A stretch of 64,000 nucleotides of DNA from positions 9,786,715 to 9,850,714 of the forward strand of contig CM108483.1 of the NCBI GenBank assembly GCA_048537945.1, given 5' to 3'. Shown here piece by piece: positions 1 to 64,000 of the stretch (positions are counted from its first letter, which is position 1; the number at the start of each line of letters is the position of its first letter). Both the position numbers and the translations under genes were made by a program. The notes below the pieces were generated by a model. The model worked only from the letters and a program-made list of their open reading frames with translations. It made no database searches and was not told the DNA's origin. The DNA is from Mnemiopsis leidyi. Lineage: Eukaryota.

Positions 1-1918
1 CCTGCGCTAAAAACTGGTGTAATAACCAGACTACAAGAGCTCAACAAGCCGGAACTCAACAGATCGCCTGTGTCAAGGAATGTCCTGAGTTTCCCGTACA
101 TCCGGGTGTTATGCCTGAAAACTGACGGATTTGGAATGAAAACATACCCAAAAACACCCGGAAGTGTTTTTTATTATTGCACGAAGAAATTAAAGAAATG
201 CAAACCTGTGCAGAACACAGATCACTAGGAGGAAAGAAACCGAAGAGCACTACTGTATTCGCCAGGTGCCTGCATATTATAACACACTGGATCAAATTTC
301 TTTCAGTTGGAGTTACAGCTTCGATCGGTCTGGTGAGCAGTCAAACTATGTATCGAATGTGTGGGTTGGCGAGGACCGTACTTAATCAACTGTGACGACA
401 GCTGATCCTAAATGATTCTTAGAACAGCAAGATTCACTGCATAGGGGGTACCTTAAGCCTTTAGAAATGTTTACTATCTAATTCTATGTTCAATTATTAA
501 TCCAACACTTAATGGCCAATAGAGTAAGGCTTTTTCGGGGAAGGTCAAGGGTTCAAAGATATGATGTGCTAACGATACTTGTCGACTGCCGATATTGATT
601 GGTTATCAATCCTAAATGGTGCAGTTTACAGGTTTCACACTTAAACGTCTGTGAAAGCTGGGAAATCAGAAAAATACGCCAACATTTGAGCACAAAATCA
701 CTGCGGCATCAACTTTATTAAAATTATAGTACTATTACAATATAGTACACTTTGCCAGCTGGCAGACATTGTGTAATGATCTATATGGACATGGACATGA
801 CAGTCCTTGTAGAGATCTCTGTGAGTGTGCGGGAGGAAGTAACAAGTATAGAAGTGTCGCACGTGCACGTGCAACTAGTGAAGACCAAGTGTACAGCAAG
901 TGAAGTTTGCTAACTGTCATTCCTGGACAATGGGGGTTGTCAGGCGTGTCGTGGGAATTTGGAGAATTTTCAGCTTTCTATGTTTGTATGTATGTCACAC
1001 TGTCAACTGTCAGCTACCACAGCAGATTTTATCTCAGTGCTGTCTTTCTTTGACACGATCATTTATCTATATTTTTTCGCCATCGCAGCTTTTTCTCATG
1101 AAATCATTAACATTTTGAGAATTCCCAGATACACTTGATCAAAAAGATTTGGAGATATTCTATTTCATGATGAAAGTATGGGCATCCATGTTCACGTGCT
1201 TAGAATAACAATGCCTGTATCAATTAGCTGCTGTCTCAGTCTTATATCTTGAGCAATGCTTATTTGTTCTGCTTTTTTACGACAGTAAGACACCGATCTG
1301 TTACGCTTTATAGGGCATGGCAGATAATTACGAATCATTAATAGAGGTATGAAAAACTAATTCGTAATTGTTCTGCCTTTTCTTGCGGAGATGAGGACAG
1401 CTTAAAATGGCTACTTGTTCCGAAAAATAAACAAAGCATCAATCTCTTTCAATAAAACTAATAAATCAAATATTTAAGCACTTATAGATAGATGCAGAAA
1501 ACTTAATTTGATTAACCCATAAATTTAGAGATTTTTATCCACATGATCTTCTTCAAAATCACTTTACTAAAAAGTGATAGTTGCTATCAACCGACAAGAA
1601 ATAATCAAGCGTGGGAAAAACTTAATTATCATCATGAAACGTCAATAGTTTTTTCAACAGTTAATGTTGATTCTAGATTTAACCCAAGACTAGCTGTGAA
1701 CTATGATACATTGGGATACTAATTAAGCGTAAGCATCCGCATTTAAAGAAACTACGTGATAATTAATGTAAAATTAAAATTCATTTCTGGGTCCTGGGAC
1801 ATGGGTCTCTCTGGCAGTCTAGCGAGTCGCCAATATTCATGGATAATGATAATGGTAAATCAACATCAAGTACATTCTAGTGCTATATGAACTGTAGAAT
1901 GTAAACTACAGTCAGCTC

Positions 1919-2243
1919 ATAATGAATCAGCCGACCATCCCAATATAATGCATCTTAACGGGTAGGTGTATGGGAGTAAAACGAGCAAGGTGCTATAGCA
2001 AGGTGCTATAGCAAGGTGCTATATAGCAATGTGCTATAGAATCTTCCCGCTGTTAGGGGAAATAATAATGCATAGATTCAGCTAATAATGAATCAGCCGA
2101 CCATCCCAATATAATGCATCTTAACGGGTAGGTGTATGGGAGTAAAACGAGCAAGGTGCTATAGCAAGGTGCTATAGCAAGGTGCTATATAGCAATGTGC
2201 TATAGAATCTTCCCGCTGTTAGGGGAAATAATAATGCATAGAT
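1919..2243. repeat. Two tandem copies of a ~166 bp unit, each with an internal 3x caaggtgctatag motif
   Basis: The 1919-2075 block recurs almost identically at 2085-2243, read directly from the sequence. Confidence 0.85.
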
Positions 2244-4252
2244 TTACGGTAAAATGTGGACACTGTAAAATGATTATACTTTAAAACAGTAATAAGAAAA
2301 AAGAACAATACGGCCACCTGTATGGATCAAAGTAGTGGAGAACTCAGAAAAACAATCTCGAGGATTCCAGAACAAGACATATTACATATTAAAGTTCTGA
2401 TTAGAGAAAGTGCGCTATTTTCCAACTTCTACAATCTACATGAAAAGAAGTTAGCAACTTGAGCTGATTCCCTGGTAGGAAGACATTTAAGGACAGGAAT
2501 TTTGTTGCCATGCTCCTGCATTGCTGATGCTCTGGAGAAATATTCCATTGGCATTATTAGTTCTAAAAGTATGCGTGCGATATCTAAAGCACACAGAAAA
2601 CTTAACCGGTGAAAACCAATGAATAAGCATGTAGCAAAGCTGTCAATAACATTGAAAGCAAAAGACATATGAAAGGAATGAATTAGCCCAACGTTACTGC
2701 AGTTTTTGAAGGAAAGATTAACATTTTAGCATCCATTAAGAAAGAACCTTGAAAATATAAACGCAAAGATTATCCCTGATCTCGATTGACGATCAAAGTC
2801 TTTTAGAGCCTTGCAACATTTTTAGAACGAGAGTAAAGAGGTTTTTCACTATCGGCCAACCAATGTGCATACAAGAAAGCTTTTACGAAATACTCAGTAG
2901 TCTGTGAGAAAGATAACACCTGGTCCTCACAACCATGTGATTCACAGAACACGTGACAGGCAAGTCGTGAAACAAGCTGTGCTAACTCATGACAATTACG
3001 ATTTTCTATATTCGGCGAGAATTCAAAGCAGTTCAAAGAAAAAAGTTTCTGTATCACCAGAATCAAAGAAAAAATATTTTAGTCCCACGCGTTGGTGCCC
3101 ATAAAATGTATGCATTATACATAGATACTATGTGTCTGATGATCAGTGAACAGTGCTCCTTGAAAAAGACTAAATATAGCAGCTGACAAAGCTGCATTAA
3201 TAAAGATTGGAGGACGGAGGCGCTTTAGAAGCAGCAGTGCCCCTTTTACTGTGTTCTAACAAGTACCCCTACAATGATTCATTAATCAACTGTTACGACA
3301 GTTCAGGTTTTCTAATATTTAACCTCTCCAGCACTCTTTTCATCATTTTGAGCAACGGTCAAACCAGTTCCATGGTACTTCAGTGTGGAAGAAATATATT
3401 GAGGTATTGCAAGTAAGTAATTGGATGTAGCTTGTTTGAGGCTATATGCCTTTCAGCGCGAAAAATATGTTAGAAATGCTTGACAGAAAGATTTTTATGT
3501 CATGTTGACAAAGTGTAGAAGAGTAAAGAATAACAGTTTTCATATCAACGTCTGTTGAAACACTGAAATTCATATGTTACAACATGGCAGTAGATGTAGG
3601 GGCTAGAGGCGTATTAGCAGAGAGCCTTATAAAGGCAGCTGCAGCAATTGGGATTAGAGGCCGAGCCCGGAAAAAACTAGTAAGCGATGTTGGGATGAAG
3701 GCATGCCATTGATCCAAATGACTGTCTTGGTTATGCGGGAAAAGGAATGGGAGAGAAGGGATATTGAAATGTGAGTGGGCGTGTTCTTTGAGTTCCTGGT
3801 GACTGGTCTGACAGCCTAACTAACCCGTGAACCATTAACCGGGCAGGGTGTCATGACCAGTCTTTTGGGAGGGTTACATGACCATCCATTTTCCTGACAC
3901 TCAACTTGTAGTCCGGAGTAACGGTCAAGTTTCAGCTCTTGGGCCGCTGAAATTCGCTCCTCTGAAGGGCACGTTAACTCCCACCATACAATTCTTTTAG
4001 TTGAGGTCGATTAGATGATCAGGTCGGGTTAAGCCTAGTGCCTAGTGGTCGCCACCTCAGATGGGAATTTGAGCTTGCCATTGACATCTGCTAAAAGCAC
4101 CCAGTCTTTAGCTTCAGTTAAGACAATATTTAAACATTGAAGGTAATCAGTACCTTTGCCAACAATATGCCTTAAGTTAGAGCTATAATATGGCGATTTT
4201 AGCAGAAGAACCAAATATAACTACCTTCAGACTATCAAGATTTAGAACTTCG

Positions 4253-4541
4253 TTAGCTTCGCAGCATCGGAATAAACATGTCAGGGGTAGCGGCTAACTC
4301 ACCCTCGTCCTCGTTCTTTACTCCTTCCTCCTCCCCAGCCCTCCTTCCCTCCTCCTCTTCCTCGTCCCCCCTGAGAGTAGTATCACTGTCGTAGTCATCA
4401 AGACCTCCTCCCTCACTGTCCTCGTCCAGTTCGTCCAACTCACTGTCCGCCCTGACACTCATACCACTGGCTGAACTGACAGGACGACTAAGTGTTCTGA
4501 CTCGGTCTTGTAGAGTCATCACCTCGCTTGTCAGACTCTCG
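4253..4541 (-). CDS. Putative terminal coding exon of an unidentified gene (coiled-coil-like start, acidic D/E-rich tail, stop at 4253)
   Basis: 89-codon open frame on the minus strand in AT-rich DNA, preceded by a polypyrimidine tract and AG acceptor (tgtgtttgacag|AACGAG), and ending in a stop. No family recognised. Confidence 0.3.
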
Positions 4542-7500
4542 TTCTGTCAAACACAAGGAAATATTCTCAATATTACTTTATTGGTTATCAAGTTTGGCAT
4601 CGAACTTAGCAGATGGTGTCAGCGAAGAGGGTAATATTATCATCTCGATAGCTTGTGCTATTTGTGGGTACCATGAATGATTGAGCAGTATTTCGCAGTG
4701 AAAACTGTAAAGCAATGACAAAAATAATTTTTAAAAACAATGCGTGTATTTTAATTGTATTCAATAAAGTTAAACGTTCTACAATTAAGAATTTACTGAT
4801 GACTGATGTTGTCTTCAATTTAAATTTTATTCGTTTTTAATGGTTTACTTTTCATTAAACATCTTGCGCTGATTTCGTTGCTTTGTTCAATTTTTTCTTC
4901 CTAGCTCCAGCCATCCGAAAGATTCCAATTTTTCAGAAAAATGTTCTGACGAGTCCGAATCAAACGCAAGGAGTATCCCAAGTACTTTAAAACAGCTGGC
5001 GTTTAAATGGATTTCGCATACGAAGAAATATTGAGTTAGCATTCAAACGCGAAGTTAAACGGGTCCATGTAAATCGGTATTGTATACCCTTACTTAAGCT
5101 AGCAAAGTAAAAACGTAGTGAAAAACAATACCACTTATTAACAATGAAGCTCAGAATTGGGCTATTCTGAATGAAATGCAATGTTTACGACACGCTTGTA
5201 TGGGGCGACTTATCATGACAGCAATAAACAATCCGTGGTGCCATCTTTTGTCATTACAATTACATAATCATTAAAGCATTTTATTATTATCCGAATTTTA
5301 ATTAAACATTCTTCAACATAGCAAGCGTAAGAAGGTCAAACTGCCGAGATTAATAGCCGCAGGCACCTTGCTTATTCACTGCATCTCAGCGTTACCCAAA
5401 TTCACCTTTTTCAACAAAGTCTCATTCTGTTTGCACACCTCCGAAAGTTTCTCCTCCAATTCCAACAACTTCCGGTCCCTGTACGAGTCAGTCCGGCGTA
5501 CTCCGGAACCCTTTCTTCCGGCCACAACGACAGCCATTATCGGCCGATACTGCCGCGATCCGTAGCGATTTCACAGGTTAAACTCTAAAAACGTTAGATA
5601 AATGTTACAATTGTAACGTCTAGGCGTAACTCTATCCACAAACAAACACTGGAAAACGTTAAACGTGAGCTTATATTAACGGTGTATTGTAGCTTATATT
5701 AACCGTATATCATAGCCAGATAATGGTACAGAATATGTTACTATACCCAACAGAGCTCCAAACACTGTGATACTGTTAGATAGTACTGTAATACCGATCT
5801 ATTTTTAGCACGAATGCGCGAGTTGTGAATTTTCTGAAAAAGCTTGACACACCACCTCTAGAAGACCGGAGCTGGTGAAGAACCAAAGAGGCAACTAAAA
5901 GCCCAAAATTACAAAAGGAACGGTAAGAGCAGGACAACTAGCTAATAACAGATATGATCACTTAATCGTTTATTGTTGAATCTATGCATCTATAGCTAAA
6001 CGGTCTACATGACACCTAGAATTCCAATAGCAGGAACTGAGAAGCATTAAATCAGGATCCACCCAAACAAGCGGTACTCCAGCGTGGTGCCGGAATTCTA
6101 GCAACCATGCTCCAATGAACGGAGGAAGTAGAGAAACTACTCCACAGATCGGTGCTGTTAACAAAAAGCGGAGACCCAATCCTTGCTTTACAAACATTTG
6201 TCACACATCCTGATCATTTGTGTAGACTTGGTTGTCTTTTAGTGTTCCGTGAATGATGATCTATGGCTAGTGTGTGTAGGATTTACCGTTAAAATAGTTC
6301 AGTTGAATAGACTCTGTGTGTGAATAATGTGAACATGAATGAAGGTCCACAATATTTAACTAGAGTAAGCTAAGTAAATAACCCCTCGATATCCAGAGAT
6401 TTAGCTTTCAAGATTGATCACAAATCCAGTTGACTATTTCGCCATCTTTCGATAACAAACCCATGTATCGGTCTTTTGCGATGGCAGCAGGCAATAAAAC
6501 TGAATACAGTTAACAACAACAAAAAAGCATGAAAAAGACTGGGTATGAAACAGATTATATGTGCGCAATAATTAGGATTTATAACTGATACTCACTTGCA
6601 TCCTCATTCCTCATCTTTGCGATGGCCGTTTACGTAGGATACTTGAGCGGACACCATGCAATACACCTAAATACTACAAGGTTCTGTGAATAACATTATG
6701 TGAGAATCATGAATGTATCTAATGGAAAGGTTGAAGGTGTTATTGTGACGGAGTTAACGCGATAGAATGTTAATTGTTACCTAGACCACTCATCGTTAAA
6801 CATAAGTAGAGATAAGGTTAACAATGTTAGAGATTTCGTCAGAGGTAATCTAATTTGTGGACCAGACTACTTGAGCAAGTAAAGATGAACAAAACGACAA
6901 ATTATGCGAGGATTAGGAAATCAAATGAAGTGACAAAAAATCAATAATTCCTGAAATGGAATGTTCTAGATATCGTCCAAGATATAAACGATTAACACAA
7001 CTACTTACAACTTTGGCAATAAAATACAAGAAATCCAGGTACATCTGCCATACAAACTTAATCGTCCCAAATATCGTCCCAAATAAGCTCCTTACCAGAG
7101 TCAGAGTAAGGACATGAGTAATGTTAACAGTACAACAAGGCAATACACCTGCTGGTACCGCGGTAGTTCACTCTTAGTTCGGACAACAAGACGATTGGGA
7201 CGCAAATATTAAATATTATAGACAATATTGTATATAGTATATATAGTCATGTAGTAGATATATGTGTTTTATAATATCTAATGACGCAAACATTTGGTGC
7301 ATGTTATATTGGAAGCGGCGACTACAGTACAAATTACAAAACATACACACACATGAACTAGCACAGGTGCAACCAAGTCGTGGACACTAAAAATCGATTA
7401 ACATATGATACCCAATATGTTAACAACGTACACTGGAAAACAGTCGGTAGATATATGATCGATTTAATAAGTTTTAGGGGCACTTCCTGAAGTAACTTAA

Positions 7501-7734
7501 ACGATCTGACTTATCGTACACAACTTACTAAATGTAGTGGTCGATTCCTACTGTTGGGCACCGCGGTTACTGCAAAGTCAAGCGGCACACAATCTGGCCG
7601 CGACAACAAAGCTTATCTAGCATTGTTGTGTTCCTAAACGCTTAACAATACACTGCACCGAACTGTATATTAAATATAACTGTACATTATCTGAACTCAT
7701 AATGGACTCATTATCTGAAATGATTAGAGACAAG

Positions 7735-8925
7735 CGGTGTGGAGCGTGACATGGAAACATGGATCAGTGAAGTGTGGAGGAGGGTGACAGGGAAACCTGG
7801 ATCAGAGAAGTGTGGAGGAGGGTGACAGGGAAACCTGGATCAGACAAGTGTGGAGGAGAGTGACAGGGAAACCTGGATCAGAGAAGTGTGGAGGAGGGTG
7901 ACAAGGAAACCTGGATCAGAGAAGTGTGGAGGAGGGTGACAGGGAAACCTGGATCAGAGAAGTGTGGAGGAGGGTGACAAGGAAACCTGGATCAGAGAAG
8001 TGTGGAGGAGGGTGACAAGGAAACCTGGATCAGAGAAGCGTGGAGGAGGGTGACAGGGAAACCTGGATCAGAGAAGTGTGGAGGAGGGCGACAGGGAAAC
8101 CTGGATCAGAGAAGTGTGGAGGAGGGTGATAGGGAAACCTGGATCAGAGAAGTGTTGAGGAGGATGACAGGGAAACCTGGATCAGAGAAGTGTGGAGGAG
8201 GGTGACAGGGCAACCTGGATCAGAGAAGTGTGGAGGAGGGTGACAGGGAAACCTGGATCAGAGAAGTGTGGAGGAGGGTAAAAGGGAAACCTGGATCAGA
8301 GAAGTGTGGAGGAAGGTGACAGGGAAACCTGGATCAGAGAAGTGTGGAGGAGGGTGACAGGGAAACCTGGATCAGAGAAGTGTGGAGGAGGGTGACAGGG
8401 AAACCTGGATCAGAGAAGTGTGGAGGAGGGTGACAGGGAAACCTGGATCAGAGATGTGTGGAGGAGGGTGACAGGGAAACCTGGATCAGAGAAGTGTGGA
8501 TGAGGGTGACAGGGAAACCTGGATCAGAGAAGTGTGGAGGAGGGTGATAGGGAAACCTGGATCAGAGATGCGTGGAGGAGGGTGACAGGGAAACCTGGAT
8601 CAGAGAAGTGTGGAGGAGGGTGAAAGAGAAACCTGGATCAGAAAAGTGTGGAGGAGGGTGACAGGGAAACCTGGATCAGAGAAGTGTGGAGGAGGGTGAC
8701 ATGGAAACCTGGATCAGAGATGTGTGGAGGAGGGTGACAGGGAAACCTGGATCAGAGAAGTGTGGAGGAGGGTGAAAGAGAAACCTGGATCAGAGAAGTG
8801 TGGAGGAGGGTGACAGGGAAACCTGGATCAGAGAAGTGTGGAGGGGGGTGACAGGGAAACCTGGATCAGAGAAGTGTGGAGGAGGGTGACAGGGAAACCT
8901 GGATCAGAGAAGTGTGGAGGAGGGA
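7735..8925. repeat. Minisatellite of ~30 copies of a 39 bp unit gtgacagggaaacctggatcagagaagtgtggaggaggg
   Basis: Near-perfect tandem iteration visible directly, with point variants among copies. It lies within a SHANK intron. Confidence 0.95.
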
Positions 8926-9399
8926 CAGGAATCAGAGGACGGAGCTTCAGTTACTTGGAGTTCAGACGGATTGCCTAATTTCTCTAACTATCTTACAGTC
9001 GGCCCCAACAATAGCATCTCGTCACTACGGAACACAGCCCCGATTGGGAAGGTAGATGATGTAATTAAACTTAACAGTTGCACTCTAACTAACATATCTG
9101 TTTTATGTGGGACCCATCGTGCCGTGCGGCTACACAAACGATACAAAACGAAGATTAAGGATACAAAATGTCAAGCAAAAATTGAATCGAATGACGCGAG
9201 TTTAACTAACCCCATCTTGAACGACTGAACGTTATTTGATTATTTGAATTAAGGGCTTCTAGTTCAGATTTATGGGCAGTGTTGTCTGTTAGCTCGATTT
9301 TAAAATCAGAGCAAAATTGTTGCTGCAAGCTCCTTGATTCTCTCCGACGTCACAATCTCAGACGTCACAATCTCACTACAATTAAACACAACATCATAC

Positions 9400-9544
9400 C
9401 TGCTTGTTCAGGTTTGAAGTTGGTGATGTCGTCCATTATAACAAAGTTGGAGGTCAGGGCTGCTACTTCGTACGCGGTCTGTCCGGCTCTGTTCCGTATC
9501 GTCTTGTCGATACCACGGTACAGTAACTGTCGGGCACAGTGCAC
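9400..9544 (-). CDS. SHANK: SHANK-like gene, ankyrin-repeat exon (VHCARQLLYRGIDKTIRNRAGQTAYEVAALTSNFVIMDDITNFKPEQA)
   Basis: Minus-strand translation aligns with the end of the SHANK N-terminal ANK domain (vertebrate ...ARVLLFRGGNKELKNYNSQTPFQVAIIAGNFELAEYIKNHKETD). AG acceptor at 9545-9546 and GTATGA donor at 9399. Confidence 0.7.
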
Positions 9545-9884
9545 CTAATAGCCAGAGTAGTTGATATTAAAGAGTTGGGCAAAGAGAGTAAGGGGTTTTG
9601 AAATGAATAGTAGTACGTGATCGACCGATAACCGTGTTTGTAATTTTGTCCCGGTCGAGAAGCTGGTGGATCTCTGGTTAAAGTGATTGTTTTTGGGCAG
9701 GTATTTCCAGCAATGGCAGGAAACATTTTGGATCACGTTTTTGGATAAAAGAAGTCACGAATAAGCGTAATTGTTCGAGACGAGAGAGACGGATAGGAAG
9801 ATAATCTATTATCTGAGTTAAGAATTATGGATATTTAAGAACTGAGGTCAAATCTTTAGTTTTATGCTCTAAAAGAGTACTAAC

Positions 9885-10001
9885 CTTGTTGAAGCTCGCA
9901 CTGATGTGAAGAGCTGAGTTTCCCGCCGAAGTTCTAGCGTTTATTTCCGACCCGTAGAGAATCAGCAGTTCCACTAGGTCTGTCTTTCCTCGCTTACAAG
10001 C
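9885..10001 (-). CDS. SHANK: SHANK-like gene, ankyrin-repeat exon (ACKRGKTDLVELLILYGSEINARTSAGNSALHISASFNK)
   Basis: In-frame 39-codon exon matching the SHANK stretch ACRYGHVQHLEHLLFYGADMSAQNASGNTALHICALYNQ. cccag acceptor and GTTAGT donor; phase 0 on both sides. Confidence 0.75.
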
Positions 10002-10248
10002 CTGGGTGAATATATATTTTTAGTGTTCAGTTGGAAGGAGGTAGTGCTTGGAAATCGTCCTTTATGAAGTATGTTTAAAGGATGGAATTATAAAGAAGAT
10101 TGTCCAATTACCCGAATTCACAGTAACGTATTTATAATCTATTCACTTGCCGTCTCTGTTATATATTCTTATATTGAGATGGGAAAAGATTAATCTGAAA
10201 CGTAGTTACACACACGCTATAGGCAGGTCGAAGAGAAACTACACAAAC

Positions 10249-10419
10249 CTGATGTAACTCATTCCACTGTCCAGTGTTGTCTACAATGTTCAGATCGCAC
10301 TTCTCCTTCAACAGAATCTCAGCTGTAAGAGTGCTGTTCCCGTCACAGATCGCATTGTAGAGAGGTGTCATGCCCTTCAAATCTCTGGAGTTAACAGACG
10401 CTCCAACATCAAGGAGCAC
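10249..10419 (-). CDS. SHANK: SHANK-like gene, ankyrin-repeat exon (VLLDVGASVNSRDLKGMTPLYNAICDGNSTLTAEILLKEKCDLNIVDNTGQWNELHQ)
   Basis: 57 codons matching SHANK LLELGASPDYKDSYGLTPLYHTAIVGG...CCKDENGWHEIHQ. tttcag acceptor and GTTTGT donor; lies within track ORF 10159-10440 (-). Confidence 0.8.
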
Positions 10420-11402
10420 CTGAAACGTTATATAAGGCACTTCATGTGGAACTTTGAGTATTTATGTGTTAGTACTTAACTCTTGAAGTATACTTAGATT
10501 ATCACGCGTTTGATGGGTGTCGAGTCTGAATTCGATTTACATTTAAAATTATACCACGTGTTTACACGTTACTCAGTAGACCGCAGTTTTCAATTAAATT
10601 GGTGTGATATAAAATAAAAAGGGAATCTTAGGAACCATTTAGTTGCTGCGGGCGGATACATTTTGAAAATCTTAATTTGCTTGTCTTCCCGCCCAGCAAC
10701 TTTCATGTTGGAATCTATTAAACTTATACTGTGCGCGCGTAAAAACGCGCGTGAAAGTAAGCTCTGTGTAAGATTTTCAAAACAAGAAGATTTATGCGTC
10801 TTACAGTTATGCGTGAAGACCCAGTAGTAGTATCATTCGTATCATCATCACATTATTGCGGAAAGCAAATCAAATAAAATCTGTTGGCGTGTAAATACCA
10901 GCATGCAAGAACGAACAGATTTTTACGCTACACTTATTTGGAATGTATCGGCTCCGACATTTTCAAGGAATGTGCGTGAAAGCAAGAGCAAGCACACTTG
11001 CTTTCAGATTGTTTTAAAATTTTAAAGTAAAATCAAGAACTTAATTTCTAATGTTTTAATACTTTCAACACTACTATTATACAAATAATTTGAGGTTTGG
11101 CAACATGATCTGGCGGGCCAAACTATAGCAATAGCCGGAGAAGAACTCTCAATCTTGGGTACGTATTTGCGTCGATTGCCCAAAAGGGAGCTGCTTTTCG
11201 CTGTCATTGTTTTACACATTCAGCTTTGAAGAATTTACGCTGTTTGTGTGTTTGAAGAATTTGTTCAAGACTACTCAATTTCAGTTGGTACCAGCTTTCT
11301 GTGAATACCTGTTACCCACTGTAAGCTATTTTGTTTTCTGGATTCTGCCGCTAAGTTTTTCAGATACGACTGGATCCTATCTCGTGTCTGGGTACTGCGA
11401 CC

Positions 11403-12827
11403 ATGGAATTGGAAGAGGAGTTAGCAAAACAGAGGGTAGTCATTGGGGGGCTTCTCAATGTAGCAAGTGCAGATGCTAAGAGAGTACTCGCTGCATACAG
11501 TCCTGAGAAGGGTTACAGTTACAATCTAACAAAGCTTCTAAAATGTAACTCGAGGCAATTAGAAGCTTGTGCTAGTTTAGTCGGTCTGAAGGCTAGGTCT
11601 GCCGACGGAAGTGATAAACTGTATCAGAAGCTTGAGATCTTAGCAGATAGGATTATCCTGAAGATAGAGTCACTGTTCGAGGCAGAATGCAGTGACTGCA
11701 GAGCTGTGTACTGCAACACACTCGAGTCTGAGCCGCTATTCACGTGCAGGCTCTGTTTACTTGGCAGTCATAACTGTGAGGAGATCAAGAGAAAGGCGGA
11801 AAACGTTGGCCAGCTGTATCCATCTGGTTTTGTCTGGCTGTGTAACGTTTGTCTCGGGAAAAACGACTTGGTTAGCATGCTTTCTCCCACCAACACTCTG
11901 AAAAAACAACCTCTAAAGAAGAACTCCAAACCTACAGCTAGTGTGGAAAAACTTAACACTATCAAGGAAAAGGATTCGGAGGAAGAGAAAGCCGAAGAAG
12001 AAGAAGAGATAAAGGAGGAGGAAGACAAGGTGGACGAGAGACAGAGCCCTAATAGGGTTCGTGATGATAGAGAGAGCGAAAAGTCTGGCAGGGAGAGTCA
12101 GAAAGAGAAGAACCGTGAGATATGCGAGCTGTACAAGAGGAGAGCTTGCCCCCATGGGCTTAAGGGAAAAACTCTACATGACGGAAAGGTGTGTGATAAA
12201 AGTCACCCTAAGAAATGCTTCAAATTCTGTGATTTCGGTTCGAGACATAAAAATGGATGCAAGAGAGGCAAGAAATGTCAGTATTGGCACCCGAGACTTT
12301 GCAGGTTCTCGCTGAAAAATCAGATATGTGAAGTTGAAAGCTGCACCTTCCAACACCTAGTTTTTGACAAAAAAGAGAGGCGTGTGGGCAACAAGGAGCC
12401 GACAGGAGAAGAAAGGGGAGAAAGGGAGAGTGATGTGACAGGAAGGCCTGCAACAACCCGCAATCTGGATCGTGCACCCAAGTTCAGTATTGCTTCATCA
12501 GGCTACAACGGCAGCTACACCCCTTACCCCCCAACTATAGGGAAGCCTGCACCCTCCAAAAAGCAGACGGAAGAGGAGGACATTTCTTTTTTATTCAAGC
12601 TGATCGAGAATCTTCGGGTGGGATTCCAAGAGCAGCTAGAAGGGTTGAGAACAGAGATTGTGAAGGGGCGAGACACGGGGAATCAACTGGCCAATCAGCA
12701 GAGCCAGCAGGAATTCAGGGATCCAAACATGCAGGTGTGTCAGAGAGGGATGCAGATGAACCACCCATTCCCGTACCTGATGCCACACCCGTGGTACAAC
12801 CAGAATTATCCTCCTTTGTCCTCCTAA
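11403..12827 (+). CDS. LINE ORF1: gag-like nucleic-acid-binding protein with Cys-rich zinc-finger/knuckle clusters and an acidic/basic low-complexity linker
   Basis: 474 aa ORF with Cys clusters (CSDCRAVYCN...CRLCLLGSHNCEE...CNVCLGK; CPHGLKGK...CDKSHPKKCFKFCDFGSRHKNGCKRGKKCQYWHPRLC) lying immediately upstream of and overlapping ORF2, the usual LINE layout. Confidence 0.75.
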   Translation: MELEEELAKQRVVIGGLLNVASADAKRVLAAYSPEKGYSYNLTKLLKCNSRQLEACASLVGLKARSADGSDKLYQKLEILADRIILKIESLFEAECSDCRAVYCNTLESEPLFTCRLCLLGSHNCEEIKRKAENVGQLYPSGFVWLCNVCLGKNDLVSMLSPTNTLKKQPLKKNSKPTASVEKLNTIKEKDSEEEKAEEEEEIKEEEDKVDERQSPNRVRDDRESEKSGRESQKEKNREICELYKRRACPHGLKGKTLHDGKVCDKSHPKKCFKFCDFGSRHKNGCKRGKKCQYWHPRLCRFSLKNQICEVESCTFQHLVFDKKERRVGNKEPTGEERGERESDVTGRPATTRNLDRAPKFSIASSGYNGSYTPYPPTIGKPAPSKKQTEEEDISFLFKLIENLRVGFQEQLEGLRTEIVKGRDTGNQLANQQSQQEFRDPNMQVCQRGMQMNHPFPYLMPHPWYNQNYPPLSS

Positions 12828-13945
12828 ACGGACAAAGTGTGTCTCCTGCAGCAACAAGCACATCAAGGTGGAAACTCCCATACCTGGAAAAGACCATAAA
12901 GGAGTTTAGCTGTCCACCACCTTTTATGGCCATCACAGAGACGTGGCTGAAGGGCTATATTAGTGACGCGCAGGTGACAATTGAAGGATATCAGAGTTAC
13001 AGATCAGATAGAGAGGATAGAGTAGGAGGAGGCTGCTTGCTCTACATTCATGACAGCCTTGTAGTCACGGACACAGAGCACTACGAGGACAAGCACCATA
13101 ACATGATCATGTGTTATGTTAGGTCCTGCAATACAGTAATTGCAACTATATACAGACCACCTGGACCCGAGGCACTAGGCTGGAAAGCACTACTTGATAG
13201 GTTACAGATAAAAATTGATGGCTTATCTGAGGGTGGCACAACTCCCGACCTTTACATAGTAGGCGATTTTAACTACCCAGAAATGTACTTGGACCTTGGA
13301 TACTCAGAGCATAGCAGTAGGCCTGGACAAGGTAACGAGTTACAAGAGTTTGTCGATCGAAACTTCCTAACTCAGGTTGTTCAGAAGCCAACAAGAGAAG
13401 GGAATACTCTAGACCTGGTATTTACGAATGTGTCCAGGTACGTTATGGAAGTCGAAGTGAGTGACACCATTCTTTCAGACCACAGGCTAGTGGAGGTACG
13501 GTTGGGGTTCAATATGGTCGGCAATGCCATCGCAAAAGAAACTTCACTGGATCCGTACTCATTTAGAGCAGTTGACTATCACAAAGCCAACTTTGAGGTA
13601 ATGAATCTACAGTTATCCGAAGTGAACTGGGAGGAACTGTGGGAGCTGTGTGACAATAATCTGGGGGAGTTCTTGGAACTTATGCGGCTAACAGTCCTGC
13701 AAGTTACTCTCCTGCACTCGCCCCCAAAGGAGGACAAAGCTGCTGCTATCTCAAGGAGGAGAAGGGCTAACAGGCATATCAACGTCATGAAACGGAAAAG
13801 AAGAAAGCTTAATGCCAGGATAAGGGCGTTAGAATCAGCAAATCCAGGCTCAGGGAGACTGCGGGATCTTAAGTCTGAAGTGGCACTCCTTTGCTACGCC
13901 ATACAAGAGGGTACCCTGAATAAACTGGACAAGAGGGAGAAACGG
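12737..13945 (+). CDS. LINE ORF2 5' part: apurinic-endonuclease-like (EEP family) domain, truncated by a transposon insertion whose first 3 nt (tag) create the stop
   Basis: Typical LINE APE motifs (ITETWL, LLYIHD, YRPPG, IVGDFN, LDLVFTN, SDHRLVEV). The ORF runs into TAG at 13946-13948, which is the first triplet of the inserted element. Confidence 0.85.
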
Positions 13946-16900
13946 TAGGGTGCGCCCTTTTTTCTAAACCTATATGGGCTCTACCCTTATCTGATAGAGC
14001 TCAACGAGCTGAAAACGAGGATGCCTTCCTTTTTGAAATTGGACAACGGGAAAGACTACCCCTGGTCGTTTAAAAGTTACGACGATCTAGGATGTACATG
14101 TTGCGCACGCGCGAACTCGGACGCTTGCATATGCTGCACCTGTCATAACTCACGCGCATTTAGCGCGGCTTCATGGTAACTTCCGTATACACAATGATTA
14201 TCTAGTCACTGACGTAATGCAGTGCTGGCGACTTTGACAAAAGAAAGCAAAGAGGACATACTCCTGACTGAAATCGACCGAGAAATCGTTTAAAGCTATC
14301 GTCGAGGCTCTAAAATGTGACACTAACTCGATAAATGATAAATGATCGGGATTGTAGCTATATAAAAGGTCACAATTCCTGGAATTATTACAGGAGACAA
14401 ACCTTTGAAACGTAAAACAGATCAAGTGAAACACAATCCGGCGAGGATCAAGTAGCAAGCAAGTTACTAGTACTAAAATAAACAAAACCTATATTGCCAA
14501 GTTAGTACTAGTAGTCACAAAATATTTTAGTTACTCAATCGACAGTCGCTCGGTTGCATTATCATAGGAAAGCGAAAGAAACCGTTTACTTTAAACATGC
14601 ACAGCCACAAGCAGTAAGCACACGTTTAACTGAAGTATCGTTCAAGTCAACCCGAATACACAGAGGATATCTCTTATATACCACACTCAGTAGGGGAATG
14701 AAGCGATCTCATTGGCTCCTAGTACGGCTAGCTACGTCACTAGAAGTAGAGACCTAGAGTAAGGTAAAAGTTACGTCACATATCTGCCTGCCGGAGTGAG
14801 GAAAATCAAACGATCTGATTGGCACACAGCTGCAGTCACGTGACTAGATTGAGTGGGGCAAAAGAAACGAACCATCTCTGCTTGCAATTTCCTCACTCAA
14901 ATGATGATGAATCATGATGTGAGTTGTACCGATCTTGAGTGAGGGAAACCAAGCAATCTCATTGGCTAGAAGCAGCAGTCACGTGACCTGGTAGAGTGGG
15001 GAAAAAGAAACGAACCATGTCTGCTTGCAATTTCCTCACTTAAATGATGATGTGACCCGTATCGATCTTGAGTGAGGGAAACCAAGCGATCTCATTGGCT
15101 CATGGCTGCCGTCACGTGACTTGGTAGAGTGGGGCAAAAGATACGTTACACCTTTGCTTGCAACTTTCCCACTCAGATCATGGCGATGCGAACAGTACCG
15201 ATTAGGAGTGAAACGAGACTGAGGCCAGAGTAAGGCAAATCATACGTCACTACAAGAACTTGACGGTCCCCAGAGTGTAATCTTTCGCTCGTTGCCCGTC
15301 AAAAATATGGACTCTGATATGCGAATATCGGCAGCTAGATTAAGATTGTGACCAATCCTTCTCTAGTTAACTTCGCGGCCAGAAAACGTTCCGCTACTAT
15401 ACCAGGGAAAATACTCGAGCTGCGGGGTGCCGTGTCAGATTTTGTCCGCCTGATTAGGTCTGGCGCATTGTCAGGCCTGCTATAAGAAATTTTTCATCGA
15501 TGCATGATTTACAATATAATCATACTTAATTTTTTTAGTGCTAGTCAATCAAACTGAAACATTAATCTAACGTCGTATACGAGTGTTGATAAAACTATAT
15601 CCGTCCGAACGTTAAACGGTTGTGTAGTAATACTACTACTAGTACAAGTACAACTAAGGGTTGCTTCAGTGTTAGGACATAGGTTCAAGGATCGACCGGG
15701 ATCGCTTTTTCAGCCGGGACCGGGACCGGGATCGGTAAAAATGGCCGGGACCGGGATTTTGCCGGGACCGGGATTGTAACCGGGACCGGGACTGTAACCG
15801 GGACCGGGATTGCGACCGGGATCCCGGTCGGTCCCTGCAAAGGTTATAGTTCGATTTAAAATAGAGGGGGTGGATTTAAATGACAAGTCGATTAAGCTGG
15901 TACAAAGGAGACGTCCATGTTAATGTAACTGATTGGCTTTACGATAGACTACAGCAATTAAGGTGCACTATTAGTATTTTTCATATTGGGCGGATTACAT
16001 TTTTCGGAAAGCAGGGGCTGACTCACGCCTCAATATCTGATCGCCATACTTGACACTACACCCGATCCGTGCTGTTTACATTATCTTGTTAAATCTTAAT
16101 TTGTCACCGTGTCGCAGTAGACTGTGAGGAAGCCTTCTTCAGTTGACATCTTCAGCAGGCTTTTTTCGACCCTCATTATCAGAAGCGAATTATTCTCCAA
16201 GAATTTAAAATGTCGGGATGGTGCACGTGCTGTACAACCGCAAGCTCCAATTCCAGGGCATTTTAACTGATCGGTAATATAACGGGTATTTTAACTTTAA
16301 GCTGTTGTCTCACGCTCTGCAAAGTGATTGCATTGTTTTAGGAGAACAATCTTAGAATTAGATAGGGATGTATTATTATTTGCAAGGTCAAGCTACATAG
16401 TGATATATTGTAGATAAACTTAAATATTTGATCATTTCTGTTGAGTCTGTCCGCTCTTGGTCCTAGTAAAAAGTTGCGTTACTGTCGGCTGATAAGGAAG
16501 CGAAGCTAAAAATCTAAACAAAATCTGGATACTGTCAAACCAATTGTGAATTGGTGTTAGTTTTACGTTGTAGGTTGAGAACCTTCTGCCGCGGCCATCA
16601 CGGGCTCTCGCGCATTTCTGGCCTAGCGACACAAATTTTAATTTTTAAGAAATTCTAGACGCTCATCGCCCGTTAAGTTTTACTTTAAAGCTAAACGCTA
16701 CTGGCCAGATCAAAGCGATGTATCATTATATAATGGTCACTCGCAAGACTAGCTTTATAAGTCGATTAGATCGCTTATTTCCCCGGAGCGGCAGCCCCAC
16801 TAAAAAGTTATTTTGAATCTGTAAATGTGCACCGGTAACAGTAACACAGTAAAGGATCCCCAATCAGCAATGGAGGTGACGTGTCTTCAGCTTTAGCGGT

Positions 16901-18151
16901 TACCGTTCGAGTACAACTACATAGTAGTGACGTGTGATTCGCCTAACTCTAGCCTCAATCACGTGACCAGCTGCAAGCCAAAGAGATCGCTTGGTTTCCT
17001 TCACTCCTAATCGGTGCAGGTCGCATCGTTGTGATCTGAGTGGGGGAGTTGCCTGGTGCAAGCAAAGTTGAAAGTTGTGACGTATCCTTTGCCCCACTCT
17101 ACCAAGTCACGTGACGGCAGCTATGAGCCAATGAGATCGCTTGACTTCCCTCACTCAAGATCGGTACAGCTCATATCATCATTTGAGTGAGGAAATTGCA
17201 AGCAGACATGGTTCGGTTCTTTTTCCAGACTCTACCAGGTCACGTGACTGCAGCTGCGAGCCAATGAGAAGCTTGGTTTCCCTCACTCCAACAGGTAGAT
17301 ATGAGACGTAACTTTTACCTTACTGTAGGTCTCTAGTGACGCAGCCGGCCTGAGGAGCCAATCAGATCGCTTGATTCCCCTACTGAGTGTGGTATATAAG
17401 AGCTTTACTTGTTGTTTTCGGGTTGATTTGATCGATACTTCCAGTTACACGTGTGCTTACTGCTTGCGGCTGTGCATATTTAACAATCGGTTTCTTTCGC
17501 TTCGCTATAATAATGCTACCGAGCTACTGTAGATTGAGTGACTGAAATATTTAGCGACTACTAAGTTTGCAACATAGGTAAGCCTCACGTTGTGGCCCCG
17601 TTAGTCCTACTGTCATCCCGGTTCTAGTATGAGTACAAGATGCTTGCTTGCCACTTAGTCCACGCTTATCGCCGGATCATTCGATCTGTATTACGCTTGA
17701 AAGGTTTGTCTCTTGTAATAATTCCATCAATTGTGACCTTTGATATAACAACAATCCCGATCATTTATCGAGTTAGTGTCACATTTTAGAGCCTCGACGA
17801 TAGCTTTAAACGATTTCTCGGTCGATTTTAGTCAGGAGTATGTCCTCTTTGCTCTCTTTTGTCAAAGTCGCCAGCACTGCATTACGTCAGAGAATAGATA
17901 ATCATTGTGTATACGGAAGTTACCATGAACCCGCGCTGAATGCGCGTGAGTTATGACAGGTGCAGCATGCAAGCGTCCGAGTTCGCGCGTGCGCAACATG
18001 TACATCCTAGATCGTCGTAACTTTTAAACGACCAGGGGTAGTCTTTCCCGTTGTCCAATTTCAAAAAGGAAGGCATCCTCGTTTTCAGCTCGTTGAGCTC
18101 TATCAGATAAGGGTAGAGCCCATATAGGTTTAGAAAAAAGGGCGCACCCTA
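13946..18151. mobile_element. Non-autonomous foldback-type DNA transposon. It has perfect terminal inverted repeats (tagggtgcgccctttttt...), ~1.3 kb inverted arms (13946-~15245 and ~16880-18151) with ~127 bp tandem subrepeats, a ~1.6 kb unique core without ORFs, and a 9 bp TSD gagaaacgg (13937-13945 / 18152-18160)
   Basis: The reverse complement of 13946-14440 matches 17700-18151 nearly base for base. The subrepeats (gagtgagggaaaccaagc...tcacgtgac...) occur 3x in each arm in mirrored orientation. Identical 9-mers flank the element. Removing the element plus one TSD restores the ORF2 frame. Confidence 0.85.
15700..15840. repeat. (gaccggga)-type microsatellite with palindromic character, inside the core of the foldback element
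   Basis: Iterated cgggaccgggat motifs ending in the palindrome gaccgggatcccggtc. Confidence 0.8.
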
Positions 18152-18160
18152 GAGAAACGG

Positions 18161-20050
18161 GCAGTAGAGACTATAAAGGACAACCCAAAATACTTCTTTT
18201 CATATGCTAAACGTCTACAAAAGACAAAGTCCACCATACCTGTCCTTAGAGATGAAAATGGCAGGCTGGTAGAGGACCCTGCGATTAAAGCTGAACTGTT
18301 GCAAACCCAATATCAAAAGGTTTTCAGCAACCCAAAGGATGCAAACCTTGAAGAGTGTATGGGAAATCCGGGTTTACCACAGGGATCAAATCAAGGTTTT
18401 GGTGAACTCAGTTTTACAATAGAAGACATCTTAGAAGCCCTGGAGGAATTAGATCCGTACTCGGCAGCACCTGACGGCGATATTCCTGCAAAGATTCTGA
18501 AGGTCTGTAGATACCAGCTAGCGGGCCCACTCAAATTGCTATGGTACGAGTCATTCAGCAGGGGGTGCATACCGGAGGAGCTTAAGACACAGTATATCAC
18601 TCCTATTTACAAAAAGGGTGATAGGACGGACCCTGCAAACTACAGGCCAGTGTCACTGACCTCTCATGTTATGAAGACCTTTGAGAGGGTGATGAGGAAG
18701 TACCTCGTCAAGTATCTTGAGGATTCAGAGTTCCTGCATAACAACCAACATGGGTTCAGAAAGAAAAGGAGCTGTATGACCCAACTCCTCAGCCATATCG
18801 ATCAGATTTACCAGTCGCTCAACAACAACGACGAAGTCGATGTGATCTATCTAGACTTTGCTAAGGCTTTCGATAAAGTCGATCACTCGATCCTACTTGC
18901 TAAATTAGCTCGTTATGGCATTAAAGGTAAAGCACTCAAGTGGCTTAATGAGTTTCTGTGTGGAAGGAAGCAGACAGTAGTTGTTGAAGGCACGAGGTCA
19001 TCTCTACAACCGGTTGTGAGTGGTGTACCTCAAGGGACAGTACTGGGTCCTATTCTTTTTGTGCTCTACATAAACGATCTGTTGAGTACAATTAAACACA
19101 GCTGCGGGTTTAGCTTCGCCGATGATACTAAACTCATCGGAGGTATTCAAGGGCTATCCAGTGTGAACCACCTACAAGATGACCTGAACTTAGTGATAGA
19201 GTGGTCAAGGAGTAATAATATGGAGCTGCACGAGCAGAAGTTTGAAGTGGTCAGCTACAACCTCAACACGTCGAAGACTCTAAGAGAGCTCCCGTTATAC
19301 CCTGAAAATGTTGAGTATAGCACCCCAAAAGGACATGTTATAACACCACAGGAAATTGTCTGTGACCTGGGTGTCAATGTTAGCAGCAGCAGGGGGTGGG
19401 GACCACACATCGAGAAGACAGTTCAGGGAGCTAGGAAGATGGCGGCATGGGTATTGAGCGCGTTCAGAGATCGGTCACCCACTGTGATGCTCACATTATA
19501 TAAGAGTATGGTCCGGTCCAAACTTGAATACTGCTGCCCAGTCTGGAATCCTGTGAAGATTACAGAGATTCAGAGGCTAGAGAACGTACAGAGATCGTTC
19601 ACAAGGAAGATACTTGGCTGCAGTGAGCTTCAATACTGGGACAGGCTAAAGAAGCTCAAGTTAATGTCACTTCAAAGAAGAAGAGAGCGTTACTGCATCA
19701 TACACGTTTGGAAGATCTTAAACGAAGAGGCTCCGAATGACATTGGCTTCACATTCAACTGTCACCAGCGACTGGGGTTGAAGGCGGTTATACCACCGGT
19801 GAACAAGAACTCCCAACTGTCGGTGAGATCTGACTACGACAGTACATTCAGGGTTAGAGCAGCTCAGCTCTTCAACATCCTGCCACCAGAGCTCCGTGCT
19901 ACTACCTCACTGGATGGCTTTAAGGCAGGACTTGGAAGATTCATGGACCAGTGCCCAGACACCCCACCGATCCCGGGTTACACTCCATCGAACGACAACT
20001 CGCTACTGAGCTGGAGGAGGACGCACACGATGCAGTTGTCCTGTGCATGA
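18161..20050 (+). CDS. LINE ORF2 3' part: reverse transcriptase domain plus a C-terminal domain, in frame with 12737-13945 once the nested insertion is removed
   Basis: RT motifs 1-7 (PDGDIPAKILK, YRPVSLTSHVMKTFERV, QHGFRKKRSCMTQL, IYLDFAKAFDKVDH, SGVPQGTVLGPILF, FADDTKLIG). The join ...gagaaacgg|gcagtagag reads EKRAVET, and the excised length 4215 equals 3x1405. Confidence 0.9.
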   Translation, partial: AVETIKDNPKYFFSYAKRLQKTKSTIPVLRDENGRLVEDPAIKAELLQTQYQKVFSNPKDANLEECMGNPGLPQGSNQGFGELSFTIEDILEALEELDPYSAAPDGDIPAKILKVCRYQLAGPLKLLWYESFSRGCIPEELKTQYITPIYKKGDRTDPANYRPVSLTSHVMKTFERVMRKYLVKYLEDSEFLHNNQHGFRKKRSCMTQLLSHIDQIYQSLNNNDEVDVIYLDFAKAFDKVDHSILLAKLARYGIKGKALKWLNEFLCGRKQTVVVEGTRSSLQPVVSGVPQGTVLGPILFVLYINDLLSTIKHSCGFSFADDTKLIGGIQGLSSVNHLQDDLNLVIEWSRSNNMELHEQKFEVVSYNLNTSKTLRELPLYPENVEYSTPKGHVITPQEIVCDLGVNVSSSRGWGPHIEKTVQGARKMAAWVLSAFRDRSPTVMLTLYKSMVRSKLEYCCPVWNPVKITEIQRLENVQRSFTRKILGCSELQYWDRLKKLKLMSLQRRRERYCIIHVWKILNEEAPNDIGFTFNCHQRLGLKAVIPPVNKNSQLSVRSDYDSTFRVRAAQLFNILPPELRATTSLDGFKAGLGRFMDQCPDTPPIPGYTPSNDNSLLSWRRTHTMQLSCA

Positions 20051-21222
20051 ACTGCCGAACCATCCAAAACGTACCAAACGTACGTACGTATGTTGAGCTA
20101 ATGATGAGATGTTGAATTTTTAATCCCATTTGTAATTAAATCCAGTCTAATAACAACTGACTCCGAAGCCTTCATTACGCGTACACTGCCTAAAAGCCAT
20201 CACAGCACAGCTTGTACCCTCCTAATAAACTTTTAATTTAAACATTCGCTCCCTTGCCCCAGGTAAAATGAACGTCAACCATTTAGCCATTTAAGGGTGG
20301 GCCAATTAACGAATGCAACAAACTGTGTTGGAGAGTTCTGCATTAACTGTCCAATTTAACAGCCGAAATTTATTTCGATTTTCTAAAAGAAGGTTAAACC
20401 CGATTTGAGATTTCCACAAATCACATAACACTAGGCTCTGACACTACTTTCAAGTGTTTTTTTGTAAGTTTCAATTAGTTTCACAATATTCGCGTGTTTA
20501 TTATGACAAGCATTGCTCATAACTAAGCATTAAGCAACAGGTAGTTTTGGGTGTAAGATAAACAAATCTAAAACTCGGCGCTTTATCACAAAGAAGTCTC
20601 TAGCAATTGTAATGGCAAACACTAAAGAGGGCGTGTGGCTACTTTAACATCTACACAAAGCATTAAAAACAATGAAAAGTGTAGACAGTATGGCTAACAA
20701 TATAATAATGAATATTGGAGGTTTGTCCCCACCCCTAGTTAGACACATTGGAGACAAGTTAAATTGTCAAGAGTGAAGTGTAAAGGGACAGTGAGGGTAA
20801 ATAGCGGTACAGTCATCATATGATTAGATAGTCACATACTTGAACTGCAATCTTCATTCTTCTACACACATTCCGACATAAAATTGCGATCGTTTATTCA
20901 TGATGCGATGTAGAATGAAGGTAGCTGTGGTATGTGTGTGTGTGTGTGTCGTTCAGATTGGGACATTCTTGCTGCAATTTATCTTGTGACACTTGCGTTA
21001 TTTGACTAATGAAAGGGCTATACCAACTACGATAATCGCTGAATAATTAGATAATGTCACGAGAAGAGCCCAAAAAACCTGATTGAAATAGGGTATCTAG
21101 TTTCTAGTATGAAGGTATCTAAATTGTTAGTTAGTACATCAGATTGATATAGGTATCTAAGTAGGTAGGTATCTCCTTATACACAACTATGTCCGCACTC
21201 TATAACACGAGCACAGACATAC

Positions 21223-21374
21223 CTGCATGGACTCATGTTTTCCATTAATTGAGGCGTGGTGAAGAGCAGTGTATCCGTTCCTGTCCCGAAACTCCAAGAA
21301 AGCCCCGTATCGACACAGCAACATTATCATTCTCTTAGGTTCCTTCCCCAACACGGCTTTCGTCAACGGAGTGT
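21223..21374 (-). CDS. SHANK: SHANK-like gene, ankyrin-repeat exon (..TPLTKAVLGKEPKRMIMLLCRYGAFLEFRDRNGYTALHHASINGKHESMQ)
   Basis: Aligns with SHANK ETPLTLAAQLDDSVEVIKALKNGGAHLDFRAKDGMTALHKAARARNQVALKT. tattcag acceptor and GTATGT donor; the phase is compatible with the neighbouring exons. Confidence 0.8.
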
Positions 21375-21902
21375 CTGAATAGAGGGGTAGTATAATTAGG
21401 TTTTTGTAGAGAGTAGCAACCTAGTCTTTCGGGGATCTATCGCCTGATATCTCCTGGATTGCTGAGATTTCCACCCCGTACTGATTAAATTAATATTATC
21501 TGATAGTCTGTAGTCACGAAATTCAGTTGACTTAACTATAAGTTGGGTAAATATTTTCAGAGTGGCATGTGTGCGTGAGTGCAGGGGCGAAGTTTTAGCT
21601 AGGTCGACACGGAATGAAAATACCTAATTATGATCATATTTTTGGCATGAGTCTAAAATGTATTAGGATTAGCCGGCAGTTGCGATAAAATAAAATGCAC
21701 TAGGACGAAATAATCGTTTGATAGGATTAACTGCGCGGGATAAGGCAACACGATAACAAAAGGCAATACGTTTTTGATTATTCAGCGGTAAAACAGGTTT
21801 TTCTCTTTCGAAGAGTTACCGATAGATAATTAAATAAAACCAAGAGTTACCGAATAGATAATTAAATAAAACCAAGAAAAATGAAAGGGTAATTGATCTT
21901 AC

Positions 21903-22011
21903 GTCCAGATGCTCGATGAATGAAATTGGGATCCAGTCCTCGCTCCAAGAATTTCAAACATTTTTCCAAATTCCCGTCCGACACATGTTCAAAAAACCTC
22001 TGTTGAGAGTC
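21903..22011 (-). CDS. SHANK: SHANK-like gene, exon encoding the start of the ANK domain (DSQQRFFEHVSDGNLEKCLKFLERGLDPNFIHRASG)
   Basis: Aligns with SHANK DKRVFRAFLDAGNLDELQRLLDNGLDPNFHDPDSG. ttttcag acceptor and GTAAGA donor. Confidence 0.8.
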
Positions 22012-25000
22012 CTGAAAATTTCACGTCAGTAGCGCCTTTAAAACAATGTCAGATCTTTGACGGTGTGAGGCTACTATGTTAAAAGAAAGGGATTCGAACG
22101 AACGATCTAGCAATTAATTAAATACCAACCCCGAAAAATAGTGTAATACCTTAAATAATTTTTTGTGTACCTAAAGGCCTAGACTATGACTTAATGTATA
22201 ATTTTAAAACTTTAACAAGTCTGAAAACGATTTCCTAGAGCTTGTCGAAAGCCCTATAAGAGCGAATAAAAGATATCACTTATCAAGTATTTTCATGTGA
22301 GCACTTATGTGATGGCAAGGTACTATATAACATATTTAACCCGGTATTTTAACCCCAAGCTGTGCATAGTTCTAGTGTTAAGCAGTGGGCGATAACTGAT
22401 CGGATTTTTGGAGCGACAAAACTGCCAACTCTCACACCACGTCAAAAGAACGTCAGCTTGCTATTCACGGAATGTGGAGACACAGTCCGACGTGATTTTG
22501 TGACGTGTTTTCAGTTTTAGTGTACGTTTAGAAAACAGCAAGGTTACTTCCAGCAGTTTCTTTACACTTATTGTCTTCCACACTGTTACCGCGATTTCCT
22601 AGTAAGGGTCAATAAGTTGCCCTAAATTTCAACAACTTCAATGGGCGAACCTTACAAAATAGATCGAAGGCATTTGGAGTTTGGTTGGCTTCCTGAATTC
22701 ATTATGTGTCTGTACGGCTACCTGATACACCCCAAAAAGGACATAATGTCAATGTTATCTGGTTTATCAGCAATGGAATTTCGTCCATTTTGACGTTGTC
22801 AAACCATAAACTGGTGTGTATTTTAACTATCTCAACGAACATTCCTATGTTCAGACACAGTTTCGTGGGACAACATTCCGTACTGCAACACACAGCCAGC
22901 TTTTCATAACATCTAATAACAATAGGCATCAAAACAGTACTGGCGAAATGAACATTTAATTTTTCGTAAGCTTAATTTTCAATCAAGCGGTGGTTCTCGA
23001 CAACGCTGCAAACATTTTACATTGTCAATTTGAGCATTTTTGAGCATTTTTAGGCATTTTGGCTCATGGCAAAGCACGACATTTCAACACACTATTACGC
23101 TATTTCAATCTCCTGCACTCAACATCATTTTTTTTCAGTTCACAATCCTAGATCACTTAGACCTACAACAATGTTTTCAGAAATCACTCTTAAATACTTC
23201 AATACCAATCCCTTCAATAAATTATTCAGACTAGATTATGTGGCAACCATTACGTCATCCTCAGATCGAGCTCCACTTAGTGAGATGTTAGAAGGTTGTA
23301 CCTACAAGAATTTTAGAGTCTAGACGCAACAAGAAGGTAGTGTATGTGTGTGTTAGTGCCAAGTACTGAGCACGACTGTGTCACAGCGGCTCTAGATTTT
23401 CAGTCGTGGCATTTAGACAGTTATTTGACAAGTAATGTGAGGATGTTTTAGAGGGAGGAAATTCTTTAAGATATTTAGTTTTCACAAGTCTATCTAAATA
23501 TCTACGTGACGAAACCCGTTCCCAAGTAGCTCAATCGACCGATGGAATAGCGAGTTTGGTGGTTTACAGTACAACGAATTAAATCGCATTATCTAAGCCA
23601 ACTTTAATCAGTCCTGGTGCCTCTCTAGTTATTGCAGTTTCTCTGTAATGCGACTTTACAATCAGAGGAACCTCTGATAACAACTACTGTCCTAAAAGCT
23701 CGCCCAAAATAAAGAAGATCACATCACCAACTCACATGATTCGCGTAGTCAGTATAGTTCGCCGACAGGCGGCGCAGCATTTTCAGGCCCCGCAGCGACA
23801 TTCCTCAGCTACAAAACACACTCTGTGCTAGCACGCCGTTGTTTCAATCAGCTAACTACCACCGTGAAGTCTGACTCCGAACATGATTATTACTTAACTC
23901 GGTGGAGCTTGGGAGTCGTAGTCTCGGTTAGATCGTTGTAAGTCAAGTAGTCTGAGCAACAGTAGTGTCTTAGTGGTCGCTCCTCAACAAGGAAATATTT
24001 CTTAGCAATTCAATAAAAATGTCCAACATTTAACTGTTAGATAAAGTCTATAATATGGTTAACTGTCGCGGTCACGGTACGTGGGTCTTCCAATAGTCAG
24101 GTAAATATTTCCATTGCTCGCTGCATTCTCTACAACATGCTAAACTATCCCTGCATTGTGTCACTCTATTGACTTTTATTACAACAAATTAGCAGCGCAG
24201 GTGCGAAAACGGCAGGATATTTACAAGGCAAGCTGTGATAATCACCAATCACTTGAAAGATGAAGATGCCGTGATCGCTATCTCGAAAGCAGTGCAAGTG
24301 GACAAAACTTGACAACACAGTCTATAATATTTCGTATGCAAGCTATGAGAGAGGCTAAAGTCGATTGCGCATACCGGAGAAAAGGTTAAGCATACGAATT
24401 AGGTACACGACGGTGGTTGTTATAGGCAGAGCACGACAACTCGTCCAAAAATAGAAAATTTCACACAAAGTACTTGGAGGAAAGGGTGAAGTGAGCTCAC
24501 CGAGGAAAACTTATCGAGCCGGCCATCTGAGTGTAAACTCTAACGGTAAGATGGGAAGTGCTCCTGGCTAGAGAGATTTGCCTTAGCTGTAAGGTAAGCT
24601 TAGCAAGGACGGATAGAGCGGCCAATAAAGTGCTAATATATTTTCATGTTGATCCATCAACACTTTGTCGCAACACACACAACACAGCATGAGCGGCCTG
24701 GTCTCTCCTTGCCAACTATTTTGAGATTTTACTTTTTCTTTTTTGGCTTCCAATTCTTAGGTTCACTCTCTTCTGGTTCTTCGGGAATGGAGGTAAAGTG
24801 GAGAAAACCAACATGCTTTTCATTTCGAGTATTTGGTGGCAATGGCGTTTTTATGTGCTACGGGTGTACTAAATTTTTTAGCAAAGCAAATTGAACGTAT
24901 ATTTTTGCATAAAGCTGCATAAATTAGAACCTCTAAATTTTTGATGACAGTAAATCAACAAGTTTTTGGTCCACATGCAGTGCCAAAGCTTATTAATTAC

Positions 25001-25439
25001 GGTCCTATTATTGGCTCTTATATTGTACGTAAACAATTACATTCTCCGATTTCACAGTTTTAGTTATGACTTATGATATAGTATTATCATTCTCCTGAGG
25101 CAGAAAACTTCCCTTTGGTTTCAAATTAAAGGGAAGATTTTAATCATGACCTATACTTAATGACGTGACCTACTGAATAGAAAATCGAATGATACTAGAC
25201 CACCAAAAAAGAACTTAAAAGCTAGATCTGAAAGCTGTGATTTATAGAATCTAAAATAAGCAACTTACAAAAAAAGGACCAAACATGGGCTTATTCAATT
25301 ACTACGATGCTCAAGTTATTACAAGGACACACACGAAGAAACTTGAATAGGAAATATGGGGCCAATGCGAGAAAGGACTTAGACTCGAATTTGTACGCTT
25401 TGCCAATAACATTCTCACCTATACATTTTTAAAAATTAT

Positions 25440-25915
25440 CAATAAACTTCCCAGGCCGGTAACCAGTACCCAGGCCGGTAACCAGTACCCAGGCCGGTAA
25501 ACAGTACCCATGCCGGTAAACAGTACCCATGCCGGTAAACAGTACCCATGCCGGTAAACAGTACCCATGCCGGTAAACAGTACCCAGGCCGGTAAACAGT
25601 ACCCATGCCGGTAAACAGTACCCATGCCGGTAAACAGTACCCATGCCGGTAAACAGTACCCAGGCCGGTAAACAGTACCCATGCCGGTAAACAGTACCCA
25701 GGCCGGTAAACAGTACCCATGCCGGTAAACAGTACCCATGCCGGTAAACAGTACCCAGGCCGGTAAACAGTACCCAGGCCGGTAAACAGTACCCATGCCG
25801 GTAAACAGTACCCAGGCCGGTAAACAGTACCCAGGCCGGTAACCAGTACCCAGACCGGTAAACAGTACCCAGAGCGGTAACCAGTACCCATGCCGGTAAA
25901 CAGTACCAATAATCT
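25440..25915. repeat. Minisatellite of ~24 copies of a 20 bp unit ccggtaaacagtacccaggc (with cat/cag variants)
   Basis: Direct tandem iteration. The three overlapping minus-strand ORFs in the track here are repeat-translation artefacts. Confidence 0.95.
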
Positions 25916-28900
25916 ACAAACAGTCACAACCTTTACACCCCTTCAGGGTAGTGTAGTTTCCAGCACAAAAAGTTAAGTAGCTGAGTGCTGAACCGGTAAC
26001 AGCTGACATTGGAAACCCGTTGAGAGTTTCTTAGCTAACTTCAGACAGCGGCCGGCAAGTTCGTATTTTAACAATTATTGACATTTAACGTAAAAGTCTT
26101 GGCAACAAATTTTGACACATTTTCACTTTCATATGATTTCTTGCTCATTTCTCAGTGACTGGAAAATTGAAAAAGTTGTAAAAACATGGGCTAGATTGTC
26201 TATTATAGCACAATTTTACTGATCATCTCTGAATTTAACACAAGAGGTAGGCTATTCATTATTCATGACTTTCTTGCCTTTTTAAGGGTTCGTTAATGAG
26301 AGAAATTTACGGAATGATTGTGGCAGAATTTTAGCAGGACGATTATTTCAAGTTTCAACAATCTCCAAGAAGTGTAAGAAAGTCAACGACGCGTACGTAT
26401 CTTCCAGAATTAGAGCTAGAAGTACCACTACATATCAGGGTATAACGCGACACTGCAATATCATTAAAACTCGATAGCTCATTTCCCGCCGGAGTGACGT
26501 TGGGAAAGTCAACTGTCAAGACATTTTGCAGTGTTGAATCCCTCAAATTGTTGTATCGTGATACGACTGTATATTGTGCATGTAAATGTCACCAAAAATG
26601 GAAAGAATGTACACACAGCTGACTGAGTGTGGCAAAAATCTGCAAGATCAAAAAGTCCGTCAGGTTATCAAGATGGCGAGTTCTATGAAAAATGAACCAT
26701 TGTGATCACAATCGGACGTCGGTTAAAAATATCCGCATTATCCGCTTTCCAAATCGCACAAAGGGTGATTCTATCAAGTCTATTCCCAAGATTTAGTTCA
26801 GTTGACGCCATCTGTCTGAGGCTGCACCAAATTCCCAAGGTTATAAAATGTCTGACCAGTTTATTTCCCAGTGCTCCAAGCCAAGCAGAGTACGGGTTTG
26901 CTGGAATAATTACCCCAGAACACTTTCTACTATTCTAAACTCGTGCGAACTGCTAGCAGTTTTTACGGTTTATCGTCGGTTTTGAATTTCCGTTTTTCAA
27001 CTAATTGCTTTCTTTTTTCTTCAATGTAAATTTCACACCGGTTATTTCTGAGGATTTGGAATGGAAATTTAGCAATTTTGACAACAAGAATTCCTGTTAC
27101 TCGGAAATTCAGGAGCCTCTAAGAATTTGAGTTTCTTGTACGGAAATTCAGCAACCAGTAACGAACATATTCACCTCACTAATAATGATAATTATTTGTA
27201 TCTTCCAACTTATTACCATATCCGTAATCCGTATCTTGGTTTATCAGGTTAATAGAAACTATATAAGGAAAATGTGGGAACCTCTGATTGCTCTGGAGTG
27301 CGTAAAACAAAATTTGAGGAATTCCAGCCAAGTGACATTATTCTATTTTTGGCAAATGCAAAGATTGATTGTCAGTTTTTGGTAAATTGATCACAGGATG
27401 ATTCACATGACATGTGATCTCGAAATATTCCTAGCAGGAACCTTGCCATATCAAATACTTAAATTTTTCAAACATCCTGTAAATCTTCCTTATTTCGAGT
27501 TTTTGAAAGCACTGTGAAATCTCAATTTATTTTTAAAGTAGAGGCGTAGAGTTTGATCAGATATCTTCAGAAATTAGCCATAAACTCAGCTTGATGATTA
27601 AAAGCAATGTGTGGTTGATGCTTACGATTTTAGTGTTAAAATTTTTCTCGTGCTAAGGGCGGTTTAGAGATGGTGCAAGATAGCGATATCAATACACTAC
27701 ATCATTTCGTTCTGGGGAACGTCAGGCAGGGGATAATAGCTGAGCTATACTATAATTGCCTCCAACACCACGGCTTATAGCTAATGCTAGAATTAACACT
27801 ATAGCCTTTCAACTGCACCCAGCACCCTCATGTTCTTTATAAAAAGAGAATTTGAATAGATGTAAACGTCCACCCATGTCGGTGTGATACGCGGTCAAAG
27901 AAATCCTGCAAATTGATGAGATTAACTAATGCCAAGATACAAGATCCTAACTGCTAAGTCGCAGATAATATCTTCATGGGTTGCTCTCTTAAACCGTTCT
28001 AATGCCGTGTAAATGCTTTTAGAACGAAACTATCACGGGGGTATAATTTAACGTCTCATAAAAGCAGAGAGCTTTTAATATCGCAGTAGGGTTCGGTACT
28101 TGTATGGAGGGCGATCATGTACGAGGACCAGCCCCCCTAATAAAGTTGATTTGATTACACATTCTTGCAGGTTATACAAAGCAGCAAAGGTAAGGATTAC
28201 CAGATCTGATACGTTAACGACAGATAGATGTCTATGTTACTTACAAGTACATTTCTAACAGGAACACAAATTCAGTGAGATTTCATAGGGGGACGACGAC
28301 GGCTAGTTACTGTTGGGAGAATTCCGATCTTTATTTGATTTCAAGCGACAGAGTAATGTTGTCAGCTTGAAGTGGAAATGTTTCAAGGACAAACGAGATT
28401 CCGGCTCATTTCTTGATAGAGACTTCTCAACTTATAGTTGAGCTGATCAGACTAAAAGACTCTGGGGATAAGGAAAATACCATTAAGTATCACGCCTGTG
28501 TAAATTTTGTAATAAATAGGCTGGAAAACAATCAGGAAAGCTGTGGAGTCTTTTTTGTCAACGCGGGTTGTGAGATAAAGTTTGGACAAACAGCGGAATC
28601 AAATTCAATGACCAAGAGACCAAAGACCATCAAAAAAGTTAAATATTCTAAAATATGCGATTGCAATTGATCGAGAAACAATAACAATAAATAAGGTGAC
28701 CAGCTCGCGAAAACCGATTAAATCCAAGAGCTATACATTCGATATCAAAAGCCGACTAGCATGTTCCAACTCCCAAACAATAAAATTTTAGGCAGCTCAA
28801 CAAAACAAATACATCTGTCTGCAGAGTGCAGTACTCTGCATGAGTTGTGAAATAAACAGAGACCAAGCTCAACTCAATCTAAACAAGCTGAGAAGACCCC

Positions 28901-31900
28901 CGGACTTATATCAACAACAAGCATCAACAATCGGCTCAGTCCCAGGACACACATACTGTACGTTAATGTACTGATGTGAAGGTGGACGAGATGCTCTAGC
29001 ACATCTTATAACATGTAGAGAACTAGACAGCCAATCGGGAGGGAGATAGGTGAACACGTGACTGAAGTACTACACGTATATATAATGGAAACAGTGTCAA
29101 ATATTATTAAATCATCATGATAGATAACATTGCCAGAAATTATTTCTTTCTTTAAGAATGAACATATCATTACACTTTGCTTGATTCCCTGGCCAAAATG
29201 GCTAAATGGATGGCTGATTGACTGCATAATTGTTAATAAATGACAAATAATTTTTATTCGAATAACTCAATAAAGTTGATAAGCAAAGACACAAGAACGT
29301 TAGGGAGCTACAATACAACAACGTCTAACAAAGCTGATGATAAGTACTATGTGAGATGGGAAGTTTAACACTCTGTAATTCACACTTTTAACTTGGCTGC
29401 CACACGAAACACAAAAAAGTTGCAAAACTTCGGGAAAATTACGTCTTACAGCCGAGTTAAACTTCATTAAACACACAAGTCAGACAGTTTGTCAATTTGG
29501 AAAAAGTAAATTTTTTTCCCACGTGTTTACACTACAATTATTAGGGTCATTGTGAGCGGTGTCAGGAAAGCTAAACTACTATACAATTCCCGTCAAAATT
29601 AACGAAAAGCTGGCGTGCGATAAAGCGCAATTAGCCAGGATCAAATTAATTAACACACACATCAGAGCTGGATGTCGTAGGACGAACATACGGACAAGAT
29701 TGACATTAATGTAAGTTAGGAGATGAGGAATGAGCGAATTTAACCAATTTCCTAGCATTACCGAGCGATTTCAGGTGGTCTCGCAGCGGCTCTATTGTTT
29801 GCGGAGTAACTACAATAGTCTCAACCCTTCTAGGTACAGGTAGTATAAAATATCTCCGCCTACCCCACCACCGCAACAACTTCATAAATTGAACCACTAA
29901 GTATTTCTACACTGCTAGGAGTGAGTTAGTCGAGATCTGTAGCTAACTAACCTTCACCAGAAAGGAGGCCATCTCAACGGCACTACGGACTGGGTTGGGA
30001 TTGGTCTGAGTTACGTTTTGACAGCAGTTCGTATGACCGGGTGGCGCGTGCGATGACGTTTTGGAATTAAAAAGGCCCGGGTTAACAACTTGAGATAATC
30101 ACTTTTTTTTTATCGTTTTCGACTTCCTGTTTTTACCTGTTCTTTGTCTTTGGGTGATTTAGTCGGTAGTATTTGTCTTGTCATGTCTTCCGATTTGAGT
30201 AAAAACCGTCAGTTTGTCAGTTTGTCAGTTTTATTGCTCCCTGCTCCAGCCAACTCCTCGACAATGAAATCCTCTGTCTAACAACAAGCTACATCTTCGT
30301 TTTAACACATTATTTCATAAGTCAACTTCCAACTTCTCTGTGATAAGAACGATTAAATCTCCCACAACTTAAATTAAGCAAGGAAGAACAAGATGTGTAC
30401 AACACAATATCAAGGTATACTGCCTCCAACAAGGGGGAGGTAAGCAACACAAGGGGGAGACAGAGAAGTCAGCCGACCACGGCGACAAACTGACAACCCT
30501 ACGGTAAACAGGATCATTACAGGCGCGATAAGGAATGAACAGAGCCATTAGGGCGTAATTTCAATGAACAAAGCCATTAGGACGAGTCGACCTGGACGAA
30601 GTGAACAGTCGACAAGCAAGACATGATATTCATACGAACTGTTTTGACCGAGTCACACTGACAGACTGGTCATTACTGATCAGCGTTTAAAGCGGGTACA
30701 GCTGTATTTCCTGCTTTGAATTAACTGATTTGATGATTATTTTAATTAGAATGCAGGGCTAATTCATCTTGTGTGTTTGGATTAACTGGGTGAATTGCAA
30801 GTGTGCTAAAATAAACAGTGATGCTGTGGTAGTTACCTTGAAAGACGTAATGTCAAGCATGATTACTTATCCAGAAGTATTGACAAATGTAGCGAATAAG
30901 CAAAGAGTAACAATAATATAAAAAGACAAGGTAAAGACACGCTTTTACTGTATGTGCGTTGTTACTTTATCTTTTTGTCTTTAACGGTTGAGATAAGAAA
31001 TTCAAGCGATTAAAAGCTCTTTGTTCAAGTTATTAATTATCTTCTAATTGATTTGCTTGAGAGGTTAAGAACCTTTTCTCACCGTTCAGTTTCCAGGAAG
31101 TTTTAGTTAAAATTGAGGTTCACTAACTCAATAATGTCTTGCTGGCTGGCTGATTGACTGACTGACTAGCTGGCTGACTGGTCGAATGGCTGGCTAACCG
31201 TTTGCATTTAACAGTTCACCGAACCCACGAAAAAAAATATGTCGATTATGTAACTTTGATTATGCAAATTTATGTAAATGTAAATGAACTAGATTAAATA
31301 AATGAATTCCAGTAATAAGAGAATAGAGATCAATATTAGTAAGGCTAGAAGTATCGAATCCTTACCTTGGCTTTCGTCATCATTCTTTTCGACATTTCTC
31401 GTGGATTGTGGTCGTATTTCGAGTAGTACTTAAACTGAAATAACAGTTCATTACAAACTCCTGACTCCTGAGTAAAGAAACAAATATTCACCCTCCTTTA
31501 TTATTGTAACGTATATTTTCTAGAATATTTCATGTAAGGCACTATTGCTACCGCACACACACGGCTGAGTATAACCTAATTATTGTAAATCCTTGTCTGA
31601 TCCAGGGACCAGGAGTTTCCACATTCCGAGGATAAAAGATGCTTTATATCGAGATCTCACACATACTCTTAGATACGATAAATATGCTAATATCACTCTT
31701 ACTGTTTCTAAAATTAAAGCATCTCTGAAACAATCACATTTCCTAGAGCTACATGTATCTTACACAATGGCAACTCCGCCGCAGACTCTGCATTGTTTCT
31801 AAATAAAGTTATATCCGCCTACTGCGCGGCACTTCCAGGTCCACACCAGCGTGGAGGACTGTTTTACAGGGAATAGGAAATCTAAAATAGGCGTGAGCTA

Positions 31901-34900
31901 AATTTACTGAGAATTTAAAATAATTTCGTCATCCGGATAAAACAGGCTTTTACAACTTTAGCGGACAACAATATCCAAATTCATTAAGCATGTGGCGAGA
32001 TTATGCAAAAGGAAAAATATTTGATGTATGCAGCCAAAAGAACAGCAAAAAAGCAGTATGCATACTGCCTAGACAAATGTAAGAAAGAAAATTTTAGAAA
32101 GGGTGTTGTCGTACAAGATCAAGTGGTGGACATTCCATTTGAAAAGAAAAACTTCCAGTGGCTTCAAGTGTTAAAATATAGGTTGACGTTTAAAAATACG
32201 CTCGAGCGTCAAATGACGTGCAAGAGCATGTAACCGTGCAGTGTATAGAGGCGTGACCGTTTATGTAACAAGCCAGAAAACAAATGAGTATCGATATTGA
32301 AAAAAACGCACAATTTCTATTATAATGGAGCACTTGAAGGAAACTACAAAGAAAAGAAAGAAGTATAGTGACCTGGTTTTATTCTTAAATCGAACTCAAC
32401 AAACTAATACAGGGGTCACTCGTAACACAAAGGGAATCCCGATCAGCTAAAATCATATGTGCACGTGTCAATTTGAAGAGAGTAAGGGAGTAGAGGTGTC
32501 TACTGACGTTATGTGACGTGAACCCCTTAATCCCCGGGTCTGTAGTCTTCACCATGTATGTGGTAATCATGACGATCTTCTAATTTTAACATGGCACCAT
32601 CACGAGGATCACCAAGTTTTTAAACGTTAGTTAACGGTATAATCTTCTCGTATTTCAACACAAACCAATAAAATACCAGCTTTCATTAACGAGAAGGAAC
32701 GATGGTTAATAACTGAACAAAACCGTGCTCATCATTAACAATGGAAATGTAAAATGAGGAGCGAAATGAACTGCTCGATTCCCAAGAGACAAGTTTTAAT
32801 AACATCACATCTCCATCGAGCCAGAGAACACCGATTTTATCAATGATATAACATGACATGCAGTTACATCTTAACATATCGGATATAATGTGTATTGGTA
32901 TATGGAATATACCGGAGAAATGGAGTAATGGTGGTATTTGTGGAGTAATGGTGGTATTTGTAGGGAGGTGTATGTCCACTAGTCTCCAATACCGTAAAAC
33001 ATTACGCTTACAGGCTAAGAGCAATAAATTGTTGTTTGCGAGGTTTTTGTGGTCTCTTATGATCATTAACACTTTAGCAAATTGCCACATGATTAATCTA
33101 AAAGCAGTTATCTCAAATCATCTATTCCTTGAAGATTGCAAATTGTTGGCCAACCAAAGCTATATTAGCAAACGGCGTGCAATAAAAAGTTACACAACAA
33201 AAGTTTAAATAGTGACAAATATCCGCATCAATATCGTCAGATGAACACATTTGTTTCCTCAGACGCGGCACAGAAGTCGTTGTTATCAAAAAAAACTTGA
33301 ACAAACCGCTGAGAACTAATTTTACAGGAAAAGTCGGTGTGCCACAACAGAGCGGTGCTACTCACAAAAACAATCGGGGGGAGACCACTAAGTCGGTACT
33401 CTCGGATACACCTATCCTCCGACATGTACTTGCCGAGACGTTTCTGTTTGGGAGGCAGGTACAACCCGAAGTTGAAGTTTTCCTCCAAATCCTGGTGGAG
33501 AGGGGGAGAGTTAGGTGTTGTCGTGATAAACAGAGGGGGAGTTTAACTTGTTGGAGTAAGGGGACATAACCCTTTCTCTCTGTCTCCTTGTATGGGCAAG
33601 TTGTTTAAAGTGTCCGGGGTTGGAACGATTAGCTTTAAATTAGGGGTTTAACGATCTCCCGGCCACATTGAGGTTGATAAGAGCAGTTGTAGGAGTTTTG
33701 GCTTGGTGGTGCGTATGTGATTTGGGGTAAGGTTAATAATTTTGTAACACTTACACTGCACAAGGACTGAATGATCTGCAGCTTTATGTCAGATACTTTC
33801 GCGTTCATGTCAACCGTGATAACACACTGAAATGCCACTATTTTAGATTCTTAACAGCAGTTCTTTCGTGTCTATTGGTATTTTAATCTGTATGCAGTCT
33901 AAACAGACGTATAACTGAACGTTTTAGGAGCAAGCGTTTCAACCACTGTTACGTTTGATAGCCAATACAAATGTACTGAAAGTGACAATTAAAACGTTTC
34001 CTGTTGAAGGTGTTGGGTGAACGTGTCAATACCCTGTGTTACACGCAACATTACTTATACAGTACTTTCGGGTACAATAGAAACTTGAATGTTGCACCTA
34101 GTGATAAGTAATAGGAATTCTTGAAAACTTAAGAATAGGATTGCCGCAAAAATTGTATGCCTTTTTATAATCACGTCGAATCTACTGCATCTGAAACATC
34201 TTTTTACTGTAAAGAATACCAGTCCCCGAAAATATTTATCCGATAGCATTAAAACAAGCCTTGTCGATACAGAATGAAAACTCCAGATTTATTTTGTGTC
34301 AAACCTCAACTTTCTTCTCAGGTATCTTGATATGAAGCTGTATCTGGTTTTGCTTATCAATTGCAGCTGCATTGTCTCGTATCTGCAGAGTATTTGCTGC
34401 CCTCGTTATGGAGTTTGACCTACTGAGGGAGCTTGTTCTATTTAAGGAACTAGCACTTGCAGCACGTTTCATGGATCCAAAGCTAAATCCAATACGATCT
34501 TTGGAGTGTCTTTTGTGACGGCTGTCCAATGTTGCATAAGACATGATGGCTATAAGTTCATCTAAAAATGTGAGAGGTTAATCTTTTGGAACTGATCATA
34601 AAGAAATCTATCATATAACATAATATAGCAAATTTGTCGATTGCCAAAAGGCAAAATCTTGAGTCTGAAGGTTGCAGACATTGAGACTATGCGTAACTGC
34701 TGTCAGCCAATCAAAGCCCCTCATTTGATCAGCCGAGGGTATATTTTGCAGATTGAAGTTTCACCCAGGGTGGGTCTAACACAACTTGCCAAAAATTAAT
34801 AGAATGTACCTACCAGATAAAGTGATCAGACACTTGTTTTGATTGGGTGACAGGGCAAATGCACAACTCAACCAGTTTTGCTTACATTATATGGTCATAT

Positions 34901-35700
34901 TTTGCAGATTAATTCATCAATATGCCAAGTGCATGTAGATAAGATTTGCAGGTCATATTCACGAACATGAACTGATCCATGCAGAAATAAACAAGACCAC
35001 GTGAAAAAAAGCTCTGCCTCTACTCAGGGTTGGACATTTGCCCTGGACACCACGACAAGAATAAAGACCAAAGATTTTTGTAAAAACAAAGCTTGGCACT
35101 GATTGATTGATTTGTTGCCCTAACCGGGCTGGCATCTAATGGGCCTTCAAACAGTATATATATTATTATAGTATCATATAAAATTTCACACAATATTTTA
35201 TTAGAATTCATAAAATCATTGGTAATACAAACGGTAAAAAGTAATAAAAGTAGATGGATAGGTAAATAATACAATAAAAATGTCCACATTTCCACCCTCT
35301 TTTCGCTGTTTACGTATTCTAGCACTGGACTATTGCTACTAAAAGCTAAGTTTGTGAGTATCGGGCTGAGTAAATTTCAAATCCCAATTTACAGCATGGC
35401 ATGTGTTGTTAAATATTTTACATGTAACATGATATAAGTGTACTATATCACCTTTAAGACTTGAGTTGGATGACTTTTGGCATGTCGTAGGTCTAGTAAA
35501 AAGCCCTATCAATCAACCTTGTCTCTGATTAGGAGTCATGTGATCCTCATAAGAATTTGGGCAAGTTGTATATTTCGCCCAGGGCAACTTAAATCAAGCA
35601 CATCTTTCCGTTACTGGCTTCCATGCTTCATCACCAATTAAAAGTTTCAGAAAGAGTAACGATACATCAAAATTCAATTAGTTGAGCTAGATTCTTTCAA

Positions 35701-35790
35701 CTGTTACCAATTGTTGACTACTGGAGCAGATGCCCACCTTAGTACAGGATCAGATGCCCACCTGAGTACAGGATCAGATGCCCACCAGGG
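35701..35790. repeat. 3 copies of a 22 bp unit gatgcccaccttagtacaggatca
   Basis: Direct tandem copies visible in the sequence. Confidence 0.8.
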
Positions 35791-37670
35791 CTGCTGATTT
35801 CCGATTTTGTTTTGCCTCACTTTTTGGGCTCTGTTATCAGAACAGTTTATTCCTTATCTGCAAGTGTAAGTAAAAGGTTTGCCTCATGGCAGCCTTTTAT
35901 CAAGATGCTGTAAACCAGATCGGGCATACAGAGTCGGTTTTGCATTCACTGTACAAGAAGATTGGACGAAAGGACAATATTGAGCTTTTGTGGAAAAATG
36001 TGGAGAAAAAAAGGATTAGTTTCGTTTCTGTTTAAAGGTGTAAAGTGCTCATTAGATTGCATTTAAGTTCTGAAAAGTGATTGAAAAGTGTTTGGAAGTC
36101 GATGCCCTTAAATCAGAAGCCAAGTGTGCAATTAAGGATTTGGCAGAAGTGCAAAGCCAGTTGTTACAGACAAAAAGGGAGCATATTAAATTATTCCAGA
36201 ATGGTGTGTAGGCAACGATAAAGACTAAACTGAAGTTTTACAGTGATGCTGTGAAAAAATCGAGTGGTGAGCGTGTCATGCGAAAGAGTTGGTTTTGTAT
36301 TCACTGTACAAGATTGGATGAAAGGAGCATATTCAGCTGTTAAGGAAATTGTTGAAGACCAGAGCAGGAATATTATGATTTTTGGGCTCAAAGAAACTGA
36401 CAAAGATAACATTAATTACAAAGTCAGTGAAGTTTTTCAAGAATTAGACAAAAAGCCTCTTTTTATAGCTGAAATGGAAACTCTGACAGGCCTATTAAGG
36501 TCTCCATGGAAAGGTCTGTGACTGTATCAAATCTCCTGAGGAAGTCTAAAGGTTTAACAAGAATTGCGCCCGCTTTGTTTGGTCTCAGGCGGACGCTTAA
36601 GATTTCCATCTCTTTTTTAGACTACATACCGCTATGAAGTTGCAGCCATCGTAAACTTAATACTTTGATAAATTATGATATTCACTAAAAATTTTTGTAA
36701 ACTAGATACCACAGTTTGCAATGAAGTAAGAGCAAAGGCTAACTAAAAACTAAAGCGTTTTGAACGTTAAATTTAATAGTTACCAAGCGCTTGGATCCTG
36801 AACAAAAGTCGGAAGTCCACGCTACAATTACAAAGACCAGGTGAAGCTGATAGGTAGAAACGCATTCAGACTTAATGGCGGCAACTCCTATTCACCTTTA
36901 AATACCAAGATTTGATGCACGTAGGAAGTAATTTCAGTCAGCAGTCAGTGTACTGCGCGGCGCATCATTCATTTCATCTGTTACGTAATTCAAATTACTT
37001 TATGAAGGAGCAGGTGGGTCACCGGACACGTCCATCTACCTACCTACCCACCCCACCCCCAAAATCCGACCACTTTAAACCATCTACTTAACTTTTTTGC
37101 CTTCGGCAAAAAAGTTTTCGAGATGGAAAAAAGTTCACCATTAAGTCAGCTCTGCTTAAAGCCTGAGAGAACCTTAGAGCAACGATTAAAGTACCGAGAA
37201 ATAGTTAAAGAACTTAAAAAGTGCATTTGGAGTTCGCCTGAGAAACACCACTTTATTAAGAACGGTGAAATGTTATCAGGAGAAACTGAAGGAGGAATCA
37301 GCAAACAACACAGGAAGTGGCAGCAGAGATTCAGGAGCAACAAAGGAAAGAATAAAACCCAGAAAAATACTCTTACCTCATCAAATTGCAGCAAACCGAA
37401 GACCACCGATTGGTTACACACTCAGATTGTGAGTAATGGAAAAAAATATGGTTTTCATTATATGAAAGTATATTTTTACAGTTTACGCCACTTTTTCACT
37501 GAGATAAAACTTCATATCTCTCGTTTCCAGGTTGCAAGAACTGAACAAGTGCTTTTACCTTGCATGAAATTTATAATTTGATATCATTTCATAAATGTGA
37601 CAGTATATTGATAATAAAATGCTCATTGTACTTTGCCTATATTTAATATAGTTCACTTAGATTGTAGACA

Positions 37671-37910
37671 GTGAAGATTTTCATCATCATGCCCACCTTG
37701 GGCATTTTATTTTTATCGTTGGACTTATTATCGAGAGGACGTCCCAAGAAGTCCTGGCTAACCTGCGTCCGAGAGGATGCATCTCTGTTTACAGGTCGAA
37801 AGGATATTACAGTCGAGGATATGCCTGGATTAGCGTCTGACAGAGTTGGGTGGCGAGGATTGTTAAGAACACGACGTAACTTCCTTGGTGCAGGCCACTC
37901 TTCTGACTGA
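37671..37910 (+). mobile_element. Fragment of a LINE ORF2 C-terminal tail (RGRPKKSWLTCVREDASLF...DRVGWRGLL motif)
   Basis: The GRPKK(S/R)W..C...D...DR..WR peptide is the conserved extreme C-terminus of many RTE/CR1-type LINE ORF2 proteins. It is an isolated short ORF. Confidence 0.45.
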
Positions 37911-38243
37911 GGAGCAGACGTATCCAAGTAAGTAAAAGTATTCTACAATTTTGCAATATACTTGTTATCTGTAGTATAAAAGTCAATCATGTTTGTGGGT
38001 TTGGTACTCAAGTAAAAAGCCATTAGCCAGGGATAAGGTGGAACCTTTGTGCTAAAATAACATCACAAGCCTAATAGACTAGAACCTTTGTGCTAAAATA
38101 ACATCACAAGCCTAATAGAATGCATCAGAATGCACACAATATGTTTAACAAGACTAAGCTGTGACAAAGTGTTACTAAGTAGTGATCAATCATTTAACAG
38201 CATGTTGTGAGTTTCACGTGTGACGTGAATGGTACAAAATTTT

Positions 38244-38312
38244 TGTCTGACTTTGTCCGACCCTCATTCGAAGCGAGAATAAAATGACGGGAGGGTGCGC
38301 GCTGCTGTACAA
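38244..38312 (+). repeat. Copy 1 of a ~70 bp dispersed hairpin-capable motif tgtctgactttgtccgaccctcattcga...gaataaaatgacgggagggtgcgcgctgctgtacaac
   Basis: Same motif in the same orientation at 39008-39075 and 41204-41270. It contains an imperfect inverted repeat ccctcatt / aatgacggg. Confidence 0.75.
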
Positions 38313-39007
38313 CAAAATTTGCACATTATATTTTTAATCCTCCTTGAGTTTGATCGGAAAGGTAGAATTTAAACATTTTTGACGAGATTATGTATGGTTC
38401 AGCTCTTAGCTGCGATATCAGTCGGATATCACCTTGTTGCGGTGATACCCGACTCACGCAGCTAAAGCTGAACGGTAGACGGATATCATCTCGTGAGATG
38501 ATCTCGTCAAATATCACCGCGCGACAAAATTCACAGTACATATGTTTTAGTCCCGATGTATTAAAGTTTAAATGCGCCTACCCATGTGCTTACGCACACG
38601 GCAGCTGTTGCTCTAACCAAAACCCATTTGCGCGTAGCAGCTGCTGCCGCGCGCGCGGCGTAAGCATGAGCACTTTGTTAAGTGAACGGAGGCCGTACGC
38701 AGCTAAAATTTTACCGGACGCTGCGGCGCGCGGTAACAAAACTAAGGTCCCCTGCAGTACAGGCAACTAAAATCAACCGTCAACCTTTTCCAAATAAAAT
38801 CTCCGAAAAAATGTGCGACGCGCGCATGCACACGCAATTCAAAAAAGCTCTTGTGCGATCAACGATGATAGTGCATGACAGCATTTTTATGATCTAACAG
38901 ATGAGCAAAATAAGTACAAAATAAAATGCCAGTGAGTGAGTGAAAAGTAAGTAAAAACTGGTGTTTGAAAGCAATTTAACGAGTATTTAAAAATTATCGC
39001 GATCGTT

Positions 39008-39075
39008 TGTTTGACTTTGTCCGACCCTCATTCGAGGAGAATAAAATGACGGGAGGGTGCACGCTGCTGTACAAA
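39008..39075 (+). repeat. Copy 2 of the ~70 bp motif
   Basis: Over 90 percent identical to 38244-38312. Confidence 0.75.
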
Positions 39076-39851
39076 CCAGGCGCAGCGTGGCTCTTTCCAC
39101 GTTTTCCTCTCATAGCAACAAAAGACTTAAATCCCCAAGCAACGCATCGCCCGTTAATATATAGCAGCGAAGCCGCGCGCAAACTTCGTTTACTTCAACC
39201 GCACCTGGAAATTTTGAAAAATCGAGCGCTATCCTACATTTATGGCCATGGGTGTAACACGTAGTTTTGTTCGGGCTGTGACTGTTTTGCAACAGTAAGA
39301 TAATTAACTGGCAACTGCTAAAAATTTTTCTGAGCTGTGTTCGTTCGAAATTTTACGGAGATTGGGTTAGATTTTCCACTTTAATTCAATTCGAATTCTC
39401 GATAACGCATCTTCCTGTAACAGTGACTTGAAAACTAGATTATTTACATTTGGTCATTTGGTTTTATTCATTCTTTTTACTTCATACGCTCGTTACTATT
39501 CGATTTTGCTCAGCTATCATTTTCCTACCACATTCTTTCAATATAAAGGATAAAGATTTTGCTGGGCCTGGGTCTTGCAGCAAAAGTTTACTTTATGTAT
39601 CTGTAAGAGTCTGACAAACTAATAAATAAATAAAATAAATAATAAATAATGATGCCAGCATCATCACACATAATCACTCAAAATATCTAAATAAATTTAA
39701 AATTGTTAAAAATCTAAAAAGGTATGAAAAATCTAATGAATGTTTATAAATCTCTTCTGAGCTACAATAGGATTATCCTTAAGATAGATATTATGCTTTA
39801 ACTTATTCTATTGTATTGAAAATTAAAATTCAACTACTGCTACAATTAATA

Positions 39852-41159
39852 TTAGGTTGTTCGAAAAAGATTGTCAGTAGTCGAATAAAGGAGCTGATAT
39901 AGTAAAATGGCGGAAAATTTTAATGTATTTGGGAAACATGATCTCCATTAATTTCAGTTACACGTTCTCAGTGGTCACACAGCTTCTTAAGTTGGTCCAT
40001 CAGGATGTTTTCTGACATCAGTCTTATGCTCTGCTGAAGGCGGCCTTGACATCTTCTGGGCCGTTAAAACATAATTTCTAAGGTCCTGCTTGATTTCTCT
40101 TAACATATATCCGTCAAGAAGGTCTGAAACTGGAGAATAGGGTGCCTGGTGAACAACTGAGATTCCGTTCTGTTTATGATAATCTTGCAAAATAGTGGCT
40201 GAGAGAGATTTGCATGGTCCATTGAGGTGTGATTTTTTTCACAGAATGTTTGTGTGTTTTGAGGCACATAAACCTTTTAGATGTGTCATTTAGGTACTTA
40301 ATCATAGTGGTGGCATCAATAGTTGTACCTTGGTGCATCACAGATACTGAAAATCTTTTAGGCTTGCAAGTGAACCTGATTAAACCCATTGTTTTCTTTT
40401 TTGTTAACTTTGACTCACATCTGTCGGTTTCGGGTCTTTTTTGCCAATCCAAACTCTTCCATTGTACTTTTGAGACCACAAAAACCAAGGTTTGTCTTCA
40501 ATGACATAGTTCGACCCCACAAACTGCAGACCCTTGGTGTTAAACAGCTCAAGTAACGCTCTGCAACATGCCACCCAAGCTGTTTTGTTGCCCACTGACA
40601 AAAAATGAGGTACCCAGAAGGCATGCACGTTTCTGAGGATAAGATTCTTAGTTAGAATATCAAAAGCGCATGTCTTTGGTATAGAAAGTCGTTAGGCAAT
40701 ATCAGTGCATGATAATCATGAGTTTTGAGTTTTTATTCGCTTTATTTTCCTGACTGCTTCAGTGGTACAGGTCACAATTGGTCTACCAGGGCTTGTCCTC
40801 TTTTCCTGGTTAAATCGACCATTCAAGATATCTGAAATCCAACAGAAAACATTCCTTTCATTAGGGCTAGCATCCCCGTGAACCGCTACAAGCTCACTAT
40901 GAATGTCTGCAGCAGATAGACCCATCTTGTGTCGAGTCAAAACATTGAAACGAAAATCACGATTCATCTCATTCAGCGGAGGTAGAAAATGAAATCAAAA
41001 AGCTTAGTTTAAAGGGCTGTTTAAGTTCAACCCTTATCCTAAAAATCACTTATCTTTACCTAAAATTGTCTGATAAAACCGATCCTGGTAACGAAGTTTT
41101 ACTCAGACTTTTACTTTTAGAATAAAACGCTCACTGACAATCTTTTTCGAACGCACTAA
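39852..41159 (-). mobile_element. Degenerate mariner-like (Tc1/mariner) element, 1308 bp, with ~32 bp imperfect TIRs and flanking TA dinucleotides
   Basis: Left end ttaggttgttcgaaaaagattgtcagtag. The reverse complement of the right end is ttagtgcgttcgaaaaagattgtcagtgag. Minus-strand ORF fragments carry the mariner transposase HTH (SPGRPIVTCTTEAV), DEKWF-like (IEDKPWFLW) and C-terminal HQAPYSP..D motifs. Confidence 0.85.
39987..40967 (-). pseudogene. Mariner transposase open frame broken into at least 4 frameshifted ORF fragments
   Basis: Track ORFs 40716-40967, 40404-40628, 40174-40488 and 39987-40190 (all minus) each match successive parts of mariner transposase but lie in different frames. 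Confidence 0.8.
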
Positions 41160-41203
41160 TATTTTAGTCGGAACTAGAGTCGATCTATCATCCACAGGAG
41201 AAT

Positions 41204-41270
41204 TGTCTGACTTTGTCCGACTCTCATTCGAGAGAATAAAATGACGGGAGGGTGCGCGCTGCTGTACAAC
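41204..41270 (+). repeat. Copy 3 of the ~70 bp motif, directly abutting the mariner right end
   Basis: Sequence identity to copies 1 and 2. Confidence 0.75.
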
Positions 41271-41866
41271 AGGAGAACTACTATCTCCGCAAGCCACTGT
41301 CTTGAATCAGGATTTGGAATTTAGATCTACCTTATTTGCCTCAACTTACTGATTTTCAAGTGTTCACTCCACTTGATTAATAGCCAAGAGTTGAGGACGG
41401 CTTGTACAGTTTTAAAACTCTGCTCCTTATTTTTCCGGTGGTTTCAGTAGCTTTTCATGTAGAACATCATTGCTGTGCTAACACCATGCTTTAGCCTTTA
41501 TTCAGTGCCAAAGCTTTCGAGCCACTTAGATGTACAGACAGGCAGCGATAAACAACCTAAACTGACTTAAAAGTCAGTTTTTACGCTTTGAACTTGACCA
41601 GAGTCCTGTGCCTGGGCCCATCACTTTTTGCATGTAAAGATGCCATTAGATATTTTTTATTTAAAGTGCAGTAAAACATACATTTTCAGTGAAATGTTAC
41701 CTGCAGTGATTTAATCCCCTGTCAATTAGTAGGAATAATTGGCAGGTGGCCTGATTTTTTGGGACTTCACAATAATCAATCTTCAGTATAGGCCATTGGA
41801 GTAAGTGTAAGCTTAGGTGTGATTTAGTTAGAAAAAGTTGATATTGTTTAAAACACAATAACTTAA

Positions 41867-43183
41867 TTGTTTACTTCAGCTATCAAAATGCCGATTCCAA
41901 ATCAACAGACTGCCTCTGAAGTTATGAAAGAGCGCGAAAGGCTTTACAAGCTTATTATCGGTCAACTCCGTAAAGACAAATTTGAGACTGTTGCATATGA
42001 GTTAACAGTTGCGCTCAAGAATGCCACTGGTGGATTTATGATTCAGAGTGCTCCTACAAATAGGCTTAGTCAGCTAGTCCAGTATGGAATAAAATATGAA
42101 GAACTTAATGAAGAGACTGAGACGCATAGCAAAAAGCTTGAGAAAGCCACAAACCTTGGCCCTGGTTTAGATCTAGAGTATGACACAGATGACATGAACT
42201 CCTCTCCTACTGTTATTCAATATGAAACTGCTTATGTTACCTCACACAAAGCCCCCTGTCGTGTTGCCTGCTTTACAGCTGATGGAAAACTCTGTGCTAC
42301 AGGGAGTGTGGATGCAAGTCTAAAAATAATGGATGTTGAACGGATGATTGCCAAATCACAGCAGCTTCAGAGGCAAGAGAACGAAAATCATCCTGTCATA
42401 AGAACTCTTTATGACCATCTTGACTCGATAACTGCACTCACTTTCCATCCTGTTACAACACACTTGGTAAGTGGATCCAAGGACTGCACCATCAAGGTGT
42501 TTGACTTTACCAAAGCTAGCGTGAAAAAAGCAGTCAAGTGTCTGGAGGAGGGGGCATCAGTCAGAAGTTTGGCTTTCCACTCTACAGGGGACTATCTGCT
42601 GATGGCTCTTGATCATCCAGTCATAAGATTGTATGATTATGTCACTCTGAAGTGCTATGTTTGTTCAAATAGTCTGTCACAGCACTCGGGTCCTGTTTTG
42701 GCATTATGTTGGAACTCTGACTGTACAATGTATGCAAGTTGCAGTAGTGACGGTTCCATTAAATTGTGGGATGGTGTTAGCAACAGATGTGTGAAAACCT
42801 TTGATGATGCTCACAACGGTGCTGAAGTGACCAGTGTTCAATTCTCAAGGAATGGGAAATATGTGCTATCCAGTGGAAAGGACAGTGTTGTTAAGCTTTG
42901 GGAGGTTACCAGTGGTAACATCTTGAACGAGTATGTAGGTGTCACTCAGCACAACCACCGAACTGGAGCACAGTTTAACCACACCGAGGACCTGATCATA
43001 GCTCCTGATGAGAAAGGAATGGCTGTTGGGTGCTGGGATGCTCGCACTGCTGAGCCTCACCCCCATTTAGTGTCTGGACACAACAATGTTATTCGGGGAG
43101 CAATTCACTCTCCTACCATGCCAGCATTCATATCTTGCAGTGACGATTTCAGGGCCAGATTTTGGTATTACAGAGGAATTTGA
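41867..43183 (+). CDS. CSTF1: Cleavage stimulation factor subunit 1 (CstF-50) ortholog with N-terminal dimerisation region and WD40 repeats, encoded as a single uninterrupted ORF
   Basis: 438 aa ORF collinear with human CSTF1 over its whole length (LYKLIIGQL, YETAYVTSHKAPCRVA, ENHPVIRTLYDH, SNRCVKTFDDAHNGAEV, FNHTED, CSDDFRARFWY). A possible acceptor (tttacttcag) sits just upstream in the 5' UTR. Confidence 0.9.
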   Translation: MFTSAIKMPIPNQQTASEVMKERERLYKLIIGQLRKDKFETVAYELTVALKNATGGFMIQSAPTNRLSQLVQYGIKYEELNEETETHSKKLEKATNLGPGLDLEYDTDDMNSSPTVIQYETAYVTSHKAPCRVACFTADGKLCATGSVDASLKIMDVERMIAKSQQLQRQENENHPVIRTLYDHLDSITALTFHPVTTHLVSGSKDCTIKVFDFTKASVKKAVKCLEEGASVRSLAFHSTGDYLLMALDHPVIRLYDYVTLKCYVCSNSLSQHSGPVLALCWNSDCTMYASCSSDGSIKLWDGVSNRCVKTFDDAHNGAEVTSVQFSRNGKYVLSSGKDSVVKLWEVTSGNILNEYVGVTQHNHRTGAQFNHTEDLIIAPDEKGMAVGCWDARTAEPHPHLVSGHNNVIRGAIHSPTMPAFISCSDDFRARFWYYRGI

Positions 43184-45002
43184 ATAATACCATTTTTACA
43201 TGAATTTATCCACAGACATTTTATTATGCTTGATTGTTTAGACAGTGACACTTGCTTGTGTGGTTGAAAGATTTAGTCATTGATGTGGATCACAGGATGC
43301 AGTTGATTATGATAGAGCTTGTTTTGCTCTACAGTTTTATTTTTGAATATGATAACTTATTGTTTAAATTTGAATTTGATATTCGACTCTATCATTTCGT
43401 TTACCTTTCAAACTAAACAATGTATGAACTTAATCTTCAAAGTTCAGTTGAAGCAGTCCAGAAAATATACCGAATTTTAAAAAAAGTAAAGATTGCCTTG
43501 ATGATGAGATTGAACTAAAGTTATTTAGTTACGAAGTACTTGGCAGCTGAAATAACATTAAAGGTTCATTTCTAGATCTGTTCCTGGCTGCTGGAGAGAG
43601 TGAAATTCCTGAATTCTTACAAGGTCAGTTCTAGTTGGTCAGTTTCTGTACTGTAGTGAATTATACAGCAAAGCATTGAGGTTCTATAGAAGCTATTTTA
43701 CACCATATTCATGTCACTTGCACTAGGGCAGGAAATTTTTCTTTCTCACCAAAAAGTTTAATTCAAAACTGTTCATAATAAATTATTAGTTGTGTCTTTT
43801 CTCTGCACACTAACTTATTCGCGACTAGTGCACGATGGTCTAGCAGTCACTGCACTGCAAAAAAGTTACTACTATTATTCAACTTCAGTTGTATTACTTT
43901 GCTAATTTTTCAGTAAAATTAATATAGTAATTACACCGTAGTAATACCACTGGAGTGGTATTACTTTATTAATACCATTATAGTAATTACACTCCAGTGG
44001 TATTACTAATTCATGTCCCGAAATCGACCTTAAAACACGATTCTAACCAATTTTTTCTGCTTTGGACAGTTAAGTTAAGTACAGTGCGCGCCAAAATTAA
44101 CTTCCGATGTTGACTGTTGTTTCAATGTGTATCTAGGTCCATGTGGTCGATATTTTTGAAATCACATTCAGGCCAATTTTCTGTGAAAATTTCTGCATTT
44201 TTAGGTCTTTTAAGGCCCTAGAGTCCCAATGTAGGTAATTCTAAATGTAATTCGCCCACCTTTTTGTTGACAAAAGGGTTCGATGGGGTGACAAAAAATG
44301 TCAAGTAAATATCTCTACTTCAAGAATTGGAAGAGAAGTAGCCAAATCACGCATTTGTACTGGATAAGCCTCTGTTAGGAACAATTTTTCCCAGCCAAAA
44401 TCACGTATAGTAGCTAGCTGTCAAAAGCTATGTCTATGGACTTACAGCAAAACTTTCAGCAGGATATCTTGAGATATGACCTAACTACGTCGGCGTCCTA
44501 TTTTCAGTAACGACAAGCACACATAACGACGTCATCAAAATACGGCCCTCTGTTGTCAAACCAAACAGATACTAAAATCTAAGAACAGATAACTTGAACT
44601 TTGGTCTGTCTGCCGACACATTAACAGGCACCTCTATGCTCCGACCCTCAGGGCTCCTTCCCTGTAATTGGTAGGGATATGACACGTGACAGTAGACATG
44701 GTTACCTATTGGTTGCGGGGCTCTAGGCTCTCACTATATTCGGGCTGGGTTAAGAAAACAGTCCACTTTATCGTTTGCAAATCATCAGTAAGATAGGGGG
44801 CTCTCAAATGTTTGATAATTTTCCTGATATTAAACGGTTTGGATAAGTGAACAATTGGGCAAAACTGTGCCTTACGTGGACTAAACTAGTAAAATGCTTG
44901 ATTCCGCTTTACTTTTCCTCTTTCAATTCTTGAGAGCCTGGGATATTTACTTGAAATTTTTTATTTTACACCAGCTGTAATTGTTAACAACGCAGTTGAA
45001 TA

Positions 45003-45175
45003 ATACAGTAATACCACTATTGGTATTGCAATTACCATACGTAATTCCACTCGCAAGCTCGTGAAATTACTTCAATAAATCCACTCGCAAGCTCGTGAAT
45101 TTATTGCATGAATACCACTCGCAAGCTCGTGGTATTAATATGGTAATTGCACTACCAATAGTGGTATTACCGTAT
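45003..45175. repeat. Hairpin (MITE-like) structure of ~35 bp inverted repeats flanking 3 tandem copies of ccactcgcaagctcgtga. A related palindromic segment lies at 43910-44005
   Basis: cagtaataccactattggtattgcaattacc ... ggtaattgcactaccaatagtggtattaccg are mutual reverse complements. Confidence 0.6.
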
Positions 45176-45299
45176 ATAATCAACAATTTTTCTAACCAAA
45201 TTTCTTTTGATAAACCGAATTTAAAATCTTTACGTTTTTAATATTTTTGAATTATTGTTTCGGTTGAAATTATTGCTTTCGTCTAGAATTGGACTTGAT

Positions 45300-45480
45300 T
45301 TTGCGGAACAGAACTGATGTTATCGTCTAGAAAAGTAGAAACTGATGTTAGAAACTGATGTTTGGGTTGGGAAATAATGTTTAGGTTAGAAACTAATGTT
45401 TCAGTCTACATATCAATGTGATTTTTGAAAGTAGAAACTGGTCTTTTGGTAAGAAACTGATATTTCGGTAAACAATTTTT
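45300..45480. repeat. Degenerate tandem array of a ~17 bp unit (agaaactgatgtttNgg)
   Basis: Repeated gtagaaactgatgtt / ttagaaactaatgtt units. Confidence 0.7.
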
Positions 45481-46567
45481 TGCACAGATGGTCTAGCCGC
45501 AACTGCTAAGTTCCAACTGTTACCTTTATCGTTAAAACGGCATCTTATATGAATCTGTGGCATTTCAAGTGCAACTTGATATCTTCGCACCTGTCTTGTA
45601 GTTTTACATTCTCAATGGTCAAGGAAGCACCAGAAAAGGAATAATAAACCTCAGCACAATCGTCAACCTACTCTGAAGACTATTTAAAGCAATAATACCG
45701 TGCCTTCTACTTGGCCGTTGTCATAGTTGTAGTTATAACATAGTATAGGTGCCGTGTGTGAAGATTTATGAATATCGAATTTCACCGCTCAGCTTTGAAT
45801 TTGGTCAATCAGAGTTTGTCTCATTTCTTCCCGTTACAGTAGCTGGATTCCTGTGCGCTAATATAGTATGACTTTGTATCAAGGTAGTCCACTGTATTTC
45901 TATTTGTGCTATTTATTATTTGTTGTTTTATACCCTCGCTCTATCTTGATTATCAAAATGAGACTTTATATTATGCTGTATGTGTTTAGCTTGTTAGATT
46001 AACAAAATGGGTTCGTAGTGTCGTCTTATTGGGCTAACATCAAGCTTGGGTTATCACGTTCGTCAACTAAAGGTAACATGGAGATTTAGATCGAATCTTA
46101 GTGATAATTGTGTTGGGCGAAGTGTGAGTGACGTGTAGATACTAATACAGTAGGGCTAGAGTTTCCATTTGCAGTTCAGATCGATAATAAAGCGGCTTCT
46201 TTAGATCCTCGTACCTTGTTTCGTCTACCTGTACATTTCTCTAATATATTTTGAGTACTTATTTCTCGAAAATCTTCAGCTGGTTTTTACGTAAAGGAAA
46301 TGATAGCGACAGGTTGTACGCCGACAAGTACATAAACAATCAACATATCTAGTATTTATACCTGTACACATGCATTGTTGTGTGGATGTACTGTCATGTA
46401 GACTCGTTAATCTAATTGCTTAACACACGACCACATAGCTAGTTTTGTACTTTTGCTGTGAACAGTATTGTTTTGTACTTGTCCTGCTAGTTTTCTCAAT
46501 TTTAACTCCGTTTTGATTTTATGTCTGTTTCAATCTCCACCAGACTTAGTGAACATATTTTTCCCCT

Positions 46568-49500
46568 TAATTAGGGGGGGGGGGCCACGTCCCTAAAAAG
46601 CCCATTTTTACCTTCGCGGACCCCCGAAGGGCCCTAAAAAATGGGCTTTTTTGGGCCCTAGAAAAAATTAAAATCATGCTTTATATTAGAATAATTTAGA
46701 TCAATTCAAACTCGTTCTTTGCATCGTTTTCAATTTTAAAAGGCACTTTGTATGATTTAACCCGTTGTTCTATTGAAATTTGGTCCCAAAAACTCCTTAT
46801 TTGTCCCAATTTTGATCCCAAAAAGTAGCAACTGTCACTTCATTTGGTAGAGTTTTCATGTACTGCTGGGATGCTACTGTAGCATTACTTAAATAGTAAC
46901 TACTACTGGTTTAATGCAGGGTTTTGGGGGTACTACAAGGATATAACAGGGGGATTACTGGGGTACTACTAGGGTCCAACTGTGGTACCAAGTCGGGGTA
47001 CCACCGTGGTACCACTGGGCTCATACTTTGGTACTACCGGGTTACTACATGGGAGCCACAACTTGGTACTACTAGGATACTACTAGATTACTACTGGAAT
47101 ACTACTCGGATATTACTGGGATGCTAATGGAGTACTACACGAGTACTACTGGGGCACCATTGGGGTACTTCTACACTGGGATACAGCTATGATAATGTGA
47201 TACTACTGGGGTACTACAACTGGTTTACTACGGGAATACTACAAGGGTTCAGCTGGGGTACTACTGGGCCTAAAGCACTACATGGGCACTACTGGGGAAC
47301 TACTAGGATACTAATGGGGTACCAGTAACCACTGGGTTATGACTGGGGTACTACTTTTGTTTATAGGGGTACTATTGGGATAATACTAGGATGCTACTGG
47401 GATATGACTGGTGTACACTTCTGGGGTACTACTGGAGTCCTAGAGGGGAACCTTGGGTACCACTGGGGTACCACAGCTAGGTGACTACTGGGGTAATTCA
47501 GTGGTACAACTGGGACATTACTGGAGTACTTAAGGAGTACTACAAGGGTACTTATATAGGAGTAATATAGGAATACTACCTGGGTACTACAGAATTTCTA
47601 CTCACCAATTGGGTCACTTCTTGGCTTCTACAGGAGTACTAAGTAGGCGTTATACTATGGTACTGCTGTGATGCTACTGGGGTATTATAACTCGGTGATT
47701 TTTGGGATACTGGGGTACTACAGTGGTACTACTGGGATACTACTGAGTCACTACTGGGGTACTACAGTAATACTAATTGGATACTACTGTGTCACTACTG
47801 GGGTACTACAGTGGTACTACTGGAATACTACTGGGGTACTACAGTGGTACTACAGTGATACTACTGGGATACTACTGGGTCACTACTGGAGTACTACAGT
47901 GATACTAATGGGATACTACTGGGTCACTACTGGGGTACTACAGTAGTACTACTGGGATACTACTGAGTCACTACTGAGTACTGGGGTACTACAGTAATAC
48001 TAATGGGATACTACTGTGTCACTACTGGGGTACTACAGTGGTACTACTGGTATACTACTGGGGTACTACAGTGGTACTACAGTGATACTACTGGGATACT
48101 ACTGGGTCACTACTGGAGTACTACAGTGATACTAATGGGATACTACTGGGGCACTACTGGGGTACTACAGTGATACTAATGGGATACTACTGGGTCACTA
48201 CTGGGGTACTACAGTGGTACTACTGGGTTACTACTGGAATACTACTGGGTCACTACTGGGGTACTACAGTGGTACTACTGGGATACTTATGGGATACTAC
48301 TGGGTCACTACTGGGGTACTACTGTGGTACTACTGGGATCTAATGGGATACTACTGGGGCACCACTGGGTTACTAATGGGGTACTACAGTGGTACTACTG
48401 GGATACTACTGGGGTACCACTGGATATTGCTTGAGTTCCAAAGGAGTGATACAGGAGAAACATAGGAATAATCCTGGGCTACCAGTGGATTCCTAATTGG
48501 TACTGCAGGAGTACTACTTGGGTACCATTGTTTCACTTCTGGGGTTCTGCAGACTACCAAGTAGGGGTACTACTATGGTACTGCTTGGATGCTACCCGGG
48601 TACTACAGCTGGATCACTACTGGTGTACTACTGGCTTACTGGGGTACTAAAGAATTGTGCTGAGGTACTACTATAGTATCGTTGCATCGGGGTACTCATA
48701 GGGTACTATTGCACCTTGGGCACTACATGTGCATTAATTGGGCACTGCTGGGTACTACTGGTTCACTACTGTGGTATTACCGTGGTTGTAAAAGGTTCTA
48801 TTGGGATAACACTGGAGAACTACTGGGGTACTACAGGGATACTACAAGGATATTACTGGGGTGCCACTGCGTTATTACTAGGATTCACAAGGAGTGCTAC
48901 AGGCCAGGGGTACCACTGGAGTACTACTTGTGCACTTCAGGAGTACTTGTGGGGTACCATTGGGTTACTATTAGGGTACTTTTGCACTACTTAGTTGGGG
49001 TACTGCCGGGATACTACTGTGATACTACTGGGGTACTGCAAAAGTACTAGTGAGGTACTGCAGTTTTACTAAGTTGGGGCACTACTAAGGTAGTTCTGGG
49101 ATACTTCTCAGTGCTGGAGCACTACAGCTTTGTTACTACTGGGATACTACTGGATAACTTTTGGGATACACCTGGGGTACTACTGTGGTACTACTGGGGT
49201 CGTAGCGGTTTAAATAAGGTACTACTGGGGTATTATATTGCTAGTGAACTACTTGAATACAACTGGGGTACTACTTTGTTATTGCTGGGATACTGCTAGG
49301 GTACTACAGGAATGCTACTGGGTTACTACTGGGGTACTGCAGGGACACTAAAGGGGTGTTCTTGGGGTACAATTGCAGCACCACTGGGGTACAACTGTGG
49401 TACTACCGGGGTACTACATGGGTAGTATAGGAGTGCTTCTGGAGAACTACTCAGTACTGGGGTACAACAGGGACAGAAAAGGGGTTAAATTGGGACACTA

Positions 49501-50136
49501 CGTGGGTACTACAGTGGTATAGGTACTACTGTGGTACTACTTGGTTACTACTGGTGGTCTACAGTGGTTTATAGGGGTACTATTCGGATATTACTGTGGT
49601 ACCACAGGAGTACGACTGACAGCAGGACTAGACCCTGTATGATCTTCTGCATTTAAGCAATAAGACAGAACTTAACTCACTGTTTCATCTCTAAAACTTT
49701 GCCTGACTCTGTTCCTTACAAGTTGCCACTAGGACATAGATTATCATTTCAAGACAGTAATGAACGACCATGATCCCTCTCTTATAGTAGATAATCTCTC
49801 TAACATGTGTTTCTACTTATTTGCCATTGTTGAATGCAAAAATATGGTCTACATCTACTGACTGATCATATATAATGAAGTCTATTCGATGTAAACTAGT
49901 TCTAAAATGATCTCTTTTAAAGCTTTCTCATGGTGAAATTGATGAAAATAACAGTATTTCGGCCAGTTTTGATCATATCTCCCATAATTATAATCCAATA
50001 TACTGCCTAAAGTTGGATAAAGTCATAAAATTTTAGGGCCCAAAAAGTCCCATTTTTACCTTCGGGGACCCCTCAAGGGCCCTTAAAAAATGGGCTTTTT
50101 TGGGCTTTTTAGGGACGTGGCCCCCCCCCCTAATTA
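46568..50136. mobile_element. TIR-bounded element (~3.6 kb) with 35-36 bp near-perfect terminal inverted repeats taattaggggggggggccacgtccctaaaaagccc, a ~60 bp subterminal repeat in direct orientation at both ends, and an interior made almost entirely of satellite. No ORF
   Basis: Left end 46568-46603 equals the reverse complement of 50102-50136, including the G10-11 run. The subterminal cccatttttaccttcgNggaccccNaagggccctaaaaaatgggcttttttgggc appears at both ends in the same orientation. Confidence 0.7.
46920..49620. repeat. Satellite array with base unit ~12 bp (GGGTACTACTGG / GTACTACAGTGG variants). Its core (47700-48300) is organised in ~219 bp higher-order repeats
   Basis: Visible 12-mer periodicity. 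Blocks at 47716, 47935 and 48015 repeat at a 219 bp offset. The plus-strand GYYWGTTG ORFs in the track are repeat-translation artefacts. Confidence 0.9.
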
Positions 50137-52397
50137 TCCCTTACAAAACTGCAGTCTGCATCTAAGTAAGATCATGCAACATCATTAGAACATGTTATAT
50201 CATTCCTTATTGTGGTACACAGAGACTCCTTTACTCTTAAGATGGACTAAAGTATTCATTTATTAGATATTAATTGTTTTGTTCACTCAGCTGTTAAACT
50301 AGACGTTGCAGTTTCAGCTGGTCTAAGTCAAAGTCACCAACCCCAGCACGGTTCCGTGTACCGCATTCCGTAGAATCCAGCTCTAACGTTCTGGCACAGT
50401 CAGGTATTCTAGACTGTGACTCATCTTCTAAATCCAATCTGAAAACAAGATAAGAACCACCTAGTTCCTATCATGCCTGTAATTCGATATTTTCAAGCTT
50501 TCTCCATTTAAACTGTCTGCCTTACCTGCTTTCTTTCACACTGTCTTGCGTCAGCAGCGTCTTCTTGCTTACTTTTTGTAGTTAGCTCTACATGGGGTCG
50601 AGGAAAAGGGAATGATTTTTACTGAATGAGGATTACGGATTATAGTTGAAAACTCTGAAGAGCATATTATAAGAATAGGTTACAAAAGTAAGTCTCCCGG
50701 CTTAGTTTATGACCTTTATTTTCATTTTCAGTATGTGACGTCTCTTTCTCTCTTCAAAGTAGTTCCTAGTCACAAGTGAGGATGTGATAACTTTTGAACA
50801 ATTCAATTACTTTCTTGCTAACTTCGCTCGTATGTGACTGATTTGGATGGTACAGCTTATTCAAGAATGCAGTTTGTTAGACGATGAAGTCTTCGTTAAC
50901 TTTCTTGGTGGTTGAGTTGAGCAGATCGATTGTCTTTAGAGTTTATTATACAATAATTATAGTCATTACCTATCGTTTGACAAGATGCCAAATTCCTTTA
51001 ACTTTATTCTGCTGGCCAGAGCGATATAAAATATGAGTTTAGGCCCGAGCTGTTACGATGACCACGCTCCTCCTCCCACCACACGCCCGGAAATAGATCA
51101 GCTGTAAACACATCGTGGTGGGACCTCCTAAAAATCAATCTGTAATTTGAGCCGTTACAGCCTTTCAATTTTCGTGCCACTTCTGCTTTTCTTAACATTG
51201 TTGCAGTTGAGCCTTTCTGATTTTGATGAAATCAGTCGGCCACAGTCCAAACCACATACACATAGTGTGGCCCTCTCAAATAGTAAAAAGAAGCTCATGA
51301 GAGTCCATGGAAATTGAATACACTTTAGTAAATTGCTTTTTAAATCAGAAACGTTGGTTTTGATTAATTGCTAAGAATTCTAATGACTTTTCTGTTCTGA
51401 AATATATTTAAGTGGTCGATCGGTTTTAAATAGCAGAAATTTCAGTTCTTTATAAACGTGTGACCGAACCTAAAGTCGGTATGCATTATCTTCTCTTCTG
51501 TCACGATGTGACTGTCTGCCGAGACCGGACTTAATCTTTCCTCGCGGGTCATGCTAATTTTCGTAACATGCTTGTACTTGTGAACTGTTTTAAGATTAGT
51601 TGCAGGATTATACAATCTTGCATAGTGGTAGATCTTTCCGCTTTTTACTTATTTTCCTCGCTCACGTACTGATGTTTTGTCTCGACTTTTTGTAAAAGAA
51701 ATAATAATTAGGCTGCTGTGCCCGTCATCAAACTGGAAATTACCTATTTTTGTCATGATTAGAGAATTTTTCGAGAACTATCCGCTCCTTCACTTTCTGT
51801 TACGTGGTTCAACAACACAGTGGCACACTCATACGATAGTTCATTAGGTAGGCTAGATAATTCGCATCTTCCCAGCATGGCATTAGCCGCAATCTTTAAA
51901 TCTACTGTTGTATCATTAGTATTGTTTAAGTCATCCCTGTCTGTGGACACGTGACACAGTGCTTCACCTCCATATACGGTGCCCTGGTCTACACTTTCTG
52001 GGATTGTTATTCCGAGCTAGACTTGGAATCTCTGTAATTGTCCAGACATCTGGCTCCAGCTATATTAAGTGATCTTTTTTTAGGTTGCAGAGTGTTATAT
52101 GATATTGTTAGTCGTTGTTTCATGCTGTCCTTCATTTCATTTCCACCTTTTATTCAATTTTTCCGTAGTTCCTGCCTGTTCATAAATAGTTATATTCCGC
52201 TGCAATCTGGCAATGGCTTTCAAAGTTGTAATGCTGGCCAGCTATTTCATTGGGTAACGACTTTCTGAAATAGTTCTTGTCATTTTCGATTGCCATGTAT
52301 AGTGATACGTCACACGCGTGTATATTGTATAAGTAGCTGAGTACACTGGGTTTAAAAAGTGCAATCAAGTGGTAATGTAACTGCCGAACTAATTCAG

Positions 52398-52578
<181 letters not shown>

Positions 52579-53499
52579 CCTTTCTGTTGTATCGTGTTTG
52601 ACATGCTGTGTGTAGTGTGTACCTAGTTCGGTGGTGTATTGAGTCTAGATCTCACTTTAGCTTACTGCTATCCTTATGTTGTAATTACCTAATACCTCCG
52701 GTATGTAACTTGTGTTTCGTCTGCAATTGTATACTACCGTGCAGTTGAATTAGTTGTAGAAGTTGTCCTGACAATGTATTGCTTTTTTTAAATGCCACAT
52801 AAATCATCTAATTACCTGTTCCACAACTTATTGATTGTGCTTTGCCCCACCCAGAATGTGAAACAAAGTGTGTTAATATTGGTTGGTTGCTGTTTAAAGT
52901 TCTATCTTAATCATGATTCCTTTGCGGGAGCTAATGTGCGTATTGATGAAGAATGAATTAAGAGCGTTCCGCCGAGTTTGTTCATGTCTTTCTAGATTGC
53001 AGTTCAAAAGCATTCCTTGCGAGTTAGGATTGGTATCTAGATGGGGTGTAACTTTTCTTAAATTCGATATTTTAGCTTTGTGGGTTTCTGCAGAAAGTTA
53101 GGAGAAGGTCAATGTAGCAAGGTCAATGTAGCTACGAAATGTAGTTCGAAAGTAAACGTCCTTAGAAAGCTTGAATGGAATGTGTACAAATTATTAAAAT
53201 TGTTGTCTAACAACCAGGCATAACAACTTTTGTTTTCGTGATCTACACAATTTTATTTGAAGGGCCTTAACGTTGGGCAAATAAGCTGATACATTTAGCA
53301 CATTTGGTGATTCCCTAATTTTTTCCTGCTCCTTCGTATTTTCTTATCCAGATCACAATAATCTGCACCTCAATACTGTACCAGCTGGTTGCATTTCTAC
53401 TCATTGTTATATGGTTTTCCATCTCAATTCTTTACTCCCCATTGACCAGGAAAGCAGTTTCAGCCATGAACTAGAAGAGAGATAGAGAGAGATTAAGCA

Positions 53500-53648
53500 A
53501 TGGACCGTTACTGTAAGGGATGGTCAACAACCGACGGACTGTGTACACCCGAATTTGTAAAACTTATCACTAACTCGTTTGTCATCCTCTCCGCTCTCGT
53601 CCTCTTCTACTTCAACAGTGTCGGAGCTAAACGACTTGTCAGATTCTG
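53500..53648 (+). CDS. ABCC/MRP transporter exon 1 (start codon; TMD0: MDRYCKGWSTTDGLCTPEFVKLITNSFVILSALVLFYFNSVGAKRLVRF)
   Basis: ATG followed by a Cys-rich extracellular N-terminus and first TM helix as in MRP1 TMD0. GTGAGT donor at 53649. Confidence 0.7.
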
Positions 53649-53783
53649 GTGAGTCTGAAATGGAGTTTTTTTAAAAGTTTTGACCCGATGGAGTTGAGAA
53701 TTTTAGATTCAGTCCAGGATCATACCTTCAAAAGTATATCGATTGAACTTTCTGTAACCTAGTTCATACATAATCCGTTTCAG

Positions 53784-53904
53784 GTATCACAACCTTCAGT
53801 ATGCGTGTATAATTGGAACAATATTCCTTACTATTGTGGAGATAATAGCATGGCATACTCTGTACGGTACAAAGTCCTTCATCATTCTCAACTCAATTTA
53901 TCAG
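53784..53904 (+). CDS. ABCC/MRP exon 2 (TMD0)
   Basis: tttcag acceptor and GTACAT donor. Frame continues W-YHNLQYACIIGTIFLTIVEIIAWHTLYGTKSFIILNSIYQ. Confidence 0.65.
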
Positions 53905-54010
53905 GTACATGTACTTTCTATTGGGAAGTTTTATCATAATTCTAAGATTAAGGTACAAACTTTCTCAATTTCTTTACCATTGAGCGGAAGTAGCAGTACC
54001 ATTCTGTCAG

Positions 54011-54136
54011 GTGTTTGGCGTGATGGCTACAGGAGTTCTGTACGCTGGAGGAGAACGAACCGCTCGGAGACTTCCTCTTGTTATTCTTACTGTTTCCTAC
54101 ATCACTTCCCTAGCTGCTAACGTCCTCATCATCGTG
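54011..54136 (+). CDS. ABCC/MRP exon 3 (TMD0)
   Basis: ctgtcag acceptor and GTAAGG donor; phase 0; hydrophobic TM segment. Confidence 0.65.
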
Positions 54137-54252
54137 GTAAGGCAGTTCTCTCTACGCTTATTTCAGGATTATAATATACTAGGCGAAGAATCATTTTCTT
54201 GATCAAGCACAATAATCTCAATTTTCACAAGCTAATTTCCCGACCGTTACAG

Positions 54253-54372
54253 AGACTAGTTGACTTGTTGAATGTCAAAGACCCTGGTAGCGTGGATGTT
54301 CGTGTTTACATCTCAGCTGTTCGAGCTTTATTCTACTTCGTTCTCATCATCATATGTTGCCTCAACATTATT
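54253..54372 (+). CDS. ABCC/MRP exon 4 (TMD0)
   Basis: ttacag acceptor and GTACGT donor; phase 0. Confidence 0.65.
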
Positions 54373-54541
54373 GTACGTTATGTTTTGGGCATGTTATTCT
54401 CAATCAAGTTAAATTACTGTTTTTCCATAATCTAGGAACCGTGCAATGCCGCGGTCTTGCATTCCTGTTTCCTCGTTTGTATTCTCATACAACCTCCATG
54501 TGTACAAGATTCGATGATATAACTCTTTCTCTCTCGTGTAG

Positions 54542-54703
54542 AAAGGGAGGGTTTCCTGGTCGCGGGTAGCAGACAGAGAGACGTGCAATAAACACTGGAC
54601 AGCAGCCCTGCCCTCACGTCTCACCTTTGCTTGGATGCGGGGCTTGTTGGTCCAGGGCTGGAAGAAACCTCTGGAAATGTCAGACATTGGGGCCCCTCCG
54701 CAG
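54542..54703 (+). CDS. ABCC/MRP exon 5 (L0 linker: ...ALPSRLTFAWMRGLLVQGWKKPLEMSDIGAPPQ)
   Basis: Matches the MRP1 L0 motif [30 protein letters not shown]. Polypyrimidine tract plus tag acceptor, GTATAG donor. Confidence 0.75.
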
Positions 54704-54927
54704 GTATAGCTATGTTTGATCTGTCCAGGTGTTTTTGTAGAGTTGATCTGGCGGTTTGCATTCTTACCATAGTATAGTACTATACTATAGTATAGTACTT
54801 TTCTATACTACTATAGTATGTACTATCTTCACAGTCTAGTAGTACGAATAGGATAAATTTAAGTTATCAAGCCGTCTTCAAGATAAAAGATCGCCGTCAT
54901 GATGTTATCTTCTTGTTCGTGTCACAG

Positions 54928-55176
54928 GATTTGATGATTGATCCTCTGAATTTCTTCAAATTTCAGGTGGATAAGTGTGGCCCCCTGGCTGCTGCCTTCG
55001 ACAAGATGTGGGCCGAGGAGGTAAAGAAAGAGAGTCCCTCTCTGATCATTGTGTGCTTGAAGCTTTTCAAGTCGACCTACCTTTCTTCCATCGTTATGAG
55101 AGTTATCGGCGATGGAATGATTTTCTTGTCGCCTTTTGCTATTAGCGGCATCAACATTTACATCTTGACAGTGCAG
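54928..55176 (+). CDS. ABCC/MRP exon 6 (L0/TMD1 start)
   Basis: cacag acceptor and GTAGGT donor; 83 codons in phase 0. Confidence 0.75.
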
Positions 55177-55357
55177 GTAGGTCTTTAGGCGGACAGCGTA
55201 CACCGTCTTTCTATAATTTTCGTGGCATCTGTGACTTCGGTTTTAAAATTTCTAGCAGTGCCTAAATCTAGGTACTACGTTTTCCAGGTAATGATCTTAT
55301 TCCATTTTGATTTAAATCTCAGATAACTGTAAAATATAGAAATGTTTATCTTCTCAG

Positions 55358-55509
55358 AGTGACGTGGAGAAAGAACGGCTCAATCTTGGAGTTAATGTAA
55401 CAAGTCAACCTACAATTGACAAACTTCTTCTCGCGTCCGACTTTGTCAAGAACGGCTTCTTCCTCTGTTTCGTTATATTTCTTACTGGAGTTTCTCAGAG
55501 TATTCTCAG
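55358..55509 (+). CDS. ABCC/MRP exon 7 (TMD1)
   Basis: ctcag acceptor and GTAAGC donor. Confidence 0.7.
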
Positions 55510-55616
55510 GTAAGCGAAGTCCCATTATGCCTGAATGAAATTGACCGTCGGAAAACCGAATTTTACCCATGACTTATGTGTATTCTCTAAATCCACGCTA
55601 ACTGTGTAACTCCTCA

Positions 55617-55744
55617 GTTCGCGTTATTCCATGTTCATGAACTTCTGGAGAGCCACCCACGTACGTGCTCTCCTTCAATTTACAGTTTTCAAGAAAGCTC
55701 TGAGGTTGGCTTCTTGGGCCAGCAAGGATCCTGACCTTACCCAA
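55617..55744 (+). CDS. ABCC/MRP exon 8 (TMD1)
   Basis: cctcag acceptor and GTAACG donor; phases consistent with exons 7 and 9. Confidence 0.7.
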
Positions 55745-55870
55745 GGTAACGTTTCTGTGGACTGCACACGGTTTAGTTACTCGATAGCTTGTGTATTTAT
55801 TGACCAATTTTCTATGTTTAAAAAGTTGGCATTTAGCTATATAAAAACTGTATACAAAAATTCTTGCCAG

Positions 55871-55959
55871 GCAAAATACTGAACGTTATGAGTACGGACA
55901 CTCAGCAGTATCACTTCATGTTTTATTTCGTCAACTTCCTCGTTGTTTCTCCTCTTATG
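55871..55959 (+). CDS. ABCC/MRP exon 9 (TMD1: GKILNVMSTDTQQYHFMFYFVNFLVVSPLM)
   Basis: Matches MRP1 [30 protein letters not shown]. ttgccag acceptor and GTGAGT donor. Confidence 0.75.
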
Positions 55960-56157
55960 GTGAGTTGATAAGTAAATCTTCAAGTTCTTGTTTTTTCATC
56001 TCCATTGACTTCCAAAATTCTATTGCATTCCATATAATAACTGTTAAACAATCAATGTTTATCGACTATAACAGTGTTTATTGCTTCACCATTACAGATT
56101 TTAATTTGTTGGCCAGTTTTATTACATTTGTTAGAGGGTGACGTTTAAACTTTTCAG

Positions 56158-56286
56158 ATTATTGCCTGTATCGTTCTACTGTTACTGGACATTGGTTGGG
56201 TCTCTCTGATTGGAATTTTTTTCCTTTTTGCATCCTTCCCCATAAATGGTTTAGTTGCAAAGAAAATGGGTGAATGTCAACGCCAG
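56158..56286 (+). CDS. ABCC/MRP exon 10 (TMD1)
   Basis: ttttcag acceptor and GTGTGT donor; 43 codons in phase 0. Confidence 0.7.
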
Positions 56287-56392
56287 GTGTGTTTATTCTT
56301 AAAATTTACGGTTTCAAAATATTTATAGAATTATTTGATCCCCCTGAAAATAATCGGAGTAATATAGGGTAATATGATAAAATTTCTCTCAG

Positions 56393-56518
56393 ATAATGTA
56401 TGCTAAAGATAAGCGTATGAAGGTCATGAACGAGATGTTACTGGGAATGAAAAGTATCAAGATGTACAGTTGGGAGCCCATATTCGAGAAGATGATCGAC
56501 GACGCTAGAAAACAGGAA
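56393..56518 (+). CDS. ABCC/MRP exon 11 (TMD1: KRMKVMNEMLLGMKSIKMYSWE)
   Basis: Matches MRP1 [22 protein letters not shown]. tctctcag acceptor and GTAAGT donor. Confidence 0.8.
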
Positions 56519-56770
56519 GTAAGTTCAAGCTCGTAAGAATTAACAATTTTCTGTGAATTTTATGTTCTTCAGGGTGGCGTTCGACAGAAGTTGTGACCCA
56601 GTAAGATTCTGCTGAACCTATCACTAAAGGTTCACTAAAGGTTCTCTGTTAGGAAATCTGTTCTTTATAACTGATAAGTTGATCACAATTACCCGTAAGA
56701 ACTGTCTAAAAGGATTACTAACTGTTAAACTTATCAAAGTATTCCTACACCTCACTACTCTCTACTTCAG

Positions 56771-56937
56771 ATGAAGATTCTCAGGAAGCAGATGACACTG
56801 AGAGCAGTGTTTATCTTCATAGCTAATGTAATGCCAACCATAATGGCCTGCTCCATATTCGTTATCTACAGCGCCACCTCAGACATAGACCCAGCTACGG
56901 GTGAGCGTGAACCTCTTACTACTGCTCTTGCTCTTAG
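56771..56937 (+). CDS. ABCC/MRP exon 12 (TMD1)
   Basis: cttcag acceptor and GTCTGT donor. Confidence 0.7.
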
Positions 56938-57135
56938 GTCTGTCTTCATATTGCTCACACTCTTTAAATCTCAGCATTCTTTATAATCTGCCTCAATTTT
57001 TACAGAAATATCGTTTGATTCTGTAAATAGATATATTTTTGTTTGTGGTTCATATCAATAAATCAAATTCCTCACCTTAATTACTGCTTTACTACCCCCA
57101 CTCCCCAGTAAACTTACCATCATCTCTCTCCTCAG

Positions 57136-57306
57136 AACTTTAGCTCTACTTAACATTCTGAGACTACCTTTCATCCTAATCCCCTTCGCTATCGGTGCCT
57201 TTGTCTCTGGTAGAGCCTGTGCACAGAGGATAACCAAGTACCTCAAGGCTCCGGAGCTCCCTATTGATGACGATCTCATGTCTAATGGATCTGATCCTGA
57301 TGTTGT
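57136..57306 (+). CDS. ABCC/MRP exon 13 (end of TMD1 and the junction to NBD1)
   Basis: ctcctcag acceptor and GTATGT donor; phase joins exon 14. Confidence 0.65.
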
Positions 57307-57464
57307 GTATGTGGTTTTTCAGTTCATACGTTTCAAGTAATACCTAAATCATGACACAGGGCGTTTGGAAAGTTGAATGATATCATTCTTATAATTTTAT
57401 TGATTAAATTATGTATATACTATTTCGTGAGCTCATTAAGTAACCGAAAATCGCTACTCTTCAG

Positions 57465-57684
57465 AGCTATGAACCACAACACTAAAACGTCCCTGGACAA
57501 AGAAACAGCGATAGAGTTCAGTAACGCTACCCTTACTTGGGACGTAGTAGATGACGCGGCTTTAATCCTCCAGAACGTTAACGTCAAGATTCCCAAGGGT
57601 AAACTGACGATCGTAGTGGGCGAGGTCGGTTCTGGGAAGACTGCTCTTGTCAGCGCTCTTCTTAACGAGATGCACATTAAGTCT
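57465..57684 (+). CDS. ABCC/MRP exon 14 (NBD1 Walker A: VVGEVGSGKTALVSALLNEM)
   Basis: GxxGxGKT/S P-loop in the MRP NBD1 context. ctcttcag acceptor and GTAAGT donor. Confidence 0.85.
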
Positions 57685-57851
57685 GTAAGTAACCTTTTTT
57701 CTGAACGTCATGATATGCAGTTAATGGAGCCTAATTTAGTAAATTCTGCAAGCCAGGACTTGGCCCGTATAACTAAAAACTTGAAAAGCAGTTTGTTGCC
57801 TAATCGTAAATAAGTAAGTTTTGCTGTAGACGTTAAACTGGAATAATTCAG

Positions 57852-58274
57852 GGAAAGGTAACGAGAAGTATTAAAAGTGATAAGATAAGTTACGCCTCGC
57901 AAAGTCCATGGATTCTCAACTCTACTGTCAAAGAAAACATCATATTCGGACAGCCACTAGACGAGCGTCGGTATAAAAGCGTGTGTGCTGCAGCTTGTCT
58001 CGATTTGGACTTGAAAACACTGCCAGGTGGCGATCAAACTGAAATCGGGGAACGTGGAATCAACCTCAGCGGTGGACAGCGTCAGAGAGTCAGTGTCGCT
58101 CGGGCTCTGTACGCGCAGTCCGATCTTGTTATTCTTGATGATCCGTTATCTGCTCTGGATGCGCACGTTGGAAGTAAACTGTTTGAGAAGGGTATAAAGA
58201 AGTTCCTGGGTGAGGCAAACAGGACTGTTGTTCTCATAACTCATCACCTGCAGTATCTGAAGAATGCCGATTTG
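57852..58274 (+). CDS. ABCC/MRP exon 15 (NBD1 Q-loop, ABC signature LSGGQRQR, Walker B LVILDDPLSALDAHVG, H-loop)
   Basis: Motif-for-motif match to MRP1 NBD1. aattcag acceptor; the donor is placed at the weak GTTGGT site to keep ...NADL|VIELDHG in frame, so the 3' end is less certain. Confidence 0.8.
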
Positions 58275-58466
58275 GTTGGTTACGTTTTTGAAATCAGCTG
58301 ACAGTTGTTAAGCGTTGCTAGGTTTTATCTAAAAATGAACTTTTAACTATATATTCAGATCTAATGAAACTCTTTATTTTACCCGCAGTTGAATTAACTT
58401 ATTATGATTACAGAAGACAAGATGAGAGGGTCAAAGTTACTGAGTATAACACAAAGTTACTTGCAG

Positions 58467-58631
58467 GTTATAGAACTAGACCATGGTAAACTAAGTTACG
58501 TTGGAGATCACACTCAATACGAGAAGGAATCCCAGTTTTACAAGAACTTTCTAGAAAACTTAGCCAACCAAACAGAGGAGGGAGATGAAGTCACGGAGGA
58601 GATACCTAGAAAAGAGTCTGTCATTGATAAG
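58467..58631 (+). CDS. ABCC/MRP exon 16 (end of NBD1 and acidic linker)
   Basis: cttgcag acceptor and GTGACT donor; alternative donors exist up to 58712. Confidence 0.6.
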
Positions 58632-59329
58632 GTGACTGTCATAAACTGTATTGAGAAATTGAGGTGTAACCTGAAAGCAGTGTTACCTGAAAGCAGTGTT
58701 ACAGCGTCTTAAAACTACTCTTAACTCCAAAAGGGCTTATGGACAGCCTTAAGCCGTTCACTGGTTACTTTAAGCCGTATATAGATTGAAATCAGTGAAT
58801 TGCTTACAAGATTAACATTATAAACTTGTCCCCGATTCAGAACCCAGCTCAAGTCAATACTTATGTAAGTAGGTAACTTATTATGTGGTATGTTGCAGTC
58901 TGCCCTGTTTCTTTGCCTATCGTTACTTGCCTTCCTTCGTTTACTCGCAATTCGTATATGTCTTAATTAGATCTTCGTTCATTAAGCTTGCTCATTTTTT
59001 CTTATGTCTTAAAGTTAACCTTTACCATTTAAATGTTAACACGCACCTTTTTTAAAACTAAGGCATTATATTTTTCACTTTAAACTAAAGCATTATATTT
59101 TCCCTTTAAAGATAAAGAAAAAACCCAACAATAAAACCAGATGTTCGGCTAGTCTACTACTCAAATCCTCCACATTTCTTATGGTGTAAAATATAGCCAT
59201 GTATAAATATTGAAACGACAGTATTTTACCTGTCCTACTGGCACAAGGAACCAATATCTAAACTATCGTATTTAAATTGGAGCCGTCTCTAGACGTACTG
59301 TTTAACTACAGTTTCAAATTTGTTTTTAG

Positions 59330-59488
59330 GTAACCGATACTGTAAATGTTGTTGGAAGCAAGAACCAAGTGTTTTTACACACTGTTGCTTGTACAATGTA
59401 CAGCACTGCCATATAAGGCCAACTTGCAACCGGTGTGTCTGTGATGATGTTAATTGGGGGGTTGTGAGCAAGCAAACGCAAAGCTACA
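59330..59488 (-). mobile_element. Inverted partial copy of the SINE body. It forms the left stem of a ~150 bp-stem palindrome with 59625-59783
   Basis: Reverse complement of 59625-59783. Track ORFs 59289-59471(-) and 59648-59833(+) encode identical peptides, which confirms the inverted duplication. Confidence 0.75.
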
Positions 59489-59790
59489 GGACCTGGTCGG
59501 TAAAATTAAGGAGAGCAGGGCCTGGGTAGCTTAGTGGTTATAGGTACTGGAGGTCGTGGGTTCAATTCCCGCTCCAGTCCCCTCGCCTTATTTTCCAACC
59601 GGTCCACTGATTGATTCACATGCCAGATCCTGTAGCTTTGCGTTTGCTTGCTCACAACCCCCCAATTAACATTATCACAGACACACCGGTTGCAAGTTGG
59701 CCTTATATGGCAGTGCTGTACATTGTACAAGCAACAGTGTGTAAAAACACTTGGTTCTTGCTTCCAACAACATTTACATTACACACACAC
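59489..59790 (+). mobile_element. tRNA-derived SINE copy 1. It has a tRNA-like head (gggcctgggTAGCTTAGTGGttatag...GGTTCAATTCCcgctccagtccc, with A-box and B-box) and a ~200 bp unique body
   Basis: The pol III A box (TRGCTTAGTGG) and B box (GGTTCAATTCC) sit at canonical spacing. The segment is duplicated at 59848-60044. It lies in an ABCC intron. Confidence 0.7.
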
Positions 59791-59847
59791 ACAGTCACCC
59801 CGTGTAGCAAGTGAATTGGATGTACAGCTGTGATATCGATAATAGAC

Positions 59848-60044
59848 CTGGTCGGTAAAATTAAGGAGAGCAGGGCCTGGGTAGCTTAGTGGTTATAGCA
59901 ACAGTCTGGGTACTGGAGGTCGTGGGTTCAATTCCCGCTCCAGTCCCCTCGCCTTATTTTCCAACCGGTCCACTGATTGATTCACATGCCAGATCCTGTA
60001 GCTTTGCGTTTGCTTGCTCACAACCCCCCAATTAACAGGTAACT
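59848..60044 (+). mobile_element. tRNA-derived SINE copy 2 (12 bp insertion in the head, body truncated after ccccccaattaaca)
   Basis: About 95 percent identical to 59489-59640. Confidence 0.7.
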
Positions 60045-60362
60045 GATACTTGCAACCTATACTTTGGCTTATGATAGTTTATTAAAAGATAACAACACAA
60101 GTAAAAGTAGGTTCACGTATACGATTTGCAGGTGCTAGACAAATATTAAGACCCTTAGCTTGTTAGAGTCTAGCACTTAGCCCTAAAAGCGGTTTGCTTT
60201 AGAATACATTGGCATACGCATGTGTGTAACTGTTCTGCTGCGATGTGTCTTTAACGATTGTTCCTCTTAAATGTGACTAGGTTTAATAGATCACAAGTAA
60301 AAATGATTCGTTGTAATGCAGGACAATCACATTGCAACAATAATCGTTTATTCTAATTTCAG

Positions 60363-60486
60363 ATGAAGAGACAGGAATCCCGGGCGGAAGATCTAAAGAA
60401 AAAGAAGGGTGGTCTTATGTCTGAAGAGGAACGAGAAAAGGGATCGGTCAGTCTCAGAGTTTACATGATTTGGGCATCTGCAGCAG
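60363..60486 (+). CDS. ABCC/MRP exon 17 (linker and start of TMD2: ...GSVSLRVYMIWASAAG)
   Basis: Matches MRP1 GQVKLSVYWDYMKAIG. tttcag acceptor and GTTCGT donor. Confidence 0.75.
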
Positions 60487-60681
60487 GTTCGTGTTATGTC
60501 ACTGTTTATCCTTTTGAAATCGACTTATAGCAGCTAAATTTGTGCTAAAATTTCTTTTGTCTACTTCAAATTTGTTAATATCACAAGCCGCAGTATAATA
60601 TGTTATTTTATGTACAGTTAACTAACTCATATTTTATTCTGTTCTTGTGAAATTCTTATTACTAATTTTGAAATTATGCAG

Positions 60682-60819
60682 GTGTGACACTGATAATATC
60701 ACTAACTTTACTCCTCATCTCTCAAATTGGTCGTATTGTTGTTGATTATTGGATCACTGTTTGGACGGAGAAACAGATAAAGGGCCCACAGTGGGAAAAC
60801 AACGATACTTACTACATCG
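60682..60819 (+). CDS. ABCC/MRP exon 18 (TMD2)
   Basis: ttatgcag acceptor and GTAATT donor; YWITVWTE matches MRP1 YWLSLWTD. Confidence 0.75.
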
Positions 60820-61102
60820 GTAATTAAACTATTTGAATGTTTGTCTTGTCCAAGGTAGTCAAAAGATTAGTTTAAGTACAATATAATTATAAGGTAAGTT
60901 ATGTCCTGATTTCAATGATGATCCCTAGATTTCTAAGTTGGTCATTTAAAAAGATTAATTGGGTTTAGAGTGTAATTTGGTGTAGCTAAATCAAATATCC
61001 TCATTCATGCGGCTGGTAGTTGGCAAGAAATCTATTTTTGTGACATTTTGCAGAAGAACAATTGATGTACAGATTTGTATCTTATTATAATCCATATCTC
61101 AG

Positions 61103-61277
61103 TAACTTACATTGGTCTGGCATTGCTGTCCAGTTTGCTAGTTTTTGTTGGAACTATCTTGATGGTATTTGACGCGATGCGTGCCAGTCAGACTCTCTTC
61201 AGAAACATGCTGCTTAGAATCATGAAAGCTACCCCTCGCTTTTTTGATATTACCCCTCTTGGGAGAATAATTAGCAG
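61103..61277 (+). CDS. ABCC/MRP exon 19 (TMD2: RASQTLFRNMLLRIMKATPRFFDITPLGRIISR)
   Basis: Matches MRP1 [23 protein letters not shown]. atctcag acceptor and GTAATT donor. Confidence 0.8.
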
Positions 61278-61459
61278 GTAATTCTTATAAAATTAAAATC
61301 TGTAAAAATTATGGTCGTAAGCTTTATAAATGGTCGTAAGCAAATTACTCAACCAAAAACAAACATCCAATTGTACATTTTTTTCTGAACAAAAAACTGT
61401 TTTGATGACTTTAACAACCACCCCGTCCCCAGACAAACGATAACTCTTCCCCTCCCTAG

Positions 61460-61587
61460 GTTCAGTAACGACGTAACTAGTGTAGACACTACTCTCCTGG
61501 AGAACGTTAACAGTGCTTACAGTCTCGTTACACGTGTTCTCTGTGTCCTTGTCATGCAGATGGTGGCCAGCTACTACTTCGGAATAG
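61460..61587 (+). CDS. ABCC/MRP exon 20 (TMD2: RFSNDVTSVDTTL...)
   Basis: Matches MRP1 RFSKELDTVDSMI. cctccctag acceptor and GTTAAT donor. Confidence 0.75.
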
Positions 61588-61864
61588 GTTAATTGTATAT
61601 CTTTAAAGGGACTGTCGGAAATCTTTACTATAATGTGCCGTGTTTCAAAGATGCGATTGTTAAGTTTTATAACAAACACACGTGATACAAGACATTTCCG
61701 ACCCCAAATCTAACATGTTATAGCATGGATATTAAATACATAGAGGGTAACATAAATGATTATCGTATCTTCAGTTATTACAAATTTTTTTTCTGTATAT
61801 GACTTGTGGTACTTTTATTATTTCTAATGTCTTTAAATGTCATGCATGATCAAGCATACCTCAG

Positions 61865-62021
61865 CGATTGTGCCGATGTTCCTGATCTACTACGTTGTAC
61901 AGAAGATATACATTACAACCTCGAGAGAGATACAGAGACTGGATAGTATCTGTAAATCTCCCGTCATGGCTCTCTTCTCGGAATCTCTGGGCGGGCTTTC
62001 CACCATCAGAGCTTATCTAAA
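61865..62021 (+). CDS. ABCC/MRP exon 21 (TMD2: ...REIQRLDSICKSPVMALFSESLGGLSTIRAY)
   Basis: Matches MRP1 [31 protein letters not shown]. acctcag acceptor; the GTATAT donor position is the least certain part. Confidence 0.65.
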
Positions 62022-62189
62022 GTATATCTCATAGCACATCAAACTTTTCAAAGTATTCGCACTATCACTTTTTTACTTAGTTTTCTAATTATATCACTCA
62101 TTTCTCGATAATTAGGAAAAATTAATAACTATCACACGTATATTGTGAATCTCTAAACTCTTCAGGTCAACACACATAATTTTCCCCAG

Positions 62190-62299
62190 AATACCAAGTT
62201 TCCAACAAAGGATGGAGAAGTATGTAGATGCGAGTACAAACACCTTTATGCTTGTAAACATGGCAGCAAACTGGGTCGGATTTAGGCTTGATCTTATAG
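62190..62299 (+). CDS. ABCC/MRP exon 22 (TMD2)
   Basis: ccccag acceptor and GTAAAT donor; phase consistent. Confidence 0.65.
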
Positions 62300-62565
62300 G
62301 TAAATATATATGTAGGTAGTAGGTGTTGTTTCTTGATTTTGAGTAGCTATGATTGACAGATTTAGCCCCAGAGCACTAAAACCCAGAGATTTGGTGGCCG
62401 ACGTCGTGCCAAAGAACATCGTGCATTGTGCAGTCTGAACTGCTGATGGCTTGCCCATGTGAATGCTAACTTCATCTGTCAGCTATGCTAAGCGCTAACT
62501 TATAACTACATATTGACTAAACTGTAAATGCTAACAATAAACCATACTAACAGTTTCTATTCCAG

Positions 62566-62722
62566 GCGTTATAATAACAACTCTATCCGGGCTGGTTTGT
62601 GTTATTTTGTCCGGTCAAACGAGCGGTGACGGGTTCCTTATTTCTGCATCTGATGCTGGGTTGGCGCTTACTTTCGCACTGACCTTGCCGGGCGAGCTTA
62701 ATTGGATGTTAAGAAATCTCAG
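62566..62722 (+). CDS. ABCC/MRP exon 23 (last TM helices of TMD2: ...LTLPGELNWMLRNLR)
   Basis: Matches MRP1 LQVTTYLNWLVRMSS. ttccag acceptor and GTTAGT donor. Confidence 0.75.
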
Positions 62723-62928
62723 GTTAGTGCTTATTTTGTTCCAACTAATTAACAATTGCTTCGTCGTGAATAAGATATCGTCACTTCCATTTGATGATTC
62801 AATTTAAATAGCTTGATTTCTAGTAAACAAGCACTTAAGTATCAAGTTAATATTTGGTAAATAAGTAGATAATTAGATAAGTAGATAAATAAATATTGCA
62901 TAAATACTTAAGTTAATCACCTTGCCAG

Positions 62929-63118
62929 TATGATGGAGCTGTACATGAATGCTGTAGAACGTATAGACAACTACGCAACTGTAGTTCCGATAGAAGAAGA
63001 CGACGGACAAACTGACCCCGGCCCCTCGTGGCCCGAAAAGGGAGAAGTCAAGTTTTCTAACTACTACGGAGCGTACAGCGATGATTTAGACAGTGTACTT
63101 CAGGACGTTTCCGTTACG
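62929..63118 (+). CDS. ABCC/MRP exon 24 (junction from TMD2 to NBD2: ...ELYMNAVERIDNY...WPEKGEVKFSNY...)
   Basis: Matches MRP1 ETNIVAVERLKEY...WPQVGRVEFRNY. ttgccag acceptor and GTGCGG donor. Confidence 0.75.
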
Positions 63119-63243
63119 GTGCGGTGAAAATTATACTAAACTTAATAAATTCCTGCTTGATTCTTGATCCTAAAGCCTGTCACTCGTAATCTTTTATTCG
63201 ATCATTTCTGTCGAATGATTATTACTAATCAGTCTCATTGCAG

Positions 63244-63336
63244 ATACCAGCAGGAAAACGTATAGGTATTTGTGGTAGAACTGGGAGCGGAAAGTCTTCC
63301 CTAACCATTGCCCTCTTCAGATTGCTGACCTGCAAG
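63244..63336 (+). CDS. ABCC/MRP exon 25 (NBD2 Walker A: IGICGRTGSGKSSLTIALFRL)
   Basis: GRTGSGKSS P-loop as in MRP1 NBD2 (GRTGAGKSS). ctcattgcag acceptor and GTGAGA donor. Confidence 0.85.
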
Positions 63337-63762
63337 GTGAGAATCCTAGGACTAAGCAGTTTATATACGTCGTGCAACGTGCGCGCCTTTTTTGTGTTTA
63401 ATTCGGCCGGTCACAACAATCATGACATGTCTGGAACACGCGACCGCTTAGACTCTGATATCTCCCGCGTTGTTGAAATAATTTCATAAAATTAAAGAAT
63501 TATAAATAAATGATAAGACATAAGTAATAAGTAAATAGATAGATACTAGATAGATGGATGGACAAAGTTTAGATTGAATAATAAGTACAATAGATAACTC
63601 GTTTAAGTAAGATATTCGATTTCTGAATTGTAGATGTATAGTGTTTAGTATTTCATGCTGTTGTTGGCGCCATTTATTCAGCAATTCTAGCAACCTGTCA
63701 CGGATCTTATGCTGCTCACGAAACCGCCTACAAGAAAACATGCAAACTCATTTTGTTTTCAG

Positions 63763-63875
63763 GGCGGTAAAATCGAAATAGACGGTGTTAACATAATGGA
63801 ACTATCCTTGAAGAAACTCAGAGAAACTCTGACAATTATTCCACAAGATCCCCTTCTATTTGCTGGAACTCTGAG
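63763..63875 (+). CDS. ABCC/MRP exon 26 (NBD2 Q-loop: [20 protein letters not shown]). The gene continues beyond the window
   Basis: Matches MRP1 [20 protein letters not shown]. ttgttttcag acceptor and GTTGGT donor. Confidence 0.8.
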
Positions 63876-64000
63876 GTTGGTTAATAGCTTAACGGCCCGG
63901 ATGCCTATTTGATGAGTCATCGCTGTCGAGGAGTTTGTTTATTTCACGCTCGTTTGACGTTTCCGACGCTTAACGTCTTACGAGGGATGTTTCACTAACA

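What the first reader, a model, noticed from the sequence alone, without database searches (positions are those of the whole stretch)
9400..22011. SHANK-family scaffold gene with a >10 kb intron that has accumulated a LINE, a nested foldback element and a 39 bp minisatellite
Five minus-strand exons translate to a contiguous ANK-repeat region collinear with the vertebrate SHANK N-terminal ANK domain, with correct phases and GT-AG boundaries. The intron between exons at 21223 and 10419 is ~10.8 kb and consists largely of the LINE (antisense to the gene) plus its nested insertion. SPN-domain exons (upstream, above 22011) and SH3/PDZ exons (downstream, below 9400) were not located and may lie outside the window or in the AT-rich flanks.
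Basis: partly seen in the sequence, partly recalled or inferred. Interest (0 to 1): 0.55.

Follow-up and report, generated by a model that had tools for sequence, protein, structure and literature searches.

The report
Comb-jelly Shank gene with intronic LINE
This is the front half of a real, conserved Shank (synapse-scaffold) gene, most likely from a comb jelly. One of its introns was recently enlarged about six-fold by a jumping gene that was then hit by a second jumping gene, which is an ordinary event.

Summary
The five minus-strand exons are real. They have AG/GT borders and chain into a 231-aa stop-free ankyrin region. That region aligns in one pass to SHANK3 residues 117-339. A related species (locus L001) has the same five exons with identical lengths and 94% identical protein, with 103 synonymous and 14 non-synonymous codon differences.

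With these added, SHANK3 is the best match in the whole PDB, so the SPN then ankyrin order that marks Shank is present.

The 10,803-nt intron is 83% one insertion. It is a 4.8-kb LINE, antisense to the gene and 99.0-99.8% identical to other copies. A 4,206-nt foldback element with a 9-bp target duplication splits it. The relative's intron is 2,541 nt, so the insertion is lineage-specific and young.

The minisatellite claim is wrong. Its period is 38 nt, not 39, and it lies at 7741-8924, in the next intron and outside the stated range.

No SH3, PDZ or SAM exons were found downstream. Exon E does not chain to the next conserved exons, which look like a separate gene.

LINE relatives place the window in a ctenophore, probably Mnemiopsis. 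Ctenophore Shank is already reported, so this is ordinary.

The parts
34305..34544 (-). First coding exon S1: ATG plus 80 codons, phase 0, donor GTTTGA. A Ser/Arg-rich leader is followed by the first SPN strand (..IQLHIKIPEKKVE).
   Evidence: Sequence read. There is an in-frame stop 11 codons upstream of the ATG. Residues 69-80 align to SHANK3 residues 10-21.
33755..33826 (-). SPN exon S1b: 24 codons (CVITVDMNAKVSDIKLQIIQSLCS), acceptor tttcag, donor GTAAGT, phase 0 to 0.
   Evidence: It aligns to SHANK3 residues 22-45 within one continuous stretch.
33366..33491 (-). SPN exon S2: 42 codons (DLEENFNFGLYLPPKQKRLGKYMSEDRCIREYRLSGLPPIVF), strong polypyrimidine acceptor, donor GTGAGT.
   Evidence: lead from a remembered sequence. 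Tested: the only significant matches in the whole PDB are SHANK3 chains at SPN residues 47-79, E = 5.9e-5.
28395..28442 (-). Tentative SPN/linker exon S3: 16 codons (LNYKLRSLYQEMSRNL), phase 0 to 0. Weakly supported.
   Evidence: Adding it raises the SHANK3 score from 78.8 to 85.3 bits and makes the alignment continuous. A mere spacer might do the same. No conservation test was possible.
24570..24985 (.). Conserved non-coding block, 71% identical over 432 nt to the relative and closed in all frames. It lies about 0.8-1.2 kb upstream of the alternative first exon and is a candidate internal promoter or enhancer.
23736..23801 (-). Conserved alternative first exon: ATG plus 22 codons (MSLRGLKMLRRLSANYTDYANH), donor GTGAGT, phase 0. 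It fits exon A and would give an isoform without the SPN domain.
   Evidence: It has the same length, ATG and GT donor in the relative, with 16/22 aa identical. Conservation starts at the ATG.
21903..22011 (-). ANK exon A (109 nt).
21223..21374 (-). ANK exon B (152 nt).
10420..21222 (-). Intron B-C, 10,803 nt. The orthologous intron in the relative is 2,541 nt.
11080..20090 (+). LINE (non-LTR retrotransposon), antisense to the gene, about 4,796 nt without the nested element. ORF1 is 11403-12827. ORF2 is 12737-13945 plus 18161-20050. A short ACGT-repeat lies at the 3' end. The true ends are at or beyond these coordinates.
   Evidence: Pfam endonuclease and RT. Three independent copies are 99.0-99.8% identical over 11080-13945 and 18152-20090. 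ORF2 reads through 1,032 codons once the nested element and one target copy are removed.
13946..18151 (.). Nested foldback-type element, 4,206 nt. It has inverted arms of about 1.2 kb that contain 133-143-nt subrepeats, termini TAGGGTGCGCCC, no long ORF, and a 9-bp target duplication GAGAAACGG at 13937-13945 and 18152-18160.
   Evidence: Uninterrupted LINE copies carry GAGAAACGG once.
10249..10419 (-). ANK exon C (171 nt).
9885..10001 (-). ANK exon D (117 nt).
9400..9544 (-). ANK exon E (145 nt), encoding the last repeat. It ends in phase 1 at a GTATG donor.
7741..8924 (.). 38-nt minisatellite, 31 copies, 95% matches. It lies in the sequence downstream of exon E, not in the 10.8-kb intron.

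Best explanation
The window carries the 5' half of a Shank orthologue on the minus strand, most likely from a ctenophore (Mnemiopsis leidyi or a close relative).

Exons at 34.5-33.4 kb encode a Ser/Arg-rich leader and the Shank-specific SPN domain, which has a ubiquitin/Ras-association-like fold. Five exons at 22.0-9.4 kb encode the ankyrin-repeat region (ARR) that follows it. In vertebrate Shank3 the SPN packs against the ARR, and both recruit partners to the scaffold. That role is inferred here, not shown. A conserved ATG-initiated exon at 23801-23736 probably gives an SPN-less isoform from an internal promoter.

After this lineage split from the relative sampled in L001, a full-length, coding-competent LINE retrotransposed into the intron between ARR exons B and C, in antisense orientation. 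A non-autonomous foldback DNA transposon then inserted into that LINE's ORF2, between the endonuclease and RT. It duplicated 9 bp and killed that copy. Together these events enlarged the intron from about 1.8 kb to 10.8 kb.

The host gene's coding sequence is intact and under purifying selection. The insertions are best read as tolerated intronic passengers with no shown function.
For: Gene:
- The exons chain in frame with AG/GT borders.
- SHANK3 aligns in one collinear stretch, query 4-227 to residues 117-339, 165 bits, E = 2.5e-47. The best single stretch for ankyrin-1 is 60.5 bits.
- Exon E alone ranks SHANK3 first, at 1.7e-8 against 1.5e-4 for the next hit.
- SPN exon S2 has significant matches only to SHANK3 in the PDB.
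- The assembled N-terminus makes SHANK3 the top PDB hit, in one stretch from query 69-240 to residues 10-191. The SPN-only chain 7c7i matches 69-152 to 10-93 at E = 6e-8.
- Pfam FERM_f0 matches residues 69-138, below threshold.

Selection:
- The orthologue in L001 has identical exon lengths and AG/GT at every border.
- 217/231 aa are identical.
- Codon differences are 103 synonymous against 14 non-synonymous.
- Differences by codon position are 25/7/103.

Transposable elements:
- Pfam finds an endonuclease and an RT.
- Three uninterrupted copies are 99.0-99.8% identical and carry the 9-bp target once.
- ORF2 is restored by excising the foldback.
- The relative's intron is 2,541 nt, against 10,803 nt here.

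Taxon:
- Every hit that carries an organism name is a ctenophore.
- The cluster at 90% identity or more holds at least 12 Mnemiopsis leidyi proteins.
Against: - No SH3, PDZ or SAM exon was detected downstream in the window, or in 10 kb downstream in the relative.
- Exon E ends in phase 1. The next conserved exons (5537-5406 and 4543-4303) start with their own ATG in phase 0, so they do not chain to it. The full Shank architecture is therefore unproven here.
- The exon for the last SPN strand and the linker is only tentatively placed.
- Pfam's SPN-type model scores below its cut-off, 18.3 against 26.9 bits.
- Two searches of 5.8 billion proteins returned no annotated Shank for this peptide, even though Mnemiopsis and Bolinopsis proteins are in that collection.
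- The LINE's exact ends and target duplication were not determined.
- The taxon rests on transposon relatives only.
Confidence: 0.85

Rival explanations
1. The locus is a stand-alone SPN-ARR gene, that is, a truncated or split Shank. The transcript would end soon after exon E, either by read-through to a nearby stop or by splicing to exon F out of frame. The SH3-PDZ-SAM part would be encoded elsewhere or be absent.
For: - No SH3/PDZ/SAM was found downstream in the window or in the relative.
- The next conserved exons begin with a conserved ATG. In the relative they can be joined in frame to a terminal Cys-rich/His-Asp-Lys-rich exon, which looks like an independent gene on the same strand only 3.9 kb away.
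- Read-through of exon E meets a stop after 11 codons in the window and after 9 in the relative.
- Splicing from exon E to exon F also stops early in both species (derived).
Against: - Conservation stops within 5 nt of the exon E donor, exactly as at the four internal exon borders. If exon E were terminal, a constrained coding tail would be expected to stay conserved.
- Both species keep GTATG at that position.
- Shank genes elsewhere have very long introns and nested promoters (general knowledge).
- No poly(A) signal lies within 500 nt in the window.
Confidence: 0.15
2. It is a generic ankyrin-repeat gene, and the Shank resemblance is only repeat consensus.
For: By summed score, giant ankyrins and designed ANK proteins outrank SHANK3 for the ARR peptide. 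A search with exon C alone returned only giant multi-ANK proteins.
Against: Those scores are sums over many overlapping stretches. In a single collinear pass SHANK3 scores 165 bits, against about 60 for the others. The non-repeat SPN exons match essentially only SHANK3; the sole other hit is a chance-level E = 1.9. They lie upstream in the right order.
Confidence: 0.02
3. The LINE/foldback insertion is old or functional, for example an exapted antisense promoter or a regulatory element of the Shank gene.
For: No direct evidence. It sits inside a conserved gene, and an antisense LINE could in principle supply a promoter.
Against: It is absent from the orthologous intron of the relative. It is 99.0-99.8% identical to other copies, with intact ORF1 and an ORF2 broken only by the foldback. 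That is the signature of a recent, unselected insertion.
Confidence: 0.04

Closest known systems
Vertebrate SHANK3 N-terminal SPN-ARR module (PDB 5G4X, 6KYH, 6KYK; SPN alone 7C7I)
   Same: The domain order SPN, linker, ARR is the same. One continuous alignment covers SHANK3 residues 10-191, and another covers 117-339. The last ANK repeat and its C-terminal cap are recognisably Shank-type.
   Different: - There is a 68-residue Ser/Arg-rich leader before the SPN.
- The linker is about 6-8 residues shorter, if the tentative exon is right.
- In the HMMER alignment, the Ras-recognising residues R12 and K22 of SHANK3 (PMC11393128) correspond to His71 and Cys81 here.
- SH3, PDZ and SAM were not seen.
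Shank of non-bilaterian animals and choanoflagellates (Alie and Manuel 2010, PMC2824662)
   Same: [quoted passage not shown] Here the region is split over at least three exons, all with phase-0 borders.
   Different: The published intron positions could not be compared, because the supplementary alignment was not read. Ctenophore Shank is listed as present in PMC9282427, but I saw no gene structure for it.
APE-type two-ORF LINE (non-LTR retrotransposon)
   Same: It has an ORF1, and an ORF2 with an N-terminal apurinic-type endonuclease and an RT. It has many near-identical genomic copies and a short simple-repeat 3' end in place of a long poly(A).
   Different: The clade (CR1, L2, Jockey and so on) was not determined. 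ORF1 has no Pfam match. No target-site duplication could be recognised.
Foldback (FB) and Mutator-like non-autonomous DNA transposons
   Same: It has very long terminal inverted repeats built partly from tandem subrepeats, no transposase ORF, and a 9-bp target duplication. FB elements and MULEs make 9-bp duplications; this point is from my own knowledge.
   Different: With no transposase present, the superfamily cannot be assigned. The TAGGG termini would also fit hAT-like ends, but hAT elements make 8-bp duplications (my own knowledge).

Membership tests
Shank/ProSAP scaffold proteins | Shank-specific N-terminal SPN domain | tested here: met
   Exon S2 alone has significant matches only to SHANK3 SPN in the whole PDB (E = 5.9e-5). 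S1+S1b+S2 match the SPN-only chain 7c7i over residues 10-93 at E = 6e-8. Pfam FERM_f0 matches at the same place but below its cut-off, 18.3 against 26.9 bits. The last strand is only tentatively located.
Shank/ProSAP scaffold proteins | Ankyrin-repeat region collinear with the Shank ARR, directly downstream of the SPN | tested here: met
   One stretch aligns query 4-227 to SHANK3 117-339 at 165 bits. The SPN-to-ARR alignment is continuous. The exons lie in this order on one strand.
Shank/ProSAP scaffold proteins | SH3 domain after the ARR | tested here: inconclusive
   None was detected by Pfam on all minus-strand open segments of 16 aa or more from 7740 to about 2000, and of 18 aa or more from 2300 to 1. 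None was detected in about 5 kb downstream of exon F in the relative. Split domains can escape this method, and the gene may run off the window.
Shank/ProSAP scaffold proteins | PDZ domain | tested here: inconclusive
   Same searches, nothing found. A lead search with remembered SHANK3 SH3-PDZ sequence also found nothing.
Shank/ProSAP scaffold proteins | C-terminal SAM domain | tested here: inconclusive
   Not detected in the window. It would be expected far downstream.
Shank/ProSAP scaffold proteins | Ras/Rap-binding basic residues of the SPN (R12, K22). This is a functional feature, not a family-defining one. | tested here: not met
   In the HMMER alignment to 5g4x, R12 corresponds to His71 and K22 to Cys81. 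The roles of these residues are taken from PMC11393128. The alignment is at about 30% identity, so a one-residue shift cannot be excluded.
LINE (non-LTR retrotransposon) | ORF2 with an endonuclease and a reverse transcriptase | tested here: met
   Pfam Exo_endo_phos_2 and Exo_endo_phos on 12737-13948, and RVT_1 (110.6 bits) on 18299-20050. The frame is continuous after excision of the foldback.
LINE (non-LTR retrotransposon) | Dispersed near-identical copies | tested here: met
   Three contigs from different samples are 99.0-99.8% identical. There are thousands of related RT proteins, and a 90% cluster holds at least 12 Mnemiopsis leidyi entries.
LINE (non-LTR retrotransposon) | Target-site duplication and defined termini | tested here: inconclusive
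   Only chance-level 9-10-mers are shared by the flanks. The ends are bounded by where the other copies stop matching, at 11080 and 20090.
Foldback / TIR DNA transposon (non-autonomous) | Terminal inverted repeats flanked by a target-site duplication, with an empty site known | tested here: met
   The outer 394 nt of the arms are 97-100% complementary, and the arms extend to about 1.2 kb. GAGAAACGG flanks both ends. Uninterrupted LINE copies show the empty site with a single GAGAAACGG.
Foldback / TIR DNA transposon (non-autonomous) | A transposase that would assign a superfamily | tested here: not met
   No ORF longer than about 95 aa lies inside 13946-18151. The element is non-autonomous, and its superfamily is left open.

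The most novel reading that the evidence does not exclude
In ctenophores the Shank N-terminal module may be expressed as a stand-alone SPN-ARR protein, with no SH3-PDZ-SAM in the same gene. Its SPN may lack the two basic residues that vertebrate SHANK3 uses to bind active Ras/Rap. That would mean the ctenophore postsynaptic 'master scaffold' is organised differently from that of other animals. A conserved internal promoter would add an SPN-less form.
Probability: 0.12. Interest if true: 0.5.

Novelty: new member of a known kind. Interest (0 to 1): 0.22.

Why it matters
It matters mostly for annotation. The work gives an exon-level model of the 5' half of a ctenophore Shank gene, including SPN exons and a conserved alternative first exon. 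Two large protein searches returned no annotated counterpart for it. It also documents a clean, datable chain of nested transposition events (LINE, then foldback) in an intron of a gene under strong constraint.

Shank is already reported in ctenophores (PMC9282427), and intronic transposon insertions are commonplace. Neither the gene nor the insertion would surprise a specialist.

One point has wider interest: whether this Shank continues into SH3-PDZ-SAM, and whether its SPN still binds Ras-family GTPases. That bears on how similar ctenophore synaptic scaffolds are to those of other animals. It needs transcript data.

Tried and rejected
1. An exhaustive representative search with exon C was swamped by giant multi-ANK proteins, because summed scores over 10-36 stretches dominate. 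It gave nothing useful. A spliced peptide was not accepted as input.
2. Two word-indexed searches of 5.8 billion proteins, one with the ARR peptide and one with a composite of all exons, returned bacterial and plant ANK proteins and no Shank. The only near hit was an ORF containing exon E from the relative's contig.
3. Pfam on concatenated open segments, meant to find the missing SPN exon and the SH3/PDZ/SAM exons, gave nothing.
4. Motif and alignment ranking of AG...GT candidate exons against remembered vertebrate sequences did not find S1 or S3. S1 and S1b were found by reading the open segments.
5. A search for LINE target-site duplications gave only chance-level repeats.
6. A look-up of the intronless CSTF1 protein, intended to get a chromosome context with gene models, returned only short Logan contigs.
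7. A search for the sample accession numbers in papers found nothing. Ryan et al. 2013 is not held in the library.
8. I considered whether exon E joins the ATG exon at 5537 through an internal acceptor. I rejected this because the possible acceptors differ between the two species and lack a polypyrimidine tract.
9. Poly(A) signals after exon E were uninformative.
Full report
**Observation**

Every one has an AG acceptor preceded by a pyrimidine-rich tract and a GT donor. Joined together, they read as 231 codons without a stop, while the other two frames are full of stops. Pfam sees ankyrin repeats throughout. The intron between 21223 and 10419 is 10,803 nt.

**Is the gene real?**

A word-indexed protein search returned one near-identical ORF, P0001, which contains exon E. 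It comes from a 576-kb ENA contig. The 20.5 kb around it (L001) holds all five exons in the same order and orientation.

- The exon lengths are identical.
- All ten splice dinucleotides are AG/GT.
- 217 of 231 residues are the same.
- Among codons that differ, 103 are synonymous and 14 non-synonymous.
- Differences fall 25/7/103 on codon positions 1/2/3.
- Nucleotide similarity stops within 9 nt of each exon border.

This is a functional gene under purifying selection, and the borders are independently supported.

**Is it Shank?**

Against all PDB sequences, the 231-aa peptide aligns to SHANK3 (5g4x, 6kyh, 6kyk) in one collinear stretch, query 4-227 to residues 117-339, at 165 bits and E = 2.5e-47. 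Ankyrin-1 and designed ANK proteins have higher totals only because many overlapping stretches are summed. The best single stretch of ankyrin-1 is 60.5 bits. Exon E alone ranks SHANK3 first, at 1.7e-8 against 1.5e-4 for the next hit.

The stronger test is the SPN domain, which is specific to Shank. A lead from a remembered SHANK3 sequence pointed to 33491-33366. That 42-codon exon matches SHANK3 chains at SPN residues 47-79 (E = 5.9e-5), and nothing else in the PDB scores better than E = 1.9.

Reading the open segments upstream then gave two more exons:

- A first coding exon at 34544-34305, with an ATG and 80 codons, ending ..IQLHIKIPEKKVE.
- A 24-codon exon at 33826-33755, CVITVDMNAKVSDIKLQIIQSLCS, with tttcag and GTAAGT borders.

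With these joined to exons A and B, SHANK3 becomes the best hit in the PDB. The alignment is one continuous stretch from query 69-240 to residues 10-191. The SPN-only chain 7c7i matches residues 10-93 at E = 6e-8. Pfam's FERM_f0 model matches residues 69-138 but falls below its cut-off.

The literature describes this N-terminal region as unique to Shank and older than animals (PMC2824662). It also lists Shank among the synaptic proteins shared by ctenophores, cnidarians and bilaterians (PMC9282427).

The exon for the last SPN strand and the linker is not securely placed. A 16-codon candidate at 28442-28395 adds 6.5 bits and makes the alignment continuous, but a neutral spacer might do the same.

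**An extra exon**

A 66-nt exon at 23801-23736 reads MSLRGLKMLRRLSANYTDYANH and has a GTGAGT donor. Its ATG, length, donor and 16 of 22 residues are conserved in the relative, and the conservation starts at the ATG. Its phase fits exon A. It most likely starts an SPN-less isoform from an internal promoter. A 432-nt non-coding block, 71% identical to the relative, lies 0.8-1.2 kb upstream of it. Vertebrate SHANK genes are known to use several internal promoters; this is from my own knowledge.

**The intron**

The plus strand of the intron carries a LINE. ORF1 is 11403-12827, the endonuclease part is 12737-13948 and the RT part is 18299-20050. It is therefore antisense to the gene.

The two ORF2 halves are separated by a 4,206-nt element at 13946-18151. 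Its arms are inverted repeats of about 1.2 kb: the outer 394 nt are 97-100% complementary, and the inner parts are built from 133-143-nt subrepeats. It has no long ORF. GAGAAACGG flanks both of its ends, and removing the element and one copy of that 9-mer restores a 1,032-codon ORF2.

Three contigs from other samples carry the same LINE uninterrupted. They hold GAGAAACGG once and match the window at 99.0-99.8% over 11080-13945 and 18152-20090. So the nested insertion and its empty site are both documented.

LINE plus foldback make up 9,011 of 10,803 nt. The orthologous intron in the relative is 2,541 nt, and the other three ARR introns differ by less than 70 nt between the two species. The insertion is therefore specific to this lineage and young.

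One point is not settled. The foldback may have inserted here, or in the source copy before retrotransposition. In-situ insertion is more likely, because a LINE with a broken ORF2 would need help in trans. This is inference.

No 39-bp minisatellite lies in this intron. The nearby minisatellite has a 38-nt period and 31 copies. It lies at 7741-8924, downstream of exon E and outside the finding's range.

**Downstream**

Exon E ends in phase 1. Conservation with the relative stops 5 nt past its GTATG donor. No conserved coding block lies between exon E and 5537.

The next conserved exons are 5537-5406 and 4543-4303. The first begins with a conserved ATG (MAVVV.. here, MAVVM.. in the relative) and is in phase 0, so exon E cannot join it in frame. 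The two exons do join each other. In the relative, the second can be joined in frame to a terminal Cys-rich/His-Asp-Lys-rich exon. This looks like a separate gene on the same strand.

Pfam scans of all open minus-strand segments downstream, in both the window and the relative, found no SH3, PDZ or SAM. Two readings remain open: Shank continues beyond the window, with this small gene nested in a long intron, or the gene is a stand-alone SPN-ARR gene. I favour the first at about 85:15.

**Source organism**

The LINE RT has thousands of relatives. Every hit that carries an organism name is from Bolinopsis microptera (78% identity) or Mnemiopsis leidyi. The cluster at 90% identity or more around the 99%-identical copy holds at least 12 M. 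leidyi proteins. The window is therefore most likely from M. leidyi or a very close relative, and L001 from another lobate ctenophore. This is inference from a transposon family, not a direct identification.

**Verdict**

The finding is real and its interpretation is essentially right. It is also ordinary: a known, ancient gene family in a phylum where it has already been reported, with a recent nested transposon insertion in an intron.

Two things are new here: the exon model of the SPN-ARR half, and the open question of what follows exon E. In the alignment, the Ras-recognising residues R12 and K22 of SHANK3 (PMC11393128) correspond to His and Cys. That is worth a note and no more at this level of identity.

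Noticed in passing
window 5406-5537 and 4303-4543 (minus strand): Two conserved exons of what looks like a separate gene downstream of exon E. The first has an ATG start (MAVVVAGRKGSGVRRTDSYRDRK..), a predicted coiled-coil-like stretch, then a Ser-rich and very acidic region. No Pfam family matches; Cnn_1N scores 17 bits, below threshold. In the relative it can continue in frame into a Cys-rich, His/Asp/Lys-repeat terminal exon (L001 18814-19739).
   Followed up: partly
window 7741-8924: 38-nt minisatellite with 31 copies and 95% matches. It is strongly G-rich on the plus strand: the window 8001-9000 has GC 0.535 and GC skew +0.585.
   Followed up: partly
window 25450-25907: 19-nt minisatellite (CCCAGGCCGGTAAACAGTA) with 24 copies and 95% matches. 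It lies in the long intron between the SPN exons and the alternative first exon.
   Followed up: no
window 10828-10934: A 107-nt intronic block, 82% identical to the relative (L001 8819-8926), at the same distance upstream of exon C (about 410-515 nt). It is closed in the reading frames. It may be a conserved intronic regulatory element, and it shows that the LINE's 5' end must lie above 10934.
   Followed up: no
window 24570-24985: A 432-nt non-coding block, 71% identical to the relative (L001 2118-2516), upstream of the conserved alternative first exon. It is a candidate internal promoter or enhancer of the Shank gene.
   Followed up: no
window 34305-33755 (protein residues 71 and 81 of the model): In the alignment to SHANK3, the two Ras/Rap-recognising SPN residues R12 and K22 correspond to His and Cys. 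Ras-family binding may not be conserved in this ctenophore SPN. The alignment is at about 30% identity.
   Followed up: partly
window 41888-43183 (plus strand): Intronless 431-aa WD40 gene with a CSTF1 dimerisation domain (cleavage stimulation factor 50 kDa subunit homologue). The exact protein is present in three Logan assemblies on 1.5-4 kb contigs. It bounds the Shank 5' region, unless it is nested in it.
   Followed up: partly
window 57373-58712 (plus strand): Exon-like ORFs of an ABC transporter nucleotide-binding domain, with the Walker A part at 57373-57813 and the signature/Walker B part at 57981-58301 (Pfam ABC_tran). This is another gene, running towards the window end.
   Followed up: partly
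window 59875-59946 (plus strand): tRNA-like sequence: Rfam tRNA at 45 bits, but ARAGORN reports an abnormal two-base anticodon. It may be a tRNA pseudogene or a tRNA-derived SINE head, inside the ABC transporter region.
   Followed up: no
window 47600-49100 (plus strand): A G-rich stretch (GC skew +0.16 to +0.20) whose ORFs read as degenerate Gly/Tyr/Thr-rich repeats (..GYYWGTTGVLQ..). This is probably another long minisatellite. It was not examined with TRF.
   Followed up: no
window 1912-2244: 166-nt unit repeated twice at 99% identity, containing 13-nt microrepeats (AGCAAGGTGCTAT).
   Followed up: no

Follow-up and report, generated by a model that had tools for sequence, protein, structure and literature searches.

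The locus raises the question of how a LINE in an intron of a SHANK-like gene of the ctenophore Mnemiopsis leidyi came to be split by a 4206 bp segment, and whether that segment is part of the LINE or a later arrival. In this study, we report that two successive transpositions, of the LINE and then of a foldback element, very probably produced the present arrangement. The features identified in the window, which is the whole 64 kb stretch of DNA that was analysed, are as follows.

10249-10421, minus strand: downstream exon of the host gene, coding for ankyrin repeats (Ank Pfam match, collinearity with SHANK3; called in the orthologous locus L012 as P0122)
11051-11055, plus strand: 5' target site duplication (TSD) of the LINE, ATGTT (a single ATGTT lies between the same flanks in L012)
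11056-13945, plus strand: left part of the LINE, with 5' UTR, ORF1 and the endonuclease half of ORF2 from 12737 (ORFs, Pfam, identity to contigs L001-L003)
13937-13945, no strand: left copy of the 9 bp TSD GAGAAACGG, LINE sequence (single in the empty sites of L001-L003)
13946-18151, no strand: foldback-type non-autonomous transposon with terminal inverted repeats (TIRs), 4206 bp, termini TAGGGTGCGCCC...GGGCGCACCCTA (inverted repeats, arm alignment)
13946-14130, plus strand: outer part of the left arm, perfectly conserved, 185 nt (100% complementary to 17967-18151)
14767-15175, plus strand: tandem subrepeats of the left arm, three units of 133-143 nt (repeat families D1, D3 and D6; TRF period 133, 2.1 copies)
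15254-16923, no strand: non-coding middle domain (loop) of about 1.67 kb, with no inverted partner
16924-18151, minus strand: right arm, which repeats the left arm in inverted orientation (subrepeats at about 16924-17335, perfect outer 185 nt at 17967-18151)
18152-18160, no strand: right copy of the 9 bp TSD GAGAAACGG (single in the empty sites of L001-L003)
18161-20089, plus strand: right part of the LINE, with the reverse transcriptase half of ORF2 and a short 3' UTR (Pfam RVT_1, identity to L001-L003)
20090-20094, plus strand: 3' TSD of the LINE, ATGTT (comparison with L012)
21223-21374, minus strand: upstream exon of the host gene, coding for ankyrin repeats (splice acceptor cag|, splice donor |gtatg; Ank Pfam match, collinearity with SHANK3)

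The two ankyrin-repeat exons flank a host intron of 10.8 kb (10422-21222), which houses the LINE and the foldback element (9.0 kb), the LINE being antisense to the minus-strand host gene. The 188-residue ankyrin stretch of the host matched residues 153-339 of SHANK3 (5g4x) with 139 bits and an E value of 1.7e-39. The highest-scoring single stretch listed for the top match, ankyrin 4rlv, reached less than half of this (about 55 bits), and in this search of solved structures ankyrin and DARPin chains outranked SHANK3 only by scores summed over repeats. The ankyrin region of the host therefore appears most similar to the N-terminal ARR of SHANK3, its best single collinear match among the matches listed. 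A preliminary description of the locus had spoken of a SHANK-like gene; this found partial support, as the ankyrin exons are best collinear with SHANK3, but the window showed no exon for an SH3, PDZ or SAM domain, with two candidate downstream exons giving no Pfam match and the other minus-strand ORFs being judged by eye. The host gene extends beyond the edge of the window.

The LINE carries the features of an APE-type element, namely an ORF2 that encodes an AP-like endonuclease at its N-terminus as well as a reverse transcriptase, a TSD, and absence from the orthologous site. Its ORF1 (11403-12827, 474 aa) is Cys/His-rich and gave no Pfam match. The stop codon of ORF2 lies at 20048-20050, and comparison of the tail with L002 and L003 indicated that the 3' UTR ends in an (ACGT)n-like tail, not in poly(A). 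The copy on L001 begins at window position 11080 and bases 11056-11079 are absent from the ortholog; these bases are either the true 5' end of the LINE or extra bases at its 5' junction. Assignment to the CR1/L2 clade is plausible, given that the element combines an APE-type endonuclease with a reverse transcriptase, has an ORF1, and ends in an (ACGT)n-like tail that lacks poly(A).

Excision in silico of 13946-18160 (4215 nt, a multiple of three) joined ...LDKREKR to AVETIKDNP... and restored an ORF2 of 1032 codons plus stop, without an internal stop, as had been claimed. The joined ORF2 matched Pfam Exo_endo_phos_2 at residues 135-252 (2.6e-06) and RVT_1 at residues 554-768 (1.7e-31). As the break falls after residue 403, between both domains, the insertion lies in the linker between endonuclease and reverse transcriptase, in agreement with the preliminary description. 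The length of about 1033 aa given there for ORF2 holds for the continuous frame of 1032 codons, but the start of this frame is a GTG within the overlap with ORF1, and the called ORF2 of uninterrupted copies has 969 aa from an ATG. Similarly, the reading frame had been described as preserved; 4215 is indeed divisible by three, which is a 1-in-3 chance, but the insert holds 90 stops in that frame, so that frame preservation has no functional consequence, and excision necessarily restores the frame. The endonuclease ORF (12737-13948) terminates at the TAG of 13946-13948, the first triplet of the foldback element, just as originally noted. With ORF2 cut short by this TAG behind the endonuclease half, the present copy of the LINE has lost the capacity to produce reverse transcriptase. 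An NCBI gene model of M. leidyi (P0103) corresponds to ORF1 and the endonuclease of the window, ends at the same TAG, and has a substitution private to the window, which supports M. leidyi as the host species. The annotated "hypothetical protein" ACHWQZ_G009948 is flagged as a transposon-derived model terminated by the insert.

The boundaries of the insert were then defined from its repeats. An inverted-repeat search showed that the outer 185 nt at both ends of the element are 100% reverse-complementary. Directly outside them, GAGAAACGG occupies 13937-13945 and 18152-18160 and has no further copy on either strand of the 64 kb, which confirmed a 4206 bp element between identical 9-mers. On re-inspection, the flanking direct repeat matched over exactly nine bases and then broke off; as the boundaries are unable to slide, the TSD is unambiguously 9 bp. 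By chance, a 9/9 match would coincide exactly with the two ends of a perfect inverted repeat with a probability of about 4^-9.

The same LINE is present on three independent contigs (L001, L002 and L003), with an identity of 99.0-99.8% (99.7-99.8% in the left part, 99.0-99.5% in the right part), without the 4.2 kb segment and with one GAGAAACGG, and the two halves of the window mapped on these contigs overlap by exactly the nine bases. More remote relatives of the LINE, at 73-83% identity, are also continuous across the insertion site, for example Bolinopsis P0008. The position of the segment inside an ORF, and nothing else, would suit a reading in which it is native to the LINE family, as an intron or internal module. 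This reading is refuted by the empty sites of the three near-identical copies, conflicts with the relatives that read through the site and with the perfect TIRs, the TSD and the 90 in-frame stops of the segment itself, and has virtually no probability left. The preliminary proposal of a foldback-type TIR transposon inserted secondarily in an intact, young LINE is supported by these empty-site paralogs and by the anatomy of the element described below. It also withstood the two refutations that it had named, as the segment is missing from other LINE copies and the 9 bp direct repeat is present.

In the collinear orthologous locus of a related ctenophore genome (L012), the whole LINE is missing and a single ATGTT is present. 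From this empty site and those of L001-L003 it follows that the LINE entered the intron first, and the foldback element entered the LINE second. The LINE is young: it differs from the three contigs by 0.36-0.62%, and none of its 14 private changes is disabling, half of these substitutions being synonymous. Some of them probably predate the insertion as subfamily differences, and the age estimate is therefore an upper bound only.

The arms of the element (13946 to about 15253 and about 16924 to 18151) are about 1.3 kb long each and make up about 60% of the 4206 bp. From the outside in, an arm consists of the perfect 185 nt, a diverging segment and the tandem subrepeats of 133-143 nt, with three units in each arm. 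Identity between the arms is 100% over the outer 185 nt, 97% over the next 209 nt and 81% overall (1265 columns), the arms differing by indels and by subrepeat spacing. The outer 185 nt of the left arm probably hold the transposase recognition end; their first 22 nt and the block CTTTTTGAAATTGGACAA recur in the diverged relative L004 described below. Each left-arm subrepeat carries GTCACGTGAC and a CCAAT-like GCCAATGAGATCGCTTGG motif, and the middle domain contains a (CCGGGA)n / 18-mer microsatellite at 15714-15821 (TRF). The long TIRs, the subrepeats in the arms, the non-coding middle and the TSD with its empty site make this a foldback-type transposon. Since the central 1.7 kb has no relationship to the arms, two independent elements of about 1.25 kb in opposite orientation around unrelated DNA, moved or arisen in two steps, could also be envisaged. 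However, the terminal 18-mer is confined in the window to the two outer ends of the element, even when 3 mismatches are allowed, so the arms lack separate inner termini, and one 9 bp duplication surrounds the entire 4206 bp unit; such a composite is very improbable.

The insert is non-coding. No Pfam domain was found in its six frames, it gave no Rfam or tRNA match, and no ORF exceeds 96 codons in the element or 73 aa in the middle domain. Neither the element nor a search for chimeric ORFs yielded a transposase, and a relative that shares its termini and encodes one was likewise not found. Besides this one complete copy, one related end was seen at the end of a metagenome contig (L004). It belongs to a diverged relative with the same terminal 22 nt and with CTTTTTGAAATTGGACAA, whose conserved blocks cover about 105 nt at 73% identity, the remainder being unrelated, and which is likewise non-coding. 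Long inverted repeats are a known class of assembly artefact, and a palindromic chimera from long-read assembly might be suspected here; yet the arms are not copied from the flanks and, taken as a whole, agree with each other to only 81%, with indels and unequal spacing of the subrepeats, an exact 9 bp target duplication bounds the insert, and its terminus was found again in the independent contig L004. We regard an artefact as extremely improbable. A description of such a foldback-like family in ctenophores was not found in the searchable literature.

The data show both insertions with their duplications and order, the lack of coding capacity of the insert and the youth of the LINE. In the proposed history, an APE-type LINE, full-length at about 4.8 kb (ORF1 and an ORF2 with endonuclease and reverse transcriptase), inserted by target-primed reverse transcription, with duplication of ATGTT. 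The 4206 bp non-autonomous foldback DNA transposon was subsequently cut and pasted into the linker of ORF2. A transposase provided in trans would have made target cuts staggered by 9 bp, and repair of the gaps would have generated the GAGAAACGG duplication. The enzyme that mobilised the element may have been a trans-acting DDE transposase, with the subrepeats as putative additional binding sites; for Galileo-type tandem repeats, a role as secondary transposase-binding sites has been proposed, as cited in PMC4079207.

As to the superfamily, the duplication of exactly 9 bp, a length taken from a single insertion, lies within the 8-10 bp range of Mutator/MULE elements and, together with the foldback architecture, leads us to favour this superfamily somewhat. 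The membership is inferred, as no transposase-bearing relative was identified. According to PMC3169594 and PMC4079207, Mutator/MULE duplications are 8-10 bp and typically 9 bp, and foldback architecture is polyphyletic, with Galileo belonging to the P superfamily. Two foldback-like elements with 8-10 bp TSDs are assigned there to Mutator, Tm1 of Meloidogyne, with a Phantom-type MULE transposase (PMC3169594), and Tetris of D. virilis (PMC4079207).

A foldback element that is real but not of Mutator origin is possible, though we consider it rather unlikely; it would mainly be a hAT-type element with an atypical 9 bp duplication, or else belong to Merlin or P. Elements of the hAT superfamily (Ac, hobo, Tol2) normally have an 8 bp TSD, short TIRs of 10-25 bp and the end motif YARNG. 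The TAGGG...CCCTA ends, with their terminal pentanucleotide TAGGG, fit this motif, whereas the duplication is unambiguously 9 bp instead of 8 bp and the TIRs of 185-1300 nt are not short. In the P superfamily the TSD is 7-8 bp, and Marzo et al. reportedly found in 2008 that Galileo duplications are 7 bp; the 9 bp found here is longer than either. Merlin elements have a TSD of 8-9 bp and a terminal 5'-GG (PMC8101967); the length fits, but the foldback element begins with TA. The origin of foldback-like structures in several superfamilies and the lack of a transposase in the element also speak for this alternative, but the classifiable foldback-like elements with 8-10 bp TSDs bore MULE/Phantom transposases (PMC3169594).

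The locus thus provides an ordered record of two recent ctenophore transpositions with an empty site for each, and shows recent activity in M. leidyi both for a family of LINEs and for one of cut-and-paste DNA transposons. Nested insertions of transposable elements are commonplace, and the known mechanisms of such elements are unchanged by this case. Additionally, the termini and structure of a ctenophore foldback-like family are now on record. That they represent an undescribed ctenophore foldback family, probably mobilised by a Mutator/Phantom-like transposase and very recently active in M. leidyi, is a more speculative suggestion that we put forward with considerable doubt. If it is true, the host pre-mRNA would carry a near-perfect hairpin of about 1.2 kb, as the element lies in a transcribed intron, and such a structure might enter the pathways of small RNAs or of RNA editing. 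Local rearrangements might also be favoured by the long inverted repeat, as is the case for foldback elements in Drosophila.

Compared with known systems, the LINE resembles the CR1/L2 group in its two ORFs, the order of an Exo_endo_phos_2-type APE endonuclease and RVT_1, the short TSD, and a short 3' UTR with a microsatellite-like repeat end in place of poly(A); it differs in that ORF1 has no Pfam match and its closest relatives are unnamed Mnemiopsis and Bolinopsis sequences. The foldback element shares with Drosophila FB, Tetris and Tm1, all of them foldback-like and assigned to Mutator, the long arms that constitute most of the element, the predominance of non-autonomous copies, the arm composition of outer domain, tandem repeats and inner domain around a non-coding middle, and a TSD of 8-10 bp that is usually 9 bp long. 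Unlike these elements, to which it has no sequence similarity, it resides in a ctenophore; no transposase-bearing relative was identified for it. Its subrepeat unit measures 133-143 nt, whereas that of Tm1 is 14 nt long and that of Tetris about 220 nt. Galileo and the foldback-like P elements of Drosophila likewise have long, internally repetitive TIRs, but Galileo encodes a P-type (THAP) transposase, and the duplication here is 9 bp.

Reading of positions 12500-20300 of the window, together with an ORF listing, revealed two plus-strand ORFs separated by 4.2 kb devoid of long ORFs:

12737-13948, plus strand: endonuclease half of the LINE ORF2, 403 codons ending in a TAG stop
18299-20050, plus strand: 3' ORF of ORF2, 583 codons, in the same frame as the ORF at 12737-13948

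The 9-mer GAGAAACGG was present at 13937-13945 and at 18152-18160, the match stopping at exactly 9 bases, and it did not recur on either strand of the 64 kb. The copies bracket an insert of 4206 bp (13946-18151) with two ends perfectly reverse-complementary over 185 nt. The first base of the insert is T and its last is A, whereas both adjoining target bases are G; its boundaries therefore have no room to shift, which fixes the duplication at 9 bp without ambiguity. Excision of 13946-18160 in silico produced an ORF of 1032 codons with zero internal stops. The Pfam domains of this ORF are Exo_endo_phos_2 (residues 135-252) and RVT_1 (residues 554-768), so the insert, which interrupts it after residue 403, falls in the linker between the endonuclease and the reverse transcriptase. 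The preliminary description had given the joined ORF2 as ~1033 aa, which holds when counting begins at a GTG within the ORF1 overlap, but the uninterrupted copies are called as 969 aa from an ATG. Its remark that the reading frame was preserved is arithmetically right, 4215 being divisible by three, but is of no consequence given 90 in-frame stops in the insert.

ORF1 and both ORF2 halves of the window LINE are all open, and the short 3' UTR ends in an (ACGT)n-like repeat without poly(A). Judged from the domain type, ORF1 and this 3' end, a CR1/L2 assignment seems reasonable. ORF1 (11403-12827, plus strand, 474 aa) carries a block rich in Cys at its N-terminus, along with several CCCH-like Cys/His clusters, and gave zero Pfam family matches. 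Neither a second LINE copy nor a second copy of the insert was found within the 64-kb window.

A protein search using the joined ORF2 recovered an uninterrupted protein (P0001) of 969 aa and 99% identity, encoded on three contigs (L001, L002 and L003) whose sources are two Logan runs and an ENA assembly. These contigs aligned to the window in two pieces at 99.0-99.8% identity. In L001, the alignment to window 11080-13945 extends to position 2866, and that to window 18152-20050 begins at 2858, so that the two halves overlap by exactly the 9-mer; ...gacaagaggGAGAAACGGgcagtagag... was found once per contig at the site in all three. The LINE protein of Bolinopsis microptera (P0008, 73%) is continuous across the site (...LNKKELRAVDAIKKNPKYFF...), as are other distant relatives. 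The alternative that the 4.2 kb segment is a native module of the LINE was rejected, as the three contigs are without it and P0008 reads across the site. The presence or absence of the segment in other LINE copies was the decisive check on the secondary insertion proposed earlier, and that proposal is upheld.

The same comparison bears on an annotated gene. The M. leidyi protein P0103 (ACHWQZ_G009948, 792 aa, 'hypothetical protein') corresponds exactly to window ORF1 spliced to the endonuclease half, spanning 11403-13948 on the plus strand and terminating in ...LDKREKR at the TAG of the insert. It also shares a substitution private to the window copy (LLCYAIQEG, against LLCYTIQEG in P0001), which assigns the window to M. 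leidyi. ACHWQZ_G009948 therefore derives from transposon sequence, not from a host gene, and the gene model is corrected accordingly.

The LINE and the insert fill 9.0 kb of a 10.8 kb intron, antisense to the host gene, for which the following exons were identified:

21223-21374, minus strand: ankyrin-repeat exon with canonical splice sites
10249-10421, minus strand: ankyrin-repeat exon with canonical splice sites
~9.8-10.0 kb, minus strand: further downstream ankyrin-repeat exon of the same gene
~9.4-9.5 kb, minus strand: further downstream ankyrin-repeat exon of the same gene

When the four exons were concatenated, one collinear match of 188 residues and 139 bits to the N-terminal ankyrin region of SHANK3 (5g4x) was obtained. 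In this PDB comparison, ankyrin/DARPin chains outranked 5g4x only through summed short repeat matches; for the top-ranked ankyrin, 4rlv, the best single stretch among those listed was ~55 bits. A protein search with the host gene returned two short fragments only, P0122 among them, so the link to SHANK rests on the PDB comparison. The window yielded no exon for an SH3, PDZ or SAM domain, and the earlier name 'SHANK-like' is accordingly supported only in part.

P0122, a fragment of the same host-gene exon, led to L012, 20 kb of a 2 Mb ENA contig. Along the minus strand, L012:1-20363 (ENA ERZ25071805, ctg2925) and window 1-29393 are collinear at 68-84% nucleotide identity, which identifies L012 as an ortholog from a related ctenophore genome. 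It is without the entire LINE and without the foldback insert, and its corresponding intron is only ~1.9 kb long, whereas that of the window is 10.8 kb. At the LINE site, the window reads ...aatttctaATGTT[LINE]ATGTTgagctaatga... and L012 reads ...aatttctaATGTTaaactaatga...; these junctions place the LINE at 11056-20089 with a 5 bp duplication. Because L001 starts at 11080, the first 24 nt of this span may be extra 5'-junction bases. The LINE arrived after the window and L012 lineages split, and the foldback insert entered later than the LINE. Independent empty sites thus exist for both nested elements and support the interpretation of one transposon within another; the event is an ordinary insertion of this kind, in which one young LINE copy was killed.

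The window LINE is 0.36-0.62% diverged from the three uninterrupted contigs. Its 14 private substitutions comprise 7 synonymous and 7 non-synonymous changes, none (0) of them disabling; with half synonymous, some are probably subfamily differences and not post-insertion decay, and the divergence figure is an upper bound on age only. The foldback insertion is younger than that of the LINE, and the two 9-mers flanking it are identical.

The anatomy of the insert is that of a non-autonomous foldback-type transposon. Its arms share 81% identity across an alignment of ~1.2 kb that contains indels, and reach ~15253 (left) and ~16924 (right) when weaker pairs are counted. Arm identity declines inward: the outer 185 nt are 100% identical, the adjoining 209 nt 97%, and the sequence further in 85-93%. 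Each arm holds ~3 tandem units of 133-143 nt (TRF period 133), every unit bearing GTCACGTGAC plus a CCAAT-like GCCAATGAGATCGCTTGG block. Within these subrepeats (14767-15175 and 16924-17335), GTCACGTGAC is a palindrome with the E-box core CACGTG, adjoining the CCAAT-like block. The middle ~1.67 kb has no inverted partner and contains a (CCGGGA)n / 18-mer microsatellite detected by TRF (15714-15821). The longest stop-to-stop ORF of the insert has 96 codons, and its six frames gave no Pfam match even at E<=1. The insert contains no tRNA, and Rfam yielded only sub-threshold mir-67-like local hairpins, none credible. With 3 mismatches tolerated, the terminal 18-mer is confined to the two outer ends; the arms are therefore not independent elements, and a composite of two elements was rejected. 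An assembly palindrome was also considered and rejected.

Searching the JGI metagenome collection with the 22 nt terminus gave one match, on contig L004 (OFJA01000440.1), where 4 nt separate it from the end of the contig. The alignment between L004 and the insert is confined to the terminal ~105 nt (73%), with strict conservation of the first 22 nt and of CTTTTTGAAATTGGACAA at positions 84-101; such blocks within a diverged end are as expected for putative transposase-recognition sequences common to related families. The remainder of L004 is unrelated to the insert, non-coding and repeat-rich. Repeated GTGCACGTGCAA palindromes also occur in L004 (28-85 and 439-486), and these and the GTCACGTGAC palindromes may represent candidate transposase-binding sites or candidate host transcription-factor sites. 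The 22 nt terminus had no match in viral contigs; seven viral-contig matches to the second conserved block were bare 18-20 nt and were dismissed as chance. Insert ORFs of at least 50 aa, joined as a chimeric query with low-complexity ORFs left out, had no match in a collection of 5.8 billion proteins.

Several other features of the window were recorded. A second small hairpin element (59338-59781 and 59989-60037) has arms of 159 nt, 98% complementary and 126 nt apart, with a third partial arm copy ~500 nt further on, and may be a MITE, or else a local inverted duplication. An intronless plus-strand ORF of 438 codons (41867-43183) encodes WD40 repeats preceded by a CSTF1 dimerisation domain and is CstF-50-like; as a single exon amid an intron-rich region, it could be a retrogene. 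Several adjacent broken minus-strand ORFs (39990-40994) match HTH_48 (Mos1-type) weakly and resemble what is left of a decayed mariner-like transposase. A minisatellite at 25419-25942, with repeated ...GYCLPAWVLFTGMGTVYR... units, leaves all three minus-strand frames open, and a long (GA)n-type microsatellite at 52183-52651 reads as RERERE....

No paper joining Mnemiopsis or ctenophores with foldback elements was found in the literature, and a Mnemiopsis chromatin-loop paper, checked for transposon motifs, offered no sequence for comparison. A foldback-like family is thus documented in a ctenophore with no earlier paper found, and there is evidence for recent activity of both the LINE and the foldback classes in M. 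leidyi.

Since the insert carries no transposase, we infer its superfamily, and Mutator is mildly favoured, the remainder going to hAT-like or other families. hAT elements have ends with a YARNG motif and duplications of 8 bp; the insert terminus TAGGG fits YARNG, whereas its duplication is 9 bp. As for Mutator, foldback-like elements whose duplications measure 8-10 bp, most often 9 bp, have been assigned to it (PMC3169594, PMC4079207): Tm1 bears a Phantom-type MULE transposase (PMC3169594), and Tetris was placed there by the size of its target site duplication alone (PMC4079207). More than one superfamily has given rise to foldback architecture, and Galileo, a P element, is a case in point (PMC3169594, PMC4079207). 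Merlin elements generate 8-9 bp duplications (PMC8101967), but their ends begin with GG and the insert starts with TA.

Follow-up and report, generated by a model that had tools for sequence, protein, structure and literature searches.

The window analyzed here, a 64-kb stretch of DNA from the ctenophore (comb jelly) Mnemiopsis leidyi, contains a young LINE whose second open reading frame is split by a 4,206-bp element at positions 13946–18151, to which no strand is assigned. The 5′ part of the LINE (11403–13945, plus strand) carries ORF1 (11403–12827) and the endonuclease part of ORF2 (12737–13945); the rest of ORF2, which includes the reverse transcriptase, occupies 18161–20050 on the same strand. 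A TAG in the terminus of the element cuts ORF2 short, and the NCBI gene model at the locus ends at that same point. Perfect 9-bp direct repeats of GAGAAACGG, at 13937–13945 and 18152–18160 (strand unassigned), abut the two ends. With up to three mismatches allowed, the terminus TAGGGTGCGCCCTTTTTT occurs in the whole 64 kb only at 13946 (plus) and 18151 (minus), so that the window holds a single copy of the element and the bounds given in the initial annotation are exact.

Long inverted arms make up about 60% of the element—1,308 bp on the left and 1,228 bp on the right, around a core of 1,670 bp. Aligning 13946–15149 with the reverse complement of 18151–16927 gives 1,037 matches, 116 mismatches, and gaps of 51/72 nt, and shorter matching pairs carry the arms on to 15253 and 16924; the arms described in the initial annotation, 1.3 kb long and mutual reverse complements over more than 1 kb, are thus present at about 1.2–1.3 kb each. 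Identity is uneven along their length. The outermost 183 nt contain no mismatch and the next 209 nt contain six, so that 13946–14339 and 18151–17760 differ by six mismatches and one indel (98.5% identity over the outer 392 bp); inward of this, identity drops to 80–89%. We treat the near-identical segments as outer terminal inverted repeats, the left at 13946–14339 (plus) and the right at 17760–18151 (minus). Each contains two boxes: box 1, TAGGGTGCGCCCTTTTTTCTAA, at 13946–13967 on the left and 18130–18151 on the right, and box 2, TTTTGAAATTGGACA, at 14031–14045 and 18052–18066. The inner unique parts of the arms follow at 14340–14687 (plus; 83–89% identity to its partner) and 17386–17759 (minus). 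Repeats are absent from the outer ~740 bp of each arm, which is unique sequence, and within the outer 715 bp of the left arm (13946–14660) no 7–9-mer is enriched over shuffled sequence, as short subterminal repeats would be.

Subrepeats are confined to the inner ~45% of each arm (14688–15253, plus, and 16924–17385, minus), in 4–5 units of 106–143 bp. The left block comprises a degenerate unit (14688–14793), three full units (14794–14936, 143 bp; 14937–15069 and 15070–15202, 133 bp each), and a truncated unit (15203–15253). Read on the minus strand, the right block comprises a degenerate unit (17385–17289) followed by 17288–17157, 17156–17024, and 17023–16924. The measured period is therefore 133–143 bp, which replaces the ~127 bp proposed initially, and the view of arms built throughout of subrepeats holds for their inner part, not for the outer ~740 bp. 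Repeat number is unequal: the right arm is one full unit short of the left, and the best pairings between units are offset by one unit.

Full units of the left block carry GAGTGAGGGAAACCAAGCGATCTCATTGGC, GTCACGTGAC, and TTTCCTCACTC in that order, and unit junctions form local hairpins. The palindrome TCACGTGA occurs at 14836, 14979, and 15112 on the left and at 16959, 17107, and 17240 on the right, which accounts for all six occurrences in the window (0.72 expected). The initial annotation had placed it in every subrepeat; it is present in three units per arm, and (T/G)CGTCAC takes its place in the outermost unit of both arms and in the truncated innermost left unit. Subthreshold Rfam matches resembling mir-67 coincide with the subrepeat hairpins and were rejected as RNA genes. 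The subrepeat motifs CCAAT, CACGTG, and TGACGT are also classic sites for host transcription factors, a point against reading the units as transposase-binding sites (see below).

Between the arms lies a unique, noncoding core (15254–16923, 1,670 bp, strand unassigned). It contains no ORF longer than 66 amino acids and no Pfam match in any of six frames, in agreement with the earlier description of an ORF-less core, and no Rfam family reaches threshold within it. The longest ORF of the whole element, 95 amino acids, lies in the left arm; a protein-database search with the element's ORFs, concatenated as pseudo-ORFs, gave no match, and no transposase domain was found among the window ORFs tested. 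What had been described as a (ccggga)n microsatellite is better read as a minisatellite at 15696–15837 (plus), in which an 18-bp unit CCGGGACCGGGATTGTAA is repeated ~4.3 times and the palindrome CCGGGATCCCGG closes the array. About 440 bp separate it from the inner edge of one arm.

The history of the insertion can be read from uninterrupted copies of the host LINE. Three such copies, recovered from Logan/ENA contigs (L039–L041) and 99.4–99.6% identical, each show the empty site with a single GAGAAACGG, and from this we regard the insertion as clean and recent. Once the element and one copy of the repeat are taken out, ORF2 reads open over 1,032 codons and is 99% identical to an intact protein (P0014). 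The duplication identified in the initial annotation is thus found on both sides of the element and as a single copy in three paralogues, and its length is evidence from one insertion, since this genome contributes a single copy (n = 1). Its exact extent is indicated by the bases immediately outside TAGGG at four termini: these are G, C, T, and G. Since this position is not conserved, the first base of the element is T and the duplication measures 9 bp. For the same reason we rejected an 8-bp duplication extended by a chance base, which would also need an asymmetric end. By its position the element disrupts one LINE copy and shortens the annotated gene model, and it marks recent DNA-transposon activity in M. 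leidyi.

Taken together, the defined ends, the perfect duplication, the empty site in paralogues, and the lack of coding capacity bear out the initial proposal of a large nonautonomous foldback-like transposon. We regard the element as very probably a cut-and-paste DNA transposon with long inverted repeats, recently inserted into ORF2 of a young LINE. It is an ordinary but well-preserved representative of an already known type of transposon and points to no new mechanism or system. Under this interpretation a transposase encoded elsewhere would mobilize the element, with TAGGGTGCGCCC(T)6, the conserved box at the terminus, as its recognition site and the box TTTTGAAATTGGACA, ~85 bp inward, as a probable second one; after excision, the element would reinsert at target cuts staggered by 9 bp, the repair of which would yield the duplication. 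The 133-bp units, each with a CCAAT-like box, the GTCACGTGAC palindrome, and a local hairpin, are most likely putative arrays of secondary transposase-binding sites, as judged by analogy with Galileo and FB elements. Such arrays may grow and shrink through unequal exchange, as in those elements, and unequal exchange of units would explain the one-unit difference between the arms.

We then asked whether related ends occur elsewhere. A scan of metagenome contigs for the terminus 18-mer returned 28 matches, of which 26 were set aside as chance, terminator-like, or unextended; in many of these the T run is preceded by a GC-rich stem. One of the other two, L008 (OFJA01000440.1), is 73% identical to the terminal 105 bp of the element, with 22/22 positions of box 1 and 18/18 of box 2. 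It too is noncoding and internally repetitive, with a 21-bp minisatellite in five copies and five CACGTG sites against 0.41 expected. The other, L011, is a weak relative with a 26-nt terminal match, box 1, and a shorter, offset box 2. The terminus TAGGGTGCGCCCTTTTTT and the internal box GAAATTGGACA thus recur in one metagenome contig, perhaps in two, which suggests that the element belongs to a broader family whose conserved end may serve in transposase recognition. Searches elsewhere were negative within their scope: the pattern of box 1 followed by box 2 had no match in GTDB genome contigs or IMG/VR, a scan of IMG/VR for the plain terminus gave seven loci, none of which extends, a protein search with the ORFs of L008 and L011 gave no match, and exact look-ups of the two truncated ORF2 halves and of the NCBI model (P0116) returned no record. 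Across the metagenome, GTDB, IMG/VR, and protein searches, neither an autonomous partner nor a transposase was found.

The catalogue of ctenophore transposable elements is still poor. A literature search for the terminus string returned only unrelated matches of the primer type, and full-text searches turned up no paper that links Mnemiopsis with foldback or MuDR elements; one apparent MuDR match proved to be an author's surname. The exact termini, duplication length, and internal architecture defined here could serve as the starting point for a census across the genome and for tracking down an active transposase.

Comparison with known systems places the architecture more precisely. Like the FB elements of Drosophila, grouped with Mutator, the element consists mostly of long, internally repetitive inverted arms with unequal repeat number, surrounds a noncoding middle domain, and is flanked by a 9-bp duplication. 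FB arms, however, are almost wholly short (10–31 bp) tandem repeats out to their ends, whereas those of the Mnemiopsis element are unique over the outer ~740 bp and are made of 4–5 units of 106–143 bp in the inner ~45%; moreover, there is no sequence similarity, and the hosts are an insect and a ctenophore. A unique long inverted repeat with an inner block of 4–5 units of ~133 bp is nearer to Galileo or Tetris than to FB (PMC3573991, PMC4079207). The FB likeness proposed initially stands for long, partly repetitive arms, a noncoding middle, and the 9-bp duplication, but not for arms that are subrepeats throughout.

Galileo of Drosophila, a member of the P superfamily, is the closest architectural match: its terminal repeats span 0.3 to 1.2 kb, long direct tandem repeats lie at a fixed internal position, repeat number is unequal between arms, and the repeats are thought to carry secondary transposase-binding sites (PMC3573991). 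Because Galileo has 7-bp duplications and a THAP/P-type transposase, against 9-bp duplications here, we read this likeness as convergence rather than membership (PMC3573991). Tetris of Drosophila virilis, a nonautonomous foldback element, is likewise modular, noncoding, and foldback-like with 8–10-bp duplications, and was assigned to Mutator from duplication length alone, without an autonomous copy; it differs in sequence, host, and repeat units (~220 bp and others), and it has seeded satellite DNA, of which the Mnemiopsis element gives no evidence (PMC4079207).

Two further groups supply partial parallels. Tm1 of Meloidogyne, assigned to Mutator/Foldback with a Phantom-type transposase, shares composite foldback-like repeats of variable length, 9-bp duplications, and a mostly noncoding family mobilized in trans; it differs in its 14-bp units, asymmetric 7-bp end motifs, and size of ~1–2.6 kb, against 133-bp units, symmetric ends, and 4.2 kb here (PMC3169594). 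Tm1 has a known transposase (PMC3169594), whereas the searches above found none for the Mnemiopsis element. Elements of the Mutator-related Rehavkus group have 9-bp duplications, repeats of up to ~400 bp (392 bp here), and an internal minisatellite, which here is 18 bp × 4.3 and in L008 is 21 bp × 5 (PMC6446971, Table 1). The group is defined by a PHD-finger transposase, so that the comparison with the Mnemiopsis element is one of structure; it is reported solely from arthropods and annelids, and its minisatellite adjoins the 3′ repeat (PMC6446971), not lying ~440 bp from the inner arm edge as it does here.

The initial annotation left the superfamily open, and in that respect it stands: we infer the assignment from structure. 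It had offered FB-type and MULE as two readings; the 9-bp duplication does fit a MULE, but the two are no true alternatives, since the literature assigns foldback elements with 9-bp duplications mostly to the Mutator superfamily, Tm1 and Tetris among them (PMC3169594, PMC4079207). MULE duplications span 8–11 bp and MULE terminal repeats reach hundreds of bp (PMC6446971), and the combination of 9-bp duplications with foldback-type repeats indicates Mutator/Phantom both in Tm1 (PMC3169594) and in Tetris (PMC4079207). The element fits this range, with a 9-bp duplication and a 392-bp repeat at 98.5% identity that continues at lower identity to ~1.2 kb. On the strength of the 9-bp duplication and arms of several hundred base pairs, Mutator (the MULE, Phantom/FB, or Rehavkus group) is the probable superfamily. 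The FLYWCH domain, which serves DNA binding in Phantom transposases, is expanded in Mnemiopsis (PMC10027918). The terminus itself counts against Mutator: the element starts TAGGG, and MULE ends frequently start with G.

The same terminus raises the question of a hAT origin. The hAT terminal consensus is YARNG and ends of the CAGGGGTG type are known in that superfamily; TAGGGTG matches the former and resembles the latter. A nonautonomous hAT element would need unusually long inverted repeats and either an atypical 9-bp duplication or an 8-bp one with a coincidental base or asymmetric end. Duplications in hAT are nearly always 8 bp and terminal repeats usually 10–25 bp, but here GAGAAACGG abuts both ends, the unconserved outside bases at four termini indicate 9 bp, not 8, and the terminal repeat runs to 392 bp at 98.5% identity; the outer 715 bp also shows no enrichment of short subterminal repeats relative to shuffled sequence. 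Transposase genes of the hAT type do occur in M. leidyi, where a ZBED/hAT-like protein is listed in the supplement of PMC10027918, and even with this in its favor we consider a hAT element improbable. Membership in some other or undescribed cut-and-paste superfamily—Merlin, a P/Galileo-like group, or a new clade with 9-bp duplications—is unlikely too, if somewhat less so. Merlin combines 8–9-bp duplications with repeats of up to 462 bp, but its ends start GG where this element starts TA, and in M. leidyi only ORF remnants of it are reported (PMC8101967). The P superfamily has in Galileo the most similar arm architecture, but duplications in Galileo and P are 7–8 bp (7 bp in Galileo), not 9 bp (PMC3573991).

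Explanations outside cut-and-paste transposition fare worse. Long-read assemblies can yield false inverted duplications, and the uneven identity of the arms might suggest a palindromic assembly chimera, or two independent inverted elements around unrelated DNA. However, the inner arms are only 80–89% identical and differ by one whole unit, which is not expected of an artefactual fold-back, and an independent metagenome contig carries a related terminus. The exactness of the insertion, which left a 9-bp duplication and has an empty counterpart in the LINE paralogues, speaks against it too, as does the NCBI gene model, truncated at the same point. Because the terminus occurs solely at the outer ends and is absent from the inner arm ends, the arms are not two separate elements. 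We therefore consider a nontransposon origin extremely improbable.

Motif content bears on a different possibility, that of co-option by the host, with the element or its 133-bp units serving as a regulatory or architectural module through clustered CCAAT, E-box, and CRE sites or as chromatin-loop anchors. Per kilobase, the element exceeds the rest of the window in CACGTG (1.9 vs. 0.25), TGACGT (1.9 vs. 0.48), and CCAAT (3.8 vs. 1.9); nor is it CpG-depleted, with an observed/expected ratio of 1.03 against 0.69 in the rest of the window and 0.51 in the LINE. Loop-engaged promoters of M. leidyi are reportedly rich in transposon insertions (PMC12221973). This copy, however, lies within a LINE ORF, not at a promoter, and its insertion is so recent as to have left no time for co-option, which makes co-option highly unlikely. 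A broader reading—that the element represents an undescribed foldback-like Mutator-group family, the first in Ctenophora and present also in other organisms, as the terminus conserved in metagenome contigs suggests, whose 133-bp units are portable, stay CpG-rich and unmethylated, and cluster sites of the kind bound by host transcription factors (CCAAT box, CACGTG E-box, CRE half-site)—is improbable. Were it true, every transposition event would carry ready-made modules for gene regulation or chromatin architecture to new sites, and it would connect with the reported association between transposons and looping promoters in M. leidyi. For the foldback-like transposon that we favor, the 1.2-kb inverted arms could in addition give rise to hairpins, deletions, and inversions, as those of Galileo can in Drosophila.

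The sequence at 13946–18151 is a noncoding element with defined ends and inverted repeats, inserted precisely with a 9-bp target-site duplication; its main features match those described in the initial annotation. Even with up to three mismatches allowed, the 64-kb window has just two matches to the 18-nt terminus TAGGGTGCGCCCTTTTTT (0.05 expected), one at 13946 (+) and the other at 18151 (−), and the 9-mer GAGAAACGG adjoins both ends. An 8-bp duplication was considered and rejected: It needs an extra base at one end of the element, and the base just outside TAGGG varies among four termini (G, C, T, and G; two here and one in each of the metagenome relatives L008 and L011). That base is therefore not part of the element, and the annotated duplication length of 9 bp stands.

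The insertion lies within ORF2 of a LINE (11100–13945 and 18161–20400) whose ORF1 is intact (11403–12827; 474 aa) and whose ORF2 is divided into an endonuclease part (12737–13945) and a reverse transcriptase part (18161–20050). With the element and one of the two 9-mers taken out, ORF2 is again an open frame of 1032 codons encoding both activities. Protein searches recovered an uninterrupted ORF2 protein (P0014) 99% identical to the restored one. The three contigs encoding it (Logan SRR16531664, ENA ERZ21854017, and Logan SRR17458618) are 99.4–99.6% identical to the window LINE and read ...AAGAGG GAGAAACGG GCAGTAG... at the insertion point, with a single 9-mer—a textbook empty site. The insertion is thus younger than this LINE copy, itself ~0.5% diverged from its relatives. 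An intact ORF1, a restorable ORF2, and near identity to three uninterrupted copies in independent contigs indicate a LINE family that is young and, in M. leidyi, probably still active. At this locus, the NCBI gene model ACHWQZ_G009948 (P0116) joins ORF1 to the endonuclease part of ORF2 and ends ...LDKREKR, stopped by the TAG of the element terminus, so the published assembly contains the element.

Local alignment of the left half with the reverse complement of the right half pairs 13946–15149 with 18151–16927 (1037 matches, 116 mismatches, and gaps of 51/72 nt), and shorter inverted pairs prolong the arms to 15253/16924. The resulting arms of ~1308 bp (left) and ~1228 bp (right) bear out the earlier claim of mutual reverse complementarity over more than 1 kb. 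Identity is uneven along their length: The outermost 183 nt are mismatch-free, 13946–14339 differs from 18151–17760 by six mismatches and one small indel, and identity drops abruptly to 80–89% inward of ~14340. This step, from ~99% to ~85%, suggests a functional terminal repeat of ~390 bp and, further inward, similarity left by an older duplication.

Subrepeats do exist in the arms, but the ~127-bp, palindrome-bearing units from which the arms were initially said to be built have a period of 133–143 bp (TRF period 133 and spacings of 143 and 133, with a unit-by-unit table in agreement) and are confined to the inner arms (14688–15253 on the left, 16924–17385 on the right), with three palindromes per arm. 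The outer ~740 bp of either arm is unique sequence, and within the first ~715 bp (13946–14660) no short motif is overrepresented beyond shuffled sequence. Each full unit contains a CCAAT-like box GAGTGAGGGAAACCAAGCGATCTCATTGGC, the palindrome GTCACGTGAC, and a 3′ segment TTTCCTCACTC that pairs with GAGTGAGGGAAA at the opening of the next unit; this pairing folds the unit junctions into local hairpins of ~20 bp, which account for subthreshold Rfam matches to mir-67. All six window copies of the motif TCACGTGA (0.72 expected) lie in the arms, three in each, with (T/G)CGTCAC replacing it in the outermost unit of both arms and in the truncated innermost left unit. Nor do the two arms simply mirror each other: The left carries one more full unit than the right, and the best unit pairings are 14937–15069 with 17288–17157 (89–93%) and 15070–15202 with 17156–17024 (92%).

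The 1670-bp core is ORF-less, as annotated: It holds no ORF above 66 aa and no Pfam match in six frames, and a search of the protein collection found no relatives of its ORFs. The same searches detected no host coding sequence captured in the manner of Pack-MULEs. The sequence first called a (CCGGGA)n microsatellite is instead made of 4.3 copies of an 18-bp minisatellite unit, CCGGGACCGGGATTGTAA, with a terminal palindrome CCGGGATCCCGG. The element shows no CpG depletion: The observed/expected ratio is 1.03 for the whole element, 1.16 for the core, and 1.30 for the outer terminal repeat, compared with 0.69 in the rest of the window and 0.51 in the surrounding LINE. This could reflect a recent insertion, escape from methylation in the germline, or constraint on motifs that contain CpG.

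Metagenome contigs contain 28 loci matching TAGGGTGCGCCCTTTTTT. At 26 of them the match is due to chance, being terminator-like or otherwise failing to extend, and many show a T run after a GC-rich stem; a terminus-only search of mixed databases thus yields mostly false positives. In many of these 26 the 18-mer resembles the descending arm and T run of a bacterial intrinsic terminator. Similarity continues past the 18-mer at the other two. L008 (OFJA01000440.1) is 73% identical to the terminal 105 bp, with box 1 (TAGGGTGCGCCCTTTTTTCTAA) and the 18-nt box 2 (CTTTTTGAAATTGGACAA) identical and at equal offset. L011, a weaker relative, matches at 25 of 26 terminal bases, with GGAAATTGGACA at a slightly different offset. 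Positions 1–2755 of L008 hold 2.75 kb of an element that is distantly related, noncoding, and internally repetitive, with a 21-bp minisatellite in five copies, ~8 copies of ACAAAAAGAAGTAAG in both orientations, five CACGTG sites (0.41 expected), and paired inverted repeats containing CACGTG. Terminal and internal boxes are kept while the remaining sequence has diverged beyond recognition, the pattern expected of transposase-recognition sequences. Judged by these similarities, the relatives point to a family extending beyond the window copy.

No transposase linked to the element was found, so superfamily assignment rests on structure. We regard Mutator as the probable superfamily, since that group accommodates both a 9-bp duplication and terminal repeats that are near-perfect over several hundred bp: MULE duplications span 8–11 bp, and lengths of hundreds of bp are common for MULE terminal repeats (PMC6446971). 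Among foldback-like elements, Tm1, with 9-bp duplications, was placed in Mutator through a Phantom-type transposase (PMC3169594) and Tetris by duplication length alone (PMC4079207). Rehavkus, which combines a 9-bp duplication with terminal repeats of up to 400 bp and an internal minisatellite (PMC6446971), is also a reasonable match. Circumstantial backing comes from the expansion in Mnemiopsis of genes with FLYWCH, the DNA-binding domain of Phantom transposases (PMC10027918).

A hAT origin would suit the TAGGG terminus, but duplication and repeat lengths do not fit, and we consider it improbable. Slightly more credible, though still unlikely, is another or a new superfamily. Merlin makes duplications of suitable length, but has ends starting with GG and is reported from M. 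leidyi only as ORF remnants (PMC8101967); Galileo and the P superfamily have a similar architecture but 7-bp duplications (PMC3573991) rather than the 9 bp found here. The probability left beside these readings reflects doubt whether a single insertion is representative. An assembly artefact is ruled out by the diverged inner arms, the difference in unit number, the precise empty site, and the existence of an independent relative, and a composite of two elements by inner arm ends that lack a terminus.

Mobilization of the element would proceed through a transposase acting in trans that binds the terminal box (13946–13967 and 18130–18151), with box 2 (14031–14045 and 18052–18066) probably a second contact; the enzyme would cut the element out and integrate it at 9-bp staggered cuts. 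In Galileo, tandem repeats lie within 0.3–1.2-kb terminal repeats and differ in number between arms (PMC3573991), and secondary binding sites for the THAP-domain transposase are reported in them (PMC3573991; PMC3688188). By analogy, the 133-bp units are probably additional transposase-binding arrays. A one-unit difference between arms is what unequal exchange or slippage would be expected to leave. That the units serve as portable, methylation-resistant regulatory modules seems very doubtful.

Three features are mildly unusual—modular 133-bp units whose motifs resemble host transcription-factor sites, a CpG content undepleted relative to the surrounding LINE, and a terminus conserved in environmental contigs—and none indicates a new mechanism. 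Full-text literature, with Repbase outside its scope, yielded no paper that connects Mnemiopsis to foldback or MuDR elements. The element is a well-preserved representative of a known kind of transposon, and its family may be undescribed.

Elsewhere in the window, an intronless CSTF1-like ORF (41888–43183, +; 431 aa) encodes a dimerization domain and a WD40 propeller; it is identical to M. leidyi KAL5259679.1, which places the window in this ctenophore, and shares a 90% cluster with Bolinopsis microptera XP_063679369.1. Upstream of the LINE, a G-rich 38-bp minisatellite (7741–8924; 31 copies, 95% identity) produces a local GC-skew peak of 0.37. A 19-bp minisatellite, CCCAGGCCGGTAAACAGTA (25450–25907; 24 copies, 95% identity), is open in all three frames and so generates spurious ORFs of 125–162 aa. 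Other repeats are a long 11/44-bp tandem array of TACTGGGGTAC type (46927–49422; main block 47708–48423, ~65 copies) and a (TC)85 microsatellite (52409–52578). Probable host exons encode two pieces of an ABC-transporter ATP-binding domain (57355–58298, +) and ankyrin repeats (10162–10461, −).

Follow-up and report, generated by a model that had tools for sequence, protein, structure and literature searches.

The segment at 46568-50136 of a 64,000-nucleotide stretch of Mnemiopsis leidyi DNA (the window) is non-coding, comprises about 3.6 kb (3.57 kb) and is probably one copy of a non-autonomous class II transposon with terminal inverted repeats (TIRs), the central part of which was expanded into an 11-bp minisatellite. 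The features recognized in and next to it are the following.

46562-46567, no strand assigned: left flank hexamer TCCCCT, abutting the terminus, candidate half of an imperfect target-site duplication (TSD)
46568-46604, + strand: left TIR, consisting of TAATTA, G11 and CCACGTCCCTAAAAAGCCCA, from inverted-repeat search and sequence
46592-46656, + strand: left subterminal hairpin module, with stem AAAAAGCCCATTTTT / AAAAAATGGGCTTTTT and a 26-nt inner part
46637-46663, + strand: left inner inverted arm, pairing with 50031-50057
46664-46859, + strand: left non-repetitive AT-rich spacer, lag-11 identity about 0.27-0.37
46860-49620, + strand: array of 11-bp units, consensus approximately GGGGTACTACT, G-rich on the + strand, from tandem-repeat search and autocorrelation
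47708-48423, + strand: recently homogenised array core, with about 16 copies of a 44-bp higher-order unit and one duplication of about 227 bp
49621-50030, + strand: right non-repetitive AT-rich spacer, no coding remnant detected
50031-50057, + strand: right inner inverted arm, pairing with 46637-46663
50039-50105, + strand: right subterminal hairpin module, oriented the same way as the left module
50101-50136, - strand: right TIR, reverse complement of TAATTA, G10 and CCACGTCCCTAAAAAGCCCA
50137-50142, no strand assigned: right flank hexamer TCCCTT, candidate imperfect TSD partner of TCCCCT

The arms of the TIRs (46575-46604 and 50101-50130) are 100% complementary over 30 nt and each is followed on its outer side by the palindrome TAATTA, with which the TIRs measure 36-37 bp in total. 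When the imperfect part is included, each terminal region is structured over about 95 bp (up to 105 bp). A 25-nt core of the TIR has 2 exact matches in the 64-kb window and 0 in 100 shuffles, and the motif GGGCTTTTT occurs 5 times in the window where 0.78 occurrences are expected (no shuffle reached 5), with 4 of the 5 lying inside the two termini. Perfect termini, as claimed in the original prediction, are found in the 30 complementary nucleotides, but the termini are imperfect in the strict sense, as the left G-run has 11 residues and the right one 10; in another individual the run at the left junction comprises 9 residues. The two flanks are unique sequences without relationship to one another, and the boundary between flank and terminus is sharp on both sides. 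Such boundaries and the lack of a transposase ORF are features of non-autonomous class II TIR elements.

The TSD had been called ambiguous, and it is. At the two element flanks no unambiguous TSD was found but only an imperfect TCCC(C)T: the hexamers TCCCCT and TCCCTT agree at 5/6 positions or, seen differently, have C-runs whose lengths differ by one base, a resemblance that is not significant alone. The left hexamer is identical in the second individual. Inspection of the sequence at the element ends revealed no duplication of 8-9 bp. The palindromic TAATTA at the termini could conceal a duplication of TA, AATT or TAATTA. If the TIR is considered to begin with TTAGGG, the adjoining sequence is TTAA on the left (46567-46570) and TTAT on the right (50134-50137); a TTAA duplication at both ends is typical of piggyBac, Kolobok and Sola2 elements.

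A subterminal module in direct orientation at both ends, capable of forming a hairpin, had also been predicted and was recovered in both respects. The two modules (65-67 bp) are 91% identical over 67 bp when aligned directly, whereas inverted alignment of the ends yields only 72%. Folding of the left module gives -21.1 kcal/mol (z = -5.7) and that of the right module -19.2 kcal/mol (z = -3.4), and no shuffle folds as well as either. The inner inverted arms comprise 27 nt and are 89% complementary. The direct orientation of the modules would be accounted for most simply if one of them had been flipped via recombination between its own stem arms.

The array contains about 250 units of 11 bp in a single orientation. 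According to the original prediction, the whole interior was satellite with a 12-bp unit and higher-order repeats of about 219 bp, which has to be revised on each point. Autocorrelation is 0.57 at lag 11 versus 0.22 at lag 12, and TRF likewise gives a period of 11. For the core, TRF reports a period of 44 with 15.9 copies and 83% matches, and autocorrelation amounts to 0.77 at lag 44, 0.53 at lag 227 and 0.39 at lag 219, so that a 44-bp unit and one duplication of about 227 bp take the place of the presumed 219-bp repeat. The segments 46664-46860 and 49621-50030 are non-repetitive and AT-rich, and such spacers make up about 0.6 kb of the interior. GC skew of the array ranges from +0.16 to +0.20, and a microsatellite is absent at both array edges. 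When the window was searched with the array unit, 73/73 matches were located on the + strand at 46953-49551, and therefore only inside the element; this locus contributes about 70 occurrences of the k-mer TACTACTGGGGTACTAC per haploid genome. The proposal that the element seeds satellite DNA across the genome is unsupported by the present data; the array was seen only inside the element in the 64-kb window. Outside its core the array is mostly degenerate, with a lag-11 identity of about 0.5, and its homogeneous part spans only 0.7 kb. The edges of the array are old and degenerate and its middle is young, and this arrangement of a degenerate periphery around a young homogeneous core favours in-place expansion over capture and points to the former as the way in which the array has grown.

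Apart from repeat ORFs that rotate through the reading frames, no ORFs were found in the element, and an ORF for a transposase is absent. Neither the spacers nor the longest ORF gave a Pfam match, and no coding remnant of the Rep/HUH type was detected. The array ORFs were rejected as protein genes because the 11-bp period rotates the reading frame and no Pfam match was obtained, and an RNA gene was rejected because searches for Rfam families and tRNAs within the element were blank. An ORF of 36 amino acids that lies wholly in the left terminus has no similar ORF among 1.84 billion representative proteins. A search with this ORF returned only a spurious sushi-repeat protein. Exact records were not found in the protein collection for any of 17 ORFs from the element and from the contigs L003-L005 described below, nor in the gene index for the 36-amino-acid ORF and an ORF of 47 amino acids in the right flank. 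Elsewhere in the window, the ORF for CstF1 is identical to KAL5259679.1 of M. leidyi.

A second individual is represented by the Logan contig L005 (run ERR15996620), which is 99.8% identical to the window in the neighbouring DNA and at the same site reaches into the left TIR over 30 nt, showing that the left junction is common to both. As the junction is carried by an independent short-read contig, the structure is real and an assembly artefact was rejected. With L005 as the sole allele compared, allelic divergence at the locus is about 0.2%. Logan contigs are assumed to be built from a k = 31 assembly graph, and such a graph would break where L005 ends because of the element's own second TIR; that L005 ends exactly 30 nt inside the element is therefore uninformative as to further copies. 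No empty site was seen, L005 being from the only other individual recovered and carrying the left junction of the insertion. In the sister species, identity of the loci L001 and L002 is only 87% in the neighbouring gene, and beyond this gene they cannot be aligned; they provide no empty site, and none was obtained from the contigs of P0131 and P0134, which derive from other samples and species and are 83-85% identical. As regards presence/absence polymorphism, no empty allele was found among the loci compared.

Homologues of the interior were detected when an array ORF of 92 amino acids was used as query, which matched only P0121 and P0122, leading to the environmental contigs L003 and L004 from two independent low-coverage metagenomes. 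Both match interior parts of the element at 92-94% identity (about 91-93% for L004), and their indels are multiples of 11 bp. Over 46796-48237, L003 is colinear with the window copy with an identity of about 94% per block, carries an extra block of 154 bp (14 x 11) and several 11-bp deletions, and covers 65 bp of the non-repetitive left spacer (46796-46860) at about 95% identity. L004 is about 91-93% identical to 48264-48766. Both contigs stop short of the termini and thus indicate that the interior has homologues, which does not imply that termini and interior travel together. The divergence of 6-8% fits paralogous copies best, because alleles differ by about 0.2% and the nearest other species in the collection is only 87% identical even in a coding sequence with 99.5% protein conservation; on this indirect evidence, L003 and L004 are more likely other copies than alleles. 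The rest of the 64-kb window contains no further copy of the TIR. Searches with the TIR core (23-mer or 21-mer) gave 0 matches in JGI metagenome contigs, IMG/VR and GTDB, a weak negative since none of them contains the host genome, and array patterns gave 0 matches in IMG/VR and GTDB. A 23-mer identical in the window and in L003 also had 0 matches in the JGI collection, which shows that this collection lacks the sample of L003 and that negative results from it carry little weight.

The designation as a non-autonomous TIR element, already made in the original prediction, thus fits the anatomy, namely inverted termini, a structured subterminal region, the end motif, the lack of an ORF and unique flanks, but is not matched by a clear TSD, by a second copy of the terminus or by a known autonomous partner. 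A transposase encoded elsewhere would once have recognised the termini and subterminal motifs and would have inserted the element at this site. The array would have grown, either after insertion or in a master copy, by replication slippage and unequal exchange, as suggested by the 11-bp and 154-bp blocks in which homologous copies differ. L003 and L004 would be further members of the same element family.

An explanation that we consider unlikely, though it deserves more weight than the other alternatives, is that the locus is single and non-mobile, with an ordinary intergenic minisatellite enclosed by a local inverted duplication that measures about 100 bp and might have arisen, for example, by fold-back repair at the hairpin-prone module; in that case L003 and L004 would represent the same locus in diverged haplotypes or sibling species. 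It agrees with the confinement of the TIR to this locus in everything searched, the lack of a clean TSD, the presence of the insertion in the only other individual seen and the complete colinearity of L003 with the window copy, and the fast mutation of minisatellites could inflate allelic divergence. However, the 65 bp of spacer in L003 have diverged by about 5%, compared with 0.2% for nearby alleles, and assembly of the pieces in two independent low-coverage metagenomes is likelier for multi-copy DNA. Moreover, the termini meet unrelated unique flanks sharply on both sides, and a simple inverted duplication does not yield outer 30 nt that are perfect next to a module that is 91% identical and of opposite relative orientation.

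It is improbable that the structure is a composite, in which two insertions of a palindromic element of about 100 bp in opposite orientation bracket a pre-existing minisatellite by chance, possibly with joint mobilisation thereafter. Each terminal region of 95-105 bp is largely self-complementary and folds alone, and the modules are direct whereas outer and inner arms are inverted, as would be expected for a composite, but under this explanation the edges of a single array would have been hit twice independently, and neither a solo copy of the terminal region elsewhere in the window nor flanking duplications at the inner ends of the terminal regions were found. Elements of the IS200/IS605 and Helitron types do not possess long terminal inverted repeats, and their ends are recognised via subterminal hairpins. 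A hairpin-dependent single-strand or rolling-circle element of this kind, with the same-orientation hairpins as recognition signals and the TIR as incidental, would account for modules that have the same orientation at the two ends and whose folding is significantly stronger than that of shuffles, but is very improbable given inverted repeats of 30-36 nt that are perfect, the failure to find a Rep/HUH-type coding remnant and the lack in the sequence of Helitron-type 5'-TC / CTRR-3' ends and of an A|T insertion site.

If the preferred interpretation as a TIR transposon were extended to a confirmed family, this would document for a ctenophore, from a lineage that branched off very early among animals, the association of transposons with tandem repeats that is known from bivalves, insects and some protists, and array length in 11-bp steps would offer a class of polymorphic markers for Mnemiopsis population genomics. 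A stronger claim, that this is the first member to be described of a ctenophore-specific TIR family with poly-G termini and a flip-prone hairpin module, the copies of which carry a G-rich 11-bp array of varying length as mobile 'proto-satellites' and could seed arrays at new loci in Mnemiopsis, is improbable. No new mechanism is added, and as a single locus the segment is a matter of ordinary repeat annotation.

There are well-documented cases of DNA transposons with internal tandem repeats, from hosts that include clams, oysters and flies (PMC3879986, PMC4079207, PMC8101967), and the Mnemiopsis element would be a further member of the known type of TIR elements with tandem repeats. The tandem-repeat MITEs of bivalves, such as pearl/CvA of Crassostrea virginica and DTC84 of Donax trunculus, are miniature, high-copy elements in which an array of up to 5 core repeats, with monomers similar in size to those of satellites, is bordered on one side by a microsatellite; their putative TSD is 'AA', and they have been proposed as a route for the origin and spread of tandem repeats (PMC3879986). 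Like them, the Mnemiopsis element is non-coding and has a central tandem array flanked on the left and right by unique parts whose ends are inverted repeats. In pearl and DTC84 the length of the array differs between copies, as it does between L003 and the window copy if L003 is another copy. Unlike them, the Mnemiopsis element measures 3.57 kb, contains about 250 units of 11 bp without a microsatellite next to them, and differs in its termini, in flanks that are not AA and in its ctenophore host.

Tetris, a foldback-type element from Drosophila virilis, contains repeats of about 220 bp within long TIRs and hence in both orientations (PMC4079207). It shares with the Mnemiopsis element the character of a non-autonomous DNA transposon whose internal tandem repeats can be amplified to kb-size arrays inside the element, whereas the TIRs of the latter comprise 36 nt (about 95 nt with the imperfect part) and its repeats lie between them in a single orientation. 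A foldback element (FB, Tetris) was rejected on the grounds of short TIRs and of unit matches on the + strand only (73/73). Merlin families and others are autonomous, encode a transposase, have TSDs of 8-9 bp and contain internal tandem repeats (PMC8101967). As in the Mnemiopsis element, mini- or satellite-like repeats are located between the TIRs, and they are discussed there as 'proto-satellites' carried by transposition, but the Mnemiopsis element encodes nothing and lacks the 8-9 bp duplication at its ends. With an ordinary G-rich minisatellite (VNTR) the array has in common the 11-bp unit, strand asymmetry, a homogenised core with degenerate surroundings and length variation by whole units; what distinguishes it from such a minisatellite is that it is bracketed by perfect 30-nt inverted termini and structured subterminal modules.

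The ends of the element (46568-50136) carry inverted arms of 30 nt (46575-46604 and 50101-50130) that are 100% complementary, and with the palindromic TAATTA outside each arm the element termini span 46568-46604 and 50101-50136. The 25-nt core of this terminal inverted repeat (TIR) occurs exactly twice in the 64 kb and in none of 100 shuffles. The inverted termini of the original prediction are thus present, but their strict perfection is not, as the terminal G-run differs in length: G11 on the left (46574-46584), C10 on the right (50121-50130), and G9 (4031-4039) in L005, a Logan contig from another M. leidyi individual. This may reflect either real instability of the homopolymer or a sequencing or assembly effect. 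The 9-mer GGGCTTTTT has five occurrences in the window (0.78 expected; five reached in no shuffle), four of them within the two termini, and looks like one of the subterminal repeated motifs that are common to many DNA transposons.

The target-site duplication is as ambiguous as was first noted. The hexamers abutting the termini, TCCCCT (46562-46567) and TCCCTT (50137-50142), match at 5/6 positions in the one copy available, and under a TTAA reading the left side has TTAA but the right side TTAT. With TAATTA being palindromic, the counted terminus could conceal a duplicated TA, AATT or TAATTA. Duplications of 8-9 bp, which are typical of hAT, Merlin and Mutator transposons, are absent at the element ends.

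L005 (run ERR15996620, a separate M. leidyi data set) corresponds to window positions 41242-43883 and 45175-46599 at 99.8% identity; its left flank is the same as here, it reaches 30 nt into the element, and there it ends. The structure is therefore real and common to another individual. Assuming that Logan contigs are built from a k = 31 assembly graph, the break is explained by branching at the element's own second TIR and is therefore uninformative about other copies. Among the sequences recovered there was no empty allele, the one contig from another individual (L005) having the left junction. The 1291 bp at 43884-45174 are missing from L005, where GTTACTACTAT is joined directly to AATCAACAAT; this segment is a presence/absence polymorphism and probably a different non-autonomous transposon. 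Its ends are rich in hairpins (43939-44008, with weak sub-threshold microRNA-like Rfam matches, and 45003-45175), inverted repeats lie within it (44293-44335 / 44918-44962), and a 34-bp unit is tandemly repeated at 45042-45131.

Features inside the element:
46592-46656 and 50039-50105, subterminal module, left and right, direct relative orientation, 65-67 bp, 91% identity
46637-46663 / 50031-50057, inner inverted pair, 27 nt, 89%, further in than the module
46664-46860 and 49621-50030, non-repetitive AT-rich stretches
about 46860-49620, array of 11-bp units, one orientation, + strand G-rich
47708-48423, sole homogeneous core of the array, 44-bp higher-order unit, 15.9 copies, 83% matches, autocorrelation 0.77 at lag 44

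When the element ends are aligned in inverted orientation, identity is 72% only, as compared with 91% for the direct alignment of the module, which bears out its predicted direct orientation. Its hairpin capacity holds as well: the module is a long hairpin with the stem AAAAAGCCCATTTTT / AAAAAATGGGCTTTTT, and folding energies of -21.1 kcal/mol (z = -5.7) and -19.2 kcal/mol (z = -3.4) are predicted. As the module edges are its own inverted stem arms, recombination between these arms could have flipped the inner part of the module, which would be the simplest route to a direct middle between inverted outer and inner segments.

The interior had been described as entirely satellite, with a 12-bp unit and ~219-bp higher-order repeats. 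Instead, it includes the two AT-rich stretches, the period determined by TRF is 11 bp (autocorrelation 0.57 at lag 11 versus 0.22 at lag 12), and there is no peak at lag 219-220 (0.39), the higher order consisting of the 44-bp unit and a single ~227-bp duplication (lag 227, 0.53). Outside the core the array is degenerate, with lag-11 identity of about 0.4-0.6, and within the window the repeat is confined to the element.

ORFs in the array were rejected as genes: the 11-bp unit contains no stop and shifts the reading frame from one unit to the next, so that such ORFs arise as a by-product. They had no Pfam match; nor had stop-free stretches of the spacers. No known RNA was detected in the element with Rfam or ARAGORN, exact database look-ups of the ORFs found nothing on record, and the 36-aa terminal ORF gave one spurious match only against 1.84 billion representative proteins.

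An intronless CstF1 ORF (cleavage stimulation factor subunit 1; 41888-43180, the gene being placed at 41888-43183), whose protein is identical to M. leidyi KAL5259679.1, an ABC-transporter exon, and LINE endonuclease and reverse-transcriptase ORFs establish the window as ctenophore nuclear DNA. The LINE-type retrotransposon parts are:
11403-12827, ORF without Pfam match
12737-13948, endonuclease ORF
18299-20050, reverse-transcriptase ORF
As ~4.3 kb separate the endonuclease and reverse-transcriptase ORFs, these are probably an interrupted element or two fragments. The window also contains a 166-bp unit present twice (1912-2244; 99% identity, with a 13-bp micro-repeat inside), a 38-bp minisatellite (7741-8924; 31 copies, 95% identity) with strong G + A skew (GC skew 0.585 at 8001-9000), a 19-bp minisatellite (25450-25907; 24 copies, 95% identity) with spurious minus-strand repeat ORFs, and a (TC)85 microsatellite (52409-52578; 98% purity) ~2.3 kb right of the element. 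The CstF1 protein is 99.5% identical (429/431) to that of a sister species (ENA assembly ERZ25071805) whereas the DNA is only 87% identical, which indicates very strong purifying selection. In the sister species CstF1 is found on two contigs with about the same coverage; they may represent either haplotypes or a duplication.

A protein search with the array ORF retrieved two ORFs on environmental contigs. L003 (JGI sample 3300050183, 1556 bp) runs colinearly along 46796-48237 at ~94% identity per block, and its match covers 65 bp of the left AT-rich, non-repetitive stretch (~95%). It has an additional block of 154 bp (14 x 11), and 11 bp are deleted at several points. L004 (ENA ERZ23491123, 515 bp) matches 48264-48766 at 91% (BLAST) or 93% (MAFFT column identity). 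Alleles at the locus in two individuals diverge by ~0.2%, and the closest species otherwise present in the collection is only 87% identical within the CstF1 coding sequence with no alignment outside it; the 6-8% divergence would thus fit neither alleles nor a known sister species and is read as pointing to paralogous members of a repeat family that is moderately young. Assembly of element pieces in two unrelated low-coverage metagenomes suggests multi-copy DNA. Scans for sequence patterns in JGI, IMG/VR and GTDB, collections that all lack the M. leidyi genome, gave no matches, and a concatenated peptide query of the element had none among the matches listed. Two CstF1 cluster members that were looked up proved to be from other species.

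As the likeliest reading, we hold with moderate confidence that the element is a non-autonomous TIR transposon and that its non-coding middle grew into a minisatellite where it stood. Slippage and unequal exchange would have driven this growth. Degeneracy at the edges, youth of the 44-bp core and differences between homologues in multiples of 11 bp argue for generation in place and against capture of a pre-existing satellite, the two possibilities initially proposed. The initial idea that the element spreads satellite DNA through the genome is not supported by these data. Neither environmental contig extends to an element terminus, the homology being to the interior only, so that a coupling of array and TIRs in other copies would be putative. 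A non-mobile structure at a single locus is rather unlikely. A composite, in which a minisatellite came to lie between two small palindromic insertions, is improbable. A hairpin-dependent single-strand element, for all the predicted folding, is very improbable beside these inverted termini.

As a probable transposon with an expanded middle, the element resembles well-known systems with tandem repeats between inverted termini, namely pearl/DTC84 MITEs of bivalves (PMC3879986), Tetris of Drosophila virilis (PMC4079207), and Merlin and other families (PMC8101967). The likeness to pearl/DTC84, Tetris and Merlin lies in its workings, whereas it is a member of none of these families. Its size is not that of a miniature element, the adjoining microsatellite and the AA duplication seen in the pearl type are missing, and it is not a foldback element because its repeats are all in one orientation. 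The literature searched contained no report of a comparable element from ctenophores; if the family is confirmed, it would be a new example of a known element type.

Follow-up and report, generated by a model that had tools for sequence, protein, structure and literature searches.

The family Helenus-1_MLe was placed by Kojima (2024, Biology 13:119) among the miniature LTR retrotransposons; its "LTR" of 266 bp includes a tRNA-like sequence, and its internal part (I) measures 97 bp. Its Repbase-style consensus was derived from the Mnemiopsis leidyi assembly MneLei_Aug2011, and it is listed as the only ctenophore "TRIMp3". In the same work the target-site duplication (TSD) of Helenus-1_MLe is entered as "n.d." and no PBS is shown, animal Helenus families giving TSDs of 4 bp; tandem arrays are reported for another Helenus family. 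Members of the Helenus/TRIMp3 group (Cassandra, Helenus, Ajax) are short overall, and have direct repeats which contain small-RNA-derived sequence and end in TG…CA, a purine-rich tract before the downstream repeat, a PBS by the upstream repeat, and TSDs of 4-5 bp.

Penelope-like elements (PLEs) leave insertions of a different kind, consisting of partial tandems with an adjoining inverted 5'-truncated copy and an optional tail. Among them the Naiad PLEs are found in ctenophores and lack hammerheads, and MRC1, a non-autonomous PLE, was at one time wrongly placed among LTR elements (PMC8557442). When purified, a PLE protein nicks both strands and extends them; it initiates reverse transcription at two internal sites which lie close to an AC-rich region and have no target homology, and has been proposed to act on a transcript with multiple copies of the element (PMC11167929).

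The window analysed here is a stretch of 64,000 nucleotides from M. leidyi; the assignment of the host follows from a neighbouring CSTF1-like ORF (41888-43183) which is identical to KAL5259679.1 of this species. Within it a block of 697 bp (59341-60037) makes up 40% of an intron of an ABCC-like ABC transporter gene (58632-60362, plus strand, 1731 bp), which by splice-site reading has GT..AG ends and separates the NBD1/linker exon from the next linker/TMD2 exon. The position inside an ABCC intron had been proposed from the sequence alone, and is borne out by these splice signals, by ABC_tran domain matches upstream (ORFs 57373-57813 and 57981-58301) and by an ABC_membrane match downstream (61066-61278). 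The block consists of a 149-156-nt inverted repeat around a tRNA-like sequence, followed by a partial tandem copy.

Judged by sequence comparison, the block belongs to an already known, published family. In global alignments and with nhmmer (E = 4e-70 for the LTR, 1e-26 for I) its LTR and internal sequence agree with the Helenus-1_MLe consensus at 98-99% identity, the differences being a few single bases and one 11-nt deletion. The sequence-only reading had seen here a cluster of SINEs of an undefined family; what is present is one insertion of Helenus-1_MLe. The head-plus-body unit recognized by that reading does exist as a repeated unit, but it corresponds to the published "LTR", its second copy is the second LTR, and the ca. 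100 bp between the two heads is the conserved internal region of the family rather than spacer. That the unit has other copies in the genome is evident from the consensus published from the 2011 M. leidyi assembly, which differs slightly from the present copy. No second copy was detected elsewhere in the window, either by blastn at word size 9 or by nhmmer with the consensus, and no match was returned by a protein search with the longest pseudo-ORF or by exact-pattern scans of metagenome, prokaryotic and viral contigs.

Read from left to right, the block begins with the left palindrome arm (59341-59489, minus strand), an inverted and 5'-truncated unit copy which corresponds to the terminal ~150 nt of the LTR (consensus ~118-266). 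Alignment to the LTR consensus places its 3' end (…CATTTACA, site A) on the outside, pointing leftward. The inversion junction (59490-59496, plus strand) is the 7-nt microhomology GACCTGG, which is common to positions 65-71 of the internal region and, with one mismatch at 59492, to the reverse complement of LTR ~112-118. By consensus alignment it opens a 33-nt segment (59490-59522, plus strand) which is the end of the internal region (I65-97) and which a canonical LTR-I-LTR copy would not have before its first LTR. This segment contains the purine-rich tract AAGGAGAGCAGGG (59508-59520), which leaves 2 nt between it and the LTR; purines account for 18 of the final 25 nt of I. There follows on the plus strand one complete LTR with TG…CA termini (59523-59778), which measures 256 bp because of the 11-nt deletion at 59546/59547 and whose 3' half (59630-59778) is the right palindrome arm. 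Next comes a complete internal region of 99 bp (59779-59877, plus strand; nhmmer and global alignment to Helenus-1_MLe-I) which begins with TTA(CA)6; at its end stand the purine-rich tract (59863-59875) and GCC, the latter being the first 3 nt of the tRNA-like sequence. The second LTR (59878-60037, plus strand), which holds the intact head, stops at consensus position 159 of 266, and its 3' end (…CCAATTAACA, site B) likewise points outward, to the right. The block shares with the family consensus its host species, the tRNA-like sequence with A and B boxes and, in its right two thirds, the LTR–I–LTR order, and differs from it in the inverted partial LTR and 33-nt I segment upstream, the last LTR cut at 159/266, and a TSD of 12 bp.

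The large palindrome and tandem second copy proposed earlier were both confirmed. The arms (59338-59496 and 59623-59781) extend over 159 nt at 98% complementarity with 126 nt between them (156 nt at 98.7% by blastn), and the core, 59341-59489 against 59630-59778, matches at 148 of 149 positions. Mismatches between the arms fall at 59446 and 59492, the second of these within the junction microhomology. The predicted hairpin has a folding energy of -341 kcal/mol (z = -29.7). In the tandem part, 59845-60037 is 100% identical to 59490-59671 except for one 11-nt indel, the sequence GCAACAGTCTG occurring in the second copy only.

Each tRNA-like head possesses an A box (TAGCTTAGTGG; 59527-59537 in the first, 59882-59892 in the second) and a B box (GGTTCAATTCC; 59559-59569 in the first, 59925-59935 in the second). 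The second head (59875-59946) scores 45.2 bits against the Rfam tRNA model (gathering score 29) and is also called by ARAGORN, which agrees with the earlier proposal of a tRNA-like head carrying both boxes. The first head (59520-59581) is damaged, lacks 11 nt in the anticodon arm and falls below the Rfam tRNA threshold. The expected cloverleaf is recovered by the covariance model and ARAGORN, but is not the thermodynamically preferred fold. A T4 run is located in CCTTATTTTCC (59586-59596), 9 nt past the tRNA-like part. Except for its first 3 nt, which in the ARAGORN prediction lie inside the internal region, the tRNA-like sequence is contained within the LTR, so that the LTR border cuts the acceptor stem.

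The composite is bracketed by a direct repeat. The left copy, GGTAACCGATAC (59329-59340), is identical to the right copy, GGTAACTGATAC (60038-60049), at 11 of 12 positions, and both abut the block. The chance of at least 11 matches in 12 at fixed positions is 2.2e-6, and the TSD measures 12 bp, or 14 bp if an A and a T common to both borders are counted. It encloses the whole composite, and the LTR-I-LTR portion by itself has no flanking duplication. The suggestion that the flanks are a long TSD of a composite insertion was therefore correct, but the copies lie at 59329-59340 and 60038-60049 and not at 59322 and 60045. Since the 12-bp direct repeats abut the composite, the tandem parts are 100% identical bar one indel and the arms agree at 148/149 positions, the block is a single, very recent insertion of Helenus-1_MLe.

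Independent short-read assemblies (Logan contigs) contain both outer junctions at 100% identity, the left one in two contigs (L004 and L005) which end 28-30 nt inside the left arm, and the right one in a contig (L008) which spans the right TSD copy and ends 30 nt inside the right end; the internal junctions, including that of the inversion, rest on one assembly. No empty allele was found when the orthologous or allelic ABCC intron was sought via linker-specific and CSTF1 routes. The linker-specific query returned just short ENA ORFs on contigs of ≤1.1 kb stopping at the exon, and the Bolinopsis locus reached via CSTF1 ends 2.4 kb into the ABCC gene. A further contig (L011), which carries the same CSTF1 protein as the Bolinopsis locus, reaches only ~83% identity with the window even in its coding sequence, and the ABCC intron would for this reason not align.

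The two outer ends of the block are related to each other. Homology to the unit terminates exactly after …ACA on both outer sides, with the 3' ends outward, and in both cases at the same register (…ACA|TTA followed by AC-rich sequence) of a ~80-nt motif which is duplicated inside the unit. The site A module (59751-59831, plus strand; …CTTGCTTCCAACAACATTTACA|TTACACACACACAC…) spans the LTR end and the start of the internal region; its bar, 59778|59779, appears in the inverted copy at 59341 and is the left end of the block. Its paralogue, the site B module (59638-59719, plus strand; …CTTGCTCACAACCCCCCAATTAACA|TTATCACAGACACAC…), has its bar at 59671|59672, which corresponds to the right end. Local alignment of the two modules gives a score of 46, compared with a mean of 20.1 and a maximum of 35 in 1000 shuffles, and the 40-nt core alone scores 30 against a shuffle maximum of 26. 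The outer ends share just 1 nt with the target. Stem-loops at the two end sites were not better than those of shuffled sequences.

We are inclined, by a narrow balance of judgement, to explain this structure by target-primed reverse transcription in which both strands of a staggered break acted as primers, with a Penelope-like partner as the most likely mobiliser. The target would have been nicked 12 bp apart (top strand …GATAC↓TTGCAA, bottom strand …GTTACC↓TAAAAAC), so providing two 3' ends as primers. From the first primer, cDNA of ~150 nt would have been copied from the normal 3' end of the unit (site A) and become the inverted left arm. From the other, synthesis would have started at the paralogous internal site B, 107 nt upstream, and continued for ~550 nt on a template longer than one unit (LTR 159→1, I 97→1, LTR 266→1, I 97→65). 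The 3' ends of both cDNAs could then have annealed at the microhomology GA(C/T)CTGG and been filled in, repair leaving the 12-bp duplication. In this scheme the target before insertion would have read …TTTTTAGGTAACYGATACTTGCAACC… once, and GGTAACYGATAC would be present twice only through the insertion. The order of these events, the use of an RNA rather than a DNA template and the identity of the enzyme are what we infer.

A Penelope-like partner is named because the anatomy is that of PLE insertions: partial tandem, inverted 5'-truncated copy and two alternative, here putative, starts of reverse transcription. As in PLEs, an inverted 150-nt 3' fragment lies directly upstream of a 5'-truncated unit, which is followed by a further unit in a pseudo-LTR arrangement; the two outer ends may be comparable to the PLE "tail"; AC-rich sequence lies at the putative start sites; and both target strands would have been primed without target homology. 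Like Naiad elements the block has no canonical hammerhead, no Rfam hammerhead match at E ≤ 1 being present in 58500-61000, and a hammerhead-bearing retrozyme was rejected as a candidate on the lack of an Rfam match. It differs from PLEs in the spacing of its ends (107 nt instead of the 30-40 nt of the tail), in that no stem-loop was detected, and in its tRNA-like pol III-type head, which is not a described PLE feature. The comparison is one of anatomy; among the ten window ORFs scanned no Penelope-like reverse transcriptase or GIY-YIG domain was present, only RVT_1 and APE of a non-LTR element. A LINE acting by twin priming might also have served as the mobiliser. For the long cDNA the template must have comprised at least 1.5 units and read through two T4 runs, which is hard to reconcile with a simple pol III transcript made from the tRNA-like promoter.

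The published classification leads to another account, which we think unlikely though with a real chance of being right: the block would stem from a true LTR element whose reverse transcription went astray. DNA resembling a minus-strand strong-stop product, and reverse-complementary to the ~150 nt at the end of the LTR, would have annealed by microhomology beside the polypurine tract and primed plus-strand synthesis, giving inverted arm – I tail – LTR – I – LTR; this molecule would then have been shortened and caught at a staggered break in the chromosome, or abnormally integrated. Expert classification, the TG…CA termini and the purine-rich tract just before the LTR speak for it, as do the left block end, which coincides exactly with the LTR terminus, the succession I tail–LTR–I–LTR, which is that of normal plus-strand synthesis, a junction placed at microhomology 11 nt upstream of the purine tract, and the tandem arrays of the other Helenus family. 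In its direct repeats with small-RNA-derived sequence, its short total length, its TG…CA repeat ends and its purine-rich tract before the downstream repeat the block also resembles the Helenus/TRIMp3 group. The 12-bp duplication, however, is longer than those which LTR integrases make (4-6 bp) and than those of animal Helenus families (4 bp) or of the group (4-5 bp), and the TSD of Helenus-1_MLe itself is entered as "n.d.". The right end, although 107 nt inside the LTR, falls at the paralogous …ACA|TTA register, which random truncation does not predict, and such use of an internal paralogous site is foreign to the group. There is no recognizable PBS by the upstream repeat: neither a PBS nor a TGG adjoins the LTR, as the internal region starts TTACACACACACAG and has its first TGG at nt 37. 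Nor does the internal region show complementarity that would permit self-priming to the element's own tRNA-like sequence, the one tRNA compared, though an internal segment of some tRNA may have served as primer. Finally, the tRNA-like sequence straddles the repeat border, which cuts its acceptor stem.

We give only a small chance to a LINE-dependent, tRNA-derived SINE of which several head-plus-body copies were inserted, either independently or by L1-style twin priming, the flanks being the TSD of the composite. L1-type inversions were reportedly traced to twin priming by Ostertag and Kazazian in 2001. A head with canonical A and B boxes, a (CA)n run past the unit end, an inverted 5' segment joined at microhomology and a non-LTR element with APE and RT domains in the same window all accord with such an origin, and a TSD of 12 bp is typical of LINE-type target-primed reverse transcription and within the variable range of SINE2 elements (roughly 5-20 bp). 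Independent insertions are nevertheless rejected because a single TSD brackets everything. As far as one locus can show, the head does not open a monomeric unit; the sequence between the heads is a 97-bp internal segment which together with the tandem layout belongs to the family consensus rather than to flanking DNA, and the T4 run comes 9 nt past the tRNA-like part. Neither outer end of the block carries tail repeats. A LINE partner recognizable by its 3' end, as the sequence-only reading anticipated, did not emerge, since the unit 3' end does not resemble the 3' region of the non-LTR element in the window, the single LINE compared. In twin priming, moreover, the second start is expected to need homology with the overhang, whereas here it is motif-specific, a paralogue of the 3'-end module sharing 1 nt with the target. 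Rearrangement of a simple copy after insertion (replication template switching or fold-back repair), or an artefact of long-read assembly, seems very improbable. An inversion junction at microhomology is indeed seen in template-switch events, palindromes and near-identical tandem repeats are error-prone in assembly, and a single assembly covers the internal junctions. Yet the perfect reproduction of the outer junctions in independent read sets excludes an artefact there, the 12-bp duplication surrounds the complete composite, and neither process would be expected to place both ends at paralogous end modules. A MITE or foldback DNA transposon was also considered and rejected; the arms represent only part of a larger retroelement unit, and the palindrome does not extend to the right end.

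Returning to double target-primed reverse transcription, we put forward more tentatively, and with doubts that outweigh our confidence, that Helenus-1_MLe as a family is not an LTR retrotransposon. It may instead be a non-autonomous element with a tRNA head, mobilised by the reverse transcriptase of a Penelope-like element, probably of Naiad type, with pseudo-LTRs arising from tandem copying and with a unit that contains a duplicated module for starting reverse transcription. As no other genomic copies of Helenus-1_MLe were retrieved, this reclassification is a single-locus hypothesis. Our literature search found no description of a tRNA-headed, pol III-promoter-bearing, PLE-dependent SINE-like element.

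In the ABCC pre-mRNA the two arms are likely to form a duplex of ~150 bp, a candidate substrate for ADAR or other dsRNA pathways and a possible cause of genomic instability. ADAR1/2 are present in M. leidyi, and A-to-I editing in this animal targets mainly repeats (PMC9989829). Taken at face value the locus is an ordinary, very young transposable element insertion of a published family in an intron. Its ends are at odds with the integrase route under which Helenus-1_MLe is filed, and fit double target-primed reverse transcription. Should this be confirmed family-wide, the only ctenophore "TRIMp3" would move to the world of Penelope-like elements and target-primed reverse transcription; the family would in that case illustrate, in nature, how a PLE-dependent element can recruit a small-RNA promoter, and the present insertion would be a further in vivo footprint of priming from both strands.

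On the basis of 98-99% identity to both parts of the consensus, the 697-bp composite repeat at 59341-60037 (the block) can be assigned securely to Helenus-1_MLe, an already published family and the one "Helenus" family reported in M. leidyi (Kojima 2024, PMC10886601). The consensus sequences in the supplementary FASTA of that paper are a 266-bp LTR (TGGGTAGC…CATTTACA) and a 97-bp internal region, I (TTACACACACACAG…GAGCAGGGCC). [quoted passage not shown] Since each consensus was built from up to 10 genomic hits (PMC10886601) and this one differs from the block copy at several positions, other genomic copies exist, as the sequence-only reading of the locus implied; blastn of the block region against the 64-kb window found no additional copy, searches of metagenome, prokaryotic and viral contigs added none, and no empty allele of the insertion site came to light.

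In family coordinates a direct repeat (59329-59340) is followed by the final ~150 nt of the LTR in inverted orientation (59341-59489), whose outer border coincides exactly with the LTR terminus …CATTTACA, then by the 3'-terminal 33 nt of I (I65-97; 59490-59522), a complete LTR carrying an 11-nt deletion (59523-59778), a complete internal region (59779-59877), LTR positions 1-159 of 266 (59878-60037) and the second direct repeat (60038-60049). What had been read as a SINE cluster is instead one complex insertion of a described family, bracketed by one duplication. The units recognized in that reading are real under other names: "head plus body" corresponds to the LTR and "second head plus truncated body" to the second LTR, and the inverted "body" is an extra LTR fragment, inverted and 5'-truncated; the ~100 bp separating the two heads (the tRNA-like sequences) are conserved Helenus-1_MLe sequence.

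Direct reading of the sequence, a repeat scan, blastn and Rfam/ARAGORN bore out the palindrome, the partial tandem copy, the heads with their A and B boxes and the flanking repeats. The inverted arms (59338-59496 and 59623-59781) measure 159 nt each in the repeat scan, with 98% complementarity and a spacer of 126 nt; blastn against the whole window gave 156 nt at 98.7%. Of the 149 positions in the core arms (59341-59489 and 59630-59778), 148 match, and a further mismatch (59492) falls within the inversion junction. The sole substitution outside the junction, at 59446, 2 nt beyond the site matching the block's right end, gives the left arm a G in place of the A expected from the right arm and the consensus; on the plus strand, the pre-mRNA sense, this is an A-to-G difference, a single site that supports no inference. 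As RNA, the palindrome has a predicted folding energy of -341 kcal/mol (z = -29.7 relative to shuffles). The segment 59845-60037 is a direct partial copy of 59490-59671, the sole difference being 11 nt (GCAACAGTCTG, 59899-59909) present in the second copy only. Their deletion at 59546/59547 leaves the first head without the 5' half of its anticodon arm and shortens its A-B box spacing. Both heads have canonical A (TAGCTTAGTGG) and B (GGTTCAATTCC) boxes; the Rfam tRNA model (gathering score 29) gives the second (59875-59946) 45.2 bits, and ARAGORN calls it too, while the first, minus the 11 nt, falls under the Rfam threshold. ARAGORN also folds the consensus into a cloverleaf, which is tRNA-Ser(gga) by anticodon and lacks the long variable arm that a genuine tRNA-Ser has, and which is on this prediction a pseudo-tRNA. 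It starts 3 nt ahead of the LTR border, so that the "LTR" cuts its acceptor stem.

The direct repeats adjoining the block (GGTAACCGATAC and GGTAACTGATAC) lie a few bases from where they had been placed and are real: for 11 or more matches out of 12 at fixed positions the chance probability is 2.2e-6. The 12-bp duplication encloses the whole composite, the LTR-I-LTR portion itself being without a 4-6-bp duplication, and target and element overlap by one base only at each border. An assembly artefact at the outer junctions is unlikely, since Logan contigs assembled from other sequencing runs (ERR15996620, ERR15996608) contain both at 100% identity. These contigs break off 28-30 nt (left) and 30 nt (right) into the repeat, which is how k-mer assemblies behave at repeats. 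This independent read support covers the outer junctions; the internal ones are known from one assembly.

Homology to the unit ends exactly after …ACA at both outer borders, each the 3' end of its copy and facing outward. The left border is the LTR end/I start in the inverted copy (site A; CTTGCTTCCAACAACATTTACA before and TTACACACACACAC after it), and the right border is its paralogue at LTR position 159 in the direct copy (site B; in the full LTR, CTTGCTCACAACCCCCCAATTAACA before and TTATCACAGACACAC after the block's end), in the same module register. The 40-nt core of the two modules aligns with a score of 30 (maximum of 1000 shuffles, 26), and looser scoring extends this to ~80 nt (59638-59719 with 59751-59831; score 46, shuffle mean 20.1, maximum 35). 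Random truncation at the right was rejected because of this paralogy. No significant stem-loop was found at either site. The two halves join at GACCTGG, a sequence present in I65-71 and, in inverted orientation and with a single mismatch, at LTR ~112-118.

How such a structure arose can be considered in terms of several routes. Because one duplication brackets the whole block, separate SINE insertions are ruled out. In an LTR route, minus-strand strong-stop-like DNA would prime plus-strand synthesis beside the purine tract; it is in line with the TG…CA termini and with a purine-rich stretch (AAGGAGAGCAGGG) that lies 2 nt ahead of the LTR, and it accounts for the exact LTR terminus at the left and for the order I tail–LTR–I–LTR, but leaves the 12-bp duplication and the paralogous right end unexplained. 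Unlike a canonical LTR element, the block has 33 nt of internal sequence ahead of its upstream LTR; I begins TTA(CA)6, has its first TGG at nt 37 and lacks complementarity to the tRNA-like sequence that the element itself carries. The LTR border within the acceptor stem is a further departure from the canonical form. Twin priming by a LINE is possible; the window's non-LTR retrotransposon has nothing in common with the unit's 3' end, its 3' region showing no similarity to the Helenus unit.

Taken together, the two outward, sequence-specific 3' ends, the 5' ends meeting at microhomology, the 12-bp duplication and a long arm spanning one and a half units point to target-primed reverse transcription from both strands, of the Penelope-like element (PLE) type. 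This is the best-supported mechanism and, from one locus and published anatomy, we lean slightly towards it. Synthesis would have started on both strands of a staggered break (implied nicks: top strand …GATAC↓TTGCAA, bottom strand …GTTACC↓TAAAAAC), on a template of more than one unit. PLE insertions form partial tandems (pseudo-LTRs), often with a directly adjoining inverted, 5'-truncated copy and optionally a tail at one end, and their TSDs are often difficult to determine (PMC8557442); the block's partial tandem and inverted 5'-truncated copy match this anatomy. The Naiad clade, found in ctenophores, lacks hammerheads (PMC8557442), and likewise Rfam revealed none in the block region. The pLTR of MRC1, a non-autonomous PLE, once led to its description as a non-autonomous LTR element (PMC8557442). 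Purified PLE protein cuts and extends both strands, with two internal reverse transcription starts in an AC-rich region without target homology, and its proposed template is a transcript carrying multiple element copies (PMC11167929). On several points the block fits the PLE type less well. Its two start sites, neither with a significant stem-loop, lie 107 nt apart, whereas those of the PLE are separated by 30-40. No PLE gene was detected among the ten window ORFs scanned. Each head is followed by a T4 run which the template has to read through, and this argues against a simple pol III transcript.

The block lies, as proposed from the sequence alone, in an ABCC-like gene: its intron (58632-60362, 1731 bp, GT..AG) is flanked by plus-strand ORFs matching ABC_tran (57.4-58.3 kb) and ABC_membrane (61.07-61.28 kb). 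A marine metagenome contig (ENA DRIS22-1 scaffold_36355), which matches the ABCC NBD1 exons and introns (57614-58640) at ~95% identity, stops at the exon preceding this intron and probably derives from a closely related lobate ctenophore or a divergent M. leidyi lineage. Upstream is an intronless CSTF1-like gene (41888-43183, plus strand; 431 aa, CSTF1_dimer and WD40), identical to M. leidyi KAL5259679.1. The protein clusters at 90% identity with Bolinopsis microptera XP_063679369.1, and since in Bolinopsis this gene is likewise upstream of an ABCC-like gene, the synteny is conserved. Just downstream of the CSTF1-like gene, 1291 bp (43884-45174) containing short internal repeats (…GGTATTAC…/…CACTCGCAAGCTCGTG…) are missing from a Logan contig (ERR15996620) which links 43883 to 45175 with a ~10-nt, TATAATCAAC-like overlap, probably reflecting an insertion or deletion polymorphism. 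The non-LTR retrotransposon (11403-20050, plus strand) has an APE endonuclease ORF (12737-13948), an RT ORF (18299-20050) and an ORF1-like ORF of 474 aa with no Pfam match; the ~4 kb between endonuclease and RT imply that it is interrupted or rearranged. Short minus-strand ORFs at 40404-40967, one with a weak Mos1-type HTH_48 match, suggest a decayed mariner/Tc1-like transposase remnant. The window also contains minisatellites at 7741-8924 (38-bp unit x31) and 25450-25907 (19-bp unit x24), an array of an 11/44-bp unit at 47708-48423, the last two with long spurious ORFs, and a (TC)85 microsatellite at 52409-52578.

All parts of the block are nearly identical to one another and to the consensus, which points to a very recent insertion. 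In the ABCC pre-mRNA the arms would pair as a ~150-bp perfect duplex. Since M. leidyi has ADAR1 and ADAR2 orthologues and A-to-I editing mainly at repeats (PMC9989829), the hairpin is a candidate editing or dsRNA substrate; an effect on splicing is a possible consequence. Should a genome-wide census bear out PLE-type insertion, the Helenus-1_MLe "TRIM" would be a tRNA-headed, PLE-dependent element, and of correspondingly greater interest.
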